From Hyaloraphidium curvatum SAG 235-1 (taxonomy: Eukaryota; Fungi; Monoblepharomycota), in contig JAIVFI010000022.1 of the NCBI GenBank assembly GCA_025558095.1, forward strand, positions 642,475 through 706,474: a DNA stretch of 64,000 nt, in the 5' to 3' direction. The notes under the pieces were generated by a model, which saw only the letters and a list, made by a program, of their open reading frames with translations, had not been told where the DNA came from and did no database searches. Position 1 is the first letter of the stretch. Each line of letters begins with the position of its first letter. Shown one piece after another: positions 1 through 64,000 of the stretch. The translations under genes and the position numbers were made by a program.

Positions 1-843
1 GAAGCTTCCGTAGATGCCGCTTGCCGACGAAGTGTTGATGATCCGGCCGTACTTCTGCTTTTGCATCACCTGCCAGGCCGCGCGGGCGACCTTGAACGCG
101 CCGTCGAGGTGAACCTTCTGAATCAGCTGTGGGCCGAAAGAGGGACAGGTTCGGACTCGTGATCGTCGAACAGCGCCAGTCAGGAACCCACGTCCCAGTC
201 CTCGTCGGACACTGGAAACGGTACACATTGAGCGGGCACGAGGAAGGCAGCGACAGGGAAACTCACTCCTCTGGAACGATTTGTCGCGGAGGATGCCGGC
301 GTTCTGGGAGACGGTTCGACGGGTGAGGCCAAATCGACGCGAGCATCCTCCGACGGTCCCACATTGATCACCACATCCACCCTGCCGAAAGCTTTGACCG
401 CGGTGTCGATGATCCTATGGGGAACAACAGCCTCGTCAGGGCTGGCGTCGCGGTCTCCTTCGTGCCGGGATGTACCTCTCCCCGAACTCGACTGAGTCGT
501 AGTTGGCCACGGCCTTGCCACCGGCCTTGGTGATCTCGTCGACGACGGCATCAGCGGCGCGCTGGTCCTTGCCCTGGCCGAAGCCAGAGCCACCGAGGTC
601 GTTGACAACCACGGACGCTCCGCGCGAGGCGAAGAACAGGGCGTAGGCCTTCCCGAGACCGTTGCCCTGATGTTGGAAATAATGTGGGCGATGAAGGCAA
701 TGCCGTTCGCCGCAGATGGGCGCGTCGGAAGGGAGGTCGGGCGCGGAGCGGTGAGTCGGCTGCGGGACCGACGGGCTCGGGCGACGGGGACCCACGGCGC
801 CGGTCACGACGACGGTCTGTCCGTCCCAACGGAGCTGGCTCAT
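1..843 (-). CDS. FOX2: Peroxisomal multifunctional beta-oxidation enzyme (Fox2/MFE-2), N-terminal SDR part; multi-exon, runs off the window start
   Basis: Spliced translation [42 protein letters not shown]...[33 protein letters not shown]...[36 protein letters not shown]; ATG at 843. Confidence 0.9.
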
Positions 844-1032
844 CGTGAATGGAAGGAGGACGGTTCGAGGAGAAGTTCCGAAGCGTGAGGGCTGTTCGGT
901 CAAAGCGGGGGAGACGGCGGCAAATCGGCCCGACCGTCTTCCGCCCAACGACGGACGACGGAAGCCGACAAACTTTCCAGCCTTCCAATCATCTATTCGT
1001 TTAATCCGATTCATAAGCTGACAGAGATGACA

Positions 1033-2587
1033 TCACCACTTGAAGACCGCCCTGGCCGCGTCCCTGCCGGGAACATTCTTCGGCGCCATTCCGTCCCTCC
1101 CCATCCGCTCGAAGATATCGTAGAACGACTCCTCGGTGTCCTTGTATCCGTTCCATCCGAGCTGCTGGTTCTTGGTTGCCGAGTACACGAGCGAAAAGGG
1201 CGAGGCGAACATGGCGTCCACGAACCACATGCTCTCGACGCCTTGCTTCCAACCGTCCGGGGAAACGGAAGGGTCTTCCGCCATGACTTTCGCCCAGGAC
1301 TGCAAAAGTAAGTGAGGAAATGACGAGTCCGACTGGGAGCCGCGATTACCTCCTTCGCGATCTCCTCCGTCACGGCCTTGGCGGTGACGATCGTGTGGAC
1401 GTCGTTCTTCTGCGACAGATGCCTGCGCGGGAGCATGGTCAGCTCGGTCCGTCGGACGTGACTCGGCGAACTCACTTCTCCATCTCGCCTTCCAGGAGGA
1501 TCTTCTCCTTGGGCACGCCGAAGTAGGCCAGCATTTTCGGAAACAGGTACTTCCACCGAAAGAAGTCACCGTCCGAGTCGTTGAGGATCTGTCCCGCGCA
1601 CTTGGGCTCCAGCGCCGCCCACACGTTGTGCTTGGCCAGCAGGTCCGCCGAGCTGGCCTGCTGGATCGAGTTCCAATCGCCCGCGCTCCCGGGGAAGATT
1701 AGCGGGCCCTCGCGGTGCTTCATGATCAGGATGTAGGTCGCCAGCGAGGTCGCCTGCGTCATGGCAGTCTGCCTCGTGACGCCGAGGATGGCGAGGGGGA
1801 GGGTGCAGGTCCACGTGAAGCCGTGCTCGGCACCGAGCTTCTTGGCGACGGTGAGCTGCCTGTTGTAGAAGGGGCAGAGGGGCACGTTCGGGGGCTCGTC
1901 CGATTCTCGGATGGGCTGGATCATCGGCGGGTCTCTGATATGCCACTGAATGCCGGGGATAAGAACCACGCGAGCCACAACAGCGATCGCGAAGGCACCT
2001 TTGCGCCCAGCTGAAGCACCACGCGCTCGAACTTCTTGGAACACTTGACCACGGCCCGCATGGTGCTGTCAAAGATCTTCTCGTTGGCGTCCGTCTCCTC
2101 CTTCGAGCCCCATCCCTGCGGCGGATACACGCTGGCACTCTGTCAGCATCAAAACGCGGTAGGCTCGCGCCGGCTACCCACTAGGCACCCCAGAGAACAT
2201 GGGTAATCTCGGCCCCTCCCGCAGCGGTGAACTTCTCGGCCAGCGCGTCCGGCGACTCGTTCAGCAGGTCGGCTTCAACCCAGACAAGTCGCTTGCCCAG
2301 GGCGCCGGCGGGCAAGTCGTACTTCACCCAGTCAGGGTTGGGAGCGCGGCGCGAGGTCGCGATGACCTTGGTAAAGTGCTTCTCTCCCTCGGGTGAGAGG
2401 AGGTACTCGACGAGATAGGATCCGCTGCGCCGATAGGTACGTTTTGAGTATCCAATTACAGGCGGTTCGCGTCAAGACGCGTGGAAAGAGCAGTGGGAGA
2501 CGTTCAGCGTCGGTGGCGAAGAAGCCGGACACCGAAGCCGGCCCACGTTATTCCATTTCCTCCCGTAATGAGGACGGCGCCGGGCAT
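1033..2587 (-). CDS. PRISE/SirQ-like atypical short-chain dehydrogenase (NAD(P)-dependent epimerase family), multi-exon
   Basis: MPGAVLITGGNGIT start followed by a GT intron; LQLGAK-Y, PFYNRQ, LIFPGS, GQILNDSDGDFFRWKYLFP, LGWNGYKDTEESF motifs. Confidence 0.75.
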
Positions 2588-2715
2588 CGTTCCGAGTCGT
2601 CTGACGCGCTTTTTGGTCGAATCGTTGGAGACGGCGCAGCGGGTGCAACCAAGCGGCGTGCGAGCTGAATTGAAAGGGCTTGCTCCTGCGGCCCCTTGCT
2701 CCGAACTTTCGCAGC

Positions 2716-4386
2716 ATGGAGCTCAGTCGCCGGCACACGGCGCCGTCGGGGCGCACGTCGACGGCGTCTTGCGATGCGCCGCAGCCGCTGTTCACGCCCG
2801 CCGAGTTCGTCGCCCTGTTCCCGCAGCCGCTCCCCGCGCCGGAGCCGCTGTCTTCGGCCGCCATCGCTTTTGAAGACCCCGCACGGGACGCCCGCGGTCC
2901 CGCCCTTTCCCCTAGGGAACTCTTGGCCGAACTGGAACCGTTCCCTGCTGTGCGGCGCTACGCCGCCGCCCAGCTCTGGTGTATGGTTGTGATGCCCCTC
3001 CAGCAGTTGCGCTACGTTTCCATGACGCTTGTGTTCTCGGCCTGCTTTGCGCTGGCTTGGCCATTTGGAGCGGGAATCTTCACCACCAGGAGCATCGTCA
3101 CCGGGTTCATCCTCCAGCTTTTCTTTAATGCTGTCCGGACGGTCAAGTACAGCACCTGGCAGAAGTCTAGGGGGGTGCTGTCTTTCCCTAGTCGGTCGGA
3201 CAAATGGTCCTCGGTCGTGCGAATCTTCCAAACGGAAATGTCTGTTCGACAGCACGCTGGACTCGTGGCTTGGATGCGGTTGTTCGACTGGTCGACCGAA
3301 CTCGAGAAGGGCATTCCCGCCGCGAAGGTGCCTTCCGCTCTGACAGCGCACCGGGATCAGGACCCCCTGTGTCCGTGCCCAAAAGCGTCGTGCGGGGGTT
3401 CCGCGCCAGAGGACTTGGCCGTCGCAAGCGGCACGATTCTTGTGTGGAGGACTACCCACAGCTTTCTGTCCCAGATTGCCATCATTTGGACATCTCTGGT
3501 GACACTGGGAGCTTCATCATGGACTCAACCATGGTCTGCTGTAATTCTGGGTCTCGGAAGTACGTGATCAGCGTCGCTTCACTTCTGCTGCCTGACGTGG
3601 ACCGTCTGTACACCCTTGCAGTGTTGTCTGCGGTGTTAATCACGGCCGAGGTCATCGTGGTCGGCCCAAACAGCCCGTCGCCGTTGAAGCTCACAACTCG
3701 TGTACGGCATCGGGCTGTCGTTTTGGCGCTGGGACAGCTGGTAGACAAGTGCGGTGTCGATCTCGCTGCTGGCACGTGCGCCGAGCACTCGACGAGCATG
3801 CCTTCGAGCATGCCATACGCAGAGCTCCTGGCCCTCCTCGACGCGTCTTGGAGGAAGAACTTCTCGGCGAACTGGGTGCCAAACATTATGGTCGTGTTCA
3901 TTATTGCAGGGATCGCATGCGCCGCCCTCAGCGCGGTGGGTCAACGGCTTGTTCCCATCTATGCTCAACAGTTTGCTAATTCTCCCCCCGGTTTCCAAGT
4001 TCGTCGCGCGGTGCATTCCGGCCTGGACGCTTCTTTATACGCTCTACTACCTCATTGCCCTGGGGCGGGACCTCTGGAACGCTGCCGTCTTCAACGCCGA
4101 AATCGAGACGATCTCCGAGCTTGTCGCCCGTGCCCAGCGCGAGCTCCGGGAGCTTCTCGCCCTGCGCCCATCGTCCCCTGCCGCGGCTTCGGTACGCGCA
4201 CATGATGCCGTGCTGGACTCGCACCTCCGCGCTGGGAACGGGAGGGCGAAGGTGCTCGGGTTCACCGTGAGCTTCGGGGCCATTCGGACGCTCTACATCA
4301 CCCTGGCGACGGTGGCCTTCGGCGTGTGGGGCGTCCTGCGAGGCTTCGGGGTAGAGGTCACGATGGACAGCGTGTGCCCAGGTTGA
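2716..4386 (+). CDS. Polytopic membrane protein, lineage-expanded family (paralogue of 9645-11423); possible 7TM ion channel/GRL-like
   Basis: Several hydrophobic segments; introns about 3560-3620 and 3937-3999 join three ORFs; CPCPKASC, CIPAW and C-terminal AKVLGFTVSFG...CPG motifs shared with the paralogue. Confidence 0.65.
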
Positions 4387-4720
4387 AGACGATCGACACG
4401 TGCTGCGATTACGACTCGAGCCGGGAGGACGAAGCTTGCCAGGCAATCGGCAAGATGAAGGCTTTGGAGGAGCTCGGGATCAGGGGCTGGTCGGCCACGC
4501 TCAAGGCGTCGTACCTGCACCTCGTCCCCGCCAGCCTCCGCAAGCTCTCCATCCGGGGCGCGGCGTTCGAGATCGTCCCGGCCGAGTTCGCCACCGCGAG
4601 GGAGATGCTGGCGAACGTGCCCACCGTGCAGGTGCTCAAGAGGGATCCGGATCGGATCAGGAGACCGGGTTCTGGAGGAGCGTGGCGGGGGTGGATTTCA
4701 GGGACCTGAGCGAAGCCTGA
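4383..4720 (+). pseudogene. C-terminal fragment of the F-box/LRR-like family, frameshifted
   Basis: IDTCCDYDSSREDEACQAIGKMKALEELGI...LRKLSIRG...ETGFWRSVAGVDFR aligns by eye to LQTCCPRDAEREEEAWKLVAGMGHLGELEV...IRRLSLRG...EAFWGGVRGVDYR at 7740-8067; no N-terminus. Confidence 0.7.
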
Positions 4721-4851
4721 CGCGATGCAACGGGTGGCCTAGACAAAGATCAAATGTGGATTGCGGGTCCGGGGTATAAGAGAGCATCGTCCGACCGAAC
4801 GATCTTCGATCAGCCAAGTGAGGGATCCTGGCAGGGGACCAGTTCGGCACC

Positions 4852-6648
4852 ATGCGCCTGAGCCGCTTGTTTGCCTTCGGACAGCGGAATCGGGCTCAGA
4901 AGACTGCCTGGAGCGCGCTCGACCCCGGCAGAACCGCCAATGGCGACGGACCCGGCCCGGCCGCCCGGGGCCGGCGGGACTTGGCCCCCGACATCCTCGC
5001 CGCCCTGGCACTGCTGTCCGTGTGCCTGGCACTTCACTGGGCCGCCATCACGCTGCTCTGCCACAGCGCGTACTCATCGGGCACGAGGGCCGCCCGGAAC
5101 GTGGTTGTTTCCGCCGGGCTCGCCGTGGCCTTCGCGCCGGTCCGCGCCGACGCGATGCCGCCCGCCCTGCGGCTGCTGCTGGGCATCGTCGGGACCGGGC
5201 TGTGGGTTCACGTGCTTTTTGACGCGTTTGGGGCCGTGCCTCCGGGGCCCAACCTTGTGTTCGACGGGCCACTCCCCAAGCAAGTATTCCGGTACGGAGC
5301 TGCCGTTGCCGTGGCGTCCGGGGCCGTGGCATGGAGGCGGCCGTCCTTCTGGCTCCCCGTGGCCGTGTATTACTTCAACTTCCGGGTCAGGCTCAACATC
5401 GAGACCGGGACCTTCATTTCGGATATCGACTTCCGCGGCGCCCAGGACGCGGTCGTCTTTGGTTCCATCGCGGCGCCTGTGATCATCGTGCTCACCTCGG
5501 AGCGCGTATGTCGATGGGTGGGCAGCGTGTTGGCCGCCAAACACGTGTCTGTTTCCTCGGACGGAGAGCGGGTCCGCACCCTCGCGCTGGAGCTCGTCTG
5601 GGCCGTCATGGTCGGAGCCCACCTCGGCAACTACTACCGCTCGGGGATCGGCAAGCTCCTTATCGGATGGTCATGGGACCGCTTCTTGTGGCTCAAGAAG
5701 AACACGACGCACTTCAGCGTCCTTGTCGGCCTGGAGCGGCAAAGCAACCCGCTGCTCGTCGTCCCGCCGCTCGCGGGCCTGGCCTACCATGCCATCCGGA
5801 TCCTTGCCCCCTTTCTCAACTTTTCCGTGCTCGCGGGGCAGCTCGCCGGGTGCATCGCGTTCCTGGACATGAGGCTGCTGCGCGCCCTCGCCATCTTCTA
5901 CGACCTTTTCCACCTCGTCATCTGGTTCACCCTCGGCGCCCTGTTCCACCTCTGGATCGTCGTCAACGTCGCCGTCTTCATCTCCTCGCGCCGCATCGCC
6001 CCCACCTGGCCCTCGAAGCTCGTCGGCACCCTGGCCTGCACCGTCAACACTCCCTTCTTCACGCAGCAGAAGCTCGCCTGGCTCGACGGGCCGCAGACCG
6101 TCACCCCCACTTTCCGCGCCGTCACCGCCTCCGGCGAATCCCACCTCGTCCCCCCCGCCTTCTTCGGCATGCACTCGTACCGCGTCGCCCACGGCGGAAT
6201 GTACGTCCCCGCGGGGCATTACCCGGCCAACTACGGCGGGGCCTTCTGGGACCCTGCGGACTGGTACAGGGCCCTGGCGTGCGCGAACTCCACCCGCGGG
6301 GAGCAGCGCAACGGGCACTCGATGGGCCTGGTGGTGCGGCTGCTGCAGCTCGCGCACGGGTTCGCGGAGCGGCACCCGGCGGCCAAGCGGTGGAATCTCT
6401 ACTTTGCCTACCCGCACCACATGCCACCCGTGCCGCTGCTGCACCGCGGTTTCGGTGGGCTGCGGATGGACGAGGTGGTGAGGTACGAGTACGTGGTGGA
6501 GTCGGCGTGCCTGGGGTTCGAGCGGGGGAGGCTGACGCGGAGAGTGGCGTCCAGGAACGTGGCGGAGATCGAGGTGGTGCGGAAGGAGGGGCGCTCGGAG
6601 CTGCGGCTGGTGAAGTCAGGGAATATGCAGAAACCGATCGGCGCTTAG
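4852..6648 (+). CDS. Intronless 598-aa polytopic membrane protein, possibly HTTM-like
   Basis: Long ORF with about 10 hydrophobic helices; AHLGNYYRSGIGKL...W resembles the Y-x-x-(S/A)-G-x-x-K HTTM-type motif. Confidence 0.65.
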   Translation: MRLSRLFAFGQRNRAQKTAWSALDPGRTANGDGPGPAARGRRDLAPDILAALALLSVCLALHWAAITLLCHSAYSSGTRAARNVVVSAGLAVAFAPVRADAMPPALRLLLGIVGTGLWVHVLFDAFGAVPPGPNLVFDGPLPKQVFRYGAAVAVASGAVAWRRPSFWLPVAVYYFNFRVRLNIETGTFISDIDFRGAQDAVVFGSIAAPVIIVLTSERVCRWVGSVLAAKHVSVSSDGERVRTLALELVWAVMVGAHLGNYYRSGIGKLLIGWSWDRFLWLKKNTTHFSVLVGLERQSNPLLVVPPLAGLAYHAIRILAPFLNFSVLAGQLAGCIAFLDMRLLRALAIFYDLFHLVIWFTLGALFHLWIVVNVAVFISSRRIAPTWPSKLVGTLACTVNTPFFTQQKLAWLDGPQTVTPTFRAVTASGESHLVPPAFFGMHSYRVAHGGMYVPAGHYPANYGGAFWDPADWYRALACANSTRGEQRNGHSMGLVVRLLQLAHGFAERHPAAKRWNLYFAYPHHMPPVPLLHRGFGGLRMDEVVRYEYVVESACLGFERGRLTRRVASRNVAEIEVVRKEGRSELRLVKSGNMQKPIGA

Positions 6649-6802
6649 AAATTCAGTCGATTGCATCGGAACGTTTTGGCTTGACCGAGTCGAGGACCGA
6701 GAATACTGAGGGGGCTTCCCTTGCCTAATGACGGGGCGCGCCTACCGAACCGCATTACTTCACACCTACGCACGTCACACCCAAGCCACGAAGCCCTCCG
6801 CT

Positions 6803-8067
6803 ATGCCGTACTCGCCGCTGCTCCTAGAAGAACGCTGCGCCGTTTCCACCGCGGAGGCCGCCGCGCGCCTCCGCGCCGACTCCCGCACGCGCGCCGCCGC
6901 GCCGCCAGTCCCGCCCGCGCTCGGCACGCTCCCCCCGGAGATCCTGACCAAGATCGCGCGCGCGCTGCTCTTCTCCCCCCGGAGATCCTGACCAAGATCG
7001 CGCGCGCGCTGCTCTTCTCGCGCCAGGCCGACTCGTGCAACTGCCACGACTGCGACGCCTTCGCGAAATCCCCCGAGTCGCTGCTCGAGCTTATGCTTTC
7101 GTCCAGGCTCCTCTACGCCGTCGGCCTGCCCCTCCTGCTGCGCAAGGTCACCTTCTCGAGCCACTGGATTCCTGAAGAAGGCGGCGAGGACGGCCGCACT
7201 CTGCGTGGCGCGATCTCGGGCTTCCTCGCCGACTCGCATGGCGCGTTGCGAAGTTCGCCCTCGTGTGCGACCTCTCCCTCGACGTCCCGTCTGGCAACGG
7301 CACCGAGGCCCTGCGCCTCCTCCGCGCGTGCCTGTCAGCCCTCCGGAAGCTCGCGCTGACGGGGGCCTGGAGCCCCGCGTCGGTGGTCGCCGCGCTGCGT
7401 CTGATCGCCGCCCCGTCGCTCACGGAGCTCACGATCGTGTTCGACATCGAGGCCCTGCCTGCGAGCGCCAGGCTCCCTGCGTCCGTCTCCAAGGTCATCA
7501 TCGGCGCCACGAACGAGTCGGTCGGCCCCGCCACAATCACCGCCCTCCTCGGCCTGCTCTCGCACCACGCCCCTCTCGTGATCTGGGACCTCTTCCTCCC
7601 CCGACACGCAAAGGACATCCACCGCGCGGCCCTCGACTCCACCCCTCCCTCGCTCCTCTCCCAGCTGGCCTCCGTTTCGCTGTCGACGGGCGACCTCCCC
7701 TGGCTCGCCCTGCTCCCGGACTTCGCACCCCGTGCGACCGCGTTGCAGACGTGCTGCCCGCGCGACGCCGAACGCGAGGAGGAGGCGTGGAAGCTGGTCG
7801 CGGGGATGGGCCACCTGGGGGAGCTGGAGGTCATGGGGATTGCGGCGGCGGTCCGCGGCGCGGCTGGGGATGGTGCCGGCCGGGATAAGGAGGCTGTCGC
7901 TCCGCGGGGTCGACGTGCGGATCGCGCCGGACGAGTACGTAGAGGTGCGGCGCGTGCTGGCGCGGATCGGGGAGGTGCGTGTGCTGGACCGCCACCGCTG
8001 CGGGTCCGGGCCGGGGGAGGCATTCTGGGGCGGCGTGAGGGGGGTGGACTATAGGTTGCGGTCGTGA
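6803..8067 (+). pseudogene. F-box/LRR-like protein gene disrupted by a 44-nt duplication and two further frameshifts
   Basis: LGTLPPEILTKIARAL F-box start; 6931-6974 duplicated at 6975-7018; coding frame switches near 7250 and 7860. Confidence 0.7.
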
Positions 8068-8248
8068 CTCGCCCGGGACTAGCCGAGAAGCCCCGAGATG
8101 AACTGCGTTCCCGACCGCAAAGAATTGGAGTAGAGAACAGGTTTCTATCATTAGTCTAGCCCTCCCGATTCGGCTGCCATCCGTCGAAGATTCGCCGGCA
8201 GCCCGTAACCGACATCCCTGACGGCAGGATCCCCCCCCCGGTCCATCA

Positions 8249-9368
8249 TCACCCCTCCAACGGCGGCGGCATCAGCACCTTGCTCGGATCGTCCGGCGCC
8301 CCCTTGCGCTCGTCCGCCAGCCGCATGTACAGCGGGTCGTACAGCACCGCCCTCCCCTTCTCCCCCGAGACGACGTACGAGTGGCCCGCCAGCCGCTCGT
8401 CGGTGATCAGCCGCTCGTAGGCGTCCATGAGCTCGGGCATGGGCGTCCAGCCTTCCCAAACGGCGCCGCGGTGAGCCCCCGGCCCGGCACGGCACGCGAG
8501 GCAGGACCGGCTCACCTCCGACGGCGGGGAAGATGTTCCTCCACAGCGGGCTCTCCTCCACGTCCTTCGGGGTGGCGTACCCGCTCTTGGTCCAGATGGC
8601 GGCCCAGGTCATGCCCGGCTGGATGCACCCGAACCGCGGGCGCTTGGGCCACGAACCCGCGGGCGCGTAGTCGACCTGCTTCTGTAGCTGCTTGGTGGCC
8701 ATGATCATGCCGACCTTGGAGAGGGAGTATCTGCAAAGTGGCAGACGGGGTCAGCCCAAGGTGGAGCGGTCGGGGCGCGCGGGGGGGGGGGGGGAGACCG
8801 ACGAGATGTCGGGGTGGAATGTCGGGCCGCTCTCGTTGTCCGGCAGCATCCCGACGATGCTCGCGGTCATGATGCAGACCCCCTCGATGGCTTTTTTCTT
8901 CCAATGAGACATGGCCAGCCGGGTCATCAGGATCGTGCCGACGAGGTGGCCCTCGAGCGAGGGCAGCCAGCGGTCCGTCTCCTCGTCCACCTCGAGCTGG
9001 AACGTGACGGGATCGATCGTCCAGCCGGCATTGTTGATCAAAATGTCGACCGTGCCCGTGGTGCTCTTTTCCACGGCCTCCTTGAACGCGGCCCGGACCG
9101 AGTCGTGGTCCACCATGTCGCACTTGACGAAGGCAAAGTGCTGCCCCGGGAACCGCGCCGACATGGTCTCCACCATCGCCTTGCCGTCGGCCTCGGTGCG
9201 GTTGGCGCTGATCACGTTGGCACCGCGGAGAGCGAGCCGTTCGGTGATGCTTTCGCCGACTGCCGCGGGGCAGTCCGTCAGCGTGCAGCAGGGCGCGGGC
9301 GGGCAGCAACACGCACTTCCCGACGCGCCGCCGGTCACGAGCGCGGTGCGGCCCTTGATCTCGTACAT
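8249..9368 (-). CDS. Short-chain dehydrogenase/reductase (15-hydroxyprostaglandin dehydrogenase-like), multi-exon
   Basis: MYEIKGRTALVTGGASG/VGES, KCDM, DILINNAG, MTASIVG, YSLSK catalytic YxxxK after an intron, IQPG. Confidence 0.85.
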
Positions 9369-9644
9369 GGTGGAGAGAGAGAGGAGAGGAACGAGGAGAG
9401 GAGGAGAGAGAAGCCGCGGGGGAGACAGTCGTGGCGGGGACGGCGCCGAAGTCCCTTGATTACATTGGCGTCGCCGCGCCGACTCGCGTTCGCGGCAATA
9501 AAATCACGCGTTTCCCGTGGCACGAAATCCTCCAGGCTCTGCTTGGGCCCGGGAGCGGTGTCGGGCCAACCACGGACCGGGGCGGAACGAGCGAGCGCGC
9601 CGGGGTTCCCGGTGGTTTCCGACGTTTCGAAGCACGCAGGCCCG

Positions 9645-11423
9645 ATGGAGGAGCTGCCGGCCGCCACAGCGCCGCGGGCCGACCGGGTGTCGTTCTCGCG
9701 CCTGCTGCCGACCGCGGCCTCGCGTCTGGACCGCTTCGTGCGGCGCCGGAAGCTGCGCCCGCACCCCCGCGGGCGCCTCGGCCGACACTGACCCGCGCCA
9801 CGTGTCGCTGGCAGACCCAGGGCGGCACAGAGATGCCCCGCTGGCGCTGCCCGCTGCCAAGGACCGCCCGCTGCTCGACCGCATGGTGCCGGATCTGTCG
9901 GCCGCTGAGGCCGCCGACGTGTTTGAACGAGGCGGGCTGCCCGTCCTGGCCTCTCTCGTCCGCATGCGGCTCGCTCTGGCCGCGGCCGAGCAGCGCGGCG
10001 CCCTCTTTGTGGTCGGCCACGCCGCCGCCGCGGCCACCTGCGTGGCGCTGCTCGCCGCCGTCGGCCTCGGCATGCCGCAGGGCGCCCCCGCCGCCCCGTT
10101 CGCGATCGCCTGCGCCGGCATCCTGCTCGGCTTCTCCGCCACGTACCTGACCCTTACCCTGCCGATACACCGCACCATCGTCCCGCCGGGCTTCGCCTCG
10201 CCTGCGGATCCGGACCTCGTCGCGGCGCAGCTCGGGACGCTGGCGTGGTACTGGATCCGCACAGGGAGGGTGATGCCCGAGGGCGCCGCTGCGGGCGCGT
10301 TCCTGGAGCACCGGAATCCGCCGGACGATTGGTCGCCCCTCGAGGGTTACTACACCCGCGACGGGAAGGACGCGGACGGAAAGGACGCGGAACGAGCCGG
10401 GGGCACGCAGAGAGAGGGGTTCCGGCAGTCGCCGTCCTGCCCGTGCCCCGAATGCCTGGGGTTCTTTTCGGCCGGCGGACTGCCCGTGCTGGCGTTCTTC
10501 GTCTCGGTACATTACCTTTTAGCGCCGATCCTCTCGGTACTCGGGGCCGTCTTCTGCTTCTGGGACATCCTGGGATCGGGCCGCGCGAGCCCGCTCTGGA
10601 CGCAGCCCTGGGTAACGGCCTGCTTCGCCCTGCACGTCCTCGGCCTGCTCGTCACGTGCACTGTGGCGCCCGCGGGCGGACTCGCGAGCCCCATGCAGGC
10701 CGTGGCCAGCCGCGTCGTTGGCGCCGCGCATCTGCGCGCGGCGCAGGCCTCGTGCGACGAGTTCGTCACTGTCTGCGCCGATCTCGTGCGCGCGGCCCTC
10801 GCACCCCCCTCCTCGCCGCCCCCTCCTCCCCCCAGCCGCCCGGAAGGGCCGTCCCCGACGCCCGCCTTTCCCCTCCCGGAACTCTACGCCCGCGTCGCCT
10901 CGGACGTCCAAAGCATCGCCGAGGACGCCGTGCACTCGATCGCGACGGTCGTCCACCGCCCCCTCGCCGGGTGCGGCCTCGCCGCCGCCGGCGCGCTGCT
11001 GTGCTCGCTGCCCCCGGGGGCTCGTGCTTCCCCGCGTGGGGCCTCGTGCTCCCGCTGTTCTGCCTGCACATCGCGGGCGCGTTCCTGCTGCTCTACGCGG
11101 GGACCAACGCCCGGATCGGCGCCGCGTGCGGGGTGTACCGCTCCTCCGGCGCCGCACTGGACTCGCTGCTCCGCGACCTCGCGCGGTACCCCCCCTCCGC
11201 CGACCGCGACCCCCTTGCTTCGCCGCTGGGCAGCTTCCTCCGCACGCACCGCGACTCGATGCTCCGCGCCGCCGCGGACCCGCCGCGCGCGCGCTTCCTC
11301 GGGTTCGTCGTGTCGTACGGGTCGCTGGCAAACCTCGCCGTGGCGGCCGTGACGGTCTGCGCGACGCTGTTCCGGGCGTTCGGGCTGAGGCTGGAGCTGG
11401 GTACCTACTGCCCAGGGGGTTAG
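9645..11423 (+). CDS. Polytopic membrane protein (paralogue of 2716-4386) with an apparent frameshift near 11010-11020
   Basis: CPCPEC, WTQPW, CFPAW and ARFLGFVVSYG...CPGG motifs; frame change falls in a C5G5 run (real lesion or sequencing error). Confidence 0.6.
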
Positions 11424-11701
11424 GTGGGGGACCTCGCGGGAGGGTACCGGACGACCTGCTGCGAACCAAGGCAGCCCTTTCTGCATCGATGCATACTGTA
11501 TTGAGCCAGACTACGTCCAATACGCCTTGGATTTAAATGCGACTTATTCCACGGCTCTGGAACTGCGAGAGGGGCGCCCAGTGATCGCCAAGAGGCCACG
11601 GGTACGGGGCGGTAGCCACCGCCACGTCACGCCGTCGGCCCCGATCGGCCCGCAAACACCGCAAGCAAACTCCCCACCGCATGCGCCCGCAAGCGGACGA
11701 A

Positions 11702-12658
11702 ATGGTCTCGCAACACCAGATTTTCACCTTCCGCCACGCCGCGCCCCCGCCGCCGCCGCCGCACGCCAACGTGCCGCCCTCCCTCCCCCGGCTCCTGTGC
11801 TCGCTCTCCGCCCTGGGCGCCGTGGTCTCGGCCACCGACGCCGAGATTGCCAGGCTTTCCGCGGCCCGCACCGCGCTGGCGGGCTTCGCGGCGCACGCGG
11901 AGGCGCGGGCCAGGGCCGGCGCGGGCGAGGTCGAGCTGCGCGACCTGGCGGTGCGGGCCGAGGGGCTCGTGGCGGGGGGGTGGGGACTGCCGCCTCCTGC
12001 AGCCCAGCAGGCACCCGTGCCCATGCCGGTGCGGGTGCAGTTCCATGCAGTGGCGCCTGCGGCCGACCAGAACTCGGGGCAGGACACGGAAGTGCAGGCT
12101 GCGCAGCAAAACGCCGAAGCTGGAGGCGCTGATCTGGCACACAACCCGTCGGACGCTCCCGCTGCGGCATCCTCCGAGGTTTCGCTTGCATCCACCTTCC
12201 CCCACGAAGCCCCTGCTACACCGTCGACCTCATCGGACGTCGCACCCGACCTCCCGACGCTCCACACGCCCCGGCGCCACCGCGCCAAGCCCCGCACCCC
12301 CGTGCACCCCACACCCTCGCCCTCCCCTCCCCCGGCCAAGCACCCCCGCCCCTCCTCCTCCAAGCTCCGTCCCCTCCGCGAGCACCACTCCGGCTGCGCG
12401 ACCTGCGGCACCCGCCGCACGCCCGAGTGGCGCCAGATCGGCGGCCGGGTGTACTGCAACGCGTGCGGCCTCCGCGTGGGCAGGAAGATGCGCGCCGAGG
12501 CGGGCAAGAAGGATGAGAGGGGGGCGAGGGGGAGGGAGATGCGCGCGGTGAGGATGGGGAGCATCCCGCCGCTGCCGGCGCCCGAGAGGCGAAAGCCCGA
12601 GGGGAGGCTGCTGGAGCTGAGCAACGTCGCCGAGTGGGTCGCGGAGCACAGGGTGTGA
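11702..12658 (+). CDS. GATA-type zinc finger protein
   Basis: CATCGTRRTPEWRQIGGRVYCNACGLR (C-x2-C-x16-C-x2-C); N-terminal coiled-coil-like segment. Confidence 0.85.
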   Translation: MVSQHQIFTFRHAAPPPPPPHANVPPSLPRLLCSLSALGAVVSATDAEIARLSAARTALAGFAAHAEARARAGAGEVELRDLAVRAEGLVAGGWGLPPPAAQQAPVPMPVRVQFHAVAPAADQNSGQDTEVQAAQQNAEAGGADLAHNPSDAPAAASSEVSLASTFPHEAPATPSTSSDVAPDLPTLHTPRRHRAKPRTPVHPTPSPSPPPAKHPRPSSSKLRPLREHHSGCATCGTRRTPEWRQIGGRVYCNACGLRVGRKMRAEAGKKDERGARGREMRAVRMGSIPPLPAPERRKPEGRLLELSNVAEWVAEHRV

Positions 12659-12946
12659 GCGGGACGGATTCGGAAGCTCGGAGGGCGCGGCAGGTGCGCA
12701 CGATCGCGGGCGCGGACGTGCGCACGGGGACCGGCATCTTGACGACTTGACTTCTTTGATGGCGCATGGCGCCTCGGATTTGCTAGAAGAACGAAGCCGA
12801 GAGAGATCGGTAGATGCGAGGGGCTGTAGATGCGCGGGAAGTGGGCAAGCAGACGTGTAGCGGCGATCTTGGGCGTCTTTCAGATAGATCGGAGCGGGTA
12901 ACGTACAACTCCACACAGGTTACCATCCAACGACTGTACAAGCACC

Positions 12947-15259
12947 TCATTCGTCTTCGTCGCCCTCACCGCTCTCCACGGGGTCGACGGGCTTCGCGGG
13001 CTTCGGCCGCGGCTTCCGCATCGGGCCCCCTACTGGTCCCACACCAAACAGATCCGGATATGCGCCGTTCGTCGAGCCGTTCTCGCCGTCGTCCTCGCCA
13101 CCCTCGCCGTCGCCGCCCTCGCCGTCGCCGCCCTCGCCGTCGCCGCCCTCGTCGTCCCCACCCTGGCCTCCTTCCCCGACTCCGTCTTCGGAGTCGGCTC
13201 CGTCCATCGTCACCGTTTTGCCCATCTTGGTCACGTCCTGGTTGATGCCGTTGGCCTTGAAGAACTTGTTGGCCTCCGCGATCGCCCTGGCGGCCCTAGG
13301 ATCGGCGGCCATGAGGGGCAGATCGGACCCGGGCCCGTCCTCGAACCCCTTGTTCCCCTTGGGGTTCAGATCGAGCGATTCGGCGACCTGGTCGAGGTCC
13401 TCGTCGCCCTGCGTACGCGTCGCCACGTTCTCGACCCCGACGTCGTACGTCTTGGCCGCCAGCTGGGGGCGCACGCCGAGGGACCCGACGGCCTTGTTGT
13501 CGTCGTTCATGGCCTTCACCCCCAACGCAATGAGCTCGGCGAGGTCGACACCGGCGCTCGCGAAGAAGGGGTGGGCCAGGACCTCGCCCGCGTCCTGCAG
13601 CCTGGATACAGTTCAGCGCAAGGCTCGCGAGTCCGTGGCCATCGCGGGACAGACCTGGTCCTGGGGTTCTTGTCCAGCAGCTTCCCGATCAGGTCCTTCA
13701 GGAGCGGCCGGACCGCGGCGTCGGTCACGCTGGTGTCCAGCGCGCTGAGGTCGATGTCCGCGGTCAAGTCTACTTTGAGCTGCATGATGCCGGAGATGGG
13801 GTACGGTCCGATTGACCGGGCGGTGCCCATGCCCGTGTAGAGGCTGTCAGGCGCCAAAGTCGCCGGTTCCGTCGAGGTGCGGGGGACAGGCGTCAGTCAG
13901 CGCGTGGGCGGCCACACCGCTAATCCACCCACTCCCAGAGCGTCATTCCCATCGCCCAATAGTCCATAGGCTTGCTGTAGCCATTTGCCTTGAGCGCCCC
14001 AAGCTGCGCATCGATCCCCTTGAGCGCCTTTTTGATCATTGGCTTGGCCTCGGCCTCCATCTGGTCGTAGTCGGCGTTTTTGAAGTTATAGCTCTTGCAC
14101 TTGCGTTGTTCCGTGATCCCCTTGTTTCTGCAGAAGTTGAAAACGATCACACTTGCAATCATGTCCACCACGTTCCTGCGGAGATCGTTGATCTCCATCT
14201 GGGGCAGCACCTTGAGTCAGCGGCCCGCCGGCGATCTCGGAGCGCGGAGCCACCCACAAACAACAACGATTCGGGGGACCTGTAAAGCAGATTACCGAAG
14301 ACATTGGTGGGCCTTTTGCCCGCCTTGTTCTTGGACGGCATGGCAACGACCCCTTGCAACCTCCCTTTGGCTTTGGCCGAGTCAATCCGGTTCAGCGTAT
14401 CCCGGTAGATCTTCTCCTTCGAGTTCTGGATTGCGGTGCCAAAGTCAGCCAGGCGAAGGACTTTGTCCTCCCCTATGAGGAACTGGCCCGGCTTGAGGTC
14501 CCGGTGGAGGTAGCCCTTGCGGTGCAGGTGCGGGGTCAGCGCCCGCGCTCCGTTGGGTCGGAGCGAGCCCACCTTCCAGTGCATCACCGCGACCCCGAGG
14601 AACATCTGCGCCAGCATCTTCCGGGTCTCCTTCGCCGTGTCGAGCGGGCCCTTCTTCGCGCGGTCCTCCAGAGTCCCGGTTGCCTTGGCCAGAAAGATGG
14701 CGACGTTGAAATCCACTGTCCCGTCGGCATTTGCCGTCTGGCTCGAAGTGCCACCGAGGAAGCGGACGATGAAGGGGTTCCCGTTGAGCTTCTTGTTGAC
14801 GGCGAGCTCGTTCTGCGAATCCTCGAACCGATCGCTGGCAGCCTTGAAGTCATCGCTGCGCCGCGCGACGTGGGGCCAGATAAACTCCTTGATCACAACC
14901 TCGACGTCCTTGGCCTTTCCGCCCATGGGCACGGCGAGATGGACGGGGTTCCTCCCGTCGGAGCCAGTCGAAAGTATTCTCTTCTTGTCCCATTTCGACA
15001 CGTCGACGAGGTCTGCCGGCCGTCAGCGCCCGCCCGCGCACGGCGCGGGCTGGGGCAGCTCACCGCTCCGCAGCACGTTGATCTTGTTCTTGGGCAGCAC
15101 CCTGACCTTCTTGAGCGCGGCTTCGACGCTGCCTTTCGGGCCGGTGTTCTTGTTCCCGTTCCTCTTCCGCGTCGCGCCCGCGGGCGCCGCGGCGAGCAGG
15201 AGCAGCAGGATGACCGCCGCGGCGAGGGCGGCGCGCCCGAGGGCGCCGATGCGGGTCAT
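12947..15259 (-). CDS. Signal-peptide-bearing protein kinase-like protein, multi-exon
   Basis: Hydrophobic N-terminus MTRIGALGRAALAAAVILLLLLAAAPAGA; LSTGSDG, VVIKE, HRDLKPGQ, LADFG, GNLLYRSPE, DYWAMG, EVLAHPF; acidic DGEGG-repeat tail. Confidence 0.8.
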
Positions 15260-15742
15260 TGCCGCGCGATTCGCGTGCGATGGCCGATGGCCGGCGCGGC
15301 GCGTCCACGGGTCCTGCGCTAGAATTTTAGAGCGGGCACAGGGTCATCGGCCATCCCAAACGCAAACGGCAATCGGGCCGTCAAATCCACTCTGCCATCG
15401 CAGTCTGGCGATTCAGAGCTCCGGATTGGGTTAGGGGGTGCGGTCACATGTGCGGCGACGCGGAGCCGACCACGCCGCTGCCTCGATCGTCAACCCCCCA
15501 CTCCCCGAAGATTGCTGGCCATCAACGTCGTGCAGAAAAGGAAACTATGAGTACTTCGAATTGCGAACTTCCTCAAACAAGCCAGAAATCTCCATCCATC
15601 CACCGAAACTATCGTAATTTACAAACTTCACTTCGCACTTCACTTGTCCATTCACCAAACTTGAAAGCTACGTTGGCCGCAGCCCGATCCTAGTGCACCA
15701 GATGTCAGCGCCCGCAAACGTCCGCAGTGGATGCGCACCGAC

Positions 15743-16758
15743 CTAGAAGAACGTCGCGGCGAAGAAAACGACCGCGGCCGCCGCGGCGCACGACGCCCTG
15801 TTGGCGGCCCCCGCCCCAAGGTTCTCCCTCAGGCACTGCTGAAGGCCGCCACCGTTGTATCCGGAGTCGCAGCGGCAGTTGCCCGTCGCCGTGTTGCAGG
15901 TGCCGTGGCCGTTGCAGGTCACCCCGGTGCACAGGTTGGTGGTGGAGCTCTGGGAAAGGCACTCTTGAGCGCCACCGCCGTTGTACCCGGAGTCGCAGTT
16001 GCAGTTGCCGGTAGCCGAGTTGCAGGTGCCATGGCCGTTGCAGGTAACACCGGCGCACAGGTTGTTGTTGTTGGTGCTGGGCCCCCCCTCGTACAGGCAC
16101 TCCTGGGCGCCACCGCCGTTGTATCCAGCGTCGCAGCTGCAGCCACCTCCGATGCAGGTGCCGTGGCCGCTGCAGGTTACCCCGGCGCACGCGTTGTTGA
16201 CGGGCGGGGGCGAGCTGCCCTGCCTGCACCCGGTGGGCGTGCACGTGTATCCCGCATTGCAGTACTCTCCCGAGCTGCCTGTAAATGCCCGGGAAGGGTT
16301 CAGCAGATGCGGTGGTGCGTCCGGAAAAGGCTTCAGGACCCACCGCAGCAGACCCCGTTCGTCGGCATGCACCCGTCCGCGCCGCACGTCTTGGGCGTAG
16401 CGTTGGGGCAGCATCCCCCCGACACGCAAGTGGTCCCGCTTTGGCAGCACTTTACCGAGTCGCAGGGGTAGTACCCGGTGGAGCAGACCCCGGCGCGCTC
16501 CGCGTGCCCGGGACTAGATGCGGCAAAAGGGAGGATCTTGTCCGTGGCAGAGAGGTCGGCGTCGCCGTCGGCGCGGCCGAAGAGGCGGCGTTCGAGGGCG
16601 ATAGCACGGGTGGCGTTGATAACGTGGGTTTGGCTGAAAGGGATCTCGACGGGCAGATCGCGGGTGACGAGGGTGTCGGCAGACACGGGCGCGAGCAGGG
16701 CGGCGAGCACGGCGAGGGCGAGGAAGGCGACAATCTGCGAAGTGGCGGCGGAGAGCAT
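15743..16758 (-). CDS. Secreted, probably GPI-anchored cysteine-rich protein with three EGF-like repeats
   Basis: Signal peptide; CC-rich module; three C(A/T)GVTC(S/N)GHGTC...CxCDxGYNGGG.Q.CL repeats; hydrophobic C-terminus GAGAANRASCAAAAAVVFFAATFF. Confidence 0.8.
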
Positions 16759-16933
16759 GGTGTCGGCCTGGTGCTGCTGTGCAGGCGGGACGAGCGGACC
16801 CGGAAGCGGGGGAGGAGCGCGGGGCGTCAGAACATAGATCCGCGCGCGGGACACCGTCGACGCACTCACGTGGACGCAAAGGCAGATGGCGTTGCGGAGG
16901 AGTTCTTGCTATCGGCCCTGACGAACCGGTGCC

Positions 16934-17038
16934 TGACTGACTGACTTTCCGGGATTGACTGACTTTCGCGAGTGACGGCCGTCCCGTGACTGACTGACTT
17001 TTCCGTGATTGACTGATTTTTCGTGACTGACTGATTTC
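16934..17038. repeat. Cluster of five TGA(C/T)TGACTGA(C/T)TTT-like units
   Basis: Visible directly, upstream of the EGF gene. Confidence 0.7.
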
Positions 17039-17757
17039 CTGGACGTCCCTTGTCGCGATCAATGGGCCGTAATGCGCGGGATGGGATGCCAAAGTGTGCT
17101 GCGCGAAGGGGAAGGTGGCCGCCGCGGTCGGGCCAATTCGGCGGACCGTCATCACCTTGCACGTGACAACGACAGCCGCCGATCGGTCGATTATCGGAGC
17201 GCTGTGGGTGAGCTGCGCGTTCCGCGATCGGATGGCATGCCTCCCGGGCGCGGGCTGGGCGCCGTAGAGCGTGTGGGCGGCGGGAAGCGGCAGAACCTGG
17301 GCCGCTCGCGAGGTCGGCCGTCTTTGCGTGCTCGGCGGCCGCACCAGAGTAGTGGCCGGGAGAATCAAGATAGGGAGTTTTTCATTCTCGGGCTATCTGG
17401 ATACAAGGAGCTTCTGACGCAGATACGGAAAGCACAAGCAGCCTTGATCAGAGACATCGAGAGGAATACGTTTGAGCCGAGAGGCAACGTCGCGCCGCTG
17501 CGACCGGGTCCCCGGATCCGGTGTGCCGCGAGGGCTACCGCTCGCCCCCTGGCTAAAGTCCGACGGCGACGTTGGACGATGTGTTTGCTGTACTGAATGT
17601 TCGGCTCAATGGGATGCGTGGGAAGATCGTGAAATGCGTGACGCCTCGGTCCCACCAAGAAACGCGTCGCGGACCTGCAACGAAACGGACCTCCGCCCTC
17701 CCGCCGACCACGACCAGTAGCCACCTTCGCAATCCGAACTTATGCGTTCCGCCGATC

Positions 17758-18933
17758 ATGTCGTGGAGCGGCTTCGACGAGGCGGGCTTCGTGGCCGAGG
17801 TCGAGCGCCAGCTCAGCGCGGTGTGCGCGGCGGCGGACGAGCTCAAGGCCATAGCCCGCTCCGGACCCAAGCTGCCGTTCCCGTGACTCCCGGAAGAGGA
17901 CGCCTATCGGCCATGCGACACCTTGTACACGTGTACGGCGGAAGCCGGTCTCCTGCTCCGCATTCTGGTGGTCGACATGGCCCCGTCGGCAATACAGCTG
18001 CCGGAAGGGAACACAACGGACCGATCGTTGATTTCCCGCTTCTTTCGAGGGAGCTCCAAGTCGCCCAGGGGGCAGCCGCCGCCTGACGTTGCCCAACGGG
18101 TGTTCGGGCGCCTGTTTCAGAGCGTGGTATCCCTCGCCCGCCGTTGCATGGAAAACTACCTGAGTTCGGAGCTGCGATACGCGTGGAGATTCCCTACGGT
18201 GGAAGATCTGGCCAACAGGGGGAAGTGGCCCGACCTGGCGCAGAGATTCGACGTCTGGCGCTTCCAGACCCTGACGTGGTCGCCGTTGGTCGCCGCCCAG
18301 TCGTCGATGGGGACGATCTTACAATCGAAGAACCTTCGTCATCGGCTTGCCGAGGACACGGACTTGGCCCGCTGCTGCGCCTCCAACAGGTCATTGATCG
18401 GGCTGCTGGTCATTGATCGGTGGGAGGAGAACGCACACAAGGAGGATCTCGAACGCGCCCTTCAGGAAACACCGAGCACCATTGACATGATGCTGAACCT
18501 GATTCTGGAGCGCCGGAGCTTTTGGACCCGCTGGTGCGCGGCTCCGACCAGTGCCGACGGCGGCCAATCGGCTGTTATTTTGGCGGTGGACACGGCCATT
18601 TTAGTGCTCAGCATGATCCCGAAAACGCGAATCAAGGAGGTGGAGGTTCCTTTCGGCGACCTGGGGCGTGCGGTGGCTTCCCTCGTGTAGGTGGTCAGGC
18701 CTGGGACGCTCAAGGCGGACCTGGACAGCATCATCGAATGCCACAGCAGCAAGACGACCATCACGGAGCCCGTCCATTGCTGCAATCGCTGCGGGAAGCC
18801 GCGGGGGGAGGTCAAGCTCGGCCGCTGCGCGTGCTGCGGGATCGTGAGGTACTGCGGGGCCGAGTGCCAGCGCGGGGCGTGGAAGGAGCACAAGAAGCAC
18901 TGCATCCCGCGGAGCTCGGCTTCTGGAAAGTGA
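17758..18933 (+). CDS. MYND zinc finger protein; in-frame TGA at 17884 suggests a pseudogene or a later start
   Basis: CNRCGKPRGEVKLGRCACCGIVRYCGAECQRGAWKEHKKHC; the TAG at 18688-18690 can be an intron acceptor. Confidence 0.7.
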
Positions 18934-19062
18934 TCGCGTGGTGGAGCTTTACCGATCCGACGTACCTGAGGCACCCCGTTGTTGCGCCGGGGCAGCCAGA
19001 ACTGGATTTTCGATCCGCCGAGACCCGGAACCGCTCCGCAACCCACCGTCTGCGGACCCGCG

Positions 19063-19911
19063 ATGCTCGCTGCGGCGGTCGCCGCCGGCCGCCGGAACCC
19101 GGGCGTGGCGTCCCTCGTCGTCGCGGCGCTCGCCTTCCTCCTCCTGCTCTCCCTGCCCACCGAGTGCCGCCCCGCCGCGGGCCTCCGGGGCCAGGCCGAG
19201 CCGGGCGCGCACATCGCCGCGGGCTTCCAGAATGTCTACAGGAACGCGCTGTGGGGCCCCGTGGACCAGGAGGAGACGGGCCGCGGCTCGGGCGCGGGCT
19301 CCTCGTCCGCCTTCACCGTGGCGGTGCGCGCGTACATCGAGGAGCTCGTCCGCAGGAAGCGGATCCGGACCATCGCCGACGTGCCGTGCGGCTCGGCAAA
19401 CTGGTGGCCGCCGCTGCTTGCCGCGCTGCGGGCGCGGAACCCGTGCCTGGCCTATTCGGGGTTCGACGTCGTCGACACGGTCATCGAGGACAACCGGAAG
19501 CGGTACGGGCCGGACCCGCTCACCCGCTTCGAGGTCGCGGACGTGTCGACGGCCCCGCTCCCGCGGGCGGACCTCGTGGTGACCCGCGACGCGCTGCAGC
19601 ACCTCCCGCTGGCCGACGCCGTCGCGACCCTCCAGAACATCGCGGAATCCCGCCCGAAGTTCCTGCTCGTCGGCTCGTACGCCAACATGACCGATGGGAA
19701 CAAGGTCGTCGCCGCGGGGGGATACTACAACATCGAGCTGCTCAGGCCCCCGTTCAGCATGCCGCCGCCGGCCGAGACGGTGCAGGAGTGCTGCGACGAG
19801 AAGGGGAGCTTCCCGACCAAGCAGATGTACCTGTACACGGGGAAGCAGCTGGCGGGGATCGACTGGGCAGCGATGAAGCGGAGGGCGGCCGCGTTCGGGC
19901 CGCGCGGGTAG
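19063..19911 (+). CDS. Class I SAM-dependent methyltransferase with N-terminal signal/anchor
   Basis: FQNVYRNALWG..SGAGS, IADVPCGSANW, YSGFDVV, ADLVVTRDALQHLP. Confidence 0.85.
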   Translation: MLAAAVAAGRRNPGVASLVVAALAFLLLLSLPTECRPAAGLRGQAEPGAHIAAGFQNVYRNALWGPVDQEETGRGSGAGSSSAFTVAVRAYIEELVRRKRIRTIADVPCGSANWWPPLLAALRARNPCLAYSGFDVVDTVIEDNRKRYGPDPLTRFEVADVSTAPLPRADLVVTRDALQHLPLADAVATLQNIAESRPKFLLVGSYANMTDGNKVVAAGGYYNIELLRPPFSMPPPAETVQECCDEKGSFPTKQMYLYTGKQLAGIDWAAMKRRAAAFGPRG

Positions 19912-20862
19912 GCCGGGAGGCGGGCCAAGTGGAATGATGTGAGCTTTGGCAGTGCGGGAATACCCAGAGCGCGGCCCACGTTTTTCTTGAATGGTATTCG
20001 CGGCAGGAGGACAGGACAGGTGGGAATGGCCTTGAACTAGTCAGAGCGTGGGCGATCTGCCGGGGAACGGATTTGCGTGAGGCAGGAACCGGAGGATCTT
20101 CTTTGGTTCCGCCGTTGTCCAGCACACGACAGCCCTCGGCGCACCTGGCGGACCAGTGGGGCGGGATGAATATGTGGGTCTGCACCAGGCCGGGACAGGA
20201 CGGAACGGAGCGGGAGGCCGTGGTGCTGATCCGCGCCGCGGGTCCGTCCGAAAATGAGGGAACCTGAATACTTCCGCAGCGGCCCATGGCGTAAGGGCAC
20301 GCAGAATGGAGCTGGAGAAAAGGATGCGGATCGGTCCGTCGCGGCTTCTGCCTCCGAGCGGGACGGGGAGGCAGGAGCAAGTCCACTCTTGCGTCCCATG
20401 CCACCGGCTCTAATAGGCCGGCGGAACTCAATATGGTGCCGCTGTCGATCCTTGAGGCCAGCGGGGTGCGCAATGCCGGTGAACGACGACGGCAGAGTGA
20501 AGCACGTGAAGGACGTGCGGTGCGGGGTGCCCAAGACCCGAGTTCAGTGAAACGAGGAACGCCCTGCCATTTCGTACCGAGTCTGCTGGCATCGGAGAGC
20601 CTGAGATCTGTGCGGATCTCCACGTTCCGCGGTCCTGGGGCCGGAGATCGGCTGCGGCGGGGGACGGGGGATGACCCATGGATCCAAGTTTCCGAATCCG
20701 GGCCCCAAAATCCCGGAATCCATCCCTCTGCCCTCGCATCCACCCGGCCGCGTTGTTTTCGCACAAAGATCCGGGGAATTGTTTGTGCCCGGGCCCGTGG
20801 TCCGATCGGTCGATTGGTTTGCGCGGGCGCGCGGGCCGGCTCCCGCCACCTCTTTTCCCCCC

Positions 20863-21798
20863 ATGCTGGCGTCCACCCGCCCCGCCACGCCCGCCGGCAC
20901 CCGCGCAGAGAACGATCCGCTGGCGACGCCCGCCCTTGCCCGCGTGCTCTCGGCGCTGTCCTCGCTCAAGGCGCAGATCCGCCGTGCCGACGAGGACATT
21001 GCCGACCTCCGCGACCGCCGCGCCCGCATGGCCAGCTTCGTCCGCGGCGCCGAGGCGCGCCTCGACTCCGTCGCGTCGACCGCCGAGCTCGACGAGCTGC
21101 TCAAGGCCGCCAAGGAGGCCGTCGACACGGGCGGCCGGTCCGCCGCCGTCCCCCCCGCCGCCGCGCCCGCCGACCCCGACGCGCACCCGACCACGCCGCC
21201 GCGCTCCGCTGAGAGCCCCGGCCCCAGCCCCGCCTCGCCGCTGCCCGAGCACCCGCCGGCGCCGCTGGCCCGCGTGCCCAGGCCGATGAAGGACCACCGC
21301 GAGGGCTGCGCCGCATGCGGCGTCACGCGCAGCCCGGAGTGGAGGTCGATCGTCGAGGAGGACGGCAGCAAGAAGGTCTACTGCAACGCGTGCGGGCTGC
21401 GCATCTCGCGGCGGAAGCGGGCGAGCATGAACCCCGAGGAGAAGGCCGAGAAGAAGAAGCGCAAGAAGGGCGAGGCGTCCGGGGGAAAGGCCGCGGGGGG
21501 CCAGGTGCCCGTGGTGCACGTGCGCCTCGAGGGCTCGCAGGAGGCGGGGTACTACGGCAACGGCGGGGGATACTACGACAACGGGCAGTACGCAGAGTAT
21601 CCGGCCGGGCACGAGTACGCGCAGGGCGAGTACCAGGGCACCCCGGGCGAGTACCACGGGGACTACGCGCAGGGCGAGTACGCGCAGGGGGAGCACGACG
21701 GCACGCCGCAGGCGCTCGACAGGCTCGCCGAGGCCGCGCTGGAGGAGGAGGAGGAGACGGTGAGCGTCGAGGGCGGGTACGCGCACATCGGGGCGTGA
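20863..21798 (+). CDS. GATA-type zinc finger protein (paralogue of 11702-12658)
   Basis: CAACGVTRSPEWRSIVEEDGSKKVYCNACGLR (x21 loop); basic NLS-like KKKRKK; EYAQG repeats. Confidence 0.85.
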   Translation: MLASTRPATPAGTRAENDPLATPALARVLSALSSLKAQIRRADEDIADLRDRRARMASFVRGAEARLDSVASTAELDELLKAAKEAVDTGGRSAAVPPAAAPADPDAHPTTPPRSAESPGPSPASPLPEHPPAPLARVPRPMKDHREGCAACGVTRSPEWRSIVEEDGSKKVYCNACGLRISRRKRASMNPEEKAEKKKRKKGEASGGKAAGGQVPVVHVRLEGSQEAGYYGNGGGYYDNGQYAEYPAGHEYAQGEYQGTPGEYHGDYAQGEYAQGEHDGTPQALDRLAEAALEEEEETVSVEGGYAHIGA

Positions 21799-22399
21799 GA
21801 CCGCCGCGGGCGACGCCGGTGCGGACGGATCTGCCGCGCAAAGCGCAGGATCTGGCCGCCTTGGACCCCGGCCGCCCTCGGCACACCTCTCCGGGAACTC
21901 TCCCCCTCCTTTCCCTCCCTCCTTCGCTTTCGACCCCTCTTCCCTCCTTCGGACGCTTCCCAACCTCATCTTTGGACCCTCCCACCTCCCCCCCACCCCC
22001 CCTTTCCTCCCCACACCCATCTATCGGACATTGTGACATTGCGCTCCACCGGCACCCCTCTCCCGCTTTTTTTCGGACCGCGAACCCCGAATCCGCAAGG
22101 ACTTGGAGCGATGGATTGGCAGAAACGGCACGGACGGACGATCGGCATCGATTTGTAGGGTAATGAATCCGGATTGTTGGTTTCCCGCAGGAGTTGCCCC
22201 CGTCGCTCTCCGCCGGTTACGTCCGGCGGGACTCTGACGGCATCCCCAAGTCTGCTGCCGTGGCATCTGCTCATCTGCTCCCGATCTTGCCTGGCCGCGC
22301 CCTTCTTCCCCTTTCTCGGCCGATCGCCGCAACAACGCCTGTGGCTGTGCAAAGACTCCGAGTGCCCGTCCGCGGTCCACGATGCCCCCCGCGCCCACG

Positions 22400-22960
22400 C
22401 CAGACCCTTCCTCGCCGGCGTCGTCGCCACGCACCCGCCCGCCGTGCTCCGCAGCTTCTTCGGCGCGGGGCTCGAGGCGCGGTCCGCAATCCCGGGGTAC
22501 CGCGCGCTCCCTTAAGAAGAATGGCCCGACGCGTTCCTGCCCTCCGTGCTCGAAGGCAAGGACGACACCGCGGTGCTCGACGTCGGGTGCCGCAAAGGGC
22601 AGCCTGCTGCGGCGGCTCGTCGCCCCGCTGCTGGCCGGGAAGGAGGCGCGGCTCGTCGGCGTCAATCCGTCGGGGGGGCTGGTCCCCATGGCGGGGGAGC
22701 TGGCGGCCGCCGAGGGGCTGGCGATGGAGTTCAAGGCGGGTACGGCGGAAGATGCGGGTGTGCACGACGCGGATGCGGTCCTGTGCGTGACCGTCACCTT
22801 GGTGCGTTGGACGGCCGTTGAGATCAGGCGGGGGAGCCGGGACTGACCTTGCTCCCGCTGCGGGACAGCACGTTGCAGATCCGGCGGCTCTGGTCGAATC
22901 GCTGTTCCGCTGTGTCAAGCCCGGCGGCGTCGTCGCGCTGTTTGACCAGTCCGTTCCCGC
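22400..22960 (+). pseudogene. Degraded class I SAM methyltransferase
   Basis: AVLDVGCRKG/SLLRRL, LVGVNPS, GTAED, QHVADPAALVESLFRCVKPGGVVAL spread over three frames, with a stop at 22513-22515. Confidence 0.65.
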
Positions 22961-23337
22961 CCCGACCGACCCTCCCTCCTCCACTCCTGACCAAGCCTCC
23001 CGCACGCTCCACGCAGGGACTTCACCACCCTCACGGTCCACCTCGCCCCATCCCTCCTCCCGGCCTTTTCCGCCGTCCACGGCGCAAACTGGCGCCTCCG
23101 CCTGACCACCGGCGACGCCGGTCGGCGGCTTTTCCCCCTCCTCGCATCGTCCACTTTTGCTGTTCCCGGGTCGGCACAAGCGACCTCGAACTCAAACTGG
23201 TATCCGGGCGTGTGCCCGTCCTTTCGGGGGGCGGCGGCCGATGCGCGGACCGCGAGAAGCAAGGCCCCTTCCGGATCGAGAGGAAGCAAGATGTGATTCA
23301 CTGGTACCGTCGGATCGAGTGCCAACATCAACAGCAT

Positions 23338-24609
23338 CTACGCAGCAGCAACCCGCAGCCGCCTCGCCCGCGCGAACCACCGCCCCGGGTCAAACCTCCT
23401 CGCCCGCCGCGGCTTGTCCGCCGCCTGAAGTTCCACCACCGACTCCGAGATCGGCACCTTGCCCGACGCCGGGCCGGCCTCCCATTCCCCGACAGTCCCG
23501 TCGCTCTCGTCGCCCGAGTCCGCGGCATCCAGCGACGCCAGGTACCCCGGCAGCGCCAGCGCCAGCTCCGTCCTCGCCGCCTCCGCCGCCCTGCGCGGAT
23601 CGAACGCCGAGGAGGGCAGCTTGGGCAGCTTCCCCACACTGCGCACCGGCGCCCTTTCCGGCGCGACGTCCGCGAGCCAGGGGTGCTCCAGCAGCGAACT
23701 CGCGGAGATTTTCCCCTCGTTCCGCGCATCCAGCACCAGCGCGAGGAACGCATTGGCTCCGTCCGAGGCACCGTCCACGGGCTGCGGCGGGCCGCGTGCG
23801 ACCTCGGCCTGCAAGTCCAAGGGTTCCTCGTGCCGGAACGGGAAGAAACCCGTGAGCAATCCGTGCGCGAGCACCCCTGCCGCCCAGAGATCCTGGTGCC
23901 CCCTGCGCGCGGGATACGGGGATCCCCTGCAGACGAGCCGGAGCAGGCCGGGGGAGGCGTAGTGGATGCACCCCACGGGCTCGTCGAGCAGGGTGAGGGA
24001 ATCGAAGAAGGTCGCGAGGCCGAAGTCGATCAGGCTCAGGGTGTGGGTGGAGGGGTCGTACAGGACGTTGTCCATCTTGACGTCCCTGTGCAGCACCCCG
24101 TGCGCGTGCGCGTGGCGGAGGGCCTCGAGCAGTTCGGCGACAATGACCCGGGCTTCGGCCTCGGGAAGCTTGCCTCCGGGATGGCTGTTGACGTACGCAA
24201 ACAGCTCCTCCCCCGGCGCGCGGCCAAAGATGGCATGCACCGCATCGCTCGTCTTCGCGACGTCCAGCAGTGGCGGCACGCTCCGATGCGGCGGCAGATG
24301 CGCGAGCACCCTCGCCTCGCGCAGGGCAAAGAACAGGTTCCTCGGGGAGCCCGACGGGGTGGTCTTGGCCACCGCGACACCGCGAGGGCCGCGGGCGAGG
24401 CGGACGGAGGAGAAGGCGCCCGAGCCCAGGAAGCGGCCGGTCTGCCACTCTCCCGTCAGTCCGTGGATAGTGGGGCCGTTGCACTCGTCGGGGCAGACGG
24501 GGGAGGGGGTCGACGGCCGCGCCGCTTGGACACGGTCGTCGCAGAGGGTGCAGCTCGACTCGCGGTCGGTTGCTATCGGGGTCTCCATGGCTTCGGTTTC
24601 GGGTGTCAT
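23338..24609 (-). CDS. Ser/Thr protein kinase (CAMK/AMPK-MARK-like), intronless
   Basis: LGSGAFSSV, AVAK, HRDVKMDN, IDFG, GCIHYASP, DLWAAG, LLEHPW. Confidence 0.9.
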   Translation of the reverse strand: MTPETEAMETPIATDRESSCTLCDDRVQAARPSTPSPVCPDECNGPTIHGLTGEWQTGRFLGSGAFSSVRLARGPRGVAVAKTTPSGSPRNLFFALREARVLAHLPPHRSVPPLLDVAKTSDAVHAIFGRAPGEELFAYVNSHPGGKLPEAEARVIVAELLEALRHAHAHGVLHRDVKMDNVLYDPSTHTLSLIDFGLATFFDSLTLLDEPVGCIHYASPGLLRLVCRGSPYPARRGHQDLWAAGVLAHGLLTGFFPFRHEEPLDLQAEVARGPPQPVDGASDGANAFLALVLDARNEGKISASSLLEHPWLADVAPERAPVRSVGKLPKLPSSAFDPRRAAEAARTELALALPGYLASLDAADSGDESDGTVGEWEAGPASGKVPISESVVELQAADKPRRARRFDPGRWFARARRLRVAAA

Positions 24610-25738
24610 GTCGATGTTTCGATGAGGTGCAGCCGTCGTCGTCCGCGGAGATAGATCCGCGCGGATGAATGGGCGATTGGCGGAAGCGCCGCCCCCGCCG
24701 GCCGGCCCCCAGCTCGGATAATCGTTCCCCGCCCAGACATGCAGCGACGCGGTCGGGACCAAACACCGCCGGCAGGCTCACTATGATCAGCCAATCCCAT
24801 CCTGCAGTGTCGTTCTTCGTGCGTGCACGCTGCATGCACCCGGAGGTTCCTCCGCGGAGCTCGGCATGGATCCGGGCGGAACCGTGATTTCCCGTGGCGG
24901 AGATCAACCGTCCGCGCCGATTGCGCCCTCGTTCCGCCGAGAAAGGACATTACCGCTCAATGACGTGGAGGTTAATCCGGGTCAACAGGGGCGTCTGGGT
25001 GTTGAGGCCGGACGGGGGCGCCGGGACTGGAGTTGCGCCGCGCCGCATCTTGCGTGTTCCCAATCCCGGCGTCCCACCATCTGGTATCTGCAAGAGATAC
25101 ACAGCTCGGAAATAGAGATAGTCTCGAAGTCGGGCATCTTCCACGGATGTATGCTCATCTGTCTCGCACGGTAAGGAAACAACGGCTCGCCGTTGCTCTC
25201 CTGCTGCTCCCGATCCACGGCGGGGTACCGGACGCCGCGGAGTAGTCGCGGCGACGCTCGAGACCGTGTGCCCCGGTTAGGAACGTTAGGTGAGGGAGCC
25301 TGGAGTCGAGCAAGGTCCCGATCCCGGCATTGGCTGTGGGGTCCGCGAAGGGCACGGTCGGGCAGGAGGGCGGACCCGGGCACGAGGCTCGATCGGGCGA
25401 GGAGGCAGGGGGTCCTGTCCGCTGCCGGTGCGTCCTTTTCACTTGGAAACGCAAGTGCCTTTTGCCCTCGGGGATTGGCGAAACGCCGCTGGGATCTAGG
25501 GATTTCCCGCACCGTCGTGGAGGGAGCCTTCGCGGTTCTGAACGTGCGCGAGCTGCACCTCGCAGGCGTACATGGTGGACGTCAGCGCCATGCGCCCCCT
25601 CGCGGTGATCTGCGTCGCGCTTCGGGGGGCGTGAACGTTGCGCGATGCATCACGGACCTTAACCAGGAGGACGGACGTGGACACCATCACCAGGTTGATC
25701 GTGGGCCTCGTGGCCGGTGTGCCCGCGTCGCTCATTGG

Positions 25739-25766
25739 TCATCAGATCTCTATCACAGGCGCTGAG
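25739..25766 (+). repeat. 28-nt dispersed repeat, copy 1 (possible transposon terminus)
   Basis: TCATCAGATCTCTATCACAGGCGCTGAG identical to 41735-41762. Confidence 0.8.
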
Positions 25767-26486
25767 TCAGCGCCGCCCACACTGATCAGATCAACCTCGC
25801 TCTCCCACAAACTGCATAGATAAGTGTCATCTATAACCCCCGCATCGTTTAGAACGGTTCCTACGCTACGCACCGCTGCGCTGGACCAACCACATCTCGC
25901 GCAGCTCGGTCACCAGGTCCTGAACCCGGATTAGCAGCTCGTCCTCGCTCCGTGCCGGCCCCCTCGGACCCGATCCATCAGGCAGCGGAACGGCTGCAGC
26001 TCGTCCTTTGTCATCCGCAGTCGCCTGTCTGCGCGGGATCGTGCACGATCGGCGCATGCGCCCGGCGGCGGCTGAATCGGGGTCAATCCCCTTTCCATTC
26101 CTGGGCCCCCTTGGGGCCAGGGCCGATCCGTCTGCTCAAGGGAAACACAGCGCCGATAGAAATGCCCCGCCGATCGAACCGCCGATGCGATGTCTGCCCT
26201 TGTTCCAGAACAGCTGGGTGAGGGGCGGTCGGGGGTAGTCATTCATGCTAGACTCGCCCCGTCCAGCACGCACATGCGACCTTCTCGTCGCCAAGTTCGA
26301 TCCCAGATTATTGTGCCGTAGTGGGACTTTGCGATGCACGTTGACCGACTTCTGGCCCACATTTGGATTGCACCGGGTTCCGGCCCGCGCTCGGCGGGAT
26401 CGGCGCGTGCGGCGCCCGGCCGCTGACGAGTCCAGACCGAGTCCCTGGTCCGCCACCCCGCGCCCACGCCCGAACCACCCGCGGCA

Positions 26487-28852
26487 ATGGCGGCGTGGGA
26501 GGCGGCGCTCTCAGGGGAGGACGGCGAGGACGGCTACGACTGGCAGGCGCTGGTCGTGCGTGCGGTGGCGGGGCACGGGGCGGCGGCGGTGGCGGCGGCG
26601 TTGGCGGCGCCGGCCGACGGGACGCCCTCGGCGCGGGCGGGCTCCGATGGCCCGGGCGGGGGCTCCGATGGCCTCGGCGGCGGTCTCAGCGGGGACGGCG
26701 TGCGGTGGGCGCTGTCGCCGCTGGCGCTGGAGCGGGCGGCCCTGTCGCAGAAGGAGGGCGGCGACGCCGACGACGACGGCTCGGAGACCTCGGCCGGCGA
26801 CCTGGCGACCGGCGGATCCGAGGCGAACCTGACGCTGGTCTCGGCACACTCGGGCCACTCGGCGCACTCGGGCGACTCGGCGCACTCGGCGCCGCCCGCC
26901 CCCGGCTACGGCAGGCGGCCGACCCCGCACGCCCTGCACGCCGCCACGGCCCTCCCGAACATCAAGGGCGGCTCGGACTCGCTGCTCGAGTTCCTGGTCA
27001 GGAGCTCGTCGGGCGTGCCCCCTGCCGCCCGGGCGGCCGCCGCCCACCTCGCCCTGCAGACCGCCGTGCGCCGCTCCCGCCCCCTCGAACCGCGCAGCCT
27101 GATCCCCCCGCCGGACCTGGGCCCCGGCGCGCCCCCCATCTCCGAGCTGCTGGACATGGCCGTCGAGGCGCAGTGGGCCCTCGCCCACCCCGTCTACCCG
27201 ATCCTGCACCGCCCCTCGTTCGAGCGCGCCATGCGCGGGCTGCCCTCGTGCTACCCGCGCCGCCCGCTCGCCCTCCTGTACGCCGTCGCGGCCATCGGCG
27301 CCCGCGGGCTGCCGGTCCCGGAGCCGCAGCGCAACATCTTTGCCCGGTGGTGCTGCGACCGCGCCCGCGAGACGCTGCTGGACCGCGACCCCGGGGACCT
27401 GGAGGCCGCGCAGGCGCTGCTGGGCCTGGCCAACGTGCTCATCGTCGCCGGCGTGCCGCAGCGGCTGTACCCGCTGATCGTGCGGCTGGTGCGGTCCAGC
27501 GAGCACCTGGCGAGGACGGTGGAGCCCGGGTTCCCGTCGACGCCGGACGCGTGGATCAGGAGGGAGCTCGTCCTCCGCCTGCGCATCTTCGTCTCGTGCG
27601 TCGACCTCGCCGTCGCCAAGCACTCGGGGCGCCCGGTGATGGGCTCGTACTTCCACCAGCACGCGTGGCCCGCGCCGGCGTCGGAGCACTTTTTCGACGA
27701 CCCGGACACCGAAGGGGCGCACGCGCTGCTTTCCGAGCTCGTGGCAAAGCGGGGCGAGCCCACGGTGCAGTTTGGACGCAGGGGGTGGGCGGCGGCCTCG
27801 GCGGCCGTGCGCGCGCTGGCCGGCTCCCCGTTTGGCGGCGGCGCCTCGGTCCTGTGCCTGATGCACCTGGCCAACTACGTCCGCTTCCTGCACATCTCCG
27901 CCTCCCCCCCTCCCCCTCCCCCTCCCGGTGGCCCCCCTCCCGCCGGCCCACCTCCCCCGGGCGCACCCCCCGCCCGTCCCGACCCCGCGAAAGCCCGCAA
28001 CCTCGCCGCCTTCGTCTCCACCCTCTCCGACCTCGTCCTCACCTCGCTGCCACCCGACATCGGCGGCCCCCTCTCCCGCGGCGACGCCGCGCCGCTCTTC
28101 TCCCTCGGCGCCCGCTACTTCCCGCACCCCGCGCACCCCTTCACCGCAGCGCAGTCCCTGCTGTTCGCCGAGGCCCACGCGGCCGAGGGCTTCATGCACG
28201 CGGGGTTCCCGTCGTCGGCGCTGGCGCGCTGCGGCCGCATCGCCGGGATCCTCTCGGCGTGCCTCTCCCGCGACCCCGAGATGCGCTGGGCGCACCACGT
28301 CGTCCTGCCGCCGCTGTACACCGTGGGGAGGATCACCCTGGGCGCGCTGGCGGGAATGCGCACGAGCCCGGCGTTCGAGGGGGACAGGGAGCGCGGGGAG
28401 AGGGAAGGGCGGATCGCGGAGGCGGAGGGGTGGGTGAGGCTCGTCGGGGTGTGCCTGGGAAGGATGGGGAGGATATACGGGCTGCTGCGTGGGTTCTCCC
28501 GCCTGCTTCCACGCGGGTGGCGCACTGACCTGCAGGGTTCCCAGCGAGGAAGCTCGCGCAGCTGTTTGCAAAGGACATGCGCGACGCCGGCGTGCAGCCC
28601 GACCCGCAACCTGCCGCACGCCACGCGGCGACGGAGGACGACGGCGAGACGGTGGAGATACCGGACGAACCCGAGCACGCCGAGGAGGACAGGGGCGAGG
28701 CGAAGTTCTTCATGGACGTGGCGCTGTCCTCGGCCGGCGGCGCGCTGCCGGGGTTGCGGAGGACCGGGACGGGGTCGGATGTGGGGAGCGTGGGGTCGGA
28801 TGCGGTCGGTGGGGATGGGAGGGAGGGGAGGAGGGCGAGGGGGAGGGGGTGA
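26487..28852 (+). CDS. Fungal-specific transcription factor domain protein; no Zn2Cys6 cluster visible
   Basis: HPVYPILHRPSFE, LLYAVAAIGA, AAQALL, RELVLRLRIFVSCVD; intron after YGLL. Confidence 0.8.
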
Positions 28853-29022
28853 GGTTGCGGGCGGAGCGGGAGGCGCCGGGAAGGCCGTGGACCTATGTCT
28901 GGACAAAGGAATTGAGGCGCCTTCCCAAATCGAGATTATGCATCCCTCGTGATACAATGCGGATCGACGTGCGAATTAAATACGGGGACGCGCTGCAACT
29001 CGGGCGTCCGACCAACCCGTGT

Positions 29023-29546
29023 TCACTCGTCCCCCTCACCCCCCTCGTCCCCCTCCCCCTCGTAGACATCCCCGTGCTCCTCCAGCTCCACCAGCGTCCC
29101 CCCGAACTTGAACCCCAGCACCCTCACCCCGCCCTCCCCCTCGAACAGCCAGTTTGCCTCGAGCGTGCCGACGGCGCCGTCGTCCCCGCGCGCGGGGATG
29201 TCCACCCTTATCTCCTCGTGCTGCACGCCGGCGTCGCCCTTGTCGTCCTTGACCGCGATGCGGGCCCAGGCTTCGAGCTGCGGATCGGGTTGCGCGCGTC
29301 AGGACGCGTCCCGCTCGCGCGCGGGAACGGGGGACCCACCGGGCCGCCCTTGTTCCTGTTGAACCCCTTGAGCGACACGTTGCCCGCGGCGTCGATCGCC
29401 AGCTCGACATCGAAATTGTGCCCCGGTACGGTGCGCTTCCACTTGTCCGCGCCGGAGACGGCGACCACCGTCGGCGGGTCCGAGTCCAGGGGCGCGTCGA
29501 CCGCGGCGAGGTATTCGAGCGCTTTGGCGGGGAGGGTGGCGGACAT
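29023..29546 (-). CDS. Small hypothetical protein, one intron
   Basis: MSATLPAKALEYL... joined through a GT..CAG intron to an acidic C-terminal exon; host-like codon bias. Confidence 0.55.
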
Positions 29547-29848
29547 GGTTCCAAGGCGGTGGGAGCGGCGGAGGTGGGGGGAGACGCGTCGAAAGCGGCG
29601 AGGGGGAAGGGACTTGCCGATCGGCGGTCCGAACGGGGGTCCGGCCGGATCCCGCACCTCGTACCTGAACGAAGCACACCCGTTCGCCGTTCCCAAGCTC
29701 CCTCTCTATGCGATCGCTACATGCGCCAACGAAGTATCAATGCAATCTACGACAAAGCTAACCATCTACGTCGCCCGCGACAGAGGTAAAGAATGCAGCG
29801 TGTCCTACCAAGCAAGAGCAAACGACCCGCGATCGGCATCGCCAGCGG

Positions 29849-30730
29849 TTACTTTCTCCCCGCCGGTGCCTGCAGACCGCCGCACCCCGGCGCGTCGTGA
29901 ACCAGCAAGGGGCGGGGGAACTGCACGAACCCCGAGACGGGCACCGACGACGGCGCCGACGCGCTGCGCTGCCCCATCGGCGCGGGAACCGCGAAGAACG
30001 CGGGCAGGGGGGCGGTGGCGGGCGCCGAGGCGGGGGCGGGAGGGCGGGGGAGGGTGACGGCGATCGGCGGGGCGGGGACCGGGGCGCGGGGCGCGGGGGA
30101 GCGCGAGCGCGAGCCGGAGGTGCGCTTGCCGCCCTGCTGCATCGCCGGGGCGGCGGTGCCGAAGCGGGCCTCGAGGGCGGCGAGGCGCCCGGCGAGGTGG
30201 TCGACCCTGCTTGCGAGGATGTCGTCGTCGCGCACGCCGGTGGCGTACACGGTGGCGAGGTCGGCGCGCAGGGAGGAGAGCTGGCTGCGGAGGTCGGCCA
30301 GGTCGGAGGAGGGCGGCTGGGGGCGCTCGGCGAGGAGAGGGGCGAGGGAGCCGGCGAGGTCCGGGAGGAGGCGGGCGAGCTCGGCGGCGACGGCGGTGCG
30401 GATGGCGGCGTCGAAGTCGGCCGAAGAGGCGGTGGGCAGCTGGGCTGGTTGTCCGGCGCCGGGCAGACCGGGGGGGTGCGGCTGCGCGGGGTCGGAAGCC
30501 CTCCGCTGCAGGCTGGGCGCCGAGCTCGTGCGCTGCCTCGCCCAGCCCTCGCCAGCCTTGTCCCCGTCCGAGCCGGTGCGGTACATTCGGGGCTGGCTCG
30601 ACAGTGCGACGAGCACGGCGGAGGCGTCGGCGTGGGCGTCGTCGTCCGAGGGCGCGTCTTCGTCGGGGCGCAGCAGGCCCTCGGCCGCCAGCGCGGCCGC
30701 GAGCCGCTCGTGCACGTCGCGCAGCGGCAT
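29849..30730 (-). CDS. Hypothetical protein with coiled-coil segment
   Basis: 293-aa ORF, G/C-rich third positions, DLADLRSQLSSLRADL heptads. Confidence 0.6.
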   Translation of the reverse strand: MPLRDVHERLAAALAAEGLLRPDEDAPSDDDAHADASAVLVALSSQPRMYRTGSDGDKAGEGWARQRTSSAPSLQRRASDPAQPHPPGLPGAGQPAQLPTASSADFDAAIRTAVAAELARLLPDLAGSLAPLLAERPQPPSSDLADLRSQLSSLRADLATVYATGVRDDDILASRVDHLAGRLAALEARFGTAAPAMQQGGKRTSGSRSRSPAPRAPVPAPPIAVTLPRPPAPASAPATAPLPAFFAVPAPMGQRSASAPSSVPVSGFVQFPRPLLVHDAPGCGGLQAPAGRK

Positions 30731-31518
30731 GGCGCTCCTGTTCCGACAAGGGGGCGCTCAGAGGTGGTGCGACGGTTGCGTGGGGACGCGTCCCCACCAA
30801 GCGCGCTGCGACCGGCCCCGGAGGGCCGAGCTCGACCGCGGCCTCTTCCTGCCCTCTCGCGCGGCACCGGGTTCGCCGCCTTCGCCGCAGAGCATGGAAC
30901 GACGCGGGGAGCTTGCGTGCCCCGCCCCGCGATTTTGCGGTGCCCGCCGTCGACTCGATGGGCTTTCGACTCACCGATCCGCGGAGCCAGTGACGTGGCC
31001 CCCGCTCGCCTGGGGATCGGCCGAGCGGAACGGCACGGGCATGCACAGGGAAGGTCGGGCAGCCATCCCAATCTCTGTAGCACAGTTGGAATTCAGGCAC
31101 AGGGGTCCATGTCGCCGGCGATGCGAGGCGGAGCCACCGTGGACTCGATGGGGCCGACTCGACGCATGTCGCCACACTAACCCCCATCACCTCCTTCGGC
31201 CGCGCTTTTCCGGCTCGGGGAAGCGTTGTCGCGCAGAGGACTTTCGCGGGCGCGGCCGGGCAAGGGGCGGGTCACTCGGAGGATGGGGGTGGGCGCCGGC
31301 GATGCGACTCCGGGCGCGGTGCGGCCACGCTTACCAAGCTCCTGCGGAGCCCGCCCGCAGCCCCAGGCCACCCCATCGCGCCGCAAAGTGGCGATCAATA
31401 TAAGCAGATCGGACACGTTGCGGTGCCAATGTCGCGCGCCTGCGTTTCCATCGCTGCCCGATCGCGCGTCCCGGCGCGAGCCGGAACCGGCGCCGCATCT
31501 CCGTCGTCCGAAGGCCCC

Positions 31519-34500
31519 TCATCTTCCTCCAGCATCCACCCATCCGGTCCATCCCATCACGCCCCGTAAGCATCCGCGAACGCCCTCCTCGCCTCCTCCA
31601 GGAACTCGGCCTCGTCCCCTGGCCACACCGCCGTCTTGCTCCGCTCCGATCTCCCTTTCCTGCCCTCCGATCGCATCAGTCACCCATCTTTCGCGGAGAC
31701 GAAAGGGACGTACCGCCGGTTGAATTCCGTCGCGAGGTGCAGCACCGCCCTGTACCGTTCCCCCGCGACGCCCAGGTCGAGTTCGGCCACCAGCGCGTCC
31801 CTCCGCTCCCCGGGGGGAAGCCGGGCGAGCAGATCCTCGCGGAACAGGCGGACCGCGGGGATGCCCCTCGGGGAGAGGGAGGCGGTGGGCGAGGGGGTGC
31901 GATCGGGTGCGGCGGGGACGAGCCGGGGCGGGACGGCGGAGAGCGACGCGGAGGCGTCAAGGAGGGTGGCGGTGGAGTCCCGGGGCTGCAGGTGCGCGGG
32001 AGTTTCGGGCTGCGGCGTCGAGGGCTGCCCGAGAAGCGAGAGTCCCGCCCCGCGCAGGCCAAGTCCGGTTCCAGCGGGGACGCCCCCGCCGCGTGGCTTC
32101 TTCGCAGGCGGCTCGGCGTCGCTGACGCTGTCGACCTCGACCACCTCGCGCTTCACCCCCCTTTTGAGGGGGGCGGTTGGTTTGGGGGGAGGGCGGGAGG
32201 CGGCAAGGCGGGAGGCCAGGGTGGTGCCGAGCTCGGCTTCCTCGTCCGAGTCGAGGATGAGGATGGCGTCCTCGGAGGCGGGCTCCGCGGGCAACATCTC
32301 GATCTGCTCTGTGGGTGCCACGGGCTGCGCAGTGGGCGGTTCGTGAGAGATTCGTGCCAGGGCGGGCCCGACCTGGGCCGGCGCGACGGGCTCGATGTTG
32401 GCGGGCGCATGGTCGATCGGCGCCGGCGCGGCCTCCGCCGTCGCCTCCTTCGCTCCCGGCTCCAGCTCCTGCAAACGGGACTGGGATTCCTCCGCAGCAA
32501 CGGTCGGCTCCACAGAGGGCCCCGGAGTGCCCCACGGATCCGGAGGACCGCCGAGCAGCGCGTCGATCTCCCGCTCCGTGTCTCGCGCGTCCCTCTTCAC
32601 CGGTGCCTCCTGGGATCCCGAGGCCGCCGGCGGCGCCTTACCCTCCCCGTAGGGTGTGCCTGCGGAGCCGCGTGCGGTCACCGGGGCGACGGATGCGGCG
32701 CGCTTCCCACCGCCATCTGATGCGTCCTCTTCGTCCAACGGCATCACGACGACGAAATCCCCTTCGCCCAAAACCGACGCGCGCACGAGTGCCTCCGTGT
32801 CCCTCCCAGGCGATGTACCGCGTTCTTCCGTAGCTGCGCCGACCGCACGTTCACCCTCGGGCGGGAATGCGCCTCGCGTTCCCGCGGGACGACCGCCGAG
32901 CAGCGCGTCGCTCTCCCGCACGGGGTCCTTGGCCCTTCCCTCCGAAACCTTCCCCGCGTCCCCGGTCGGAGCGTCCGCGCCGCCGAGCTCCAGGATCTCC
33001 GCTTCCACCGCCGCCAAGACGTCCTCGATCGCCGCGTCGTCCCAGTCCCCCGGCACCGCGGCCATGGACTCCGGCGCGGAAGATGCTGGGGAGCTGGTTC
33101 CGGGTGCGGGGCGGATGAAGGCGTGCAGCGGGGCGATCGGCGCGGGCGGAGGGGAGGGCAGCCGAGGCGGGGCGATCGCCGGCGCAGAGAGGGGGGCTTG
33201 GTCTCGGCGCAGGAAGCGCTCGGGAAGCGGCACAGGGTTCCTGGACAGCGGTCGCGTGGTGCGCGGGAGCGGAGCCGGCAAGCCGAACGGCCACGGCGGG
33301 AGGGGCTGCGGAGGCGCCGTCATCGGGCCGGCGCCACCCGCGCGCAGCGGCAGACGGGGCTGCTGCACTGGGATGCCGGCGGAAGCTTCCGACGGATGCC
33401 GCGCGGCGGGAGGGTGGGGCGGGGGGATGAAGAAGTTGAGCGGCAGCTGCGGGGCGGCTGGATGAGGCGCCTGCGGTGATTGGACGCCCTGCACGCGAGG
33501 GCGCACGGGGCGAATCAATCCCGCGACCTCCTCGGGGGGGATCGATCCCGACCGCGACGCCAGCCTGCCGAACGGCGAATCGGGCGGCGCGGTCTCCACC
33601 TCGCGCAGCACGCGGCGGATCTGCTCGGTGATCTGCTCCCCGGTGAGCGGCTGGCGTGCATGGGGGACGGGGGACGGCATCGGCAGCACCGGCGGCATCT
33701 GGTGCGCCGGCTGGAGCCCCGAGGAGATTGTTGCCGAAGGGTGTCCGACGGGGTGCTGAGGAGACTCGCCGCTGCCGATCGGCCTCGCGCAGCACCCGGC
33801 GGAGTTGCTCCGCGATCTGCGCCTGCGACGGCTCAGGCGGGCGTCGGAAGCCCGTCGCCGGGATCGGGAGCTGCTGAACGCGGGGAGGGGGGGGGAGAAG
33901 GGGCGATCGGTGGTCCGGAGAGGTTGCGAAGGGGTTGATCGGTATCTGTTGAACAGGGGGAGGGGGAAGGGGGAGCGGCTCGCGCTGGGCACGGGGAGGC
34001 GGCGGAAGGACGGATTCGCGGTCGGCAGGAGGAGGGGGTGAGAGTAGGAGCTCGCGCTGAGATGGGGAAAGAGGCGGGAGGAGCGGCGATCGGAGGTCCG
34101 CGGGCGGTACGCGGGGTGCGATCCGCGGCTCCCGCAGCTCTGGCGCAACGTTGCGCGGCGCCCGGGCTTTACCCGGTGTGAAGAAGTCCGTCCCGCCGTA
34201 AATCTGGATCCGATTCCCGGAACTCTCCGTCCCCGCCCTCGCGATCTCCTCCATCCTTGCCATCCTCTGCCGCCACGCTTGTTCGTTCGCCCCCTCTTCC
34301 TCACGTGCCGCCTCGCCCGTCGGGAAGAAAGCTGGTGGCGAACCGCCGAACCGGAGGAGGAGCGAGTCGGCCACGTCGACGAGGGGCGTGGGGCGGGGGA
34401 AGGCGAGGGCGGCGCAGAGGCTTTCCAGGAACCGGAGGTCAGCGGAATGAAGCAAGGGGGGCGGAGGGATCGGAGTACCCTTCAAGGAGCTCGTGGGCGT

Positions 34501-35102
34501 ACATGCGGGAGAGGGGGGCGTAGACGAAGGCTGAGCCGGCGGCGGGCTTGACCATCGCGAGGTAGCTGTGGGTCGAGGACTCTTGCTCTACGGTGCAGTT
34601 GATAGCACCGACAGCGACCGGCAACCCACCTCCACACCATCCTCAACCCGTGTTCCGTCAGCTCCTCCAACCCACACCTGCTCCGCAGCGCGTGCGGCGG
34701 CACCCTCGCCGTCTTTGCCAGGCAGGCGGCGTCGAACGGCGTGAGCGGGATCTTGGCGGGGGCGGGGGATTCCCGGCGCGGTGTGGGTTCGGTAGGGGCG
34801 GTGGAGGAGGCGCGGGAGGGCGGAGCGGGCTGAAGGGCGGCCGGGGGAGGGGAGTCGGGCGGGGAGGCGCCCGCACGCGTGGCGGTCCCGTCGTCCGCAC
34901 CGGCCTCAACCGGCCGCGGTAACACCCTCCTCCGGCGCACATGCGGTCGACCGGCAGTCTGAGGAGGTCGCTGGACCTCTGCCGGCGCGCCGGAGGCCGG
35001 CGGTGGAGCGGGAGCCGGAGCGGCCGGGGAAGGCTGCCCCGCGCCCCCGCCGCCAAAGAGCGACTGCAGGAACGCGAGGTCGTCGTCGAGCATTCCCTCC
35101 AT
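31519..35102 (-). CDS. Large low-complexity hypothetical protein, multi-exon; structure uncertain
   Basis: Consecutive minus-strand ORFs (34482-35213, 32851-34485, 31680-34304) with coding-like stretches and GT-AG candidates. Confidence 0.45.
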
Positions 35103-35696
35103 TCCGGGACCTCCGCGGTGCGCGCCCGGCTCGGGGCGAGCAACCTGGACCGCGGGTTTTGCGGGTCGTCGTTCTTGTGCGACGGATGCGGGCTGCCCGG
35201 CGGACCGAAACACCAGGGGTGTCTTTCACGACAGCTCAATCCGGTCGACCCAAAGGGAATCGCCAGATCCGATTATGATTTATGCTGAAAAGCAGCGGAT
35301 GCACTGGGAGGCTTTCACGGGGTTTCCCGCCCCGGATGCCCTGCGTCCACGTCCACCTTTCGGGCAACACTTGGAAGGCATCTCGCCGGGCACCCATCCA
35401 GATCCCGCGCCATCACTGCAGCTCTGACCACTCCGGTCTCGTAGTCGCGAACCTTGCCACTCGGGTGGTTCCGGCGGCGGCCCCGCGTTTGCCGCCCGGC
35501 CGCAACCGGCCACGGTGAATCGGACCCTTCGACGGCAGAAAACGGCCGTCCACAGGAGGGCCGCGCCCGGCCGAATCCCACCCGCCGGCGATGTTGCGAA
35601 GGCCTTGAATCTCCCGACCGTTTCCCGCCCCCCGCTGGGTGCGCGAGGGCGACGCTGGGTCGGTGCGGCTCCGTGCGGCGCAACCCCCCGCGGGCG

Positions 35697-37699
35697 ATGG
35701 GCGAGCGGACGGCGCCGTCGGGCGACGATGACCGATTGCTGATCGCCCTCGCCGCGGGGCTGCGGGTTTCGGCCGACGCTGCGGACGCCGGGAGGGGCGG
35801 GGCACGCAGCGGGGGAGGCGCCTCGGACGGAGGCAGCGACGCCGCGTGGTCGGATGCCCCGCCAGACGGCGATGGAGAGCCGGAAGCGCAGCTGGCCAAA
35901 CGGCCGCCACACCCGCGGCCAACGAGCCTGCTGGACTCGGGCTGGAGCGGGTATTCGGCCTCCCTCCCCCCGGAGGCGGCCGCCCCTGCCTCGGACCCCT
36001 GGCGGGCGGCCTTTGGCGCGGGAGGCGGGCTGCCGAGGCCGATGCGGACGTTTCCAGCCCCATCGCCGGCCGCAGACGTCGCCCCGCTCAGCGCACCGGC
36101 TCCCCCCTCCGAGCTGCTCTTCCCGGCCATCGCCCGCTTCTTCGAGGTGTTCCACCCGCTGTTCCCCGTGGTGCACAAAGCCACCTTCGAGGCCTCGCTC
36201 GCCGGGCAGCCCTCACCGGTGTACGCCGGCACCCGCCCGCTGGCCCTGGCCTACGCCGCCGCGGCAGTCGGGGCGTTCCACCTCCCCGCCGAGCCCGAGC
36301 AGGCGCGGGTGCGGTTCGCCAGGCTGTGCTGCGACCGCGCGCGGGACCTGCTCCTCGCCGGCCGCGCGTCGCCCGTCGAGGAGGCCTTCGCGCTGGCCCT
36401 CATTCTGAACGTGATGCTGGTCGCGGGCGTCCCGGGGAGGATGGCCCACCCCTTGCAGAGGTGCGGCCGGCTGGCGGAGGCGCTCTACCTCTCCCTCCCC
36501 GAGGAACCCCCCTCCACCCCCGACGAGTGGGTGTACAGGGAGCAGGTCCTCCGCCTCCGGATATTCTACTGCGCCTTCGACCTCGGCGCAGCCTTCAACG
36601 CCGGCCGTCCGGCGCTGTCGAGCTACTTCCACCCGCACCGCAGCCCGCTCCCGTGCGGAGAGGCCTTCTTCGACCACCCCTTCCCCGGCGCCGCGTTCGA
36701 CGCCCTCACCTCCTGGAGGGAGTCCGAAGGAGGCGAGCCGTGCGTGCGGTACCCGGCCAAGGACTGGCGTGAGATCTCGGGCACCTTCTCCCACCTCTCC
36801 TCCCTCTCGGCCTCGCCCTCGGGCAGCGTGCTCTGCGCCCTCATGCTCTCCAACTACGTCCGCCACCTCCGCATGGCCCTCGGCCGCTCCGACGCCTCCT
36901 CCCCGCTGAACGACCGCCGCACCGCCGCCGGCGGGCTGGTAGGCGCATGCGACGCCGCGCTCCGCGCGCTCCCCCCGGATCTCGGCACCGCCCTGTCGCA
37001 GGGCGACCCCGCACCCCTCCTCCGCTCCCGGGGCTTCGCCGACCCCGCGCATGCCTACTCGCTCCTGCACTCGCACCTCTTCTCCGAGGTCCACGTGGCC
37101 GACCGCCTCCACGCCGCCGGCTTCCGCGCCTCCTGCGCCGCGCGGCACCTCCGCCTCGCGCGGTGCCTCGAACAGCTGCTGCGCGCGGATCCGCCGGGGG
37201 ACAGGTGCCACCACGTGCTGATGGCCCCCGCGTACGTCGCGGGGAGGTACCTGCTCGCGGATCTGGTCGGGGAGGAGCCGCGCGGGCCGGACGAGGGGGG
37301 CGAGGGGCGGGAGAGGAGGAGGAGGGAGCTGGGGAGGGGGGTGCGGGCCGTGGGGAGGTTCTTGGAGAGGCTGGGGAGGGTGTACGGGCTCCAGCGTGGG
37401 TTTTCGTCGTGCGGCGGGGGTTCCGTATTGTTCTGACCCCGGGTGACGTTGCAGCGCGCAAGGTGGCGAGGGCGTTCGCCGGGGACGTCGCGGCCGCGGG
37501 TTTCGGGCCCGGCGGTCCCGCGCCGCTGCCCGAGGACTCGAGCGACCTGCAGGAGGACGACGGGGGGTTCGTGCCCGGGCCGCCCGAGGGCGGGGAGGAG
37601 GCGAGGTTCTTTGGGGACGTGCTGCTTTCGGGCAAGGTGAGGTGGGAGTCGTTTGCGGCGGGCAAGGGCGGACCGGGGTCTCCGGGGAGCCTGGGTTAG
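35697..37699 (+). CDS. Fungal-specific transcription factor domain protein (paralogue of 26487-28852)
   Basis: FFEVFHPLFPVVHKATFE, CCDRARD, STPDEWVYREQVLRLRIF; intron at the same position, after YGLQ. Confidence 0.8.
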
Positions 37700-38002
37700 G
37701 CGGACTATGAGGGTGGGGGATGAAGCGGTGGCTAGATCGCGGACAGTGGTGTGCTGGCGCTTGGCAGTTCGAATTGAGGCTGGGGGCGGGCCGATCGGCG
37801 GCAAATCACTGCCCCAGGGAGCACGACATGGGATTGCTGTAGCAGCTAAACTGTCCCCCGGTGCTTAGAGAAAGGATCAGACGGAATTGCTGCCGGACTA
37901 CGCCGGGCACGGGATCGAACAACCCGGCGACAGCCGCCCGCGTGCCGCCCGCTCAGCATTCCCTTGCCAAGCCCCGAAACTCCAGAATCGGCCGGCCGCG
38001 CG

Positions 38003-39378
38003 ATGACCGCCCGAATACCGGCCTCCCGGCGCCGCCGGGTCATCTCCCTCTTGTACTTGTGCCTGCTGCTCGTTCTCGGGCTGGGGGCGGGGGGGGCGGC
38101 GGCAGGGTCCCCCCGACCCCGCCGGCTCCCCGCCGACAACACCGCGCCGGTGGCCCCTCCCCTGCCCCGCCAGGCCGGCAACGACAGCGCCCCCGCCTGC
38201 CTCGTCGACGCCGTCGCCCTCTCCGTCGCTGGCTTTTCCTTCGCCGCCCGCACCGCCACCGCCGAGCTCCGCGTCCTCGCCGTGTGCTCGTCGCAGATGG
38301 GCGTGACCGACGTGCTCCGCCTCGTGGGCCCGCAGGGCGACGGCAGCGTGCAGGTCTCGGCCCAGGGCGGCGCGCCGTTGCCCGCCGAGGCGCAGGCGCA
38401 GCTGCCGGGGATGGTGTGGATGGCCGCGGCGCAGTACCGCGCCGACGTGCGGGCGCGGTTCGAGCTAAAGTACTACCCGTTCGATCGGATAAGGGTGCCG
38501 GTGGCGCTCGAGGCGACCAAGCCGTGGGGGGACATGGAGGTGCGGTTCGGGCTGCTGGACGCCAACCCCGGGTCGAGGATCGGCAACGGGTTCTTCACGG
38601 ACGAGGCGCTGATGCTCCAGGGCCTTCCCATCGTGGTGGCGGGGAACTTTGGCTACGTTCCGGACTCGTTCGGCGCCCAGGCGCCCGAGTTTGCGCGGTT
38701 CACGTTCGAGTACGAGTTCCGGAGGGACGACGTGACGACGTTCGTGCAGGTCATGCTGGCGAGCTACCTGGCCTTCATGCTCAGCGTGTCGTCGCTGGCG
38801 CTGCCGGTGGAGGAGCACTTTGACTCGCGGATGGGGATCCTGGGCGCAAGGTGGGCCGCGGCAGCGCCGGGACGCTTCGGCGAAACTCACGCCTCCACAG
38901 CATCTTCGTCGTCGTCCTCACCATGTCGGCCCTCTCGACCTTCCTCGGCTACCCCGCCACCATGACCCTGGGGGACTACATAACCCTCTCGACGCTCTTC
39001 CTCATCGGCCTCATCTTTGTCGAGAGCATCTGCGAAAAGTGGCTCGTGCTGCACCGCCGGGCCAAGGAGGACGACGCCGAGGCGCTCCACAGGGCTTTCG
39101 GCAACGGCGCCGAGGACGTGGACGGTGCTGACAAGGCCGCGGCCGAGGGCACCAACGGCGCCCTGCGTCACCGCGGCCCGCGTGCGCCCGCGGGTGCAGG
39201 GGTCGAGATGCCCGTGGTCGACGCGCCCCCGCGCCGCTCGGTGTTCTGCTTCGGCGCGTGCCCGCGGCCCAAGGGGGCCGAGTGGATGTCGCTGTGGACC
39301 GCGGTGACAGTGAGCATTGCGTACGTCGGGATCAACGTCGGGCTGCTCGTCGGGTACAGGGCGCCGCCGGGGGGCTGA
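38003..39378 (+). CDS. Cys-less pentameric ligand-gated ion channel (pLGIC, prokaryote-like)
   Basis: Signal peptide; FELKYYPFDRIRVPVALE Pro-loop motif; FRR pre-M1; M1, DSRMG-M2, TMTLGD-M3, long loop, M4; 50-nt intron 38851-38900. Confidence 0.8.
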
Positions 39379-40573
39379 GATGGTCGGAGGGATCGGTTAG
39401 GCTGTCGCGTGCCGGGCTTCGATGCAATGCGTCGCGCTGCCTCGGCAGACCGTTTTCGCGGCCGGCCGGCCGTACCGGTCGCGGCCCCGAGGGCCCCGCC
39501 TGGCTGCCGCTGGGTCTCCGGGCTGTGTCGATGTCCCCCTGTTCCCGGTCCACGCCCCCGCAGTAGGACGCCGCCCCACGTCCTGCGGGAGGGCCCCATC
39601 CTGACGACGTGCGCGCAGTGTACGGTGTGCGGGCCGTTTTCGGGGATTCGAGGGGAGCGCAACGCCGCTAGATAGAACGTTGGCTGGGCAGGGAGCGACG
39701 TCACAGGCCGGGACGGTCGGTTCGGCATGTCGGATTCGGCGAGGTGTCGAGTGGAAAGAGGCATGTCGGACGTCGGAGCAGCGGTGGTCATCCCCAAAAG
39801 GGAACTGGATCGCAAGGGTCGGTGGGACGCTCCGGTCCGCAAGGGCCCCGCACCCCGGCGGGTCGGAAACACTTCCGACGGGGAACAGTCCGCTCGGGTC
39901 GATTCGAGCGGCTGTTGGTGCGGAACGGCGCGCCGGATGCGCGGGGAAAGCGGCCGACGGACCCGAGGGTAGTGAGGCCGAGGGATACAGCGCCACCCGG
40001 GGTCCGGGGCGGCAACCGGTGCCGAGGGGCAGACCAAGCGGCCCGATGTTCGAGTTCTTTGGACCGGCCATTCGGAGCGCACGGGGTGGCCGGGAAATGC
40101 GGGGGAGGGGAGCGGTCGATGTGGCGCCATCGAGTCATAGGAAGGGACGGGGGTGAGTGCGGGTGCCCAATCGCCCTGGAGGCGGGAATGGCGGCGATGT
40201 CGGACGATTCGATCATGCCGAATGTGATGTCTCCCGCCATCTGCAGCGCCCGGCGGCCGCCGGCGGCCGTGCGGCGGCCGAGGGACGGGTCGCGAATCGG
40301 GAGGGCGGACGGTCGGGGTCCAGACCGCGCACCGGCCCTGTGACTCGACGCGCACGGGGGCCGCCGGGAGGGGACATCCGGGCCGTGCGAGGGGCGCGGC
40401 GACTTGAGGAGGGGGCCGGATGAGCCTGCCCGTGCGTCAAGGTAGCGCAGGAGGCGTCGGATGAAAATTCGCGCGAGGTTCGAAGCGGCCCGAAAAAAAG
40501 ATCGAGCGTCCCGGCCGCCGACCGCCCTCGTCGACCGGCGAAATCGCGACCACTCACACCAGCGCCCGCAGAC

Positions 40574-41635
40574 ATGGCCGCGCAGACAGCGGCCGCTCCC
40601 GCCGAGGCGCGGGGAGCGCACGCCGCGGCGGCGCAGGCGGAGGCAGACGATGCGGCGGCCGCCGGCCCGATGCTGCTGTCCGCGACGCGGGCATCGTCGC
40701 TCCTGGGCACCGGCAGCCTGGACATCGGCGCGTGGCTGGCGGCGGCCGGCGCGCACGGCAGCGACGGCGGCGACCGGGACGACGCGGCCGCCGCCCTGCT
40801 CGCCACGGCCGACGCCCTGTTCGGTGCCGACTCGTTCGGGCTGCTGGACTGCCTGAATCTGCCGGCGACGCCGCTGCCCGGGGACGCCGCGCCCGCCGAC
40901 GCCGCGGTCATCGACCTCGGCGGCCTGCTCGCCCCGCTGGCCCCGCCCGCCCCGCCCCATCTGGACCCGCACGGCCCGCCCACGCCGCCCGCCTCGGAGC
41001 GCACCGCGGGCGACTCGGGCGACCTGCGCGCCGCCTACCTCAATGCCGTGCTGCCCCTCGACGGCCCGCCTGCCCCCGATCCGCGGCCCGCCCCCCCGAT
41101 CCCCGCGTGGCACTCGCCCGCCCTCTCCGCCGCCGCCTCGCCGCCGCCGCCCGGCGCTGGCACCCTCGCGCCCGCCGCCCTCTTCGCCCCGCTGTTCCCC
41201 GCGCAGCTGCCCGCGGCCTCCCCCAAGCGCGCGAGGCGCACCCCGCCCGCGGACCCCAGCTCGCCGGGCAGCGACTCGACGCTCTCCCTCGCAGCCGACC
41301 GCGCCTCCTTCTTTGTCGCCGACAACGCGGGCAACCTCACCACCATCTCCTTCCCGCGCACCGCCTTCCTTCCCCTCTCGGGCGCCGCGGGGCAGCCCGC
41401 AAAGCGCCGCCGCGTCTCGGAGCCCGACGTCCCCGGCCACCTCGAGCTGGACCTCTCCTTCGACACCCTGTTCGGCCGGCGCGGGACGGGGTCGCCTTCC
41501 GCAACCAGAAGTCCGCCAGCGTCGCCGAGGAGGGCGAGCTTCTCGGCGCTGGGGGAGAGGATGCGCGGGCTCAACGTGAGGGACGTGGCGGCGATGCGGG
41601 CGCAGGCGATCCGCTCCGCCGTCGGGGCCCTGTGA
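40574..41635 (+). CDS. Hypothetical low-complexity protein
   Basis: 353-aa ORF, host-like codon bias, NLS-like PAKRRRV. Confidence 0.55.
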   Translation: MAAQTAAAPAEARGAHAAAAQAEADDAAAAGPMLLSATRASSLLGTGSLDIGAWLAAAGAHGSDGGDRDDAAAALLATADALFGADSFGLLDCLNLPATPLPGDAAPADAAVIDLGGLLAPLAPPAPPHLDPHGPPTPPASERTAGDSGDLRAAYLNAVLPLDGPPAPDPRPAPPIPAWHSPALSAAASPPPPGAGTLAPAALFAPLFPAQLPAASPKRARRTPPADPSSPGSDSTLSLAADRASFFVADNAGNLTTISFPRTAFLPLSGAAGQPAKRRRVSEPDVPGHLELDLSFDTLFGRRGTGSPSATRSPPASPRRASFSALGERMRGLNVRDVAAMRAQAIRSAVGAL

Positions 41636-41734
41636 TCCCCCGCAGGGGGGGCATTGGACCGCCGTGGGGGCTGTTGGCTCCCCCTTTGTAGGACGGAACG
41701 ACTCTGTCACTAGTGCGTAATAGGAACGTGTGAT

Positions 41735-41762
41735 TCATCAGATCTCTATCACAGGCGCTGAG
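41735..41762 (+). repeat. 28-nt dispersed repeat, copy 2
   Basis: Identical to 25739-25766. Confidence 0.8.
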
Positions 41763-41782
41763 CGCCCCCCAACCCCGATACA

Positions 41783-42309
41783 TCACGTCACGCCATATAC
41801 ATTGAATTCGGGGAAGAGGGGAGGGGTTAGATGTCCGCCGAGCTGCCGGGTACAGGCTTCCTTGAACCTGTTCATAAGCTGTTGGCAACCCAGTACGCGC
41901 CCCCGCTGAACAACGGCGCGCAGACGGCCGGTCTGGCGGGCCATGAGACCATCGACATCCCAGTCTTTGCCGTCGGATTTGGTGCGCGGGGGAGAGATCT
42001 CTCGAGACCAAACACGGAGTTGTTCATCCGCCGCGTCGTGCAGGCGGCCGAAGGTCGAGACCGCAAACCAAATGAGGTTGTGCACGGGGGGATCGGGAAC
42101 GTAGAACTGGTTGGCAAGGGCCGTCGCCTTCTTCTGAACAGCGCGGCGCAGGAGCGAGGTCTCGTTGCGGGAGTCCGTCGAGCGCGAGGTGCGACGGTCC
42201 GGGTCGGAACCGGGCCTGAAGCTCTAACCCGGCGCGCGAATCCCGCTCGGCTCTTCGGGTCGGATAGGCCCTGAATATGAATAAGCGAACGGCGTTGAAG
42301 ATACTTGAC
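41783..42309 (-). mobile_element. 3' fragment of a CRE-like non-LTR retrotransposon (restriction-like endonuclease C-terminus)
   Basis: AVQKKATA..FY...FAVSTFGRLHDAA...RLRAVVQRG resembles the K..Y / F.vet.Grl...A / lqrgn pattern; cut at the gypsy LTR boundary. Confidence 0.5.
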
Positions 42310-42655
42310 TGTAGCCGGGGGAAAAGCGGTTGCGGGATGTCTCCCGGGGTGCGTCCCAAGGGCTCTCAGAACGAGGATCCGGCCGGGCGGGGTTCCGCAC
42401 GGTGGTCGAACGACACGGAGAGCACGTAGAGTCAACTGGCGATCAAGATCGTACTGTTACATGTCCCGCTCTTTATATATCCCAGGAGGGTGGCTGTGCC
42501 GAGTCACTTGCGAGTCACTTGCGAGTCGCTCGCGAGTGACTCGCGAGTCGATCGCGAGTCGATCACGAGTCGATCGCGAGGACCGACGCCTCCACGCCTC
42601 CGAACCGAAAATGAAAATACCCCTGTCCGAATGTCAGACGTCCTGTACCTTCACA
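42310..42655 (-). repeat. Putative 3' LTR (TGT...ACA) with TATA and an 11-bp tandem array
   Basis: Begins TGTGAAGG next to the PPT, contains ATATATAAAG, candidate end GGCTACA; the 42310 boundary is inferred because no second LTR is present. Confidence 0.6.
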
Positions 42656-43175
42656 CGCCCCCACCCAAAAGAAGGCGCCGCCCTCGGCGCCACGAAATCG
42701 AAGATCCTCCGCAGAGTGACGTCATGCTTGCAGTAGAAGATGTTGAAGGCCGAGGTGGAGACAACAGATGTTGGAGAGTGTAGGGCCGAAGGGTGGCTTA
42801 GGCGTCCTCAAAGTCGACGTCGGCGCCCGCCTCGTCGTCGCTCGGCGGCGGGGCGCGGAGCCGGCGGGTAAAGCCGAGAGCGAAGGCGGCATGCACGGCT
42901 GAGCCGTCCGCGGCCTAGGGGGTGTAGACCGGGTGCGGGCATGGTCGACTTGTAGGGCGCAGCCGGGATGTGTTGTACAGGGCGGCCAAGAGGCCGTCGT
43001 CCTGCGAGACGATGGAGGAGATCTGAACACGCATTTTCAGTCCGGGTATCACAAGTTGGCGTTCGAGGGGGTCGAGGATAGGCTCGAGGTAGTACGTCGG
43101 GTTTGAGTCAGTGAAAGCCGGGGATCGGAGCACAGAGATGGAAATGCTGTGACCGGATAGACGTCGTTGGTGTTA

Positions 43176-44570
43176 CTAGCGACGCCGAGTCCGCATGCGC
43201 CTGGGGAGACCCGTCGGGAGCTGGAGACCAACGCGATCGGCATAGGCGCGGACGATCCCTATGGCGCCGTGCAACATGTCCAGAGGGAGCTTGGTCGTAC
43301 GAGCGAAGCCCCGCCACTTGACCTCGAACTTGAGTCCGTGACCCTGGCCCTCGTGGCCGACGATGTCCTCGACGGTGTACTCCTGCTCGTTCCCAAGCGC
43401 GTTCTCGACCTCGATTTCCTCTTCGAACTCGTTCACCGGTTCCGAGAGATCGAGCTCTTCACCGGCGGCGAGCTCCGGGGCGCGTGCGTTCCACGAGCGC
43501 GCGTTGAAGGTGGCCGACTCCCAAGGCTTGTAGCGCGCCAGCCGGTCCACATGCACAGTGGTGACGTGGTCGGTCTCGTAGACGTGTCTACACTTCCAGG
43601 TGAGCTCGGTGTGGCCTGACTCCTCGATGCGGTAGGGCCCAAGATAACGAGAGACGAACTTGCCCGGCTCGCCCTTGCGCGGTCGTTCTGGTCCCCAGAT
43701 GAGCACGAGGTCGCCGGGGCGGAAGGTAATCGGAAGCCGGGTAGCGTTGGCCTTGGCGTTCCGAGTCTCCGCCGCTGCGGCCATCTTCTCGGCCACCAGG
43801 TCGTAGGCCGCACGAAGCTGCGCCACGAGCTCCACGACGTAGGTCCGCCGGCGCTCATCCTCTGTCTTCTTGTCCTCCTCGTCGCTGGCCCGCAGGTGCA
43901 CTGGCTCGCGAATCTCGGTCTCGTCGTAAAGTAGGTCGAGCGGAATACGAGCATCCCGACCATGCATCAGAAAGAACGGAGTTTCGCCGGTCGTCGCGTG
44001 GATGGAGGTCCGGAAGGCAAAGATGACCCCCACGATGTCCTCGTCCCATGTCTGGTAGTTCTTGGAGACCGCTGCGCTCAGGGCGTCGATGATCCACCGG
44101 TTCGGGCGCTCCGCGAGGGAAGCCCTGGGATGCCCAACCGTGACCAGGCCCCGGTTGATGCCGAGTAGCTTGAGCAGGTACTCCATGTAATGGTTGTCCA
44201 GGTTCGAGGCGTTGTCGTGGTGAATCCGCTTCGGAAGACCGTGCTCGAGAATCCATCGCGTATAGAGCAGCTTCGCCGTCGTCGGCCCAGAGAGGTCCGG
44301 AGTCGGATACGCCGCGACCCATTTAGTGAACGGATCGTAGACGACGAGAAGGTACTTGTTGTCGCGGGGCGTGGCCGGATTGATCTCGCCGATGTAGTCG
44401 ATGTAGATGTCCTCGTTGGGACCTGTGAGAGGAACCGATTTCAGTAAGCCCTGGTTCGATACCGAAGGCATCTTCCGGGTCATGCATGTTAGGCAGGCTC
44501 GCGTCCAGCGGCGAACGTCGTGCGCCATGCCGACCCAATATACGCGGCGCCGCAGATTGCTGTACGCCCG
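43176..44570 (-). CDS. Gypsy integrase with GPY/F motif and chromodomain (5'-truncated pol)
   Basis: YW.GM..DV...CLTC, IYIDYIG, IHHDNA, LAERPNR (DDE), TTGETPF, YLGPYRI, EYTVEDIVGH...VKWRGF. Confidence 0.92.
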   Translation of the reverse strand, partial: RAYSNLRRRVYWVGMAHDVRRWTRACLTCMTRKMPSVSNQGLLKSVPLTGPNEDIYIDYIGEINPATPRDNKYLLVVYDPFTKWVAAYPTPDLSGPTTAKLLYTRWILEHGLPKRIHHDNASNLDNHYMEYLLKLLGINRGLVTVGHPRASLAERPNRWIIDALSAAVSKNYQTWDEDIVGVIFAFRTSIHATTGETPFFLMHGRDARIPLDLLYDETEIREPVHLRASDEEDKKTEDERRRTYVVELVAQLRAAYDLVAEKMAAAAETRNAKANATRLPITFRPGDLVLIWGPERPRKGEPGKFVSRYLGPYRIEESGHTELTWKCRHVYETDHVTTVHVDRLARYKPWESATFNARSWNARAPELAAGEELDLSEPVNEFEEEIEVENALGNEQEYTVEDIVGHEGQGHGLKFEVKWRGFARTTKLPLDMLHGAIGIVRAYADRVGLQLPTGLPRRMRTRRR

Positions 44571-44825
44571 CCCTATGAGAAATTTCCATGGGAAAGCCCT
44601 GGGAAACAAATGGGAAAACCCGTCCCGCATGGGACTTGCATGGGAAAAGTGCTTGGACATGGGAAATCACATGGGCTGGCATGGGAATATTCCATGGGGA
44701 GCCTAACCCCTAAGTCCGGAGAATGGGATTGGCCATGGGAATAGTATGTACCAGGCCGTCCAGACCCAGGTGGTTAGGGCTTGGAAGCACAGGACATGGG
44801 CTGGACATGGGACGCCTCATGGGAT
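44571..44825 (+). repeat. Left terminal and subterminal CATGGG repeats
   Basis: More than 10 (C)ATGGG units, many 10-13 nt apart. Confidence 0.85.
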
Positions 44826-45122
44826 CCCTGAGCGACAGTGCACGAACTCGAAGAGTATCGCCTTGTTCATGACGTTCACTCACTGGCATTACCATCCTAG
44901 AGGGGCCGCAGGCTTCAGATGGATGCGCATTCAACCCGTTCGCCATCTCATTGACATCCGTTTTGAACTCGTTTGAAATCTGTTTCATATCCCTTTTTAG
45001 TCCGTTTTCTATCCGCTCGGGCATCCTTGCCCGTCTGCATGGATCCGCTCGTCCGATCGCAAGGCGGCGATCAGCCGAGGTCCGAACCGTTTCTCGGGTC
45101 CCGGATCTTGCCCACCGTGACC

Positions 45123-46199
45123 ATGTCGGTACGCGCTCTTCGGAGCTGCCCACCGGAGGTTCTGAAGGAAATCGCGCGTTTCCTGGACCCTAATGCGCGA
45201 GTCGCGCTCGCGAGCACGGGCAAGGAGATCCGCGCCGCGGTTTTGGACGTGGCCTTGCGGAGCGTCCGACCCCCAAGCTCGCGCACAGCTGCCGACTACT
45301 TCGATTCGGTGGTGCACGAAGGCACGGAGGAACTTATTCATGTGGTCACGAGGCACTTGACACTGGATCCCCAAGTTCCTTTTGGCAACGACCCCGCCGC
45401 CCTTCACCCTGAGCTTCAGTTCCGCAAGATAGCCCTGCCGCACCTCCACAGCCTCGCCATCGGCCTTAATCCCTCATTTCGCGCGCGAGAGCTGCGCCTT
45501 CTCCTCACAAGGCACGACCCCGCGGAGCACCTAAGGCAGCTCACCCTCACCAACGTCGACCTCGCCTTCCTTCCGTCCCTCGGGATGTTGGAAGTGTTTG
45601 TCTCCCGCTTGTCGTACCTGGAGATTGGCGTAACCGGGGGCGCTAAAGTCCTGAAAGGGGTTCTGGGATGCGTTGAGAAGGCGCTCTTCCACGGTCTCGG
45701 GTCGTGGGGTCTCCAAACATCGGAGAGAGAGCTTGCTTGTGAAATGCCCACTGAAGTGGCGCGTCGCTTGACGACGCTGAAGGCCGGGCCGCGCGTTTTC
45801 AAGCAGGTCTGCAACGCTTGTGGCGATTCGGGGACGGAGCTTCGGAGGCTCGCACTTTCGGGGATCTCGGGCTGCCGGAAGCTACTACGGGTGCAGAAAC
45901 ACGTGTGGTCGCTCGCGTTGCCGACCATGGAGTCTGACAACTACGCGAGGTTTACGCTTCCCAGGAACGTGGAGTACGTGGAGATCCAGACAATAATCGT
46001 GTCATGCCGCAGTCCCATGCACGAGATTCCGGACAGCCACGTGCTTCCTGGCATTATGTCTTTGCGGAAGCTCAAGCGCGTGGAGGTGTTAGGGTTCGCG
46101 GTCAAGACGCTATCCGACCGAGCCTTGAAGCAGCGTGACCTCGAAACTCAGTGGTGGCAGGTGACTCTTCCGGCGCGTTTGCGGAATCGCACTGTTTGA
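45123..46199 (+). CDS. F-box/LRR-like protein (transposon cargo)
   Basis: LRSCPPEVLKEIARFLDPNARVALASTGKEIR; LxxLxL repeats; C-terminal ETQWW. Confidence 0.75.
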   Translation: MSVRALRSCPPEVLKEIARFLDPNARVALASTGKEIRAAVLDVALRSVRPPSSRTAADYFDSVVHEGTEELIHVVTRHLTLDPQVPFGNDPAALHPELQFRKIALPHLHSLAIGLNPSFRARELRLLLTRHDPAEHLRQLTLTNVDLAFLPSLGMLEVFVSRLSYLEIGVTGGAKVLKGVLGCVEKALFHGLGSWGLQTSERELACEMPTEVARRLTTLKAGPRVFKQVCNACGDSGTELRRLALSGISGCRKLLRVQKHVWSLALPTMESDNYARFTLPRNVEYVEIQTIIVSCRSPMHEIPDSHVLPGIMSLRKLKRVEVLGFAVKTLSDRALKQRDLETQWWQVTLPARLRNRTV

Positions 46200-46407
46200 A
46201 GTTGTCGGCATGTGATTGGGTGCAACGTAGTGTTTTCCAAGCGCAGTTGTGATAGAAAGCGAACATGTGCGGATCGCGAAACAGAATCTTTCCGGATCGC
46301 ATACAGACAACAAGGTCGACAACGAACAGAAACCCTCAGGAAGTCATGCAGATCAATAGTGTGACACAAACGATAGCTCGCCATTCGTTCCGACATCTGG
46401 CCGACAC

Positions 46408-47661
46408 ATGAAAGAGTGTAATCATGGGCTTCAGTGGACTCACAACTGTGCGGGACGGGTCGGCGCAGTTTTGGAAAAAACACAAACACCTCCCATGCCC
46501 ATGCAGAGCCCCAGGGAAACAGCGACCATGGCAAAGACGCTGAACAGTTCAACTGAGCGCTCACGAGTGCTGCGGGCACGGCGGGCCGAGGAGCGCCGCC
46601 AGGTGCTGGAAAAGAAGCGCCTTCAGCAGCGCGCCCGCCGCGTGGTCGCACGGGGCATCTCGCCGCCCGTGGTCTCGGCCGACGGGACTGCCAGCGACAC
46701 GGAAAATGGGGCTTCGACGGACACGCAGACGCCGGAGGCCTGGGATGGCCATCGAGCGTCTCCGGCCCACCAATTGCCCCGTTGCGCCCGCGCTCCTGGT
46801 GGCCGGGACCCGCGCGCTGTGCTGCAGGGACCTGCGGACGACCCCCGCCTGGTTGCGTTGCCTGCTGTCAACGAAGCCGGAGGCATCGGATTCGGACTTT
46901 ACGTCGCCTGTCCGTTGTGCCCAATGGCGCACTTCGACAGCTCACCGACGGCCACGTGGCGCACTAGTGCCGCCGAGGCGCAGCTGATCTTGCAGCGGTC
47001 CCTTTGTGGGCGGTCTGCCGCAGGCACCGCGTTCCGCAAGGGCGACGTGCTGGGCACCTACAAAGGAACCACGTGTGCGAAGAGCTCATGCGGGGACTAT
47101 GTTCTTTTCATTCAAGCTTTGGGATTTTCGGTTGACGGGGCCAATCGAGGTTCCATCCTGCGCTTCGCCAATTATGCACAGGACCATCAGAAGCGCAATG
47201 CGGTGTTTTTGGGCAAGCCGGTCAAGGTGGAGAACCTTTGGGGGGCCCGAGTGGTCGCCTCGCGCAACATTTCCTACCATGACGAGGTTCTGCTTAACTA
47301 TGCGTCGCCCGGTTTCATTGGGAACTCCATGGTCGCGCGGCTGGAACACAAACTTGACGAGAAGCCCACGCCGTGCAGGTTGCCGACACCGGTGGTGAAG
47401 GTACACCGAGTCCGGGACCCTGGTGACGGGTTCGGCCTGGAGCTCAACGTCACGCGTCAGAGCGCGTACGAAGGATGGGCACGCAGTGGACGGCGCACCC
47501 GCAAACCGAAGCGGATCTGGATCCGCGAGAGCGAGGTTCCGGAGTCCGACGCGGAATCGCGAAGAGTGATCTCCGGCTTTCTGAAGGGGCACCGGCCCAA
47601 GCAGCCGACTCGCGCAACATCCGCGAGGTTGTTGGGGAAGGCGAAGAAGATCGATGTATAG
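46408..47661 (+). CDS. SET-domain protein with possible degenerate chromo-like C-terminus (cargo)
   Basis: GIGFGLY/AGTAFRKGDVLGTYKG, VDGANRGSILRFANY, NAVF, VVASRNISYHDEVLLNY; probable in-frame intron. Confidence 0.8.
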   Translation: MKECNHGLQWTHNCAGRVGAVLEKTQTPPMPMQSPRETATMAKTLNSSTERSRVLRARRAEERRQVLEKKRLQQRARRVVARGISPPVVSADGTASDTENGASTDTQTPEAWDGHRASPAHQLPRCARAPGGRDPRAVLQGPADDPRLVALPAVNEAGGIGFGLYVACPLCPMAHFDSSPTATWRTSAAEAQLILQRSLCGRSAAGTAFRKGDVLGTYKGTTCAKSSCGDYVLFIQALGFSVDGANRGSILRFANYAQDHQKRNAVFLGKPVKVENLWGARVVASRNISYHDEVLLNYASPGFIGNSMVARLEHKLDEKPTPCRLPTPVVKVHRVRDPGDGFGLELNVTRQSAYEGWARSGRRTRKPKRIWIRESEVPESDAESRRVISGFLKGHRPKQPTRATSARLLGKAKKIDV

Positions 47662-47867
47662 GTTCTTCTTCCTAAAGTCTGCTTGCCTTCCGCATGCAGT
47701 CCGCTTTTTGTCCGCATCAACTCTGCATCACATCTACTTGGCGTTAGGTCGCCGGCGTCCAAACTAACCACCTCTCTCTGCACGTGCCTTTGGAGGTGTC
47801 TCTTAGAGACCCGTGGAGGTTCCAAAGAACCGATTCGGAAGGCGAGGGCGACGCAAAGTACGAATTG

Positions 47868-49839
47868 TTAAGAAAACATTTCGCCGGTCTCCGTAATGCC
47901 CAGCCAGCACCTAAGGTGCCCCATCCGTGCTTGCTCGTCGTCATATGTGCCGCCTGCCACCCACTGGTCGAGGGCTATGTAATGATCAAGGCCGGCCTCC
48001 AAAGGGAACGAGAACACCTCTCTCGCGATGCCGTAGAGCTCCGGGAATCGCTCGCGGTTTTCCTGTGACAAAGGGTGCGTCAATCGGCCTTCCCAGGCTG
48101 CCCTCTGGCGAAACACTACGCGTCCTACCTTCCAATAGCCGGGGATGTCGATCAGTTCCTCGCGGTTGGCACTGACCGACTCGTTGATGTAGACCACGGC
48201 CTCGCTCTTGCCGTGGTTCTGCCGACGAGCCTGTACCGCGAAATCCTCGATATCTTGGAGATGGTTATGCCTAAGTGAAGCGCGCGGCTTGGTGTACGGA
48301 CGCGCGGTGGCGACGGGAGCGGCGTCGTTTGTGATCGCGCTTGCTGCTGAAATGAGCATTTCCATGGCAGTCTTCTTGTACGATTCCAGTTGCGACCGGA
48401 TGACGGCATGCTTTAAGGCGTCTTGGACGGCGGCAATCTTTCGGGACAGCCACGTGAGCCTCATGTTCGGGTTAAGCACTGCCCAGGACCGCAAGATCAA
48501 TAGGAGCCCTCGAATGGACCAGTCGCGACAACGCTGCTGGAAGCTCACCCATACAAAGGAGGACATAACGCTCGTTCGATTCAATTGCAGACTTGAGTTC
48601 CTTGTCTGCCGTACTTAGGAGCTCGGCAGCTTGCTCCAGCTGCAGTTTTGGGAGGTCTGCAAGGCCGCGACTCTTGGTCCGGTCAATCAGATCCACTTGG
48701 GCATCATGCAATAGGACTCGTAAGTCAATCAGTGCCGCTGCAATGAGCCCGCGTTGATGTAGGCGTCGACCGTCGTCCCTCGGAGTGTCCCGCAGATCGT
48801 AATCTTGCACAGCTTCCCAAGCGTTGACGAGCACTTGCCTTGGCGAGCAAGTGGTGAAACGAAAATCGAGTCAGCAAGCATCGACATGCACGCATACCGC
48901 GCGCCCTCACGCACCGGAGATGAAACATAGTCGCTGGTGGCGGTAGGGAGGAGGTCGGGTAGGGCATGGCCTTTTGCGCTTTACGGACGAGCTCCCGCAC
49001 CCGGAAGAGCCACGGCTTGATTCCGTAGCCGAGAAGCTCGAAGCGGTCATGCTCGAGGCGTGGGGTCTGCTGACCACTGAGGAAGCCAGGGGGGATCGCC
49101 ATTGTAATTGTTACGATCTGCACGCGGGTCGTTTGTCGGTGACACAATGCGGGAGTTGCCCCAGCAGGGCGCGTGTCCTACTTCGTTCTCAAGCAGCGCC
49201 ACGTGCCTGGCCAGGGGCTCGTCCACAATCATGCTCTTGATCATGTCGAACGAAACGCTCCCGTTGCGAGCGATTCGCTCGCCAACGACAGCCTGAAAAA
49301 GCTTCCAATCCTCGGACAAAAACTCGACCACGAGCTTGAGAGACGTTGGGTCTTTGACGTCCATTGCCGTACCGTCATCGGCGACGAACGAGACCAGGAG
49401 ATGGCCGGAGCAGGTCTTGAGCAGGCTGGCCACGCGCCGATGAACCTCGCTGACCAGATCCGCCACAGTCGGCAGAGGAACGTCCTGGCAGACAGCGCGG
49501 ATGAGGCCACGCACGGCTCCATTGTCCGGCGCGACATCCGACAGCCGGCGCCCCATCGACACGGCCAGCGAGAGCAGCGCCTGTTGCACATTGTTGTCAG
49601 ACTTTCGAATGGAACGGGATGAGAATCGGCCGCACTTTAACGAGATCCTCCTTGGTTCCGGCGGCGCGGGACTGTGCAATACCGCAGGGTTTCGGGGATG
49701 CGACAGCCGTGTCGCCGCTGCTGCCTGTGTGTGCTTCCTCGCCGAATTCGTCGACCTGACTCGTTTGTCGCGTTGGGCCAAGGGGGGGCGCCGCAGCCGC
49801 GCCGCCTTCTTCGCCGGCACCGTCCACCGAAGTAATCAT
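47868..49839 (-). CDS. Hypothetical multi-exon cargo protein
   Basis: Chain of minus-strand ORFs with GT-AG candidates between two 11-bp arrays; no recognisable domain. Confidence 0.45.
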
Positions 49840-50054
49840 TGAACCGTTTTGTTGGGTGGCGAAGAGACCTACACTGCTGGTCGATGGGCTCCAAGGGAGT
49901 GAGGCGATCAGTGAAAACAGGGTTAGGAGTGAAAGCGGACTACATGCAGATCGCAAACAGACACAAACTAGGACAAAACGGACTACAGTCAGACGGATAG
50001 CGGAGCAACGTAGCTGCGATATAGATTCCGCCATAGGCGTTCGGCAGCACATCG

Positions 50055-53000
50055 TCACACCGAATCCGGCTTCTTGATCCGCTTTTTGAGTTCCCTAGTC
50101 TTTTGTTTCCTCGCCGCACCCAGAACCTTCTCCCTTGCACGAGCTTCTGGACTCACATAATCCCGGGGATCAATCATCCAGTTGAGGTCGAGAATGTAAT
50201 GCCATTCCCTGGCCATCGGGTCCGAACCCCAGTCGGTGGGCTCCAACGCGGTCGAAGCCACGGTCGGGTCACCTACCCAGCGCCTCAAAAGCCCGACGAG
50301 GCGGTCCAGGCAGGTGACAGGCACTAACATATGTTCCATGTGAGAGCCGTCTCTCTGAAACTGGAAGTTTTTGATTCCCCACCCCGCCGCCGCGTCGAAA
50401 CCGGCCGCCTTGATGACCGACATCCACGCAAAGGCATGCTCCTCGCCCTGCACTTCGTGCACGATGTAGTAATGCACGAAACCAAAACGTTCGACTCCAG
50501 GATGATCCGGATCGTCGAACGCAGCCATGTGGTTGAGGCGCCGTGTCCGGTTGATTGCCTGGACCCGGTGAGACACCAAAGGGAGCCGTCTCGCGGGCTT
50601 CCCCGAAGACATCACCGAGCCAAAAGTCGCCTTGCCCGGTAGTTCAAGCCTGGCAAACTGGCGAAAGGCGCGGGAGATGTCGTCTTTGGCAAGATACCCC
50701 CCCCAGGTGCCACCCTTTCGGTAGTATCGGAGGAGCGCTTTGATCTGAACCTTTTTGAGGCCCTACCGCCGTGTGCGGGGACGTTGTTTGGATGCTTAGT
50801 GCCCCAGAAAACGGTTATTGCAAGCAACCAACCTCTTCTTCCCGGTGTACCCGGTACGGCCATCGCAATTCGAAGCCTGTGCCGGTGTAGATCTTTCCGA
50901 ACTGTTTCCGCTGGAGCTTTCGCTGGTCGATGAAGGCTGTCTCCATTCGAGGGTCCATCTTCACCAGCTCAAGCCGAGTTTGGCCCTGAACTTTGCCGGC
51001 CATGTCTGCTATGGGCGCCCGGCGGTTGTCGACCAATTGTTGCAAAACGTTGATCTTTCGCTCTGTTTGGAATTGGGACGTTGCCCACGGAGCCCCGTTA
51101 CAATCGACCCGCTCCGCAAAATGCAGGAACGTGTGCAGATTGTACGTGCAGACGTCACCCATGACCTCCTCGGATCGATCATAGCACGTCCTGAGCAGCA
51201 GAGCGAGGTGGGGGCGGCGGGTGCGTGTTACTGGTAATACTAAATGCTGAGAATCACGCACCCACCCCTCGCGCCAGAGAACGTATCTTAAGCAAGCCTC
51301 GTGCAAAAGACCGGTATCCACGCGGTGCTTCGCCGTGAGCTGTCCAATTCGAACAAGCCACGCGATGCCCTCAAAGTCCTCGGGGAGCAGGCGATCATGG
51401 AGGAGGGGAACATAGTACAGTTTCAAGAGGGTGAACCACTCCTCCGTCTTGTACCCATTCTCGTGGACCAAGCTGCGGGGAACGCGCCCGAAACAGCTTG
51501 GGAGGAGAAGCGCCGAAGCCACGATATCATGGTCCATCTCCTCGATCTGACGAGGTGTCAGACGGCATCTGGCGGATGGAGTGTCCCTGGAGTTGACGGC
51601 CGTGTTGTACTCCTGCGTCGTCATCCCTTGGCAGTGTTGCGAGGAATCCGTGATGTGGGTGGGTTTGACGTTGATCTTGTGCTTCTTGGCCATCTCCTTC
51701 GCGAACTTTTTCCATTCTTTCTTCCCCATCTTCGGCTTCAGTGTTCTCTGGTAAAGGCGTTGGACGTTGCCAGCAACCTGGTGCATCCGGTCGTACGCGA
51801 GGCAGTGCGGAAGCCGCATCGCGCCGAACGCAGTGCGCGTGACCGGGAGACCCTGATTCGAGAAGCAAATGTCGAACACGGAGCGACGCATGATACCTGC
51901 GGTACCAGCAGCAGCAGGAGGCGAGCGCCAAGTCAGGTACGCGAGCTTATCTCGCCGCCGCCGGTGCACGCACCCGTTTCCTTCTGGATCTTGTCAATTG
52001 CCGCTTTGGGAGCCTCAAGTCGGGCGTACGTCGAAGCATACGTCTCGACAGTGTACATCGGAAGGTTCTCCGGGTCGTAGTCGATCCGGCCTCCACGCTT
52101 CCCGTAGGCCTCACTCAGCTTCACGTTTGCCACGTCCGGCAGGTGAAGGCACGGGCACCGCCCGTACCCAACCAATCCACAGAACATACAAGATACGGTC
52201 GCGTTGTGTCCCCGAGACCCTGCCATCTTCTTGATGTGCGGCGCATCTGCTTGCACCATGTACGCGTGGCCGCGCATAGTAAAAGTGACCCCGTCGGACG
52301 CATCCTTGACCCCGGGCACACCTTCTGCCAGCTGCTGCAGCTCCTCCCGCAGCGGGCGGATGACCGACTCGTGATCCCACTTCATCCCACCGGGGAGGAG
52401 CATGCAGAGGTGCTGACCACCATCAACAGTTCGGATGCCGGGCGGGAGGTTGGATATCTTGGCAAGCACGGGTTCGAACGTGTTCTTCGCCCTGTTATTG
52501 TGGTCGGATCAGTCCATCCACACGGATTGGATGGTAGGATGAACTCACTGCTTGAACATTTCGGCGGGATCACCGCTGATCTCGAGCCAGACGGTGCGGG
52601 GATCGAGATTTCCAGAGTCGTCATTCGCGAATCCTTCGTCGATCAGTCGCTGGAACTCCGTTCCGTCAAATACGTCCCCAACGACACGGCCTGCTGCTGG
52701 GCGCTGCTGTGACGGCTGTGACTGCGGCTGCGGCTGCAGTTTCTGCTTTCCCTTCCCTTGTTTTCCCCCCTGACGCGCATGTTCCTTCTCTCGCTCGGCA
52801 GCAGCCTGCTGCTGTTCGATCTCGTGCTGCAACCGCCCCAACATCTCGGTGAAATAGCCGTACCACCATTTGAGTTCTTTAGCCCGGCCCAAGTGGCCGA
52901 ACATGGCTCGCAGGACGGGGATTATGGGGAAGTAGAAAGCGTACTTGTGTGCTGTACCAGTGTCTCCACGGCGGTCGGAAGGATGCCTGAGGTATCGGGC

Positions 53001-54047
53001 AGCTTTGCAGATGGGGCAGGCAACGGCCTTGGCCAAGTCCATGCCACTCCTGCTGTCAATGCCATGGAAAAGTACGCATCCGTTGCGGCAAACATGATGT
53101 CCTGTGGGTAGCGCAATAAGGAGCCGATCACGCACGGTAGAGAGAGTGGTCTCACTCTCGTAAGCATAACCCCCTGAGAGTGTGGCAAGCCGCACCCCGG
53201 CCATGTAGCGGGACACCGATGCATCACCGAGAAGGTTGGTCATGAAGTCGGTGTAATGGTCTTCTGTCCCTTTGTATTCCACGTGAAGCCGTTCCGCGGT
53301 GAGAAATCGTATTACGTGCTCGTCGGACTTGAAGCTCGGGTGAGCCGTCTGGATGGAACCGCTGCCCTGGAAAGAGAAGAAAAAGTCCTTGGCATTGTCC
53401 GCCGCTGCTTCCTCCTCCCTTTTCCGGTGTTCCATCCGCCGCCGATGCTCCTCTTCGTTTGCCTTCCTCCAGTCCTCCTGGGATTCCTCAATTCCTTGAA
53501 GAAAGGCCTCATCATCGCTTCCGTAGTCCGATTCTGCGAAATCCGACTCGTGGAAATCGTTCAGTTCCGCGTCGGGTTCCGTGTCTGAGTCTGATTCCAG
53601 TGCAGAGTCGGATTCCGATTCATGTGCAGATCCGAAGGCAGAGTCCGAAGCAGACGTCTCGGATCCACTATCCGCAAAGTCGGAACCAGCCGTCTCGTTT
53701 GTCTGGCCCGCAGGCGTGGTCACGTCCGGAGCCTTTTGCGCCGGATCATGGATGGGAGAAGGGTCGGCGACCTCGCCGGGGGGCGACGGTGCAAAGTCAT
53801 CAGCAGATGCACCCCACGTAGAGGCTGTGAGGACTCTTCGCTCGGCGGAATCGTTGGTATAGTGTTTCCGTGAAAACCACGCTTTCGCCGAGAAGTGCGT
53901 CGCCAGGAGATCACCAAGGGCCGGATCCCCGTCCGCGAGGGAGCCCCACTCGTGGCACACGCCTCTCTCGTTCACGTGTTTCTTGATGGTTCTATTCAGA
54001 TGGGCATGCGTGCCACGACAGCCTGAACAAGGGCACCGGCTTCTCAT
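50055..54047 (-). CDS. CACTA/EnSpm Tnp2-family transposase, multi-exon, apparently intact
   Basis: N-terminal CPCSGC..H; HVCRNGCVLF..CPICKAARY; YFPIIPVL; DVFDG; ISGD; NLPP; QADAP; GHNATVSCMFC; YDRMH; YKTEEW; NLHTFLHF; GAPWATSQFQTER. Confidence 0.92.
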
Positions 54048-54281
54048 CGGTATCAGCGCACAGAAAAGGGGTCGGATTGTGTGCCTCGAGAAAACTAGCG
54101 CCGGCCGACGAGAATGTGAAACCTAGCCTCAAACTGGTAGGTTATGGGATTGGGAAGCAAAGCGGATGGCAAGTAGATAGTGAGCAGATCAAAAGCGGAC
54201 TCCATGCGGACACAAAACGGTATCGCAGCGGATCGCGTCTTTGCGGGGCTCGCCAAACAGACTCTGGTTCTCTGGAAAACT

Positions 54282-55085
54282 ATGTCATCCGAAACCTCGT
54301 CACCGGCGGCGGTCGGCCCGGCCGAGCGTCGCCGGCTCCGCCGCGAAGCCGCTGGCAAGACCGCGGGCGCGCGTTCCGGCGACGAAGAGGACGCGGAACC
54401 GCCGTCGAAACGGCGGCTCAGGAAAAAGGAGACGGCTCCCGACGACACGCAGACGGACCTTGAGCTGGCGTTGTTTCCCGACTTGCGCCGAACGTCTGCT
54501 GCGCTTGGTGGCAACGCCCCCAAGGAGGCCGCCCGACCGGCAAGCAACGGCAGCCGCGGCTCGAAAGCGGCAGTTCCAGGACCGGCCGGGCCGCGGCGCT
54601 CTGATCAACGCGGCCGGGCGGTGGCCACGGTGAGCCGATGGCTGGATCTGGCAGCGGTCGACGACGACGCGGGACCCGGCGCGTCCCCGGGTGATTCGGC
54701 CTACGAAGACACCCACGAACTGGACACATCCTCCCCCGGAGAGGTGGGCTCCCCGTGGCGGAACTCGCCCTCGTTCCACCGCGAGCTGGATGCTCGCAGG
54801 GCAAAGGAGGAGGCGAAAAGAACGCGGGACGATCAACGGCAGGCGCGTTGGGGGCGCGGAAGCCGCTCCACACGAGGCGCGGGAGCCTTTGGCACCGGCG
54901 CCCCGCCGTACCTCCCCTCTTCCGATGGAATCGATCGGATCTCATCTTCTGCGGCAAGCAGCTTCGATTGAAAGGGAACCCGCTGCGCCGGGCACGCCAG
55001 CCCTCGTTGGAGCGCAGCACCCGCATCGACGGACAGGTTGGCGAGCCACGCACGGTGGCCATCGGCATAGGCAAAGCAAGCTAAG
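54282..55085 (+). CDS. Hypothetical basic/disordered protein, divergent from the transposase
   Basis: ORF from ATG 54282 with NLS-like PPSKRRLRKK; 3' end uncertain. Confidence 0.4.
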
Positions 55086-55318
55086 CTACATTGTTGGTTA
55101 TACTCCCTGTACAAATAGGATTACCCAACAAGTTTCGTCGGACGTGTTCTGGGCGCCATCTGCTGTGATTCCACGTCGCGTTGCCCCGCATCGGTTCGGT
55201 AAACGCTGCCACCAGAAGCCGGACGACCATGGTAGCCAACCGAAAGCATCTCCCGGATTGGGCACACCCTCCTGCGAATCAGCAAGACGATTGCAGAGGT
55301 GCCAAGGGGGAGCCTACC

Positions 55319-56221
55319 TCAGATGATGTCCAACACTATGTCCTTTACCAAATGGTGCCTGTACTTGGGAACTTCGCTCTGCCTGATCCCAGCGCCTTTG
55401 TACCATGCCTCCAGTCTCTTTTGAACGATTGCTGCATTCCACGGACCCCAAGTGTGGGGCCCTCCTCCTTCCAAGGTGAGCGATGCGAACAGCTCGACGT
55501 GGGCCATAGCAAACACCATGCATGCAGACCCGTCGAGCTGCTTGGCGTCGCCGACGTCCAAATCAATGTCCAAGTACGATTCCTCCTTCGCCACCTCGTA
55601 GCCCTCGATGCGGAGGATCGAGTGCACCACCTGTTCGACGCCTCTGGCATCCCGAAGTACCCCTGCCCGTGAACCAGACCGCGAGAGGAGATCCAAAGCG
55701 AACGTGAAGGTGCCCACTCGTCCCGTGCCGGCAGTTGGGTCGAAGAAGTGGGCCATCGACGCGACAAAGATCCAATGGGACCTTTCCTTGACAAAGAGCG
55801 GCGCGAGGAACATCCAGCAGCGTCGTGAAATGGCGAAGCGCGTTTCGCTGCGCACATGCTTCTCTTCGCGGCCGACGCCGTGCTCGTATCCCTTCGCGCG
55901 CATGTTCTGGCGGACGTATCCCTCGACGCCCACCTTCCGCCACGCTTGGTAAGCGTTGCCGGGGTTCCCCGCGGAGATGTCGACGGCAAAACGGGTCAAC
56001 TGCCCGTCGAGAAACACCACTCCGGGAAAGTACTGGGCCCTGCGCTCGAGCCACCGTTGGTAGGCTTCGTCGCCTAGCCAGGTCTCGGGCTCGAGGGGCC
56101 GCACGAGCTCCGAAACCCCAGGCTCCCGGGTTACCTTCGTGAAAACGAATCCAGTCACTGCGCCCCTTTCGTCGGCACCTAGTCCCCGATCCCAGGGTTC
56201 GTTCCACCGGAAGTTCGCCAT
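55319..56221 (-). CDS. Ulp1/SENP-like C48 cysteine protease (cargo)
   Basis: LEPETWLGDE, APLF...SHWIFV, ALDLL, KQLDGSACMVF give the His-Asp-Cys triad and the oxyanion Gln. Confidence 0.8.
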   Translation of the reverse strand: MANFRWNEPWDRGLGADERGAVTGFVFTKVTREPGVSELVRPLEPETWLGDEAYQRWLERRAQYFPGVVFLDGQLTRFAVDISAGNPGNAYQAWRKVGVEGYVRQNMRAKGYEHGVGREEKHVRSETRFAISRRCWMFLAPLFVKERSHWIFVASMAHFFDPTAGTGRVGTFTFALDLLSRSGSRAGVLRDARGVEQVVHSILRIEGYEVAKEESYLDIDLDVGDAKQLDGSACMVFAMAHVELFASLTLEGGGPHTWGPWNAAIVQKRLEAWYKGAGIRQSEVPKYRHHLVKDIVLDII

Positions 56222-56376
56222 GGCCCCAGATGGTACGTCTCGAGAACCCGACCTTAAGAATTTGATGTGTCGTTCGTTCGCTGCTCATCCCTTTTCGTTC
56301 CCTTTCCATTCTGCTTCTTTCCCGCAACCGGCTTCTTTCCCGCAACCGGCTTCTTCCTCCGCTCGCGCTCGACGCG

Positions 56377-58513
56377 ATGCCCCCCAAGGGTGCCGCGCCC
56401 GCGCCGGAAGCAACGACGCCGCCGCAGCGGCGCCCGAGGCCGCGGGTCCGGGACGTGGTCACCCCGGGTGCCCGGGTGCCTTCTCCTGCAGCGGGTACGC
56501 GCGCGAGACTCGCCTCCGGCTGCCACTGCAGTCTTTGAACATGCGTCTATACGGGTGCGCAGACCAACCGGCCCCCACGTCGCCCAGTCGAAAAGCCAAG
56601 TCCAAGCCGCATGCGAACGCGTCGCTCGCGGTCAAGGCGAACGCGCCCAAGCAGAAGAAGGCCAAGTCCAATCCTCGGGAGGGTAAGCCACGGCCAACAA
56701 CGGCGTTGCGCGCCGTCTAACGCCTTGTCACGACCGGCAGAGGACCCGTCAGGCGGGCCGCGCGAGCCGACGGAGCCGGCCAACGCGGTCAAGAAGACGA
56801 AGGGCAAGGGCAAGCAGAGAGAGGGTTAGCCACGCCCAGCAGCAACGGCGTCGCGCGCTGTCTAACGCCTTTGTCACGACCGGCAGAGGAGCCCTCCGGC
56901 GGCCAGGACGACCCGAAGGATCAGGCCGTCCCGGCGGACGAACCGGCGAACGCGCTCGACCTCTTAAAAGCGACGCTGGCGAGGCAGCTCGCTAGCAAAG
57001 AAGTTGAACCCTGCGACGTTCCCGAAGCGGCCGGCGGCGGCCCGCACCCGGACATCGTTGGCCTGTTCGACTACGTGGGTGTCTCCGAGATTCCCCAACG
57101 AAGCTAGGCCACCACTGATTTCACTGCTAGCTCGCCGAAATCACTACAGACTTCGACACCAAGGCTTACGCGGCATGGATGAAGACCGAGTTCAAGCACA
57201 AGCGAGTCCGGTTGGGCAGTCTGGATGAACGGAGGGCGAAAGCCATCTCGCAGGTGGGCTTCAGTAAGCGGTGCCTTCCGGCGTCGGCCAATGACCTTCC
57301 CTTGCAGCACATCGACAACTACAAGAAGGAGCGCAGCAGCAAAGTCATCGAAGAGCTGGACCTGCTATACAAGGCCGCTGATAGTCGCGAGATAGTCAGC
57401 AGAAAGTATGGGGGCCAGCGGTATTTCAAGGCGCCGGTGGTCCGTGCGGGCGGGCCGGTGCGCCCCATCGTTATGGACTTTTTCAAGGATGTGGGTGTTC
57501 CACGCACGGACCCTTGGACCGGAGCCGGGCCATGATTGACTCCGCTGCCAGCTCCTCGAGCTCACGGACGATGCCGAGATGGCCTCTTGGCTGCAAGACG
57601 TCGTGAGCAAGTTGGCGTCGGACGAGACGGTGGTTTCGGGGGTGGACGACGACCAGCAGAAGGCCATCTTCGAGGTGGTTTTCTGGGCAGCGTCCACCGC
57701 CACGGGCGGCCACTGACTCCGTTTCCTTGCAGCACATCAAGGTCTACAAGAAGCGGCTGTTGGATGACGACCGGCAGCTCCCCGGCCCCCCGCCGGAGGA
57801 GGACTCCGAGGCGCGCGCCGCGACGCCCCCGGTCGTCGCCCCGCAGCCGCCGCCGGAGGACGACGGGCAGCTCCCCGACCCCCCGCCGGAGGGGGACTCC
57901 GAGGACGAGGATGAAGAGCTCCGCGGGCCTGCTGTGGCAGAGCCGCGGAAGCGGGGCCGTGGCAAAGGAGGGCGGGGGAGGGGACGGGCCGTTGAGACTA
58001 AAGCCAAGAAGCCGCGTGTCCGGGGTAGGCTTACCTCGAACGGCGCCGAGGACGGACGCATCTAACAGCATTTACCGTCCGGTGGACAGATGTGTCGTCT
58101 GCCGGCAGCGCCCCGAAGCCCCAAGGCGACGAGCACGCGCACGATCCGGAGCCGGCGTCCAAGAAGGACAAGGCCAAGGGCAAGGACAAGCGGACGCACA
58201 AGCAGCCCGAGGATGAACACCAAGACGACGAGTACGCGCCCTTTCCGGGGCCGGCATCCAAGAAGCACAAGGCCAAGGGCAAGAACTTGAGATTCCTCGA
58301 ACTCAACCCGACCGTAAGTCCTCGTCCCTCCGGCACGCTTTGGCAAGACCGCTCATGCAGGAGACGTTCTCCGTTGTAGACGGACCAGCTGCAAACCCAC
58401 GTGCAGTCGCTTGATATCCCGTACCGGCTCCTCCTCAAACCGCAGATCAATGCATCGCCGCTCGGGTTCTTCGCCTTGAAGAAGGCGACGCCCGACAAGC
58501 CCGACGCCAAGGA

Positions 58514-58548
<35 letters not shown>

Positions 58549-59638
58549 ACGGGGACGGGGGCAACGGGGACGGGGTCGGGGATGGAGATGGGGTCGAGGA
58601 GCACGTTTGCTTCGTGGTCGGCTGCCAGACGCGGTACAGTGGAACCAGCCAGTTCCACGCCCACCTCCTGTCGGCACACGGGATCAGCTCACGGGACATT
58701 CTCCGGTCGTGGAGGGTGAACTTCGGCGTTGTCGAGCGCACCGGAAGGGTTGGTTGGGACACTTGCTATCGATCTGGCGTTCTTGACCAGTCGCGTGGCG
58801 CATCAGGAGAGCGCTGAGAAACTGACCAAGGAACAGAAGATGTCCCTGAGTGGTGCTATAAGGGCTGTCACGCCGTCGCAGGCATGTCTCCGTGGGCCGC
58901 GCATCACGACCCGGCCCGCTTGACTGACAACTTGGCGCCCGAAGGCGGAGCTCCTGACGGCGGCGCTCGACATCACCGATCACGTTGCTCTGGACGCGAG
59001 CAGCAAGGTCGTGTACACCATCGACAAGTTCGACAAGCCCGTGGACCCGCCGTTGCCATCCAAGGTCGTTGTCCGGCTACCGAACATCGAGGAGACGGAC
59101 GGGCGAGTCTTCTTTCGCCTCGTGCTGACGCACCATATGACCATCGAAAAGGTTATGGGTTTCCTGCTTTGCACCGGCGGACCTCCGCATTGACGCGAAT
59201 ACTTCCAGATCGTCGAGATCAACGAGACCGAGGTCGCTTTGATTGGGATGGTCACATACCCTGGCGCACTTCTACATCTCGCGAACGAATTCGTCGCCAA
59301 GTACGACACCCGCGAGCGCCCGCCCGACGCGACCCCGGTGCAGGTAGAGGTTGGGCTCGACTACGTGTTCAACGATTCATTCGCGACCCACTGCTTCCGA
59401 GTACGTCATAGCGCGTTGGTGCCTCACCCGGCAAGTTTCCTAACCCCTTTCCCAGGTCACAATTACCGCCGAGACAAGCTGGCTATTCCCGGGCTTCGAA
59501 GTCGACCTCGAGGAGCCGGCGTTCCGGGTGGTAAATGCCAAAGGGCTCAGTATTGTTAGCTTTCGCGGGCGACGGAAAGCAACGAGGAATGAGGGACGAT
59601 CGCTTGCGCGTGCGATCAACTTGTACGAGGATGATTAG
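56377..59638 (+). CDS. Multi-exon cargo protein with a C2H2 zinc finger and internal repeats
   Basis: CFVVGCQTRYSGTSQFHAHLLSAH (C-x4-C-x12-H-x4-H) near 58608-58679; many short introns; exon chain approximate. Confidence 0.55.
58523..58592 (+). repeat. (GACGGG)n coding microsatellite (Asp-Gly)
   Basis: Visible directly. Confidence 0.85.
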
Positions 59639-59933
59639 GTGTCTTTTCGTACCGTGCAATGGCAAGTAGACGGTCTTTCCTTTGTCCGACCGAAACAGAA
59701 CTAATGTGGACTGAAAGCAGATGCAAAGTGGACCAGTGGCAGCTAGCAAACGGACCTGGCCCCCGAATCGTTTATCCAAAGCGAGATGAACGTAGACATA
59801 CTTGATTGGCCGGAAAGGACGCCTTTCACCTCCCGCACTTCCTCTTACGGATCCCGAATTCGGCGAATTGGCGCGCGGCGCTTTGGCGTGAGTCGCGCAA
59901 ACCGTCCGCGCGACCACACATCCATATCCCGGA

Positions 59934-62900
59934 ATGACCGCCGCTGGATCACCGTCCTCCGGCGCGCCGTCGGCAGTCAGCGGCGCGCCGGCCCATGCGC
60001 CGCTGATCCAGCCCTGCTTGGCGCTTCTCAAGGCAATCCGTCTCGGGGGCACCAAACAGGCCGCACACGCCGCTAAGCTTGCAGAGCTCACCCGAGGCTC
60101 GGAGCTCGCGCTCGGTGGTCAAAGCGCATTTGCACTGTCGTTTTGCGAGGTCTTCCGGGCTCTTGATAGCGAGCTCCAGACGGTCCTCGCGGATCTCGCG
60201 GAGTGCTGCGGTGCCCTCGTCCGGGAGGACCCACGGGTGCCGGCAGACCCGCTTGTGGGCAAGATCCAGCTCCTGCAGTCAGCTTTTGATTCAGAAGACT
60301 GGCCTGCGGCCTTCTCTGCCACCGAGGATCTCGTCACAAACAAAGAGCTCTTCGCTTTGGGGCAGCATGCTGCTGCGCTTGCCGCCTTCGACGAGGTATT
60401 CGCTCTGCTGGGCCAGCACGCATCCGAACAAGCGCTCGATATTATGGTCAAGCTTGTGGACGTTTGGGAGTACCGGAATCGCGCCGAGTCCTCAGAAAGC
60501 CTGGGGAAACCCTCCTCTGAGTCGGATTCCGTGGCCGGCTCCCAAGACCCGCTCCCCTTCACCTCACCGCGCTACAGCGGCGCCGCAACCATGTATCCGT
60601 TCGCTAGACAGGCCGTGGTCACCGCCCAAACGGTGGAGGACGCACCCTCGAGCATGGAGCCGCAGTGTGAGACCCCGCGTGTTTTCGCTGTCACAACTGC
60701 TGACGTCGCTGTCCCCGTATCAGTCACCGCCGAGGGAATCATCTGGCCCGACTTCTTCACGCTCCGGAAAGCGAGTGCAAAGGAGGACACGGAGAAGCAG
60801 GGGGAAACGCTGGTCATGATCCAAGACATCTTTGCAGCTTTCCATCCGACACCCGACTTGGCCGAGCTGAAGGGCTACATCGCCAAGCCGCGGTACAAGA
60901 CGCGATCTGCGCCCAAAGACGGCAGAGAGAACGGCACTGATACTGGGTATGTGCCGTGCAAGGACCAATGGATTGCAATTGGAGCGTGGATGTTTTTCGC
61001 GTGCCTCGACGAGGACGAGAAGGCAGCATTCGTCTTCAACATCAAGGCTGTGATGGTGCGTTATGCGATGGAGGCTGCTCGGTCTTTGCGCAGTCTTCTG
61101 ACTGATGCCACCGCAGCAGGTTTCGCGGGACGAAATCGGAAACCTCTTCAATGACTTGCGGGACGAAGACGGCAATCTTCCACAAATGAAACACATGAAG
61201 ATCAGCGGCGCGGGGCCGAAGGTTGTTCTCTACAAGAACCGCTTCCAGACCTACGTCGGAAACGTACGTGAACCCAGTGCAGGCGGACTTGGCCATATGG
61301 ATGCGGACTGATCATTCGATCGTTCTCGCTGCAGATGATCAAGAGCTTCCCGTATTTGGCATTCTACGAGGACGCCTGGATCCTGGCAGTGATCTACTCG
61401 ACGCAACGCAGGGGCGTGGCGAAGGCAAGTGCGTGACTTCGCTGTGACCGCAGAGCCTGTGTGCACCTCTCACCAATTGCTTCCCAGTCAAGGACCAGGA
61501 GAAGGACCAGCAGCAGGATCCTGCTGTGGACGGCGACCCACAGCCGTCGGCTTTGGATACGCCTTTTCCGCCCCCGCGCCTGGACAGCGACGAGCAGATG
61601 CGCCTCAAGAAGATCGAGAAGAAGAAATGTGGGTCTTTGCTTGCAGCGAGCACGCGATCGGCACGCACCGTCCGTTCTCATTGCTCGTCATTAGCCAAAG
61701 CCGCACCCCAGCCCGCAACTGTCGCCATGCCCGCAGCCGTTGCCAAGCCCGCAGCCGTTGCCAAGCCCGCACCCGTGCGCAAGCACGCAACCGCGCCCAA
61801 GTCCACCGCAGCAGCAGCCGTGCCCAAGCCCGCAGCAGCCGCACCCAAGTCCAGGGAGGCCAGTGCAGCCGTGCCCAAGCCCGCAGCAGGCGCCCCCAAG
61901 TCCACCGCAGCCGTGCCCAAGCCCGCAGTAGCCGCGCCCAAGTCCACTGCAGCAGTGCCCAAGCCCGCAGCAGCCGCGTCCAAGCCCGCAACCGCGCCCA
62001 AGGCCACCGCAGCCGCACCAAAGCCAGCAGCCACGCCGGAACCCGCAGCAGCCGCCAAGCCCCCGCTCCTCCCGCAGAAGCTGCCCGCACAGAAGCCGAT
62101 CTCACAGAAGCCGGTGAAGGTGGCGTCTGGTTCGGGGATCTCCGCAGCCGGCGCCCCACCACTGCCCCGCGAGCCCGACTCAGACATCCGCGAAGTCGAC
62201 GCCGCTGAAGTGGCGCCGGCCAAGGTCTACCAGACTACGAAAACCAAGCCTCATCCGCCAACGGAGGATCCATTGTACTGGGAGGCTTGCGCTGGCATCT
62301 CGCGCGAGGAGTTCGTTTCGAACTTCATCGACGGAGGTAGGTGCCGCCACCGCACCAATCCCGATAAATGACACCGCGTTCCACGCAAGCAGACGATCTC
62401 GACGTAAACCATTTCCGGGTTTCGGCCGGCAGAATCGTTTACCTGGCGAAATCCGGCAAGCTGGATTCTCTGTCTGGGACTGTGGCATCGGGCGCGTCGT
62501 CGTCGTCGACATTTGATTCCATCCAACCCCTCGCGCAGCTCATCATCAAGCTGTTTCCTTGGGTCCTGGCGAACAGCCCGCGGAGTACCGACGACGTTAT
62601 TCGACTGATTCGCGGGGGACCTTCTCCGAGCCCTCCACGCAGCTCCTCGCCGCGAGCATTGGTATCTCAGGCCGCATCGGATGACCCGGTCGATGGTCCA
62701 TCACCAGCTACCCGTGCGTCTGCGGCCGATCGCAAGTTCTTGACTGATGGCGCCTCTTCCGTTCTCTAGAGCGCTCGGACAGCAGCAGCAACGATTCGCC
62801 CGACGAGAGCGAGGAATCCTCTGCCGAAGACTCCGAATCCGTGCTCGGCGCAAACTTGGGCGAGTCACATGGCCCACGAGTACGCCGTCGTGGAGCTACC

Positions 62901-63262
62901 GTTGACGCTGGTAGGTTGCAAACTCGGGTGCTGGTCAAGTTGCTGACAACCTCCCCTCTCCTTCCGGCCAAGCTACAACCAAGAAGCCGCGCAATTCCAA
63001 GAAGACCGGCTCCACCGCGAACAAGAAGCCGGCGGTCAAGTCGACGGCAGGCAAGTCGATGGCAGACAAGGGAGGACGCGGGAAGGAGAACGCTGATTCA
63101 CGCGGAAACAGTGCGTACGCTGGCTACGCGCGACTGGACGCTGATTGCCACCTTCCAACAGGCCAGCAGAACAGCATCACCGACTACTTTTCCCAGCCAG
63201 ACCCTCCTGAGCGTCTCCCGCAGCGTTCGAACCGGTTCAATGGAACCTTTTCGGGGCTCTAG
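59934..63262 (+). CDS. Multi-exon accessory protein with PKPAAA repeats and a C-terminal PIP-box
   Basis: ORFs 59934-61154, 61105-61311, 61526-62371, 62368-62769 and 63059-63262 can be linked by GT-AG introns; QNSITDYF near the end; could be two genes. Confidence 0.5.
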
Positions 63263-63569
63263 GGACAACCACAGGCACGTGCGGCGGGAGCATGGGTAGG
63301 TAGGCTTGGACGCGTACTGCCCGAGCAAAGGTGCATTGACAGCGGATCGCATGCGGATCTGAAGCAGACGACATGCGGATCTGAAGCAGACAACATACGG
63401 ATCTGAAGCAGACATCAAGTGGATACTTAGCAGAGGAATTACGGGAAGTGAAACGGAGAACGATCAGTAGTCTGGCAGATGTCTATTGGGAGTGCTGGCG
63501 GGGTGTCAAAAGTCATGGGGCCAAATAAAAGGACCGGGCAAACGTTTTCGGCGCCCGATGCCGACCATT

Positions 63570-63862
63570 GTTCCCATGTCAAGACCAATGTCAGAAAAGG
63601 CTTTCCCATGTCGCACACCGCGGTTCCCATGTTTAACCCATGTGGGATACCGCCTTCCCATGCCACGATCCCATGTTGCACACAGGCATCCCATGCGATG
63701 CACAAAGACTTTCCCATTTTGGGCCCCATTCTCGGGCCCTGGTCCTTTCCCCCACCAAGGAAATTCCCATGTTCCCTATCTCAGATTCCCATGTTGACCG
63801 ACCTCGGACCACTGGAATTCCCATGTCGGGCCCCATGTCCGGCCCATGTCGGACCCCATGTT
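63570..63862 (-). repeat. Right subterminal CCCATG repeats (inverted relative to the left array)
   Basis: More than 12 CCCATG units. Confidence 0.85.
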
Positions 63863-63865
63863 CAC

Positions 63866-64000
63866 TTAGGTTAGGTTAGGTTAGGTTAGGTTAGGTTAGG
63901 TTAGGTTAGGTTAGGTTAGGTTAGGTTAGGTTAGGTTAGGTTAGGTTAGGTTAGGTTAGGTTAGGTTAGGTTAGGTTAGGTTAGGTTAGGTTAGGTTAGG
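63866..64000 (+). repeat. Telomere (TTAGG)27
   Basis: Perfect pentamer array to the window end, G-rich strand running 5'->3' outward. Confidence 0.95.

Follow-up and report, generated by a model that had tools for sequence, protein, structure and literature searches.

Plant CACTA and Mutator (Kaonashi-type) transposons carry genes for Ulp1-like proteases. In the literature, transposon-borne SET, TET/JBP, VANC and Ulp1 genes are interpreted as means of countering silencing, and to our knowledge few of these readings have been tested. Among the fungi, the Starships of Pezizomycotina are elements of 20 to 700 kb that carry a tyrosine recombinase, the DUF3435 "captain".

Genes for SET histone methyltransferases are carried by HarbingerS and by Phytophthora MuDR families, according to the account of Kojima and Jurka (2014) given in PMC12730594, and a grapevine CACTA/Ulp1 case is mentioned in PMC2528002. 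The terminal repeat of a CACTA-superfamily element from Tribolium starts with CCCTAG (PMC1636069). Here we describe a fungal DNA transposon that shares features with several of these systems.

Results

A 19,402-bp DNA transposon is present in three copies

The window (the whole stretch of 64,000 nucleotides that was analysed) includes, at positions 44571 to 63865, one of three copies of a 19,402-bp DNA transposon, and these copies are 99.4 to 99.6% identical. The full-length copy is located at G000:C26:94687-114088. When the window was compared by blastn with the fetched loci, nucleotides 44571 to 63865 aligned with C26:114088-94753 at 99.44% identity over 19,338 columns, and nucleotides 44570 to 61394 aligned with C24:665209-682028 at 99.60% identity, at which point contig C24 stops. 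The left edge is sharp, wherein the first base is identical in all three copies and the flank differs in each. The copies occupy three different targets: one lies within a gypsy-type pol gene, one in a LINE-like element that has an RVT_1 domain, and one in a third repeat.

The left end is formed by the sequence CCCTATGAGAAA (44571 to 44582, plus strand; three copies by pattern count). The C26 copy includes 66 bp more beyond the right edge of the window copy and ends with TTTCTCATAGGG, the exact inverse of CCCTATGAGAAA, such that the terminal inverted repeat is perfect over 12 bp. A pattern search of the genome for this terminus located the left end three times and the right end once, and the reversed control yielded zero. 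Adjacent to the left terminus is an array of 11 CATGGG(A) units in a single orientation (44587 to 44823, plus strand). The corresponding right array (63570 to 63865, minus strand) retains 13 of 15 CCCATG units and is broken off 66 bp early. Indeed, all 11 CATGGG occurrences in the first 253 bp are forward, all 15 CCCATG occurrences in the last ~360 bp are reverse, and no array unit lies in the opposite orientation. This represents an enrichment of more than 100-fold over the interior (0.05 to 0.08 per 300 bp). A 22-bp tandem repeat (CATGCGGATCTGAAGCAGACAA x3) lies at 63341 to 63428, and GCGGA-type motifs akin to it are found at 47677 to 47738, 49932 to 50003, and 54161 to 54220.

An earlier note on this DNA had proposed a unit of at least 19.3 kb bounded by inverted CATGGG arrays. 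Its left edge and polar arrays are upheld, but position 63865 is not the end of the element. The concern that the left and right arrays might belong to different elements is refuted by the complete C26 copy with its matching inverted termini, which also supplies the full copy with both terminal repeats that the earlier note had proposed to seek.

By comparison with a paralogous site that lacks the insertion (L010), we reconstructed a target duplication of 3 bp with the sequence CTG. This site matches the left flank of the C24 copy up to ...gatcgCTG (99.8%) and the right flank of the C26 copy from CTGatgcc (100%), and the two matches overlap by CTG, a trinucleotide that is thus duplicated relative to about 29 uninterrupted paralogues. 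The duplication concerns one insertion only, with its left flank taken from C24 and its right flank from C26. Because both flanks are needed for the reconstruction, the C26 copy as assembled has the flanks of two insertions, brought together by misassembly or ectopic recombination.

The window copy abuts a telomere

The target of the window copy is a Ty3/gypsy-type LTR retrotransposon, which the insertion interrupts in its integrase/chromodomain part (43179 to 44570, minus strand; Pfam Integrase_H2C2, rve and Chromo). This retrotransposon has at least 13 copies elsewhere that are 100% identical, with the match ending at 44570 in all of them, and the intact copies run on as ...gtacgcccg|GTGTCGCC with the frame open. 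On the other side, the contig closes with a telomere repeat, (TTAGG)27 (63866 to 64000, plus strand), that is joined directly to the element, and the same (TTAGG) repeat terminates contigs C5 and C33. In the window copy the last 66 bp on the right, with the terminal repeat, are missing; this segment was probably lost in a chromosome break that was healed by telomere addition. Given its missing right end, the copy may still express its genes, but it should be unable to excise as a unit or to move itself.

This setting recalls a duplicated subtelomeric block that recombination or break-induced replication had spread among chromosome ends, in which the Tnp2 gene would be a passenger or relic. There are only three copies, one of which touches a telomere, the repeat flanking the C26 copy on its left is found on C5 and C33 at about 345 bp from the telomere, and the flanks of the C26 copy derive from two insertions. 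However, recombination would not make junctions in which three unrelated flanks meet the element at exactly the same left-end base, the 12-bp terminal repeat is perfect, the arrays are polar, the CTG is duplicated relative to its uninterrupted paralogues, and the three targets are distinct repeats. We therefore regard a subtelomeric block as highly improbable and interpret the unit as a transposon.

The transposase probably belongs to the CMC group

The transposase gene (50058 to 54047, minus strand), identified by Pfam matches and motifs, is formed by four open blocks at 52548-54047, 51936-52508, 50818-51993, and 50058-50762. Along the gene, the order of features is a Transpos_assoc zinc module, the Tnp2 core, C(2)C, H(3)H and E. 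Transposase_21 (PF02992) matches the exon at 51936-52508(-) with an E value of 9.3e-6 and 25.4 bits, which is statistically significant but below the curated cut-off of 28.6 bits, and Transpos_assoc matches with an E value of 0.002, the two standing in their canonical order. Transposase_21 is the sole transposase-family match, and in the whole genome PF02992 is found in the three element copies only. The Tnp2 transposase named in the earlier note is open and multi-exon, with domain matches that are weak but specific. Of the genes in the element, it is the one that Pfam supports by itself.

The series D...D...CMFC...HTFLH...E is legible in the transposase ORFs, with catalytic residues assigned by eye without an alignment, and fits the CMC definition (PMC12730594). 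Exon 51936-52508 reads ...VQADAPH...SCMFCG..., and exon 50818-51993 reads ...NLHTFLHFAE...FQTERK.... A word-indexed protein search with the largest exon returned no relatives, and a low-depth RNA contig covers 50346 to 50488 of the gene. No tyrosine recombinase (Starship captain) or integrase domain was detected in the 30 ORFs scanned, and this result, together with the terminal inverted repeats and 3-bp duplication, bears out the earlier distinction between this DDE element and the Starships.

These data support one mobile element of DDE type that belongs to the CACTA/EnSpm (CMC) clade. Membership in another CMCT lineage (Plavaka, Mirage, Chapaev or a new one) rather than EnSpm/CACTA proper deserves consideration, since the expected CACTA...TAGTG (or CAC..GTG) termini are replaced by CCCTA...TAGGG and the Tnp2 match falls under the Pfam cut-off. 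Moreover, PlavakaB also generates 2- to 3-bp duplications (PMC12730594), and animal elements with CCC termini have 2-bp duplications (PMC1636069). Nevertheless, the Pfam Plavaka and KDZ models gave no match at E values up to 1, whereas Transposase_21 and Transpos_assoc did match, and a 3-bp duplication combined with subterminal arrays is the EnSpm pattern. We consider another lineage rather unlikely and file the element as CMC/EnSpm-like; it is not a canonical CACTA element because its termini are CCCTA, for which CCC-type precedent exists in animals (PMC1636069).

A SET-domain protein is encoded near the left end

The gene P0001 (46528 to 47661, plus strand) encodes a protein of 377 amino acids for which 14 remote relatives were found. 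When its family profile was compared with the PDB, 79 matches were obtained at E ≤ 1 (best 2e-6), and the 60 that were listed are SET proteins without exception. An AF2 model based on the 15-sequence alignment has a pLDDT of 82.2, and a Foldseek search of the PDB with this model gave 42 matches at E ≤ 0.001, wherein all 40 listed are SET/PR domains, including LegAS4, PRDM9, MLL1/3, EZH2 and SETD8. Pfam SET applied to P0001 alone is not significant (E 0.2, 14.6 bits versus a cut-off of 22.4), and 4 of the 15 family members match SET at E ≤ 0.1. Relative to the reference motifs (NHxC..., ELxxxY), RFANY replaces R-x-x-NH and HDEVLLNY keeps the Tyr; LegAS4, when aligned to P0001, has a similar NF/..NY pattern. 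The SET cargo claimed earlier is therefore well supported by family profile and predicted fold, though not by Pfam, and P0001 is predicted to be a SET-fold lysine methyltransferase-like protein.

Other modifier-like genes

The gene P0016 (55322 to 56221, minus strand; 300 amino acids) probably encodes an Ulp1/C48-like cysteine protease, as predicted from Atlas language-model features and motif spacing. PF02902 is present in 24 of its 30 nearest Atlas clusters (score 0.94), with 179 of 256 features shared. The protein has His149-Trp and Gln228-x5-Cys234, 85 residues apart, with Asp candidates between them; a host C48 ORF on C7 has this order and spacing (His115-Trp and Gln185-x5-Cys191, 76 residues). 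P0016 yielded no Pfam match at E ≤ 1, Peptidase_C48 included, and no PDB sequence match at E ≤ 10. A genome-wide PF02902 scan identified three host genes and not P0016, BLASTP against a host C48 protein returned nothing, and a search for homologues to align found none. The single-sequence AF2 model (pLDDT 32.6) is unusable. P0016 is identical in all copies. The protease assignment made earlier is probable from motif order and language-model look-alikes; Pfam, PDB and sequence searches gave no match.

A gene at 45123 to 46199 (plus strand) encodes 358 amino acids from its Met, within a stop-to-stop ORF at 44967-46196, and is probably an F-box protein gene. Its Atlas score is 0.97, and F-box or F-box-like domains are carried by 15 of the 30 nearest clusters. 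An LPxE-type N-terminal motif is visible, and the ORF is open in all copies. The F-box label of the earlier note is thus favoured by Atlas, but Pfam F-box_4 reaches only a nonsignificant E value of 0.15.

The region at 61448 to 63259 (plus strand) encodes an Ala/Pro/Lys-rich repeat protein with tandem 18/21-bp repeats, whose Lys-rich tail includes the PIP-box-like sequence QNSITDYF (63167-63190). The PIP box named in the earlier note is thus a real and rare motif; it is the single match in the element, with 0 background matches in about 335,000 six-frame residues. By sequence it is a PIP-box-like motif.

Additional ORFs and transcripts

An ORF of 248 amino acids with no assignment (47871 to 48614, minus strand) has an in-frame 66-nt intron (48063-48128, GT..AG on the minus strand), and its spliced contig occurs in run X3 but in neither of the DNA runs X1 and X2. 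A plus-strand spliced transcript (48374 to 48863; intron 48720-48785, GTAAGT..AG) is antisense to ORF 48475-48870(-). These transcripts provide the RNA evidence that had been sought, from at least two internal regions. An ORF of 262 amino acids (49050 to 49835, minus strand) has coding-like codon-position GC and is identical in the three copies. The interval from 56721 to 59556 (plus strand) has short coding-like ORFs with internal duplications and a C2H2-like finger at ~58602-58680; these are probably one or two intron-containing genes, and a FOXP-CC match is not significant (E 0.026). A further ORF of 406 amino acids at 59934 to 61154 (plus strand) has no assignment. The long ORFs named earlier are present and open in all three copies. 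Copies that differ by 0.4 to 0.6% hold too few substitutions for selection on the cargo to be shown.

The cargo moves with the transposase

In DNA-level searches of the 32-Mb genome, every element part searched was present only in the three copies, so the suggestion that the cargo might be single-copy host genes unlinked to the transposase failed. Protein searches of the host genome revealed no SET or Ulp1-like paralogues outside the element. Since the cargo is found nowhere else in the genome, cargo and transposase move together.

Capture of host sequences is known from plant CACTA elements (Pack-type gene capture). By analogy, the unit could be a composite in which a smaller CACTA element holds recently nested or captured elements or host fragments, leaving an accidental, nonfunctional "toolkit", and the several cargo ORFs with no recognisable domain and the dispersed internal inverted motifs accord with this. 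It is nonetheless improbable, because the absence of other DNA copies of any part, and of protein paralogues for the SET and Ulp1-like genes, indicates that nothing is a nested repeat or recent host-gene copy. Furthermore, the long ORFs are intact in every copy, internal regions are transcribed and spliced, and P0001 is a full domain with a confident predicted fold rather than a fragment.

Discussion

We consider it very probable that this locus holds an autonomous, recently active transposon of the CACTA/EnSpm-Mirage-Chapaev (CMC) group, 19,402 bp in length and present in three copies. Its DDE transposase would cut at the CCCTA...TAGGG termini, a putative element-encoded DNA-binding protein may bind the CATGGG arrays and pair the ends (TnpA-like, as in En/Spm), and reinsertion would proceed via a 3-bp staggered cut. 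About seven further genes, none with a host-genome paralogue, would be carried as long-standing passengers. We speculate that the cargo might favour the element through altered chromatin marks, SUMO/ubiquitin-dependent turnover or replication coupling, and an anti-silencing role is likewise speculation.

It is doubtful that the accessory genes constitute a functional self-defence and targeting module. In such a module, the SET protein would write a histone mark, the Ulp1-like and F-box proteins would remove or degrade SUMO/ubiquitin-dependent silencing factors, and the PIP-box protein would link the element with PCNA at the replication fork. This could keep a low-copy transposon active, the other repeats of this genome being very young as well, and bias it to repeat-rich chromosome ends.

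The element is a clean, young example of several modifier-like genes on one DNA transposon, with three copies, open ORFs and transcripts. Its few copies and intact genes make it a tractable case for asking whether cargo protects its carrier. The window copy would also be a record of a chromosome that healed within the end of a DNA transposon.

The element resembles Starships as a large fungal mobile element with accessory genes, and differs from them in having no captain and in its terminal inverted repeats, 3-bp duplication and DDE transposase. With En/Spm elements (maize En/Spm and the fungal EnSpm elements with TET/JBP of PMC12730594), it shares a Tnp2-type DDE transposase with C(2)C, H(3)H and Transpos_assoc, a 3-bp duplication, short terminal repeats followed by polar arrays, large size, several genes and transposase introns. 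The termini are CACTA...TAGTG there and CCCTA...TAGGG here, and the present transposase is too divergent for Pfam's cut-off. The cargo of the fungal EnSpm elements is TET/JBP, whereas that described here is SET, Ulp1-like, F-box-like and PIP-box. SmTRC1 and other animal CACTA-superfamily elements (PMC1636069) are alike in CCC termini, insertion into repeats and multiply spliced transcripts, but their duplications are 2 bp long, and SET, F-box or PIP cargo has not been reported for them. The present element adds a fungal CMC member with CCC-type termini and 3-bp duplications.

Like the plant CACTA and Mutator elements with Ulp1 genes, it has a gene for a predicted C48-like His-Asp-Gln-Cys protease beside the transposase. 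Unlike the plant proteins, P0016 has no detectable PF02902 similarity and is assigned by language-model features and motif spacing. By profile and fold, the closest solved relative of the SET protein among the matches listed is the Legionella effector LegAS4. The earlier note knew of no element with SET, F-box and PIP-box cargo together, which is novel in part only, as SET-carrying DNA transposons were already described (PMC12730594); the transposon itself is of a familiar kind, and each cargo type has precedent, except perhaps the pairing of F-box and PIP. As presented in that source, HarbingerS and Phytophthora MuDR families are likewise cut-and-paste transposons with their own SET gene, read as a silencing counter-measure. 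Their transposases belong to other superfamilies, whereas here the SET gene resides in a CMC element together with more modifier-type genes.

Copies and borders of the element

The window (contig C22, positions 642475 to 706474) stops at the end of its contig, and its G+C content drops from about 70% to about 58 to 65% from roughly 42 kb rightward. A blastn comparison against fetched loci places two further copies of the stretch from 44571 to 63865 in the genome, one on contig C26 (114088 to 94753, opposite strand, 99.44% identity) and one on contig C24 (about 665209 to 682029, 99.60% identity), the latter running off the contig end. The left border falls at the identical base in all three copies, with a different flank each time. 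The C26 copy extends 66 bp beyond the equivalent of window position 63865, to a terminus (TTTCTCATAGGG) that repeats the left one (CCCTATGAGAAA) exactly in inverted orientation. When the 31.9-Mb genome was searched for the terminus pattern, left ends were recovered three times and a right end once, and a reversed control gave no match. The complete element spans C26:94687–114088 and is 19,402 bp long. Thus, the left bound at 44571 proposed in an earlier note is retained and the right bound at 63865 is not, whereas the assignment of both repeat arrays to one element is borne out by the matching inverted termini of the complete copy.

The window copy stops at ...CCCCATGTTCAC, where (TTAGG)27 adjoins directly and continues to the contig end. 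Contigs C5 and C33 also terminate in this repeat, giving three such contig ends in all. Telomeres in this genome are built of the 5-mer TTAGG, whereas TTAGGG is usual in fungi. The junction in the window is most simply read as a break 66 bp inside the element that was healed by telomerase. As a junction between TTAGG repeats and a broken transposon end, the region from 63860 to 64000 looks like a case of chromosome healing.

Subterminal arrays, termini, and target site duplication

The first 253 bp of the element hold 11 copies of CATGGG, all forward, and the last ~360 bp hold 15 copies of CCCATG, all reverse, whereas the interior density of CATGGG is 0.05 to 0.08 per 300 bp. This polar layout is the classical arrangement of En/Spm-type subterminal repeats. 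The termini begin with CCCTA, not CACTA; CACTA-superfamily elements with CCC-type termini have been published, including CCCTAG... in Tribolium (PMC1636069).

Repeats flank the C26 copy on either side, and uninterrupted paralogues of the family in its right flank read ...gatcttgatcgCTGatgcccc. To the left of the C24 copy the flanking sequence terminates in ...gatcttgatcgCTG, and to the right of the C26 copy it begins with CTGatgcccc. As far as the junction, a paralogous empty-site locus (L010) matches the C24 left flank at 99.8%; from there onward it matches the C26 right flank at 100%, and CTG is shared by both matches. This overlap shows a 3-bp duplication from one insertion, within the 2 to 3 bp that had been suggested as a check, although its two flanks now lie on different contigs. 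The C26 copy as assembled therefore combines the left flank of one insertion with the right flank of another, reflecting either a misjoin across near-identical 19-kb repeats or a real exchange between copies. Consistent with mixed flanks, six sites distinguish the C26 and C24 copies within the first 1.7 kb, after which the two sequences agree up to the indel-rich C24 end. The many 1-bp indels in the final 5 kb of the C24 copy resemble contig-end errors.

The CCC...GGG termini prompted consideration of piggyBac, which was rejected because a TTAA duplication is lacking and the match of the transposase is to Tnp2. Also rejected were hAT, Mutator, and Harbinger, whose target duplications do not fit in length and sequence.

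Targets of the three insertions

All three insertions lie in repeats. The window copy interrupts the pol gene of a chromodomain LTR retrotransposon of Ty3/gypsy type (43179–44570, minus strand). Across a compared stretch of 571 bp, at least 13 copies of this retrotransposon are 100% identical, and it has thus been active very recently. Another target, on C26 (positions 2303–6214 of the fetched locus L003), is a LINE-like element with a 1303-aa ORF containing RVT_1 and about 29 genomic copies at 97 to 100% identity. The third belongs to a repeat family found at C5:936104–936903, C33:562596–563382, and C21:699299–699724. One member of this family received a transposon copy. On at least two contigs, C5 and C33, members lie ~345 bp from the telomeres, and the family is a candidate subtelomeric element.

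Transposase and cargo genes

The transposase gene consists of four open blocks (50058–54047, minus strand) with coding-like G+C by codon position; in the searches, this gene and the others with several exons were represented by their individual exons rather than by joined models. In Pfam, the first block matches Transpos_assoc (E = 0.002) and the second matches Transposase_21/Tnp2 (E = 9.3e-6), although the 25.4-bit score of the latter lies below the curated cut-off of 28.6. No block matches the KDZ or Plavaka models. The translations contain ...VQADAPH...CMFC... and ...HTFLH...FQTERK..., and genome-wide matches to PF02992 occur at the three element loci only. A word-indexed protein search with the largest exon returned only itself or nothing.

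The same word-indexed search was equally unproductive for the 377-aa candidate SET protein (P0001; 46528–47661), which alone gives only a non-significant Pfam SET match and no PDB match at E ≤ 10. An exhaustive phmmer search recovered 14 remote relatives, and a profile of this family matches 79 PDB sequences at E ≤ 1, with 60 of 60 among the matches listed being SET methyltransferases (best, Legionella LegAS4, 2e-6). An AF2 model built from the family alignment has a pLDDT of 82, and every Foldseek match listed for it at E ≤ 0.001 is a SET/PR domain. Together, the profile, model, and fold matches give good support to the prediction that P0001 is a SET-domain protein. By its sequence, the predicted enzyme has RFANY where ..NH.. 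is expected and retains the C-terminal Tyr.

Divergent SET proteins from metagenomic and eukaryotic contigs, P0001 and its relatives (P0002–P0015) constitute a small unnamed family, and the Legionella effector LegAS4 is their nearest solved relative by profile and by fold. When the contigs of P0002 and P0003 were compared with all element ORFs by local tblastn, SET alone matched, and thus there is no sign that these relatives reside in similar elements.

The 300-aa Ulp1-like candidate (P0016; 55322–56221, minus strand) was assigned by language-model features and motif spacing. It has no Pfam match, no PDB match at E ≤ 10, and no relative in the word-indexed protein search, BLASTP against a host C48 protein gives nothing, and its single-sequence AF2 model (pLDDT 32.6) is unusable. 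By Atlas language-model features, 24 of its 30 nearest clusters are C48 clusters (score 0.94), and its His-Trp and Gln-x5-Cys motifs have the order and spacing of a host C48 protein. We consider P0016 probably a Ulp1-like C48 protease. The F-box candidate has a similar standing, with a Pfam E-value of 0.15 and an Atlas score of 0.97 with F-box clusters. A PIP-box-like motif, QNSITDYF, ends a Lys-rich tail and is the sole such motif among ~335,000 six-frame residues examined. There is weak indication of a C2H2-like finger, and Pfam scans of the smaller ORFs gave no match. Among the genes named in the earlier note, SET is well supported, the PIP-box is borne out as a motif, and the Ulp1-like and F-box assignments are probable.

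Short dispersed motifs (AAGCGGAC and CATGCGGA, with variants) occur in both orientations at nearly every intergenic gap of the element (44936–45017, 47677–47738, 49932–50003, 54161–54220, and 63319–63428). They may have a common role as promoter, terminator, or binding site for a protein.

Linkage, intactness, and transcription

DNA-level searches of the genome located the parts of the element in its three copies only, and protein-level searches found no paralogue of the SET or Ulp1-like proteins. The cargo therefore occurs only together with the transposase and does not stem from recent copying of a host gene, leaving unrefuted the view that it belongs to the element. Every long ORF is open in all copies; substitutions between copies are few, and the synonymous and nonsynonymous counts are too small to interpret for selection.

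Contigs from a run presumed to be RNA (X3) lack two 66-nt GT..AG introns, at 48063–48128 and 48720–48785, one per strand, and the same regions are unspliced in two DNA runs (X1 and X2). X3 also yields a low-depth piece within the last transposase block. Variant bases in its contigs suggest that more than one copy of the element is transcribed. A plus-strand transcript (48374–48863), from which a GTAAGT..AG intron has been spliced, lies antisense to an open minus-strand frame.

Comparison with known elements

By most tests, the element works like EnSpm/CACTA transposons and belongs with them, although its CCCTA termini differ from the canonical CACTA. Ulp1-like genes are known cargo of CACTA and Mutator elements and provide a precedent for P0016. 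That the cargo benefits its element is conjecture. SET genes also have a precedent, in HarbingerS and oomycete MuDR elements (PMC12730594). What is new in Hyaloraphidium curvatum is the combination of cargo, carried by an element whose type is itself not new.

Follow-up and report, generated by a model that had tools for sequence, protein, structure and literature searches.

The motif recognised by the maize TnpA protein is 12 bp long. The transposase of Ac, a hAT element, binds AAACGG repeats that are irregularly spaced and only subterminal, and among the iteron and centromere arrays of bacterial plasmids, R1 parC consists of ten 11-bp repeats bound by ParR. TnpA requires high-density clusters of its motif, and its DNA-binding domain derives from transposases; TnpA-like proteins are apparently restricted to flowering plants, and in fungi the DNA-binding domain is fused to the transposase (bioRxiv 10.64898/2026.08.24.746577). 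The motifs of VANC21 stand in one orientation and at high density in the introns, the intergenic DNA and the non-coding termini of their own family alone (PMC5735166).

The arrays described here belong to a 19,402-bp DNA transposon of Hyaloraphidium curvatum with 12-bp terminal inverted repeats. This host is an aquatic, early-diverging fungus, whose genome holds three copies of the 19.4-kb element with a mutual identity of 99.4–99.6%; the element is young. The window, the whole 64,000-nucleotide stretch that was analysed, contains one of these copies. All three share a left boundary with a different flank in each, and the copy on contig C26 is complete, with terminal inverted repeats at both ends; the assignment of the arrays to a transposon in the preliminary description is thereby supported. 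The termini read 5'-CCCTATGAG...CTCATAGGG-3', and the C26 copy ends in TTTCTCATAGGG, the inverted copy of the left terminal repeat. In the window copy the right tip is gone and is replaced by a (TTAGG)n telomere, and the C26 copy extends 67 bp beyond this break, up to the terminal inverted repeat. The 100 TTAGG matches listed, of 703, all lie near the high-coordinate end of contigs C1–C5. The ends of the window copy comprise the following:

44571..44582, plus strand: CCCTATGAGAAA, the 12-bp terminal inverted repeat of the left end, marking the boundary of the element there (all three copies, each with its own flank, agree on it)
44588..44826, plus strand: left subterminal RACATGGGA cluster with 13 copies, many of them 11–12 bp apart
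63573..63865, minus strand: right subterminal RACATGGGA cluster, truncated, with 15 of 19 copies remaining
63866..64000, plus strand: (TTAGG)27 telomere repeat that caps the element where it is broken (repeat analysis and comparison with the complete copy)

The neighbouring rve/chromo integrase at 43176–44660 does not belong to the element; it is what is present here of a different, multi-copy LTR retroelement, as a fragment. A neighbouring LTR-like repeat carries its own tandem array, seven units of 11 bp directly after a TATATA box. The order of parts is strictly collinear in all three copies of the transposon. Searches found no partial copies or solo blocks elsewhere in the genome, no internal copies of the terminal repeat in the element and no shorter derivatives ending at internal arrays. 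Public RNA contigs show that the element is transcribed and spliced.

By its transposase, which is homologous to Transposase_21 (tnp2), the element belongs to the CMC (CACTA/EnSpm-Mirage-Chapaev) transposons, at superfamily level only. CMC termini are 5'-CACTA or 5'-CA..TG-3' (PMC12730594); those of this element do not conform, CCCTA being one base off CACTA. Its ends carry the subterminal motifs inverted between them that are expected of the superfamily: the complete element has RACATGGGA 13 times on the left and 19 times on the right, all inverted between ends. The target-site duplications of CMC elements are taken as 2–5 bp; C26, alone of the three copies in having both ends, is flanked by CTC and CTG, and paralogous copies of the retroelement around it show that the right flank does not continue the left. 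The Transposase_21 match reaches 22.9 bits, below the Pfam cut-off of 28.6. Distant kin (P0013, P0020 and P0003), which carry Transposase_21, DUF1258 or DUF4218, align to two blocks of the NCBI gene model P0001.

Within this element lie seven arrays of the motif A-W-G-C-R-G-A-Y, each with 3–10 in-phase units in a strict 11-bp register. Units were called as the 7-mer W-R-Y-R-G-A-Y, in phase and with at least five of seven positions matching. All seven are present where the preliminary description had located them:

44923–45061, minus strand: array A1, 13 slots in 11-bp phase, 10 of them matching at five or more of seven positions
46258–46353, plus strand: array A2, two three-unit sub-arrays with a 1-bp phase slip between them
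47677–47738, minus strand: array A3, six consecutive in-phase units
49934–50005, plus strand: array A4, three plus three in-phase units
54161–54233, plus strand: array A5, seven in-phase units in a divergent spacer
59694–59755, plus strand: array A6, six in-phase units
63341–63446, plus strand: array A7, ten in-phase units, including a near-perfect 22-bp repeat in three copies

The outermost arrays are mirror-symmetric about the element and both read outwards, directly inside the terminal RACATGGGA clusters. A1 stands just ahead of ORF 45039/45123–46199, at a distance of 352–490 bp from the left end, and A7 about 496–591 bp from the true right end. The other five lie 1.7–9.6 kb from the nearer end. 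A2 stops 55 bp short of the ATG at 46408 and A6 179 bp short of that at 59934. For A5 the distance is 114 bp to the ATG of the transposase gene (54047, minus strand) and 49 bp to a plus-strand ATG at 54282. A3 is flanked by the stop codons, at 47661 and 47868, of two ORFs that converge on it. A4 occupies either a 514-bp "intron" of model P0001 or the gap between two genes; its sub-arrays are 21 bp apart in the window copy and 20 bp apart in the other two, and a 1-bp indel at 49965 distinguishes the copies. A start codon is within 33–180 bp of five to six of the seven arrays, in either orientation, and the pairs (A1, A2) and (A3, A4) face outwards around gene blocks. The number of units is constant across the three copies. 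The arrays had been said to mark the intergenic spacers, which is right in that all seven are non-coding, but not every spacer is marked: those at 56221–56540, 61154–61526 and 62371–62841 have no phased array.

Per-position information over 53 units gives eight constrained positions, A-W-G-C-R-G-A-Y, and three unconstrained ones, which agrees with the earlier observation that core and spacing are conserved while other bases vary. The leading A, which was not used in selecting units, is A in 40 of the 53. A plain tandem repeat or minisatellite was rejected as a description, as three positions of the 11-bp unit are without information; of the arrays, Tandem Repeats Finder reports A7 (22 bp x 3) and, weakly, A1, but no other, and that part of A7 is the sole recent perfect repeat within the arrays. 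A core that is conserved between freely varying bases is in keeping with sites for a protein, not with neutral satellites. Some units read AAACGGAY. B-DNA has about 10.5 bp per turn. The placement of the sites on one helical face, as proposed previously, is therefore approximate, since a period of 11.0 bp drifts by about 17 degrees per unit.

In a comparison with 1000 dinucleotide-preserving shuffles of the element, 17 in-phase pairs are observed against a shuffle mean of 0.46 (maximum 4), and 11 in-phase triples against none. Plus-strand RYRGAY pairs at distances of 11, 22, 33 and 44 number 15, 13, 10 and 7 in the element and 0, 0, 1 and 0 in the 42-kb host part of the window. Confinement to this family is upheld genome-wide (31.9 Mb): three phased units match 31 times, 27 times within the three copies of the element, and the reversed-pattern control gives 5 matches. 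Two units at 11 bp occur 86 times, 34 times in element copies, and two units at 10 bp occur 46 times, 3 times in element copies. This leaves 52 and 43 pairs outside the copies, so that host DNA has no preference for 11 bp. Metagenome matches to a five-unit pattern were rejected as relatives, being mostly perfect 11-bp satellites, including DnaA-box arrays.

The genes between the arrays are as follows:

45123..46199, plus strand: ORF whose N-terminus weakly resembles an F-box (Pfam F-box E=0.18, F-box_4 E=0.12, neither reaching the curated cut-off; coding signal)
46408..47661, plus strand: ORF with a weak SET-domain-like region (Pfam SET E=0.19)
47868..49820, minus strand: coding sequence on the downstream side of the transposase core, weakly hAT-dimerisation-like
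50055..54047, minus strand: transposase gene of CMC/EnSpm type in several ORF pieces (Transposase_21 E=5.6e-5; Transpos_assoc E=0.0027)
55319..56221, minus strand: ORF with a putative Ulp1/C48-protease-like His..Asp..Gln..Cys pattern, seen by eye only
56541..58817, plus strand: ab initio multi-exon gene model with seven introns of 56–130 nt (codon-usage profile and exon chaining)
59934..61154, plus strand: orphan 406-aa ORF, unmatched in Pfam, PDB and Atlas (mean pLDDT of 39 in AlphaFold2)
61526..62371, plus strand: Ala-, Pro- and Lys-rich ORF that encodes tandem peptide repeats

The SET match covers profile positions 8–104 of 105 at 12.6 bits, against a cut-off of 22.4, and the Ulp1-like ORF has no Pfam or PDB match. 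The region at 47868..49820 constitutes a gene of its own or else the 3' exons of the transposase gene, to which model P0001 joins it. An RNA contig shows a minus-strand intron there (48062–48127), and RNA contig sequence also covers 50346–50488 in the transposase gene. The hAT likeness of this region is weak both in Pfam (Dimer_Tnp_hAT E=0.14) and in Atlas look-alikes (hAT C-terminal families, 0.87–0.88), and the signals in its ORF 47868–48584 are below every threshold. The ab initio model has no RNA support; it gives FOXP-CC at E=0.026 and ends in one canonical C2H2-type zinc-finger pattern, found by regular expression at 58608–58679. In the Ala-, Pro- and Lys-rich ORF the number of a 42-bp unit varies between element copies.

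Our tentative preference, which we put a little short of even, is that the arrays are cognate site clusters for a sequence-specific DNA-binding regulator encoded by the element. We infer protein binding, an element origin of the binder and an effect of its binding. Eight constrained and three free positions, held in register over 6–10 units, point to selection on core and spacing. Since the motif fills 8 bp of each 11-bp period, monomers on neighbouring sites would cover the DNA in head-to-tail order, and their binding could be cooperative. The confinement of the arrays to this family, their location in spacers beside gene starts in both orientations, the symmetry of A1 and A7, and the youth, transcription and splicing of the element all favour the same reading. 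RACATGGGA, whose layout is that expected for putative transposase sites, is likewise arrayed about 11–12 bp apart at both ends, which suggests that phased arrays are the element's way of presenting sites for proteins; this second, distinct motif also corrects the preliminary description, in which the arrays had a single motif class. The element's own protein would bind the dense A-W-G-C-R-G-A-Y clusters, and arrays near start codons would switch on its genes as one unit or protect them from silencing. The two outermost arrays, adjoining the terminal clusters of putative transposase sites, may also help to pair the ends. Such a logic would be that of TnpA on Spm/CACTA and VANC on VANDAL elements. 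More doubtful is the fuller version, in which an accessory protein tiles the arrays in most spacers at gene starts and co-activates or shields a chromatin-directed cargo (SET-like, F-box-like and Ulp1-like).

Several results count against an element-encoded regulator. Pfam, PDB-sequence and Atlas searches found no clear DNA-binding domain in the element's ORFs, and the sole lead to a binder is the single C2H2-like finger of the ab initio model. Two AlphaFold2 models are unusable (pLDDT 39.0 and 39.5), and searches for relatives showing covariation of motif and protein, or for homologues to align, found none. None of the public RNA contigs extends to A1–A4. Three spacers are free of arrays and A3 sits at the 3' ends of convergent ORFs. 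The unit number is constant, unlike the dynamic arrays of VANC; the copies, however, are very young.

A host factor in place of the element's own is an unlikely explanation but one of some weight. The arrays would then be promoter or enhancer modules of repeated host transcription factor sites, multiplied by the transposon for strong expression, with no element-encoded binder. Their distances from start codons, in either orientation, are like those of upstream activating sequences, and A7 has grown recently by tandem duplication. The LTR-like repeat also has an 11-bp array behind its TATATA box, and phased arrays may thus be a common promoter design of this genome's mobile elements. Against this, the three-unit search of 31.9 Mb found a comparable array at no host locus, and two-unit pairs outside the element are equal in rate at 11 and 10 bp (52 vs 43), a comparison that covers paired, not single, sites.

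It is improbable that the arrays serve transposition rather than transcriptional control, as a second site class for the transposition complex or as a transpositional enhancer. The mirror symmetry of A1 and A7, both outward just inside the terminal clusters, would suit such a role, as would the spacing of about 11 bp in those clusters, and maize TnpA has both roles. Five arrays, however, are too far from the nearer end for classical subterminal sites, and neither internal copies of the terminal repeat nor shorter derivatives ending at internal arrays were found.

It is highly improbable that no specific protein is involved and that the arrays are intrinsically bent or nucleosome-excluding DNA, or neutral minisatellites. 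The T-tracts of A1 do recur in 11-bp phase and A7 includes a stretch of plain 22-bp tandem repetition, but A- and T-tracts are missing from most units of A5, A6 and A7. Neutral repeats would not hold eight positions while randomising three, nor would one motif originate seven times within a single element while the rest of the 32 Mb has none. The junction marks of exchangeable cargo cassettes that were first suggested, on which recombination would act, are scarcely credible: the arrays do stand at gene boundaries, with (A1, A2) and (A3, A4) facing outwards around gene blocks, but all three copies keep strictly the same order of parts, the genome has no solo block at any other place, and neither a recombinase nor internal terminal repeats were recognised in the element.

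For an element-encoded regulator, the VANC21 system of VANDAL21 (Arabidopsis, Mutator superfamily; PMC5735166; PMC10398659) is an apt comparison, as already proposed. Both have a short motif, of 9 bp in VANDAL21 and 8 bp in the present element, in dense, one-orientation arrays in the non-coding parts of one family, rare elsewhere in the genome and partly built by tandem duplication (PMC5735166). The present element differs in its CMC transposase, its early-diverging fungal host, its strict 11-bp register and its constant unit number between copies, and in Pfam scans its main ORFs matched neither a VANC-associated nor a MULE family. With TnpA of En/Spm (CACTA) it shares the transposase superfamily and clusters of a roughly 10–12-bp cognate motif inverted between ends, and the action of TnpA needs a high motif density and activates the element's own genes, as is proposed here. 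TnpA clusters occur at the termini only, whereas here five arrays are internal and the termini have a different motif; Pfam gave no match to the two tri-helical helix-turn-helix motifs of TnpA. As in the Ac repeats there are many short direct repeats, some containing AAACGG, and weak hAT signals, but here the spacing is regular and five arrays are internal, and the hAT signals fall below every threshold. For the strict register the working model is R1 parC, in which head-to-tail 11-bp sites are tiled by a cooperative binder; parC is a prokaryotic partition system, and no homology is implied. If the proposed regulator exists, the element would be the first VANC/TnpA-like system outside plants, and would contradict the current view that in fungal Spm-type elements the DNA-binding function is kept inside the transposase.

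Seven arrays of a short motif, A-W-G-C-R-G-A-Y, lie within the transposon, and their units are spaced at 11 bp. The preliminary description had placed W-R-Y-R-G-A-Y repeats every 11 bp at these loci, and a reading of all seven arrays bore this out.

Arrays of the element, with in-phase units counted in the best register chosen array by array
44923-45061, minus strand, array A1: 10 of 13 slots in phase
46258-46353, plus strand, array A2: two 3-unit sub-arrays with a 1-bp slip between them
47677-47738, minus strand, array A3: 6 in-phase units
49934-50005, plus strand, array A4: 3 + 3 in-phase units
54161-54233, plus strand, array A5: 7 in-phase units
59694-59755, plus strand, array A6: 6 in-phase units
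63341-63446, plus strand, array A7: 10 in-phase units

The periodicity is evident from pair counts. Plus-strand RYRGAY pairs in the element number 15, 13, 10, and 7 at distances of 11, 22, 33, and 44 bp, and the window's 42 kb of host DNA contains 0-1 at each of these distances. The period-11 signal stands out from shuffled controls, with 17 in-phase pairs against a mean of 0.46 and a maximum of 4 in 1000 dinucleotide-preserving shuffles, and 11 in-phase triples against 0. Over 53 units, eight positions of the 11-bp unit are under constraint (A-W-G-C-R-G-A-Y) and the remaining three are uninformative, in agreement with the earlier view that core and spacing are conserved while other bases vary. 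The base preceding the W-R-Y-R-G-A-Y 7-mer, a position unused in unit selection, is A in 40 of the 53. Recent tandem repetition is limited to part of A7 (22 bp x 3, 95%). At positions 44935 and 63443, the window copy is off-motif and the other two copies fit better, in numbers too few to speak of decay.

Confinement of the arrays to the transposon family, as previously proposed, was examined by counting phased units throughout the 31.9-Mb assembly, of which the window is C22:642475-706474.

Genome-wide matches to phased units
Three units in phase: 31 matches (reversed-pattern control, 5), 27 in the three element copies and 4 elsewhere
Two units 11 bp apart: 86 matches, 34 in the three element copies and 52 elsewhere
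Two units 10 bp apart: 46 matches, 3 in the three element copies and 43 elsewhere

Outside the element, pairs at 11 bp (52) are about matched by pairs at 10 bp (43), and the 11-bp register is therefore not preferred by host DNA. The phased motif is thus not equally frequent in host intergenic DNA, and the proposed confinement holds.

The carrier is present in three copies that are 99.4-99.6% identical. The sequence from 44571 onward is also found on contig C24, where the contig end truncates it, and on contig C26, where it is complete (19,402 bp); the left boundary is identical in 3/3 copies and the left flanks all differ. Inverted repeats of 12 bp, CCCTATGAGAAA and TTTCTCATAGGG, terminate the complete copy. 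Just inside both ends are clusters of a second motif, RACATGGGA: the leftmost 255 bp contain 13 copies and the rightmost 360 bp contain 19, the two sets being inverted relative to each other and including runs spaced 11-12 bp. The minus-strand ORFs at 54047-50055 match Transposase_21 (E=5.6e-5) and Transpos_assoc (E=0.0027), and a search of 1.8 billion representative proteins found, besides the element's own model, only very distant transposases with Transposase_21, DUF4218, or DUF1258. Because of these domain matches and CMC-type relatives, the element is, by its predicted transposase, of the CMC (CACTA/EnSpm-Mirage) type, but it lacks CACTA termini, and its target-site duplication is unreadable from the C26 flanks (group features are described in PMC12730594). 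The NCBI protein model of the transposase (P0001) is annotated as a hypothetical protein of Hyaloraphidium curvatum. The C24 copy has 15 private single-base indels, equivalent to window 56471-59312, within the contig's last 10 kb. A frame-restoring role was rejected since no longer frame is opened, and the indels, close to where the contig stops, probably arose in assembly.

All seven arrays lie in stretches that lack coding signal in GC3 and codon-usage profiles, consistent with the preliminary placement of the arrays between genes. A1 has the left terminal cluster on one side and an F-box-like ORF (ATG 45039 or 45123) on the other, and the 3' end of A2 is 55 bp upstream of the ATG of a SET-like ORF. 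A3 is flanked by two convergent stop codons (47661 and 47868), and A4 separates the transposase core from a downstream minus-strand coding region. A5 occupies a divergent spacer, 114 bp from the transposase ATG and 49 bp from ATG 54282, and the 3' end of A6 is 179 bp upstream of ATG 59934. A7, within the right terminal non-coding region, is mirrored by A1: they lie ~496-591 bp from the true right end and 352-490 bp from the left end, respectively, both reading outward. The claim that arrays mark the element's spacers stands for these seven and fails for three others (56221-56540, 61154-61526, and 62371-62841), which lack a phased array; spacer 61154-61526 has four unphased motif matches. The NCBI model DFJ74DRAFT_771040 (889 aa; 47868-54047, minus) lacks a 500-aa N-terminal ORF and fuses the transposase core with downstream ORFs over the 514-bp gap holding A4, which it treats as an intron.

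The conserved core with free spacer bases, strict register, seven loci, and near-confinement in 32 Mb argue for the arrays being selected, element-specific candidate protein-binding sites. The terminal RACATGGGA clusters share the phased layout with a different motif and fit putative transposase sites, so the internal motif would imply a second DNA-binding activity. Given such sites, this implied activity, and plant precedents, the favored explanation, held tentatively and at slightly less than even confidence, is an element-encoded regulator. This protein would read the arrays at the element's promoters and may also act at its ends. M-A-T-G-G-G-A at the termini and M-A-W-G-C-R-G-A in the arrays have their outer parts in common and differ by one extra middle base, a likeness that may be due to chance or to kinship between DNA-binding domains whose half-sites are spaced differently.

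Other explanations assign the arrays elsewhere. That they are enhancers for host factors is rather unlikely, and a purely transpositional role is improbable. Protein-independent DNA structure, for which intrinsic bending was judged by eye, or neutral repeats are very improbable. The proposal that arrays are junction marks of cassette-like cargo is scarcely credible, since cargo order compared between the three copies for breakpoints at arrays is collinear, no element block is found alone elsewhere in the genome, internal terminal repeats are absent, and a recombinase is recognized nowhere in the element. Nested insertions were also considered as the origin of the internal arrays and rejected, as no internal copy of the terminal repeat exists at two or fewer mismatches.

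The search for the regulator's gene among the element ORFs yielded no clear DNA-binding protein in Pfam, PDB-sequence, and look-alike family (Atlas) searches or with zinc-finger, Myb, and AT-hook regular expressions. Pfam gave weak F-box (E=0.18) and SET (E=0.19) signals, and ORF 47868-48584 has a weak hAT-dimerisation-like signature (Pfam E=0.14, Atlas 0.87-0.88). A single canonical C2H2-type pattern (58608-58679; FOXP-CC E=0.026) is in the last exon of an ab initio multi-exon gene model, 56541-58817, whose exons were searched one by one. Two alignment-free AlphaFold2 models of element proteins had a pLDDT of ~39. An Ala/Pro/Lys-rich ORF contains a coding 21/42-bp repeat (61865-62056) whose unit number varies by copy, with one more 42-bp unit in C26; tandem peptide repeats are present in variable parts of VANC proteins (PMC5735166).

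Relatives of the element were sought more widely. The genome holds none beyond the three copies, a word-based search with P0001 returned only the self match, and a scan of metagenome proteins gave no match. A five-unit pattern had at least 120 metagenome matches, which were rejected as relatives because nearly all are perfect 11-bp satellites, including DnaA-box arrays. On one metagenome contig (L135:5428-5585), tandem arrays of 10 bp x 10 and 10 bp x 3.8 lie just downstream of a distant CMC transposase gene; short-period arrays beside CMC transposases are therefore not unique to H. curvatum.

Part of the element is present in one public run as contigs without introns, which identifies the run as RNA. 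Placement covered 44571-50570, and the contigs, which do not show transcript starts, lie at 47842-48289, 48374-48863, and 50346-50488; none in this run and interval reaches A1-A4. They reveal a minus-strand intron at 48062-48127 (GT..AG on that strand) and a plus-strand intron at 48720-48785 (GTAAGT..AG), evidence of transcription and splicing of the element, which near 48-49 kb involve both strands. Contig 48374-48863 is spliced on the plus strand although the local coding signal is minus, and may stem from antisense or divergent transcription within the element. Intron 48522-48985 of DFJ74DRAFT_771040 is contradicted by the RNA contigs.

The window copy is inserted into a fragment of a multi-copy LTR retroelement (43021-44570 and 42190-43020), which encodes an integrase with a chromodomain. 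More than a dozen genome copies are 100% identical over 1.55 kb, an identity that points to very recent retrotransposition. The rve/chromo integrase (43176-44660) was first adopted as the transposon's own enzyme, implying a Maverick-like or viral element, and then rejected because it belongs to this separate many-copy fragment and the array-bearing element begins at 44571. The retroelement's LTR-like repeat contains an 11-bp tandem array of its own (42500-42580; ~7 units, consensus near GCGAGTCACTT) just 3' of a TATATA box, which makes this a second mobile element with an 11-bp-period array, placed in a likely control region. At its other end, the window copy lacks the last 67 bp of the element and is followed directly by (TTAGG)27 (63866-64000; junction 63865/63866). 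The 100 TTAGG matches listed of 703 all share one orientation and are close to the high-coordinate ends of contigs C1-C5, and this clustering identifies TTAGG as the telomere repeat of H. curvatum. The chromosome end is thus healed inside a mobile element, with a telomere capping a break 67 bp short of the right terminal repeat; missing its right end, this copy is immobile.

To our knowledge, plants are the only organisms in which experiments have demonstrated transposon self-regulation through dense motif clusters and an element-encoded protein (VANC, TnpA, and the AtMu1 transposase). The closest documented systems are VANC21 and TnpA. VANC21 targets a 9-bp motif whose dense, single-orientation arrays are specific to VANDAL21 and lie in its non-coding regions (PMC5735166). 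The TnpA protein of Spm depends on termini densely populated with a 10-bp motif, and it activates the elements of its own family and removes their DNA methylation; TnpA-like proteins are apparently restricted to flowering plants (preprint 10.64898/2026.08.24.746577). The present element differs from these cases in its host, an early-diverging fungus, in its CMC-type transposase, in arrays that occupy most internal spacers as well as regions near the ends, and in a register of exactly 11 bp together with a separate motif in the terminal clusters. The kind of system is already known, and the H. curvatum element would be a new variant whose function we infer from sequence.

The element is a compact test system, in which ~10 candidate proteins can be set against a single 8-bp motif repeated in seven arrays at a strict 11-bp register. 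The register offers a direct handle on cooperative DNA tiling by a eukaryotic regulator, and the arrangement bears on the joint expression of many genes in large cargo-carrying transposons. Should the protein that binds the arrays be identified, it and the motif could together serve for orthogonal targeting. A case this clean and statistically unambiguous, in a fungus of a zoosporic lineage, would carry the principle of transposon self-regulation across kingdoms.
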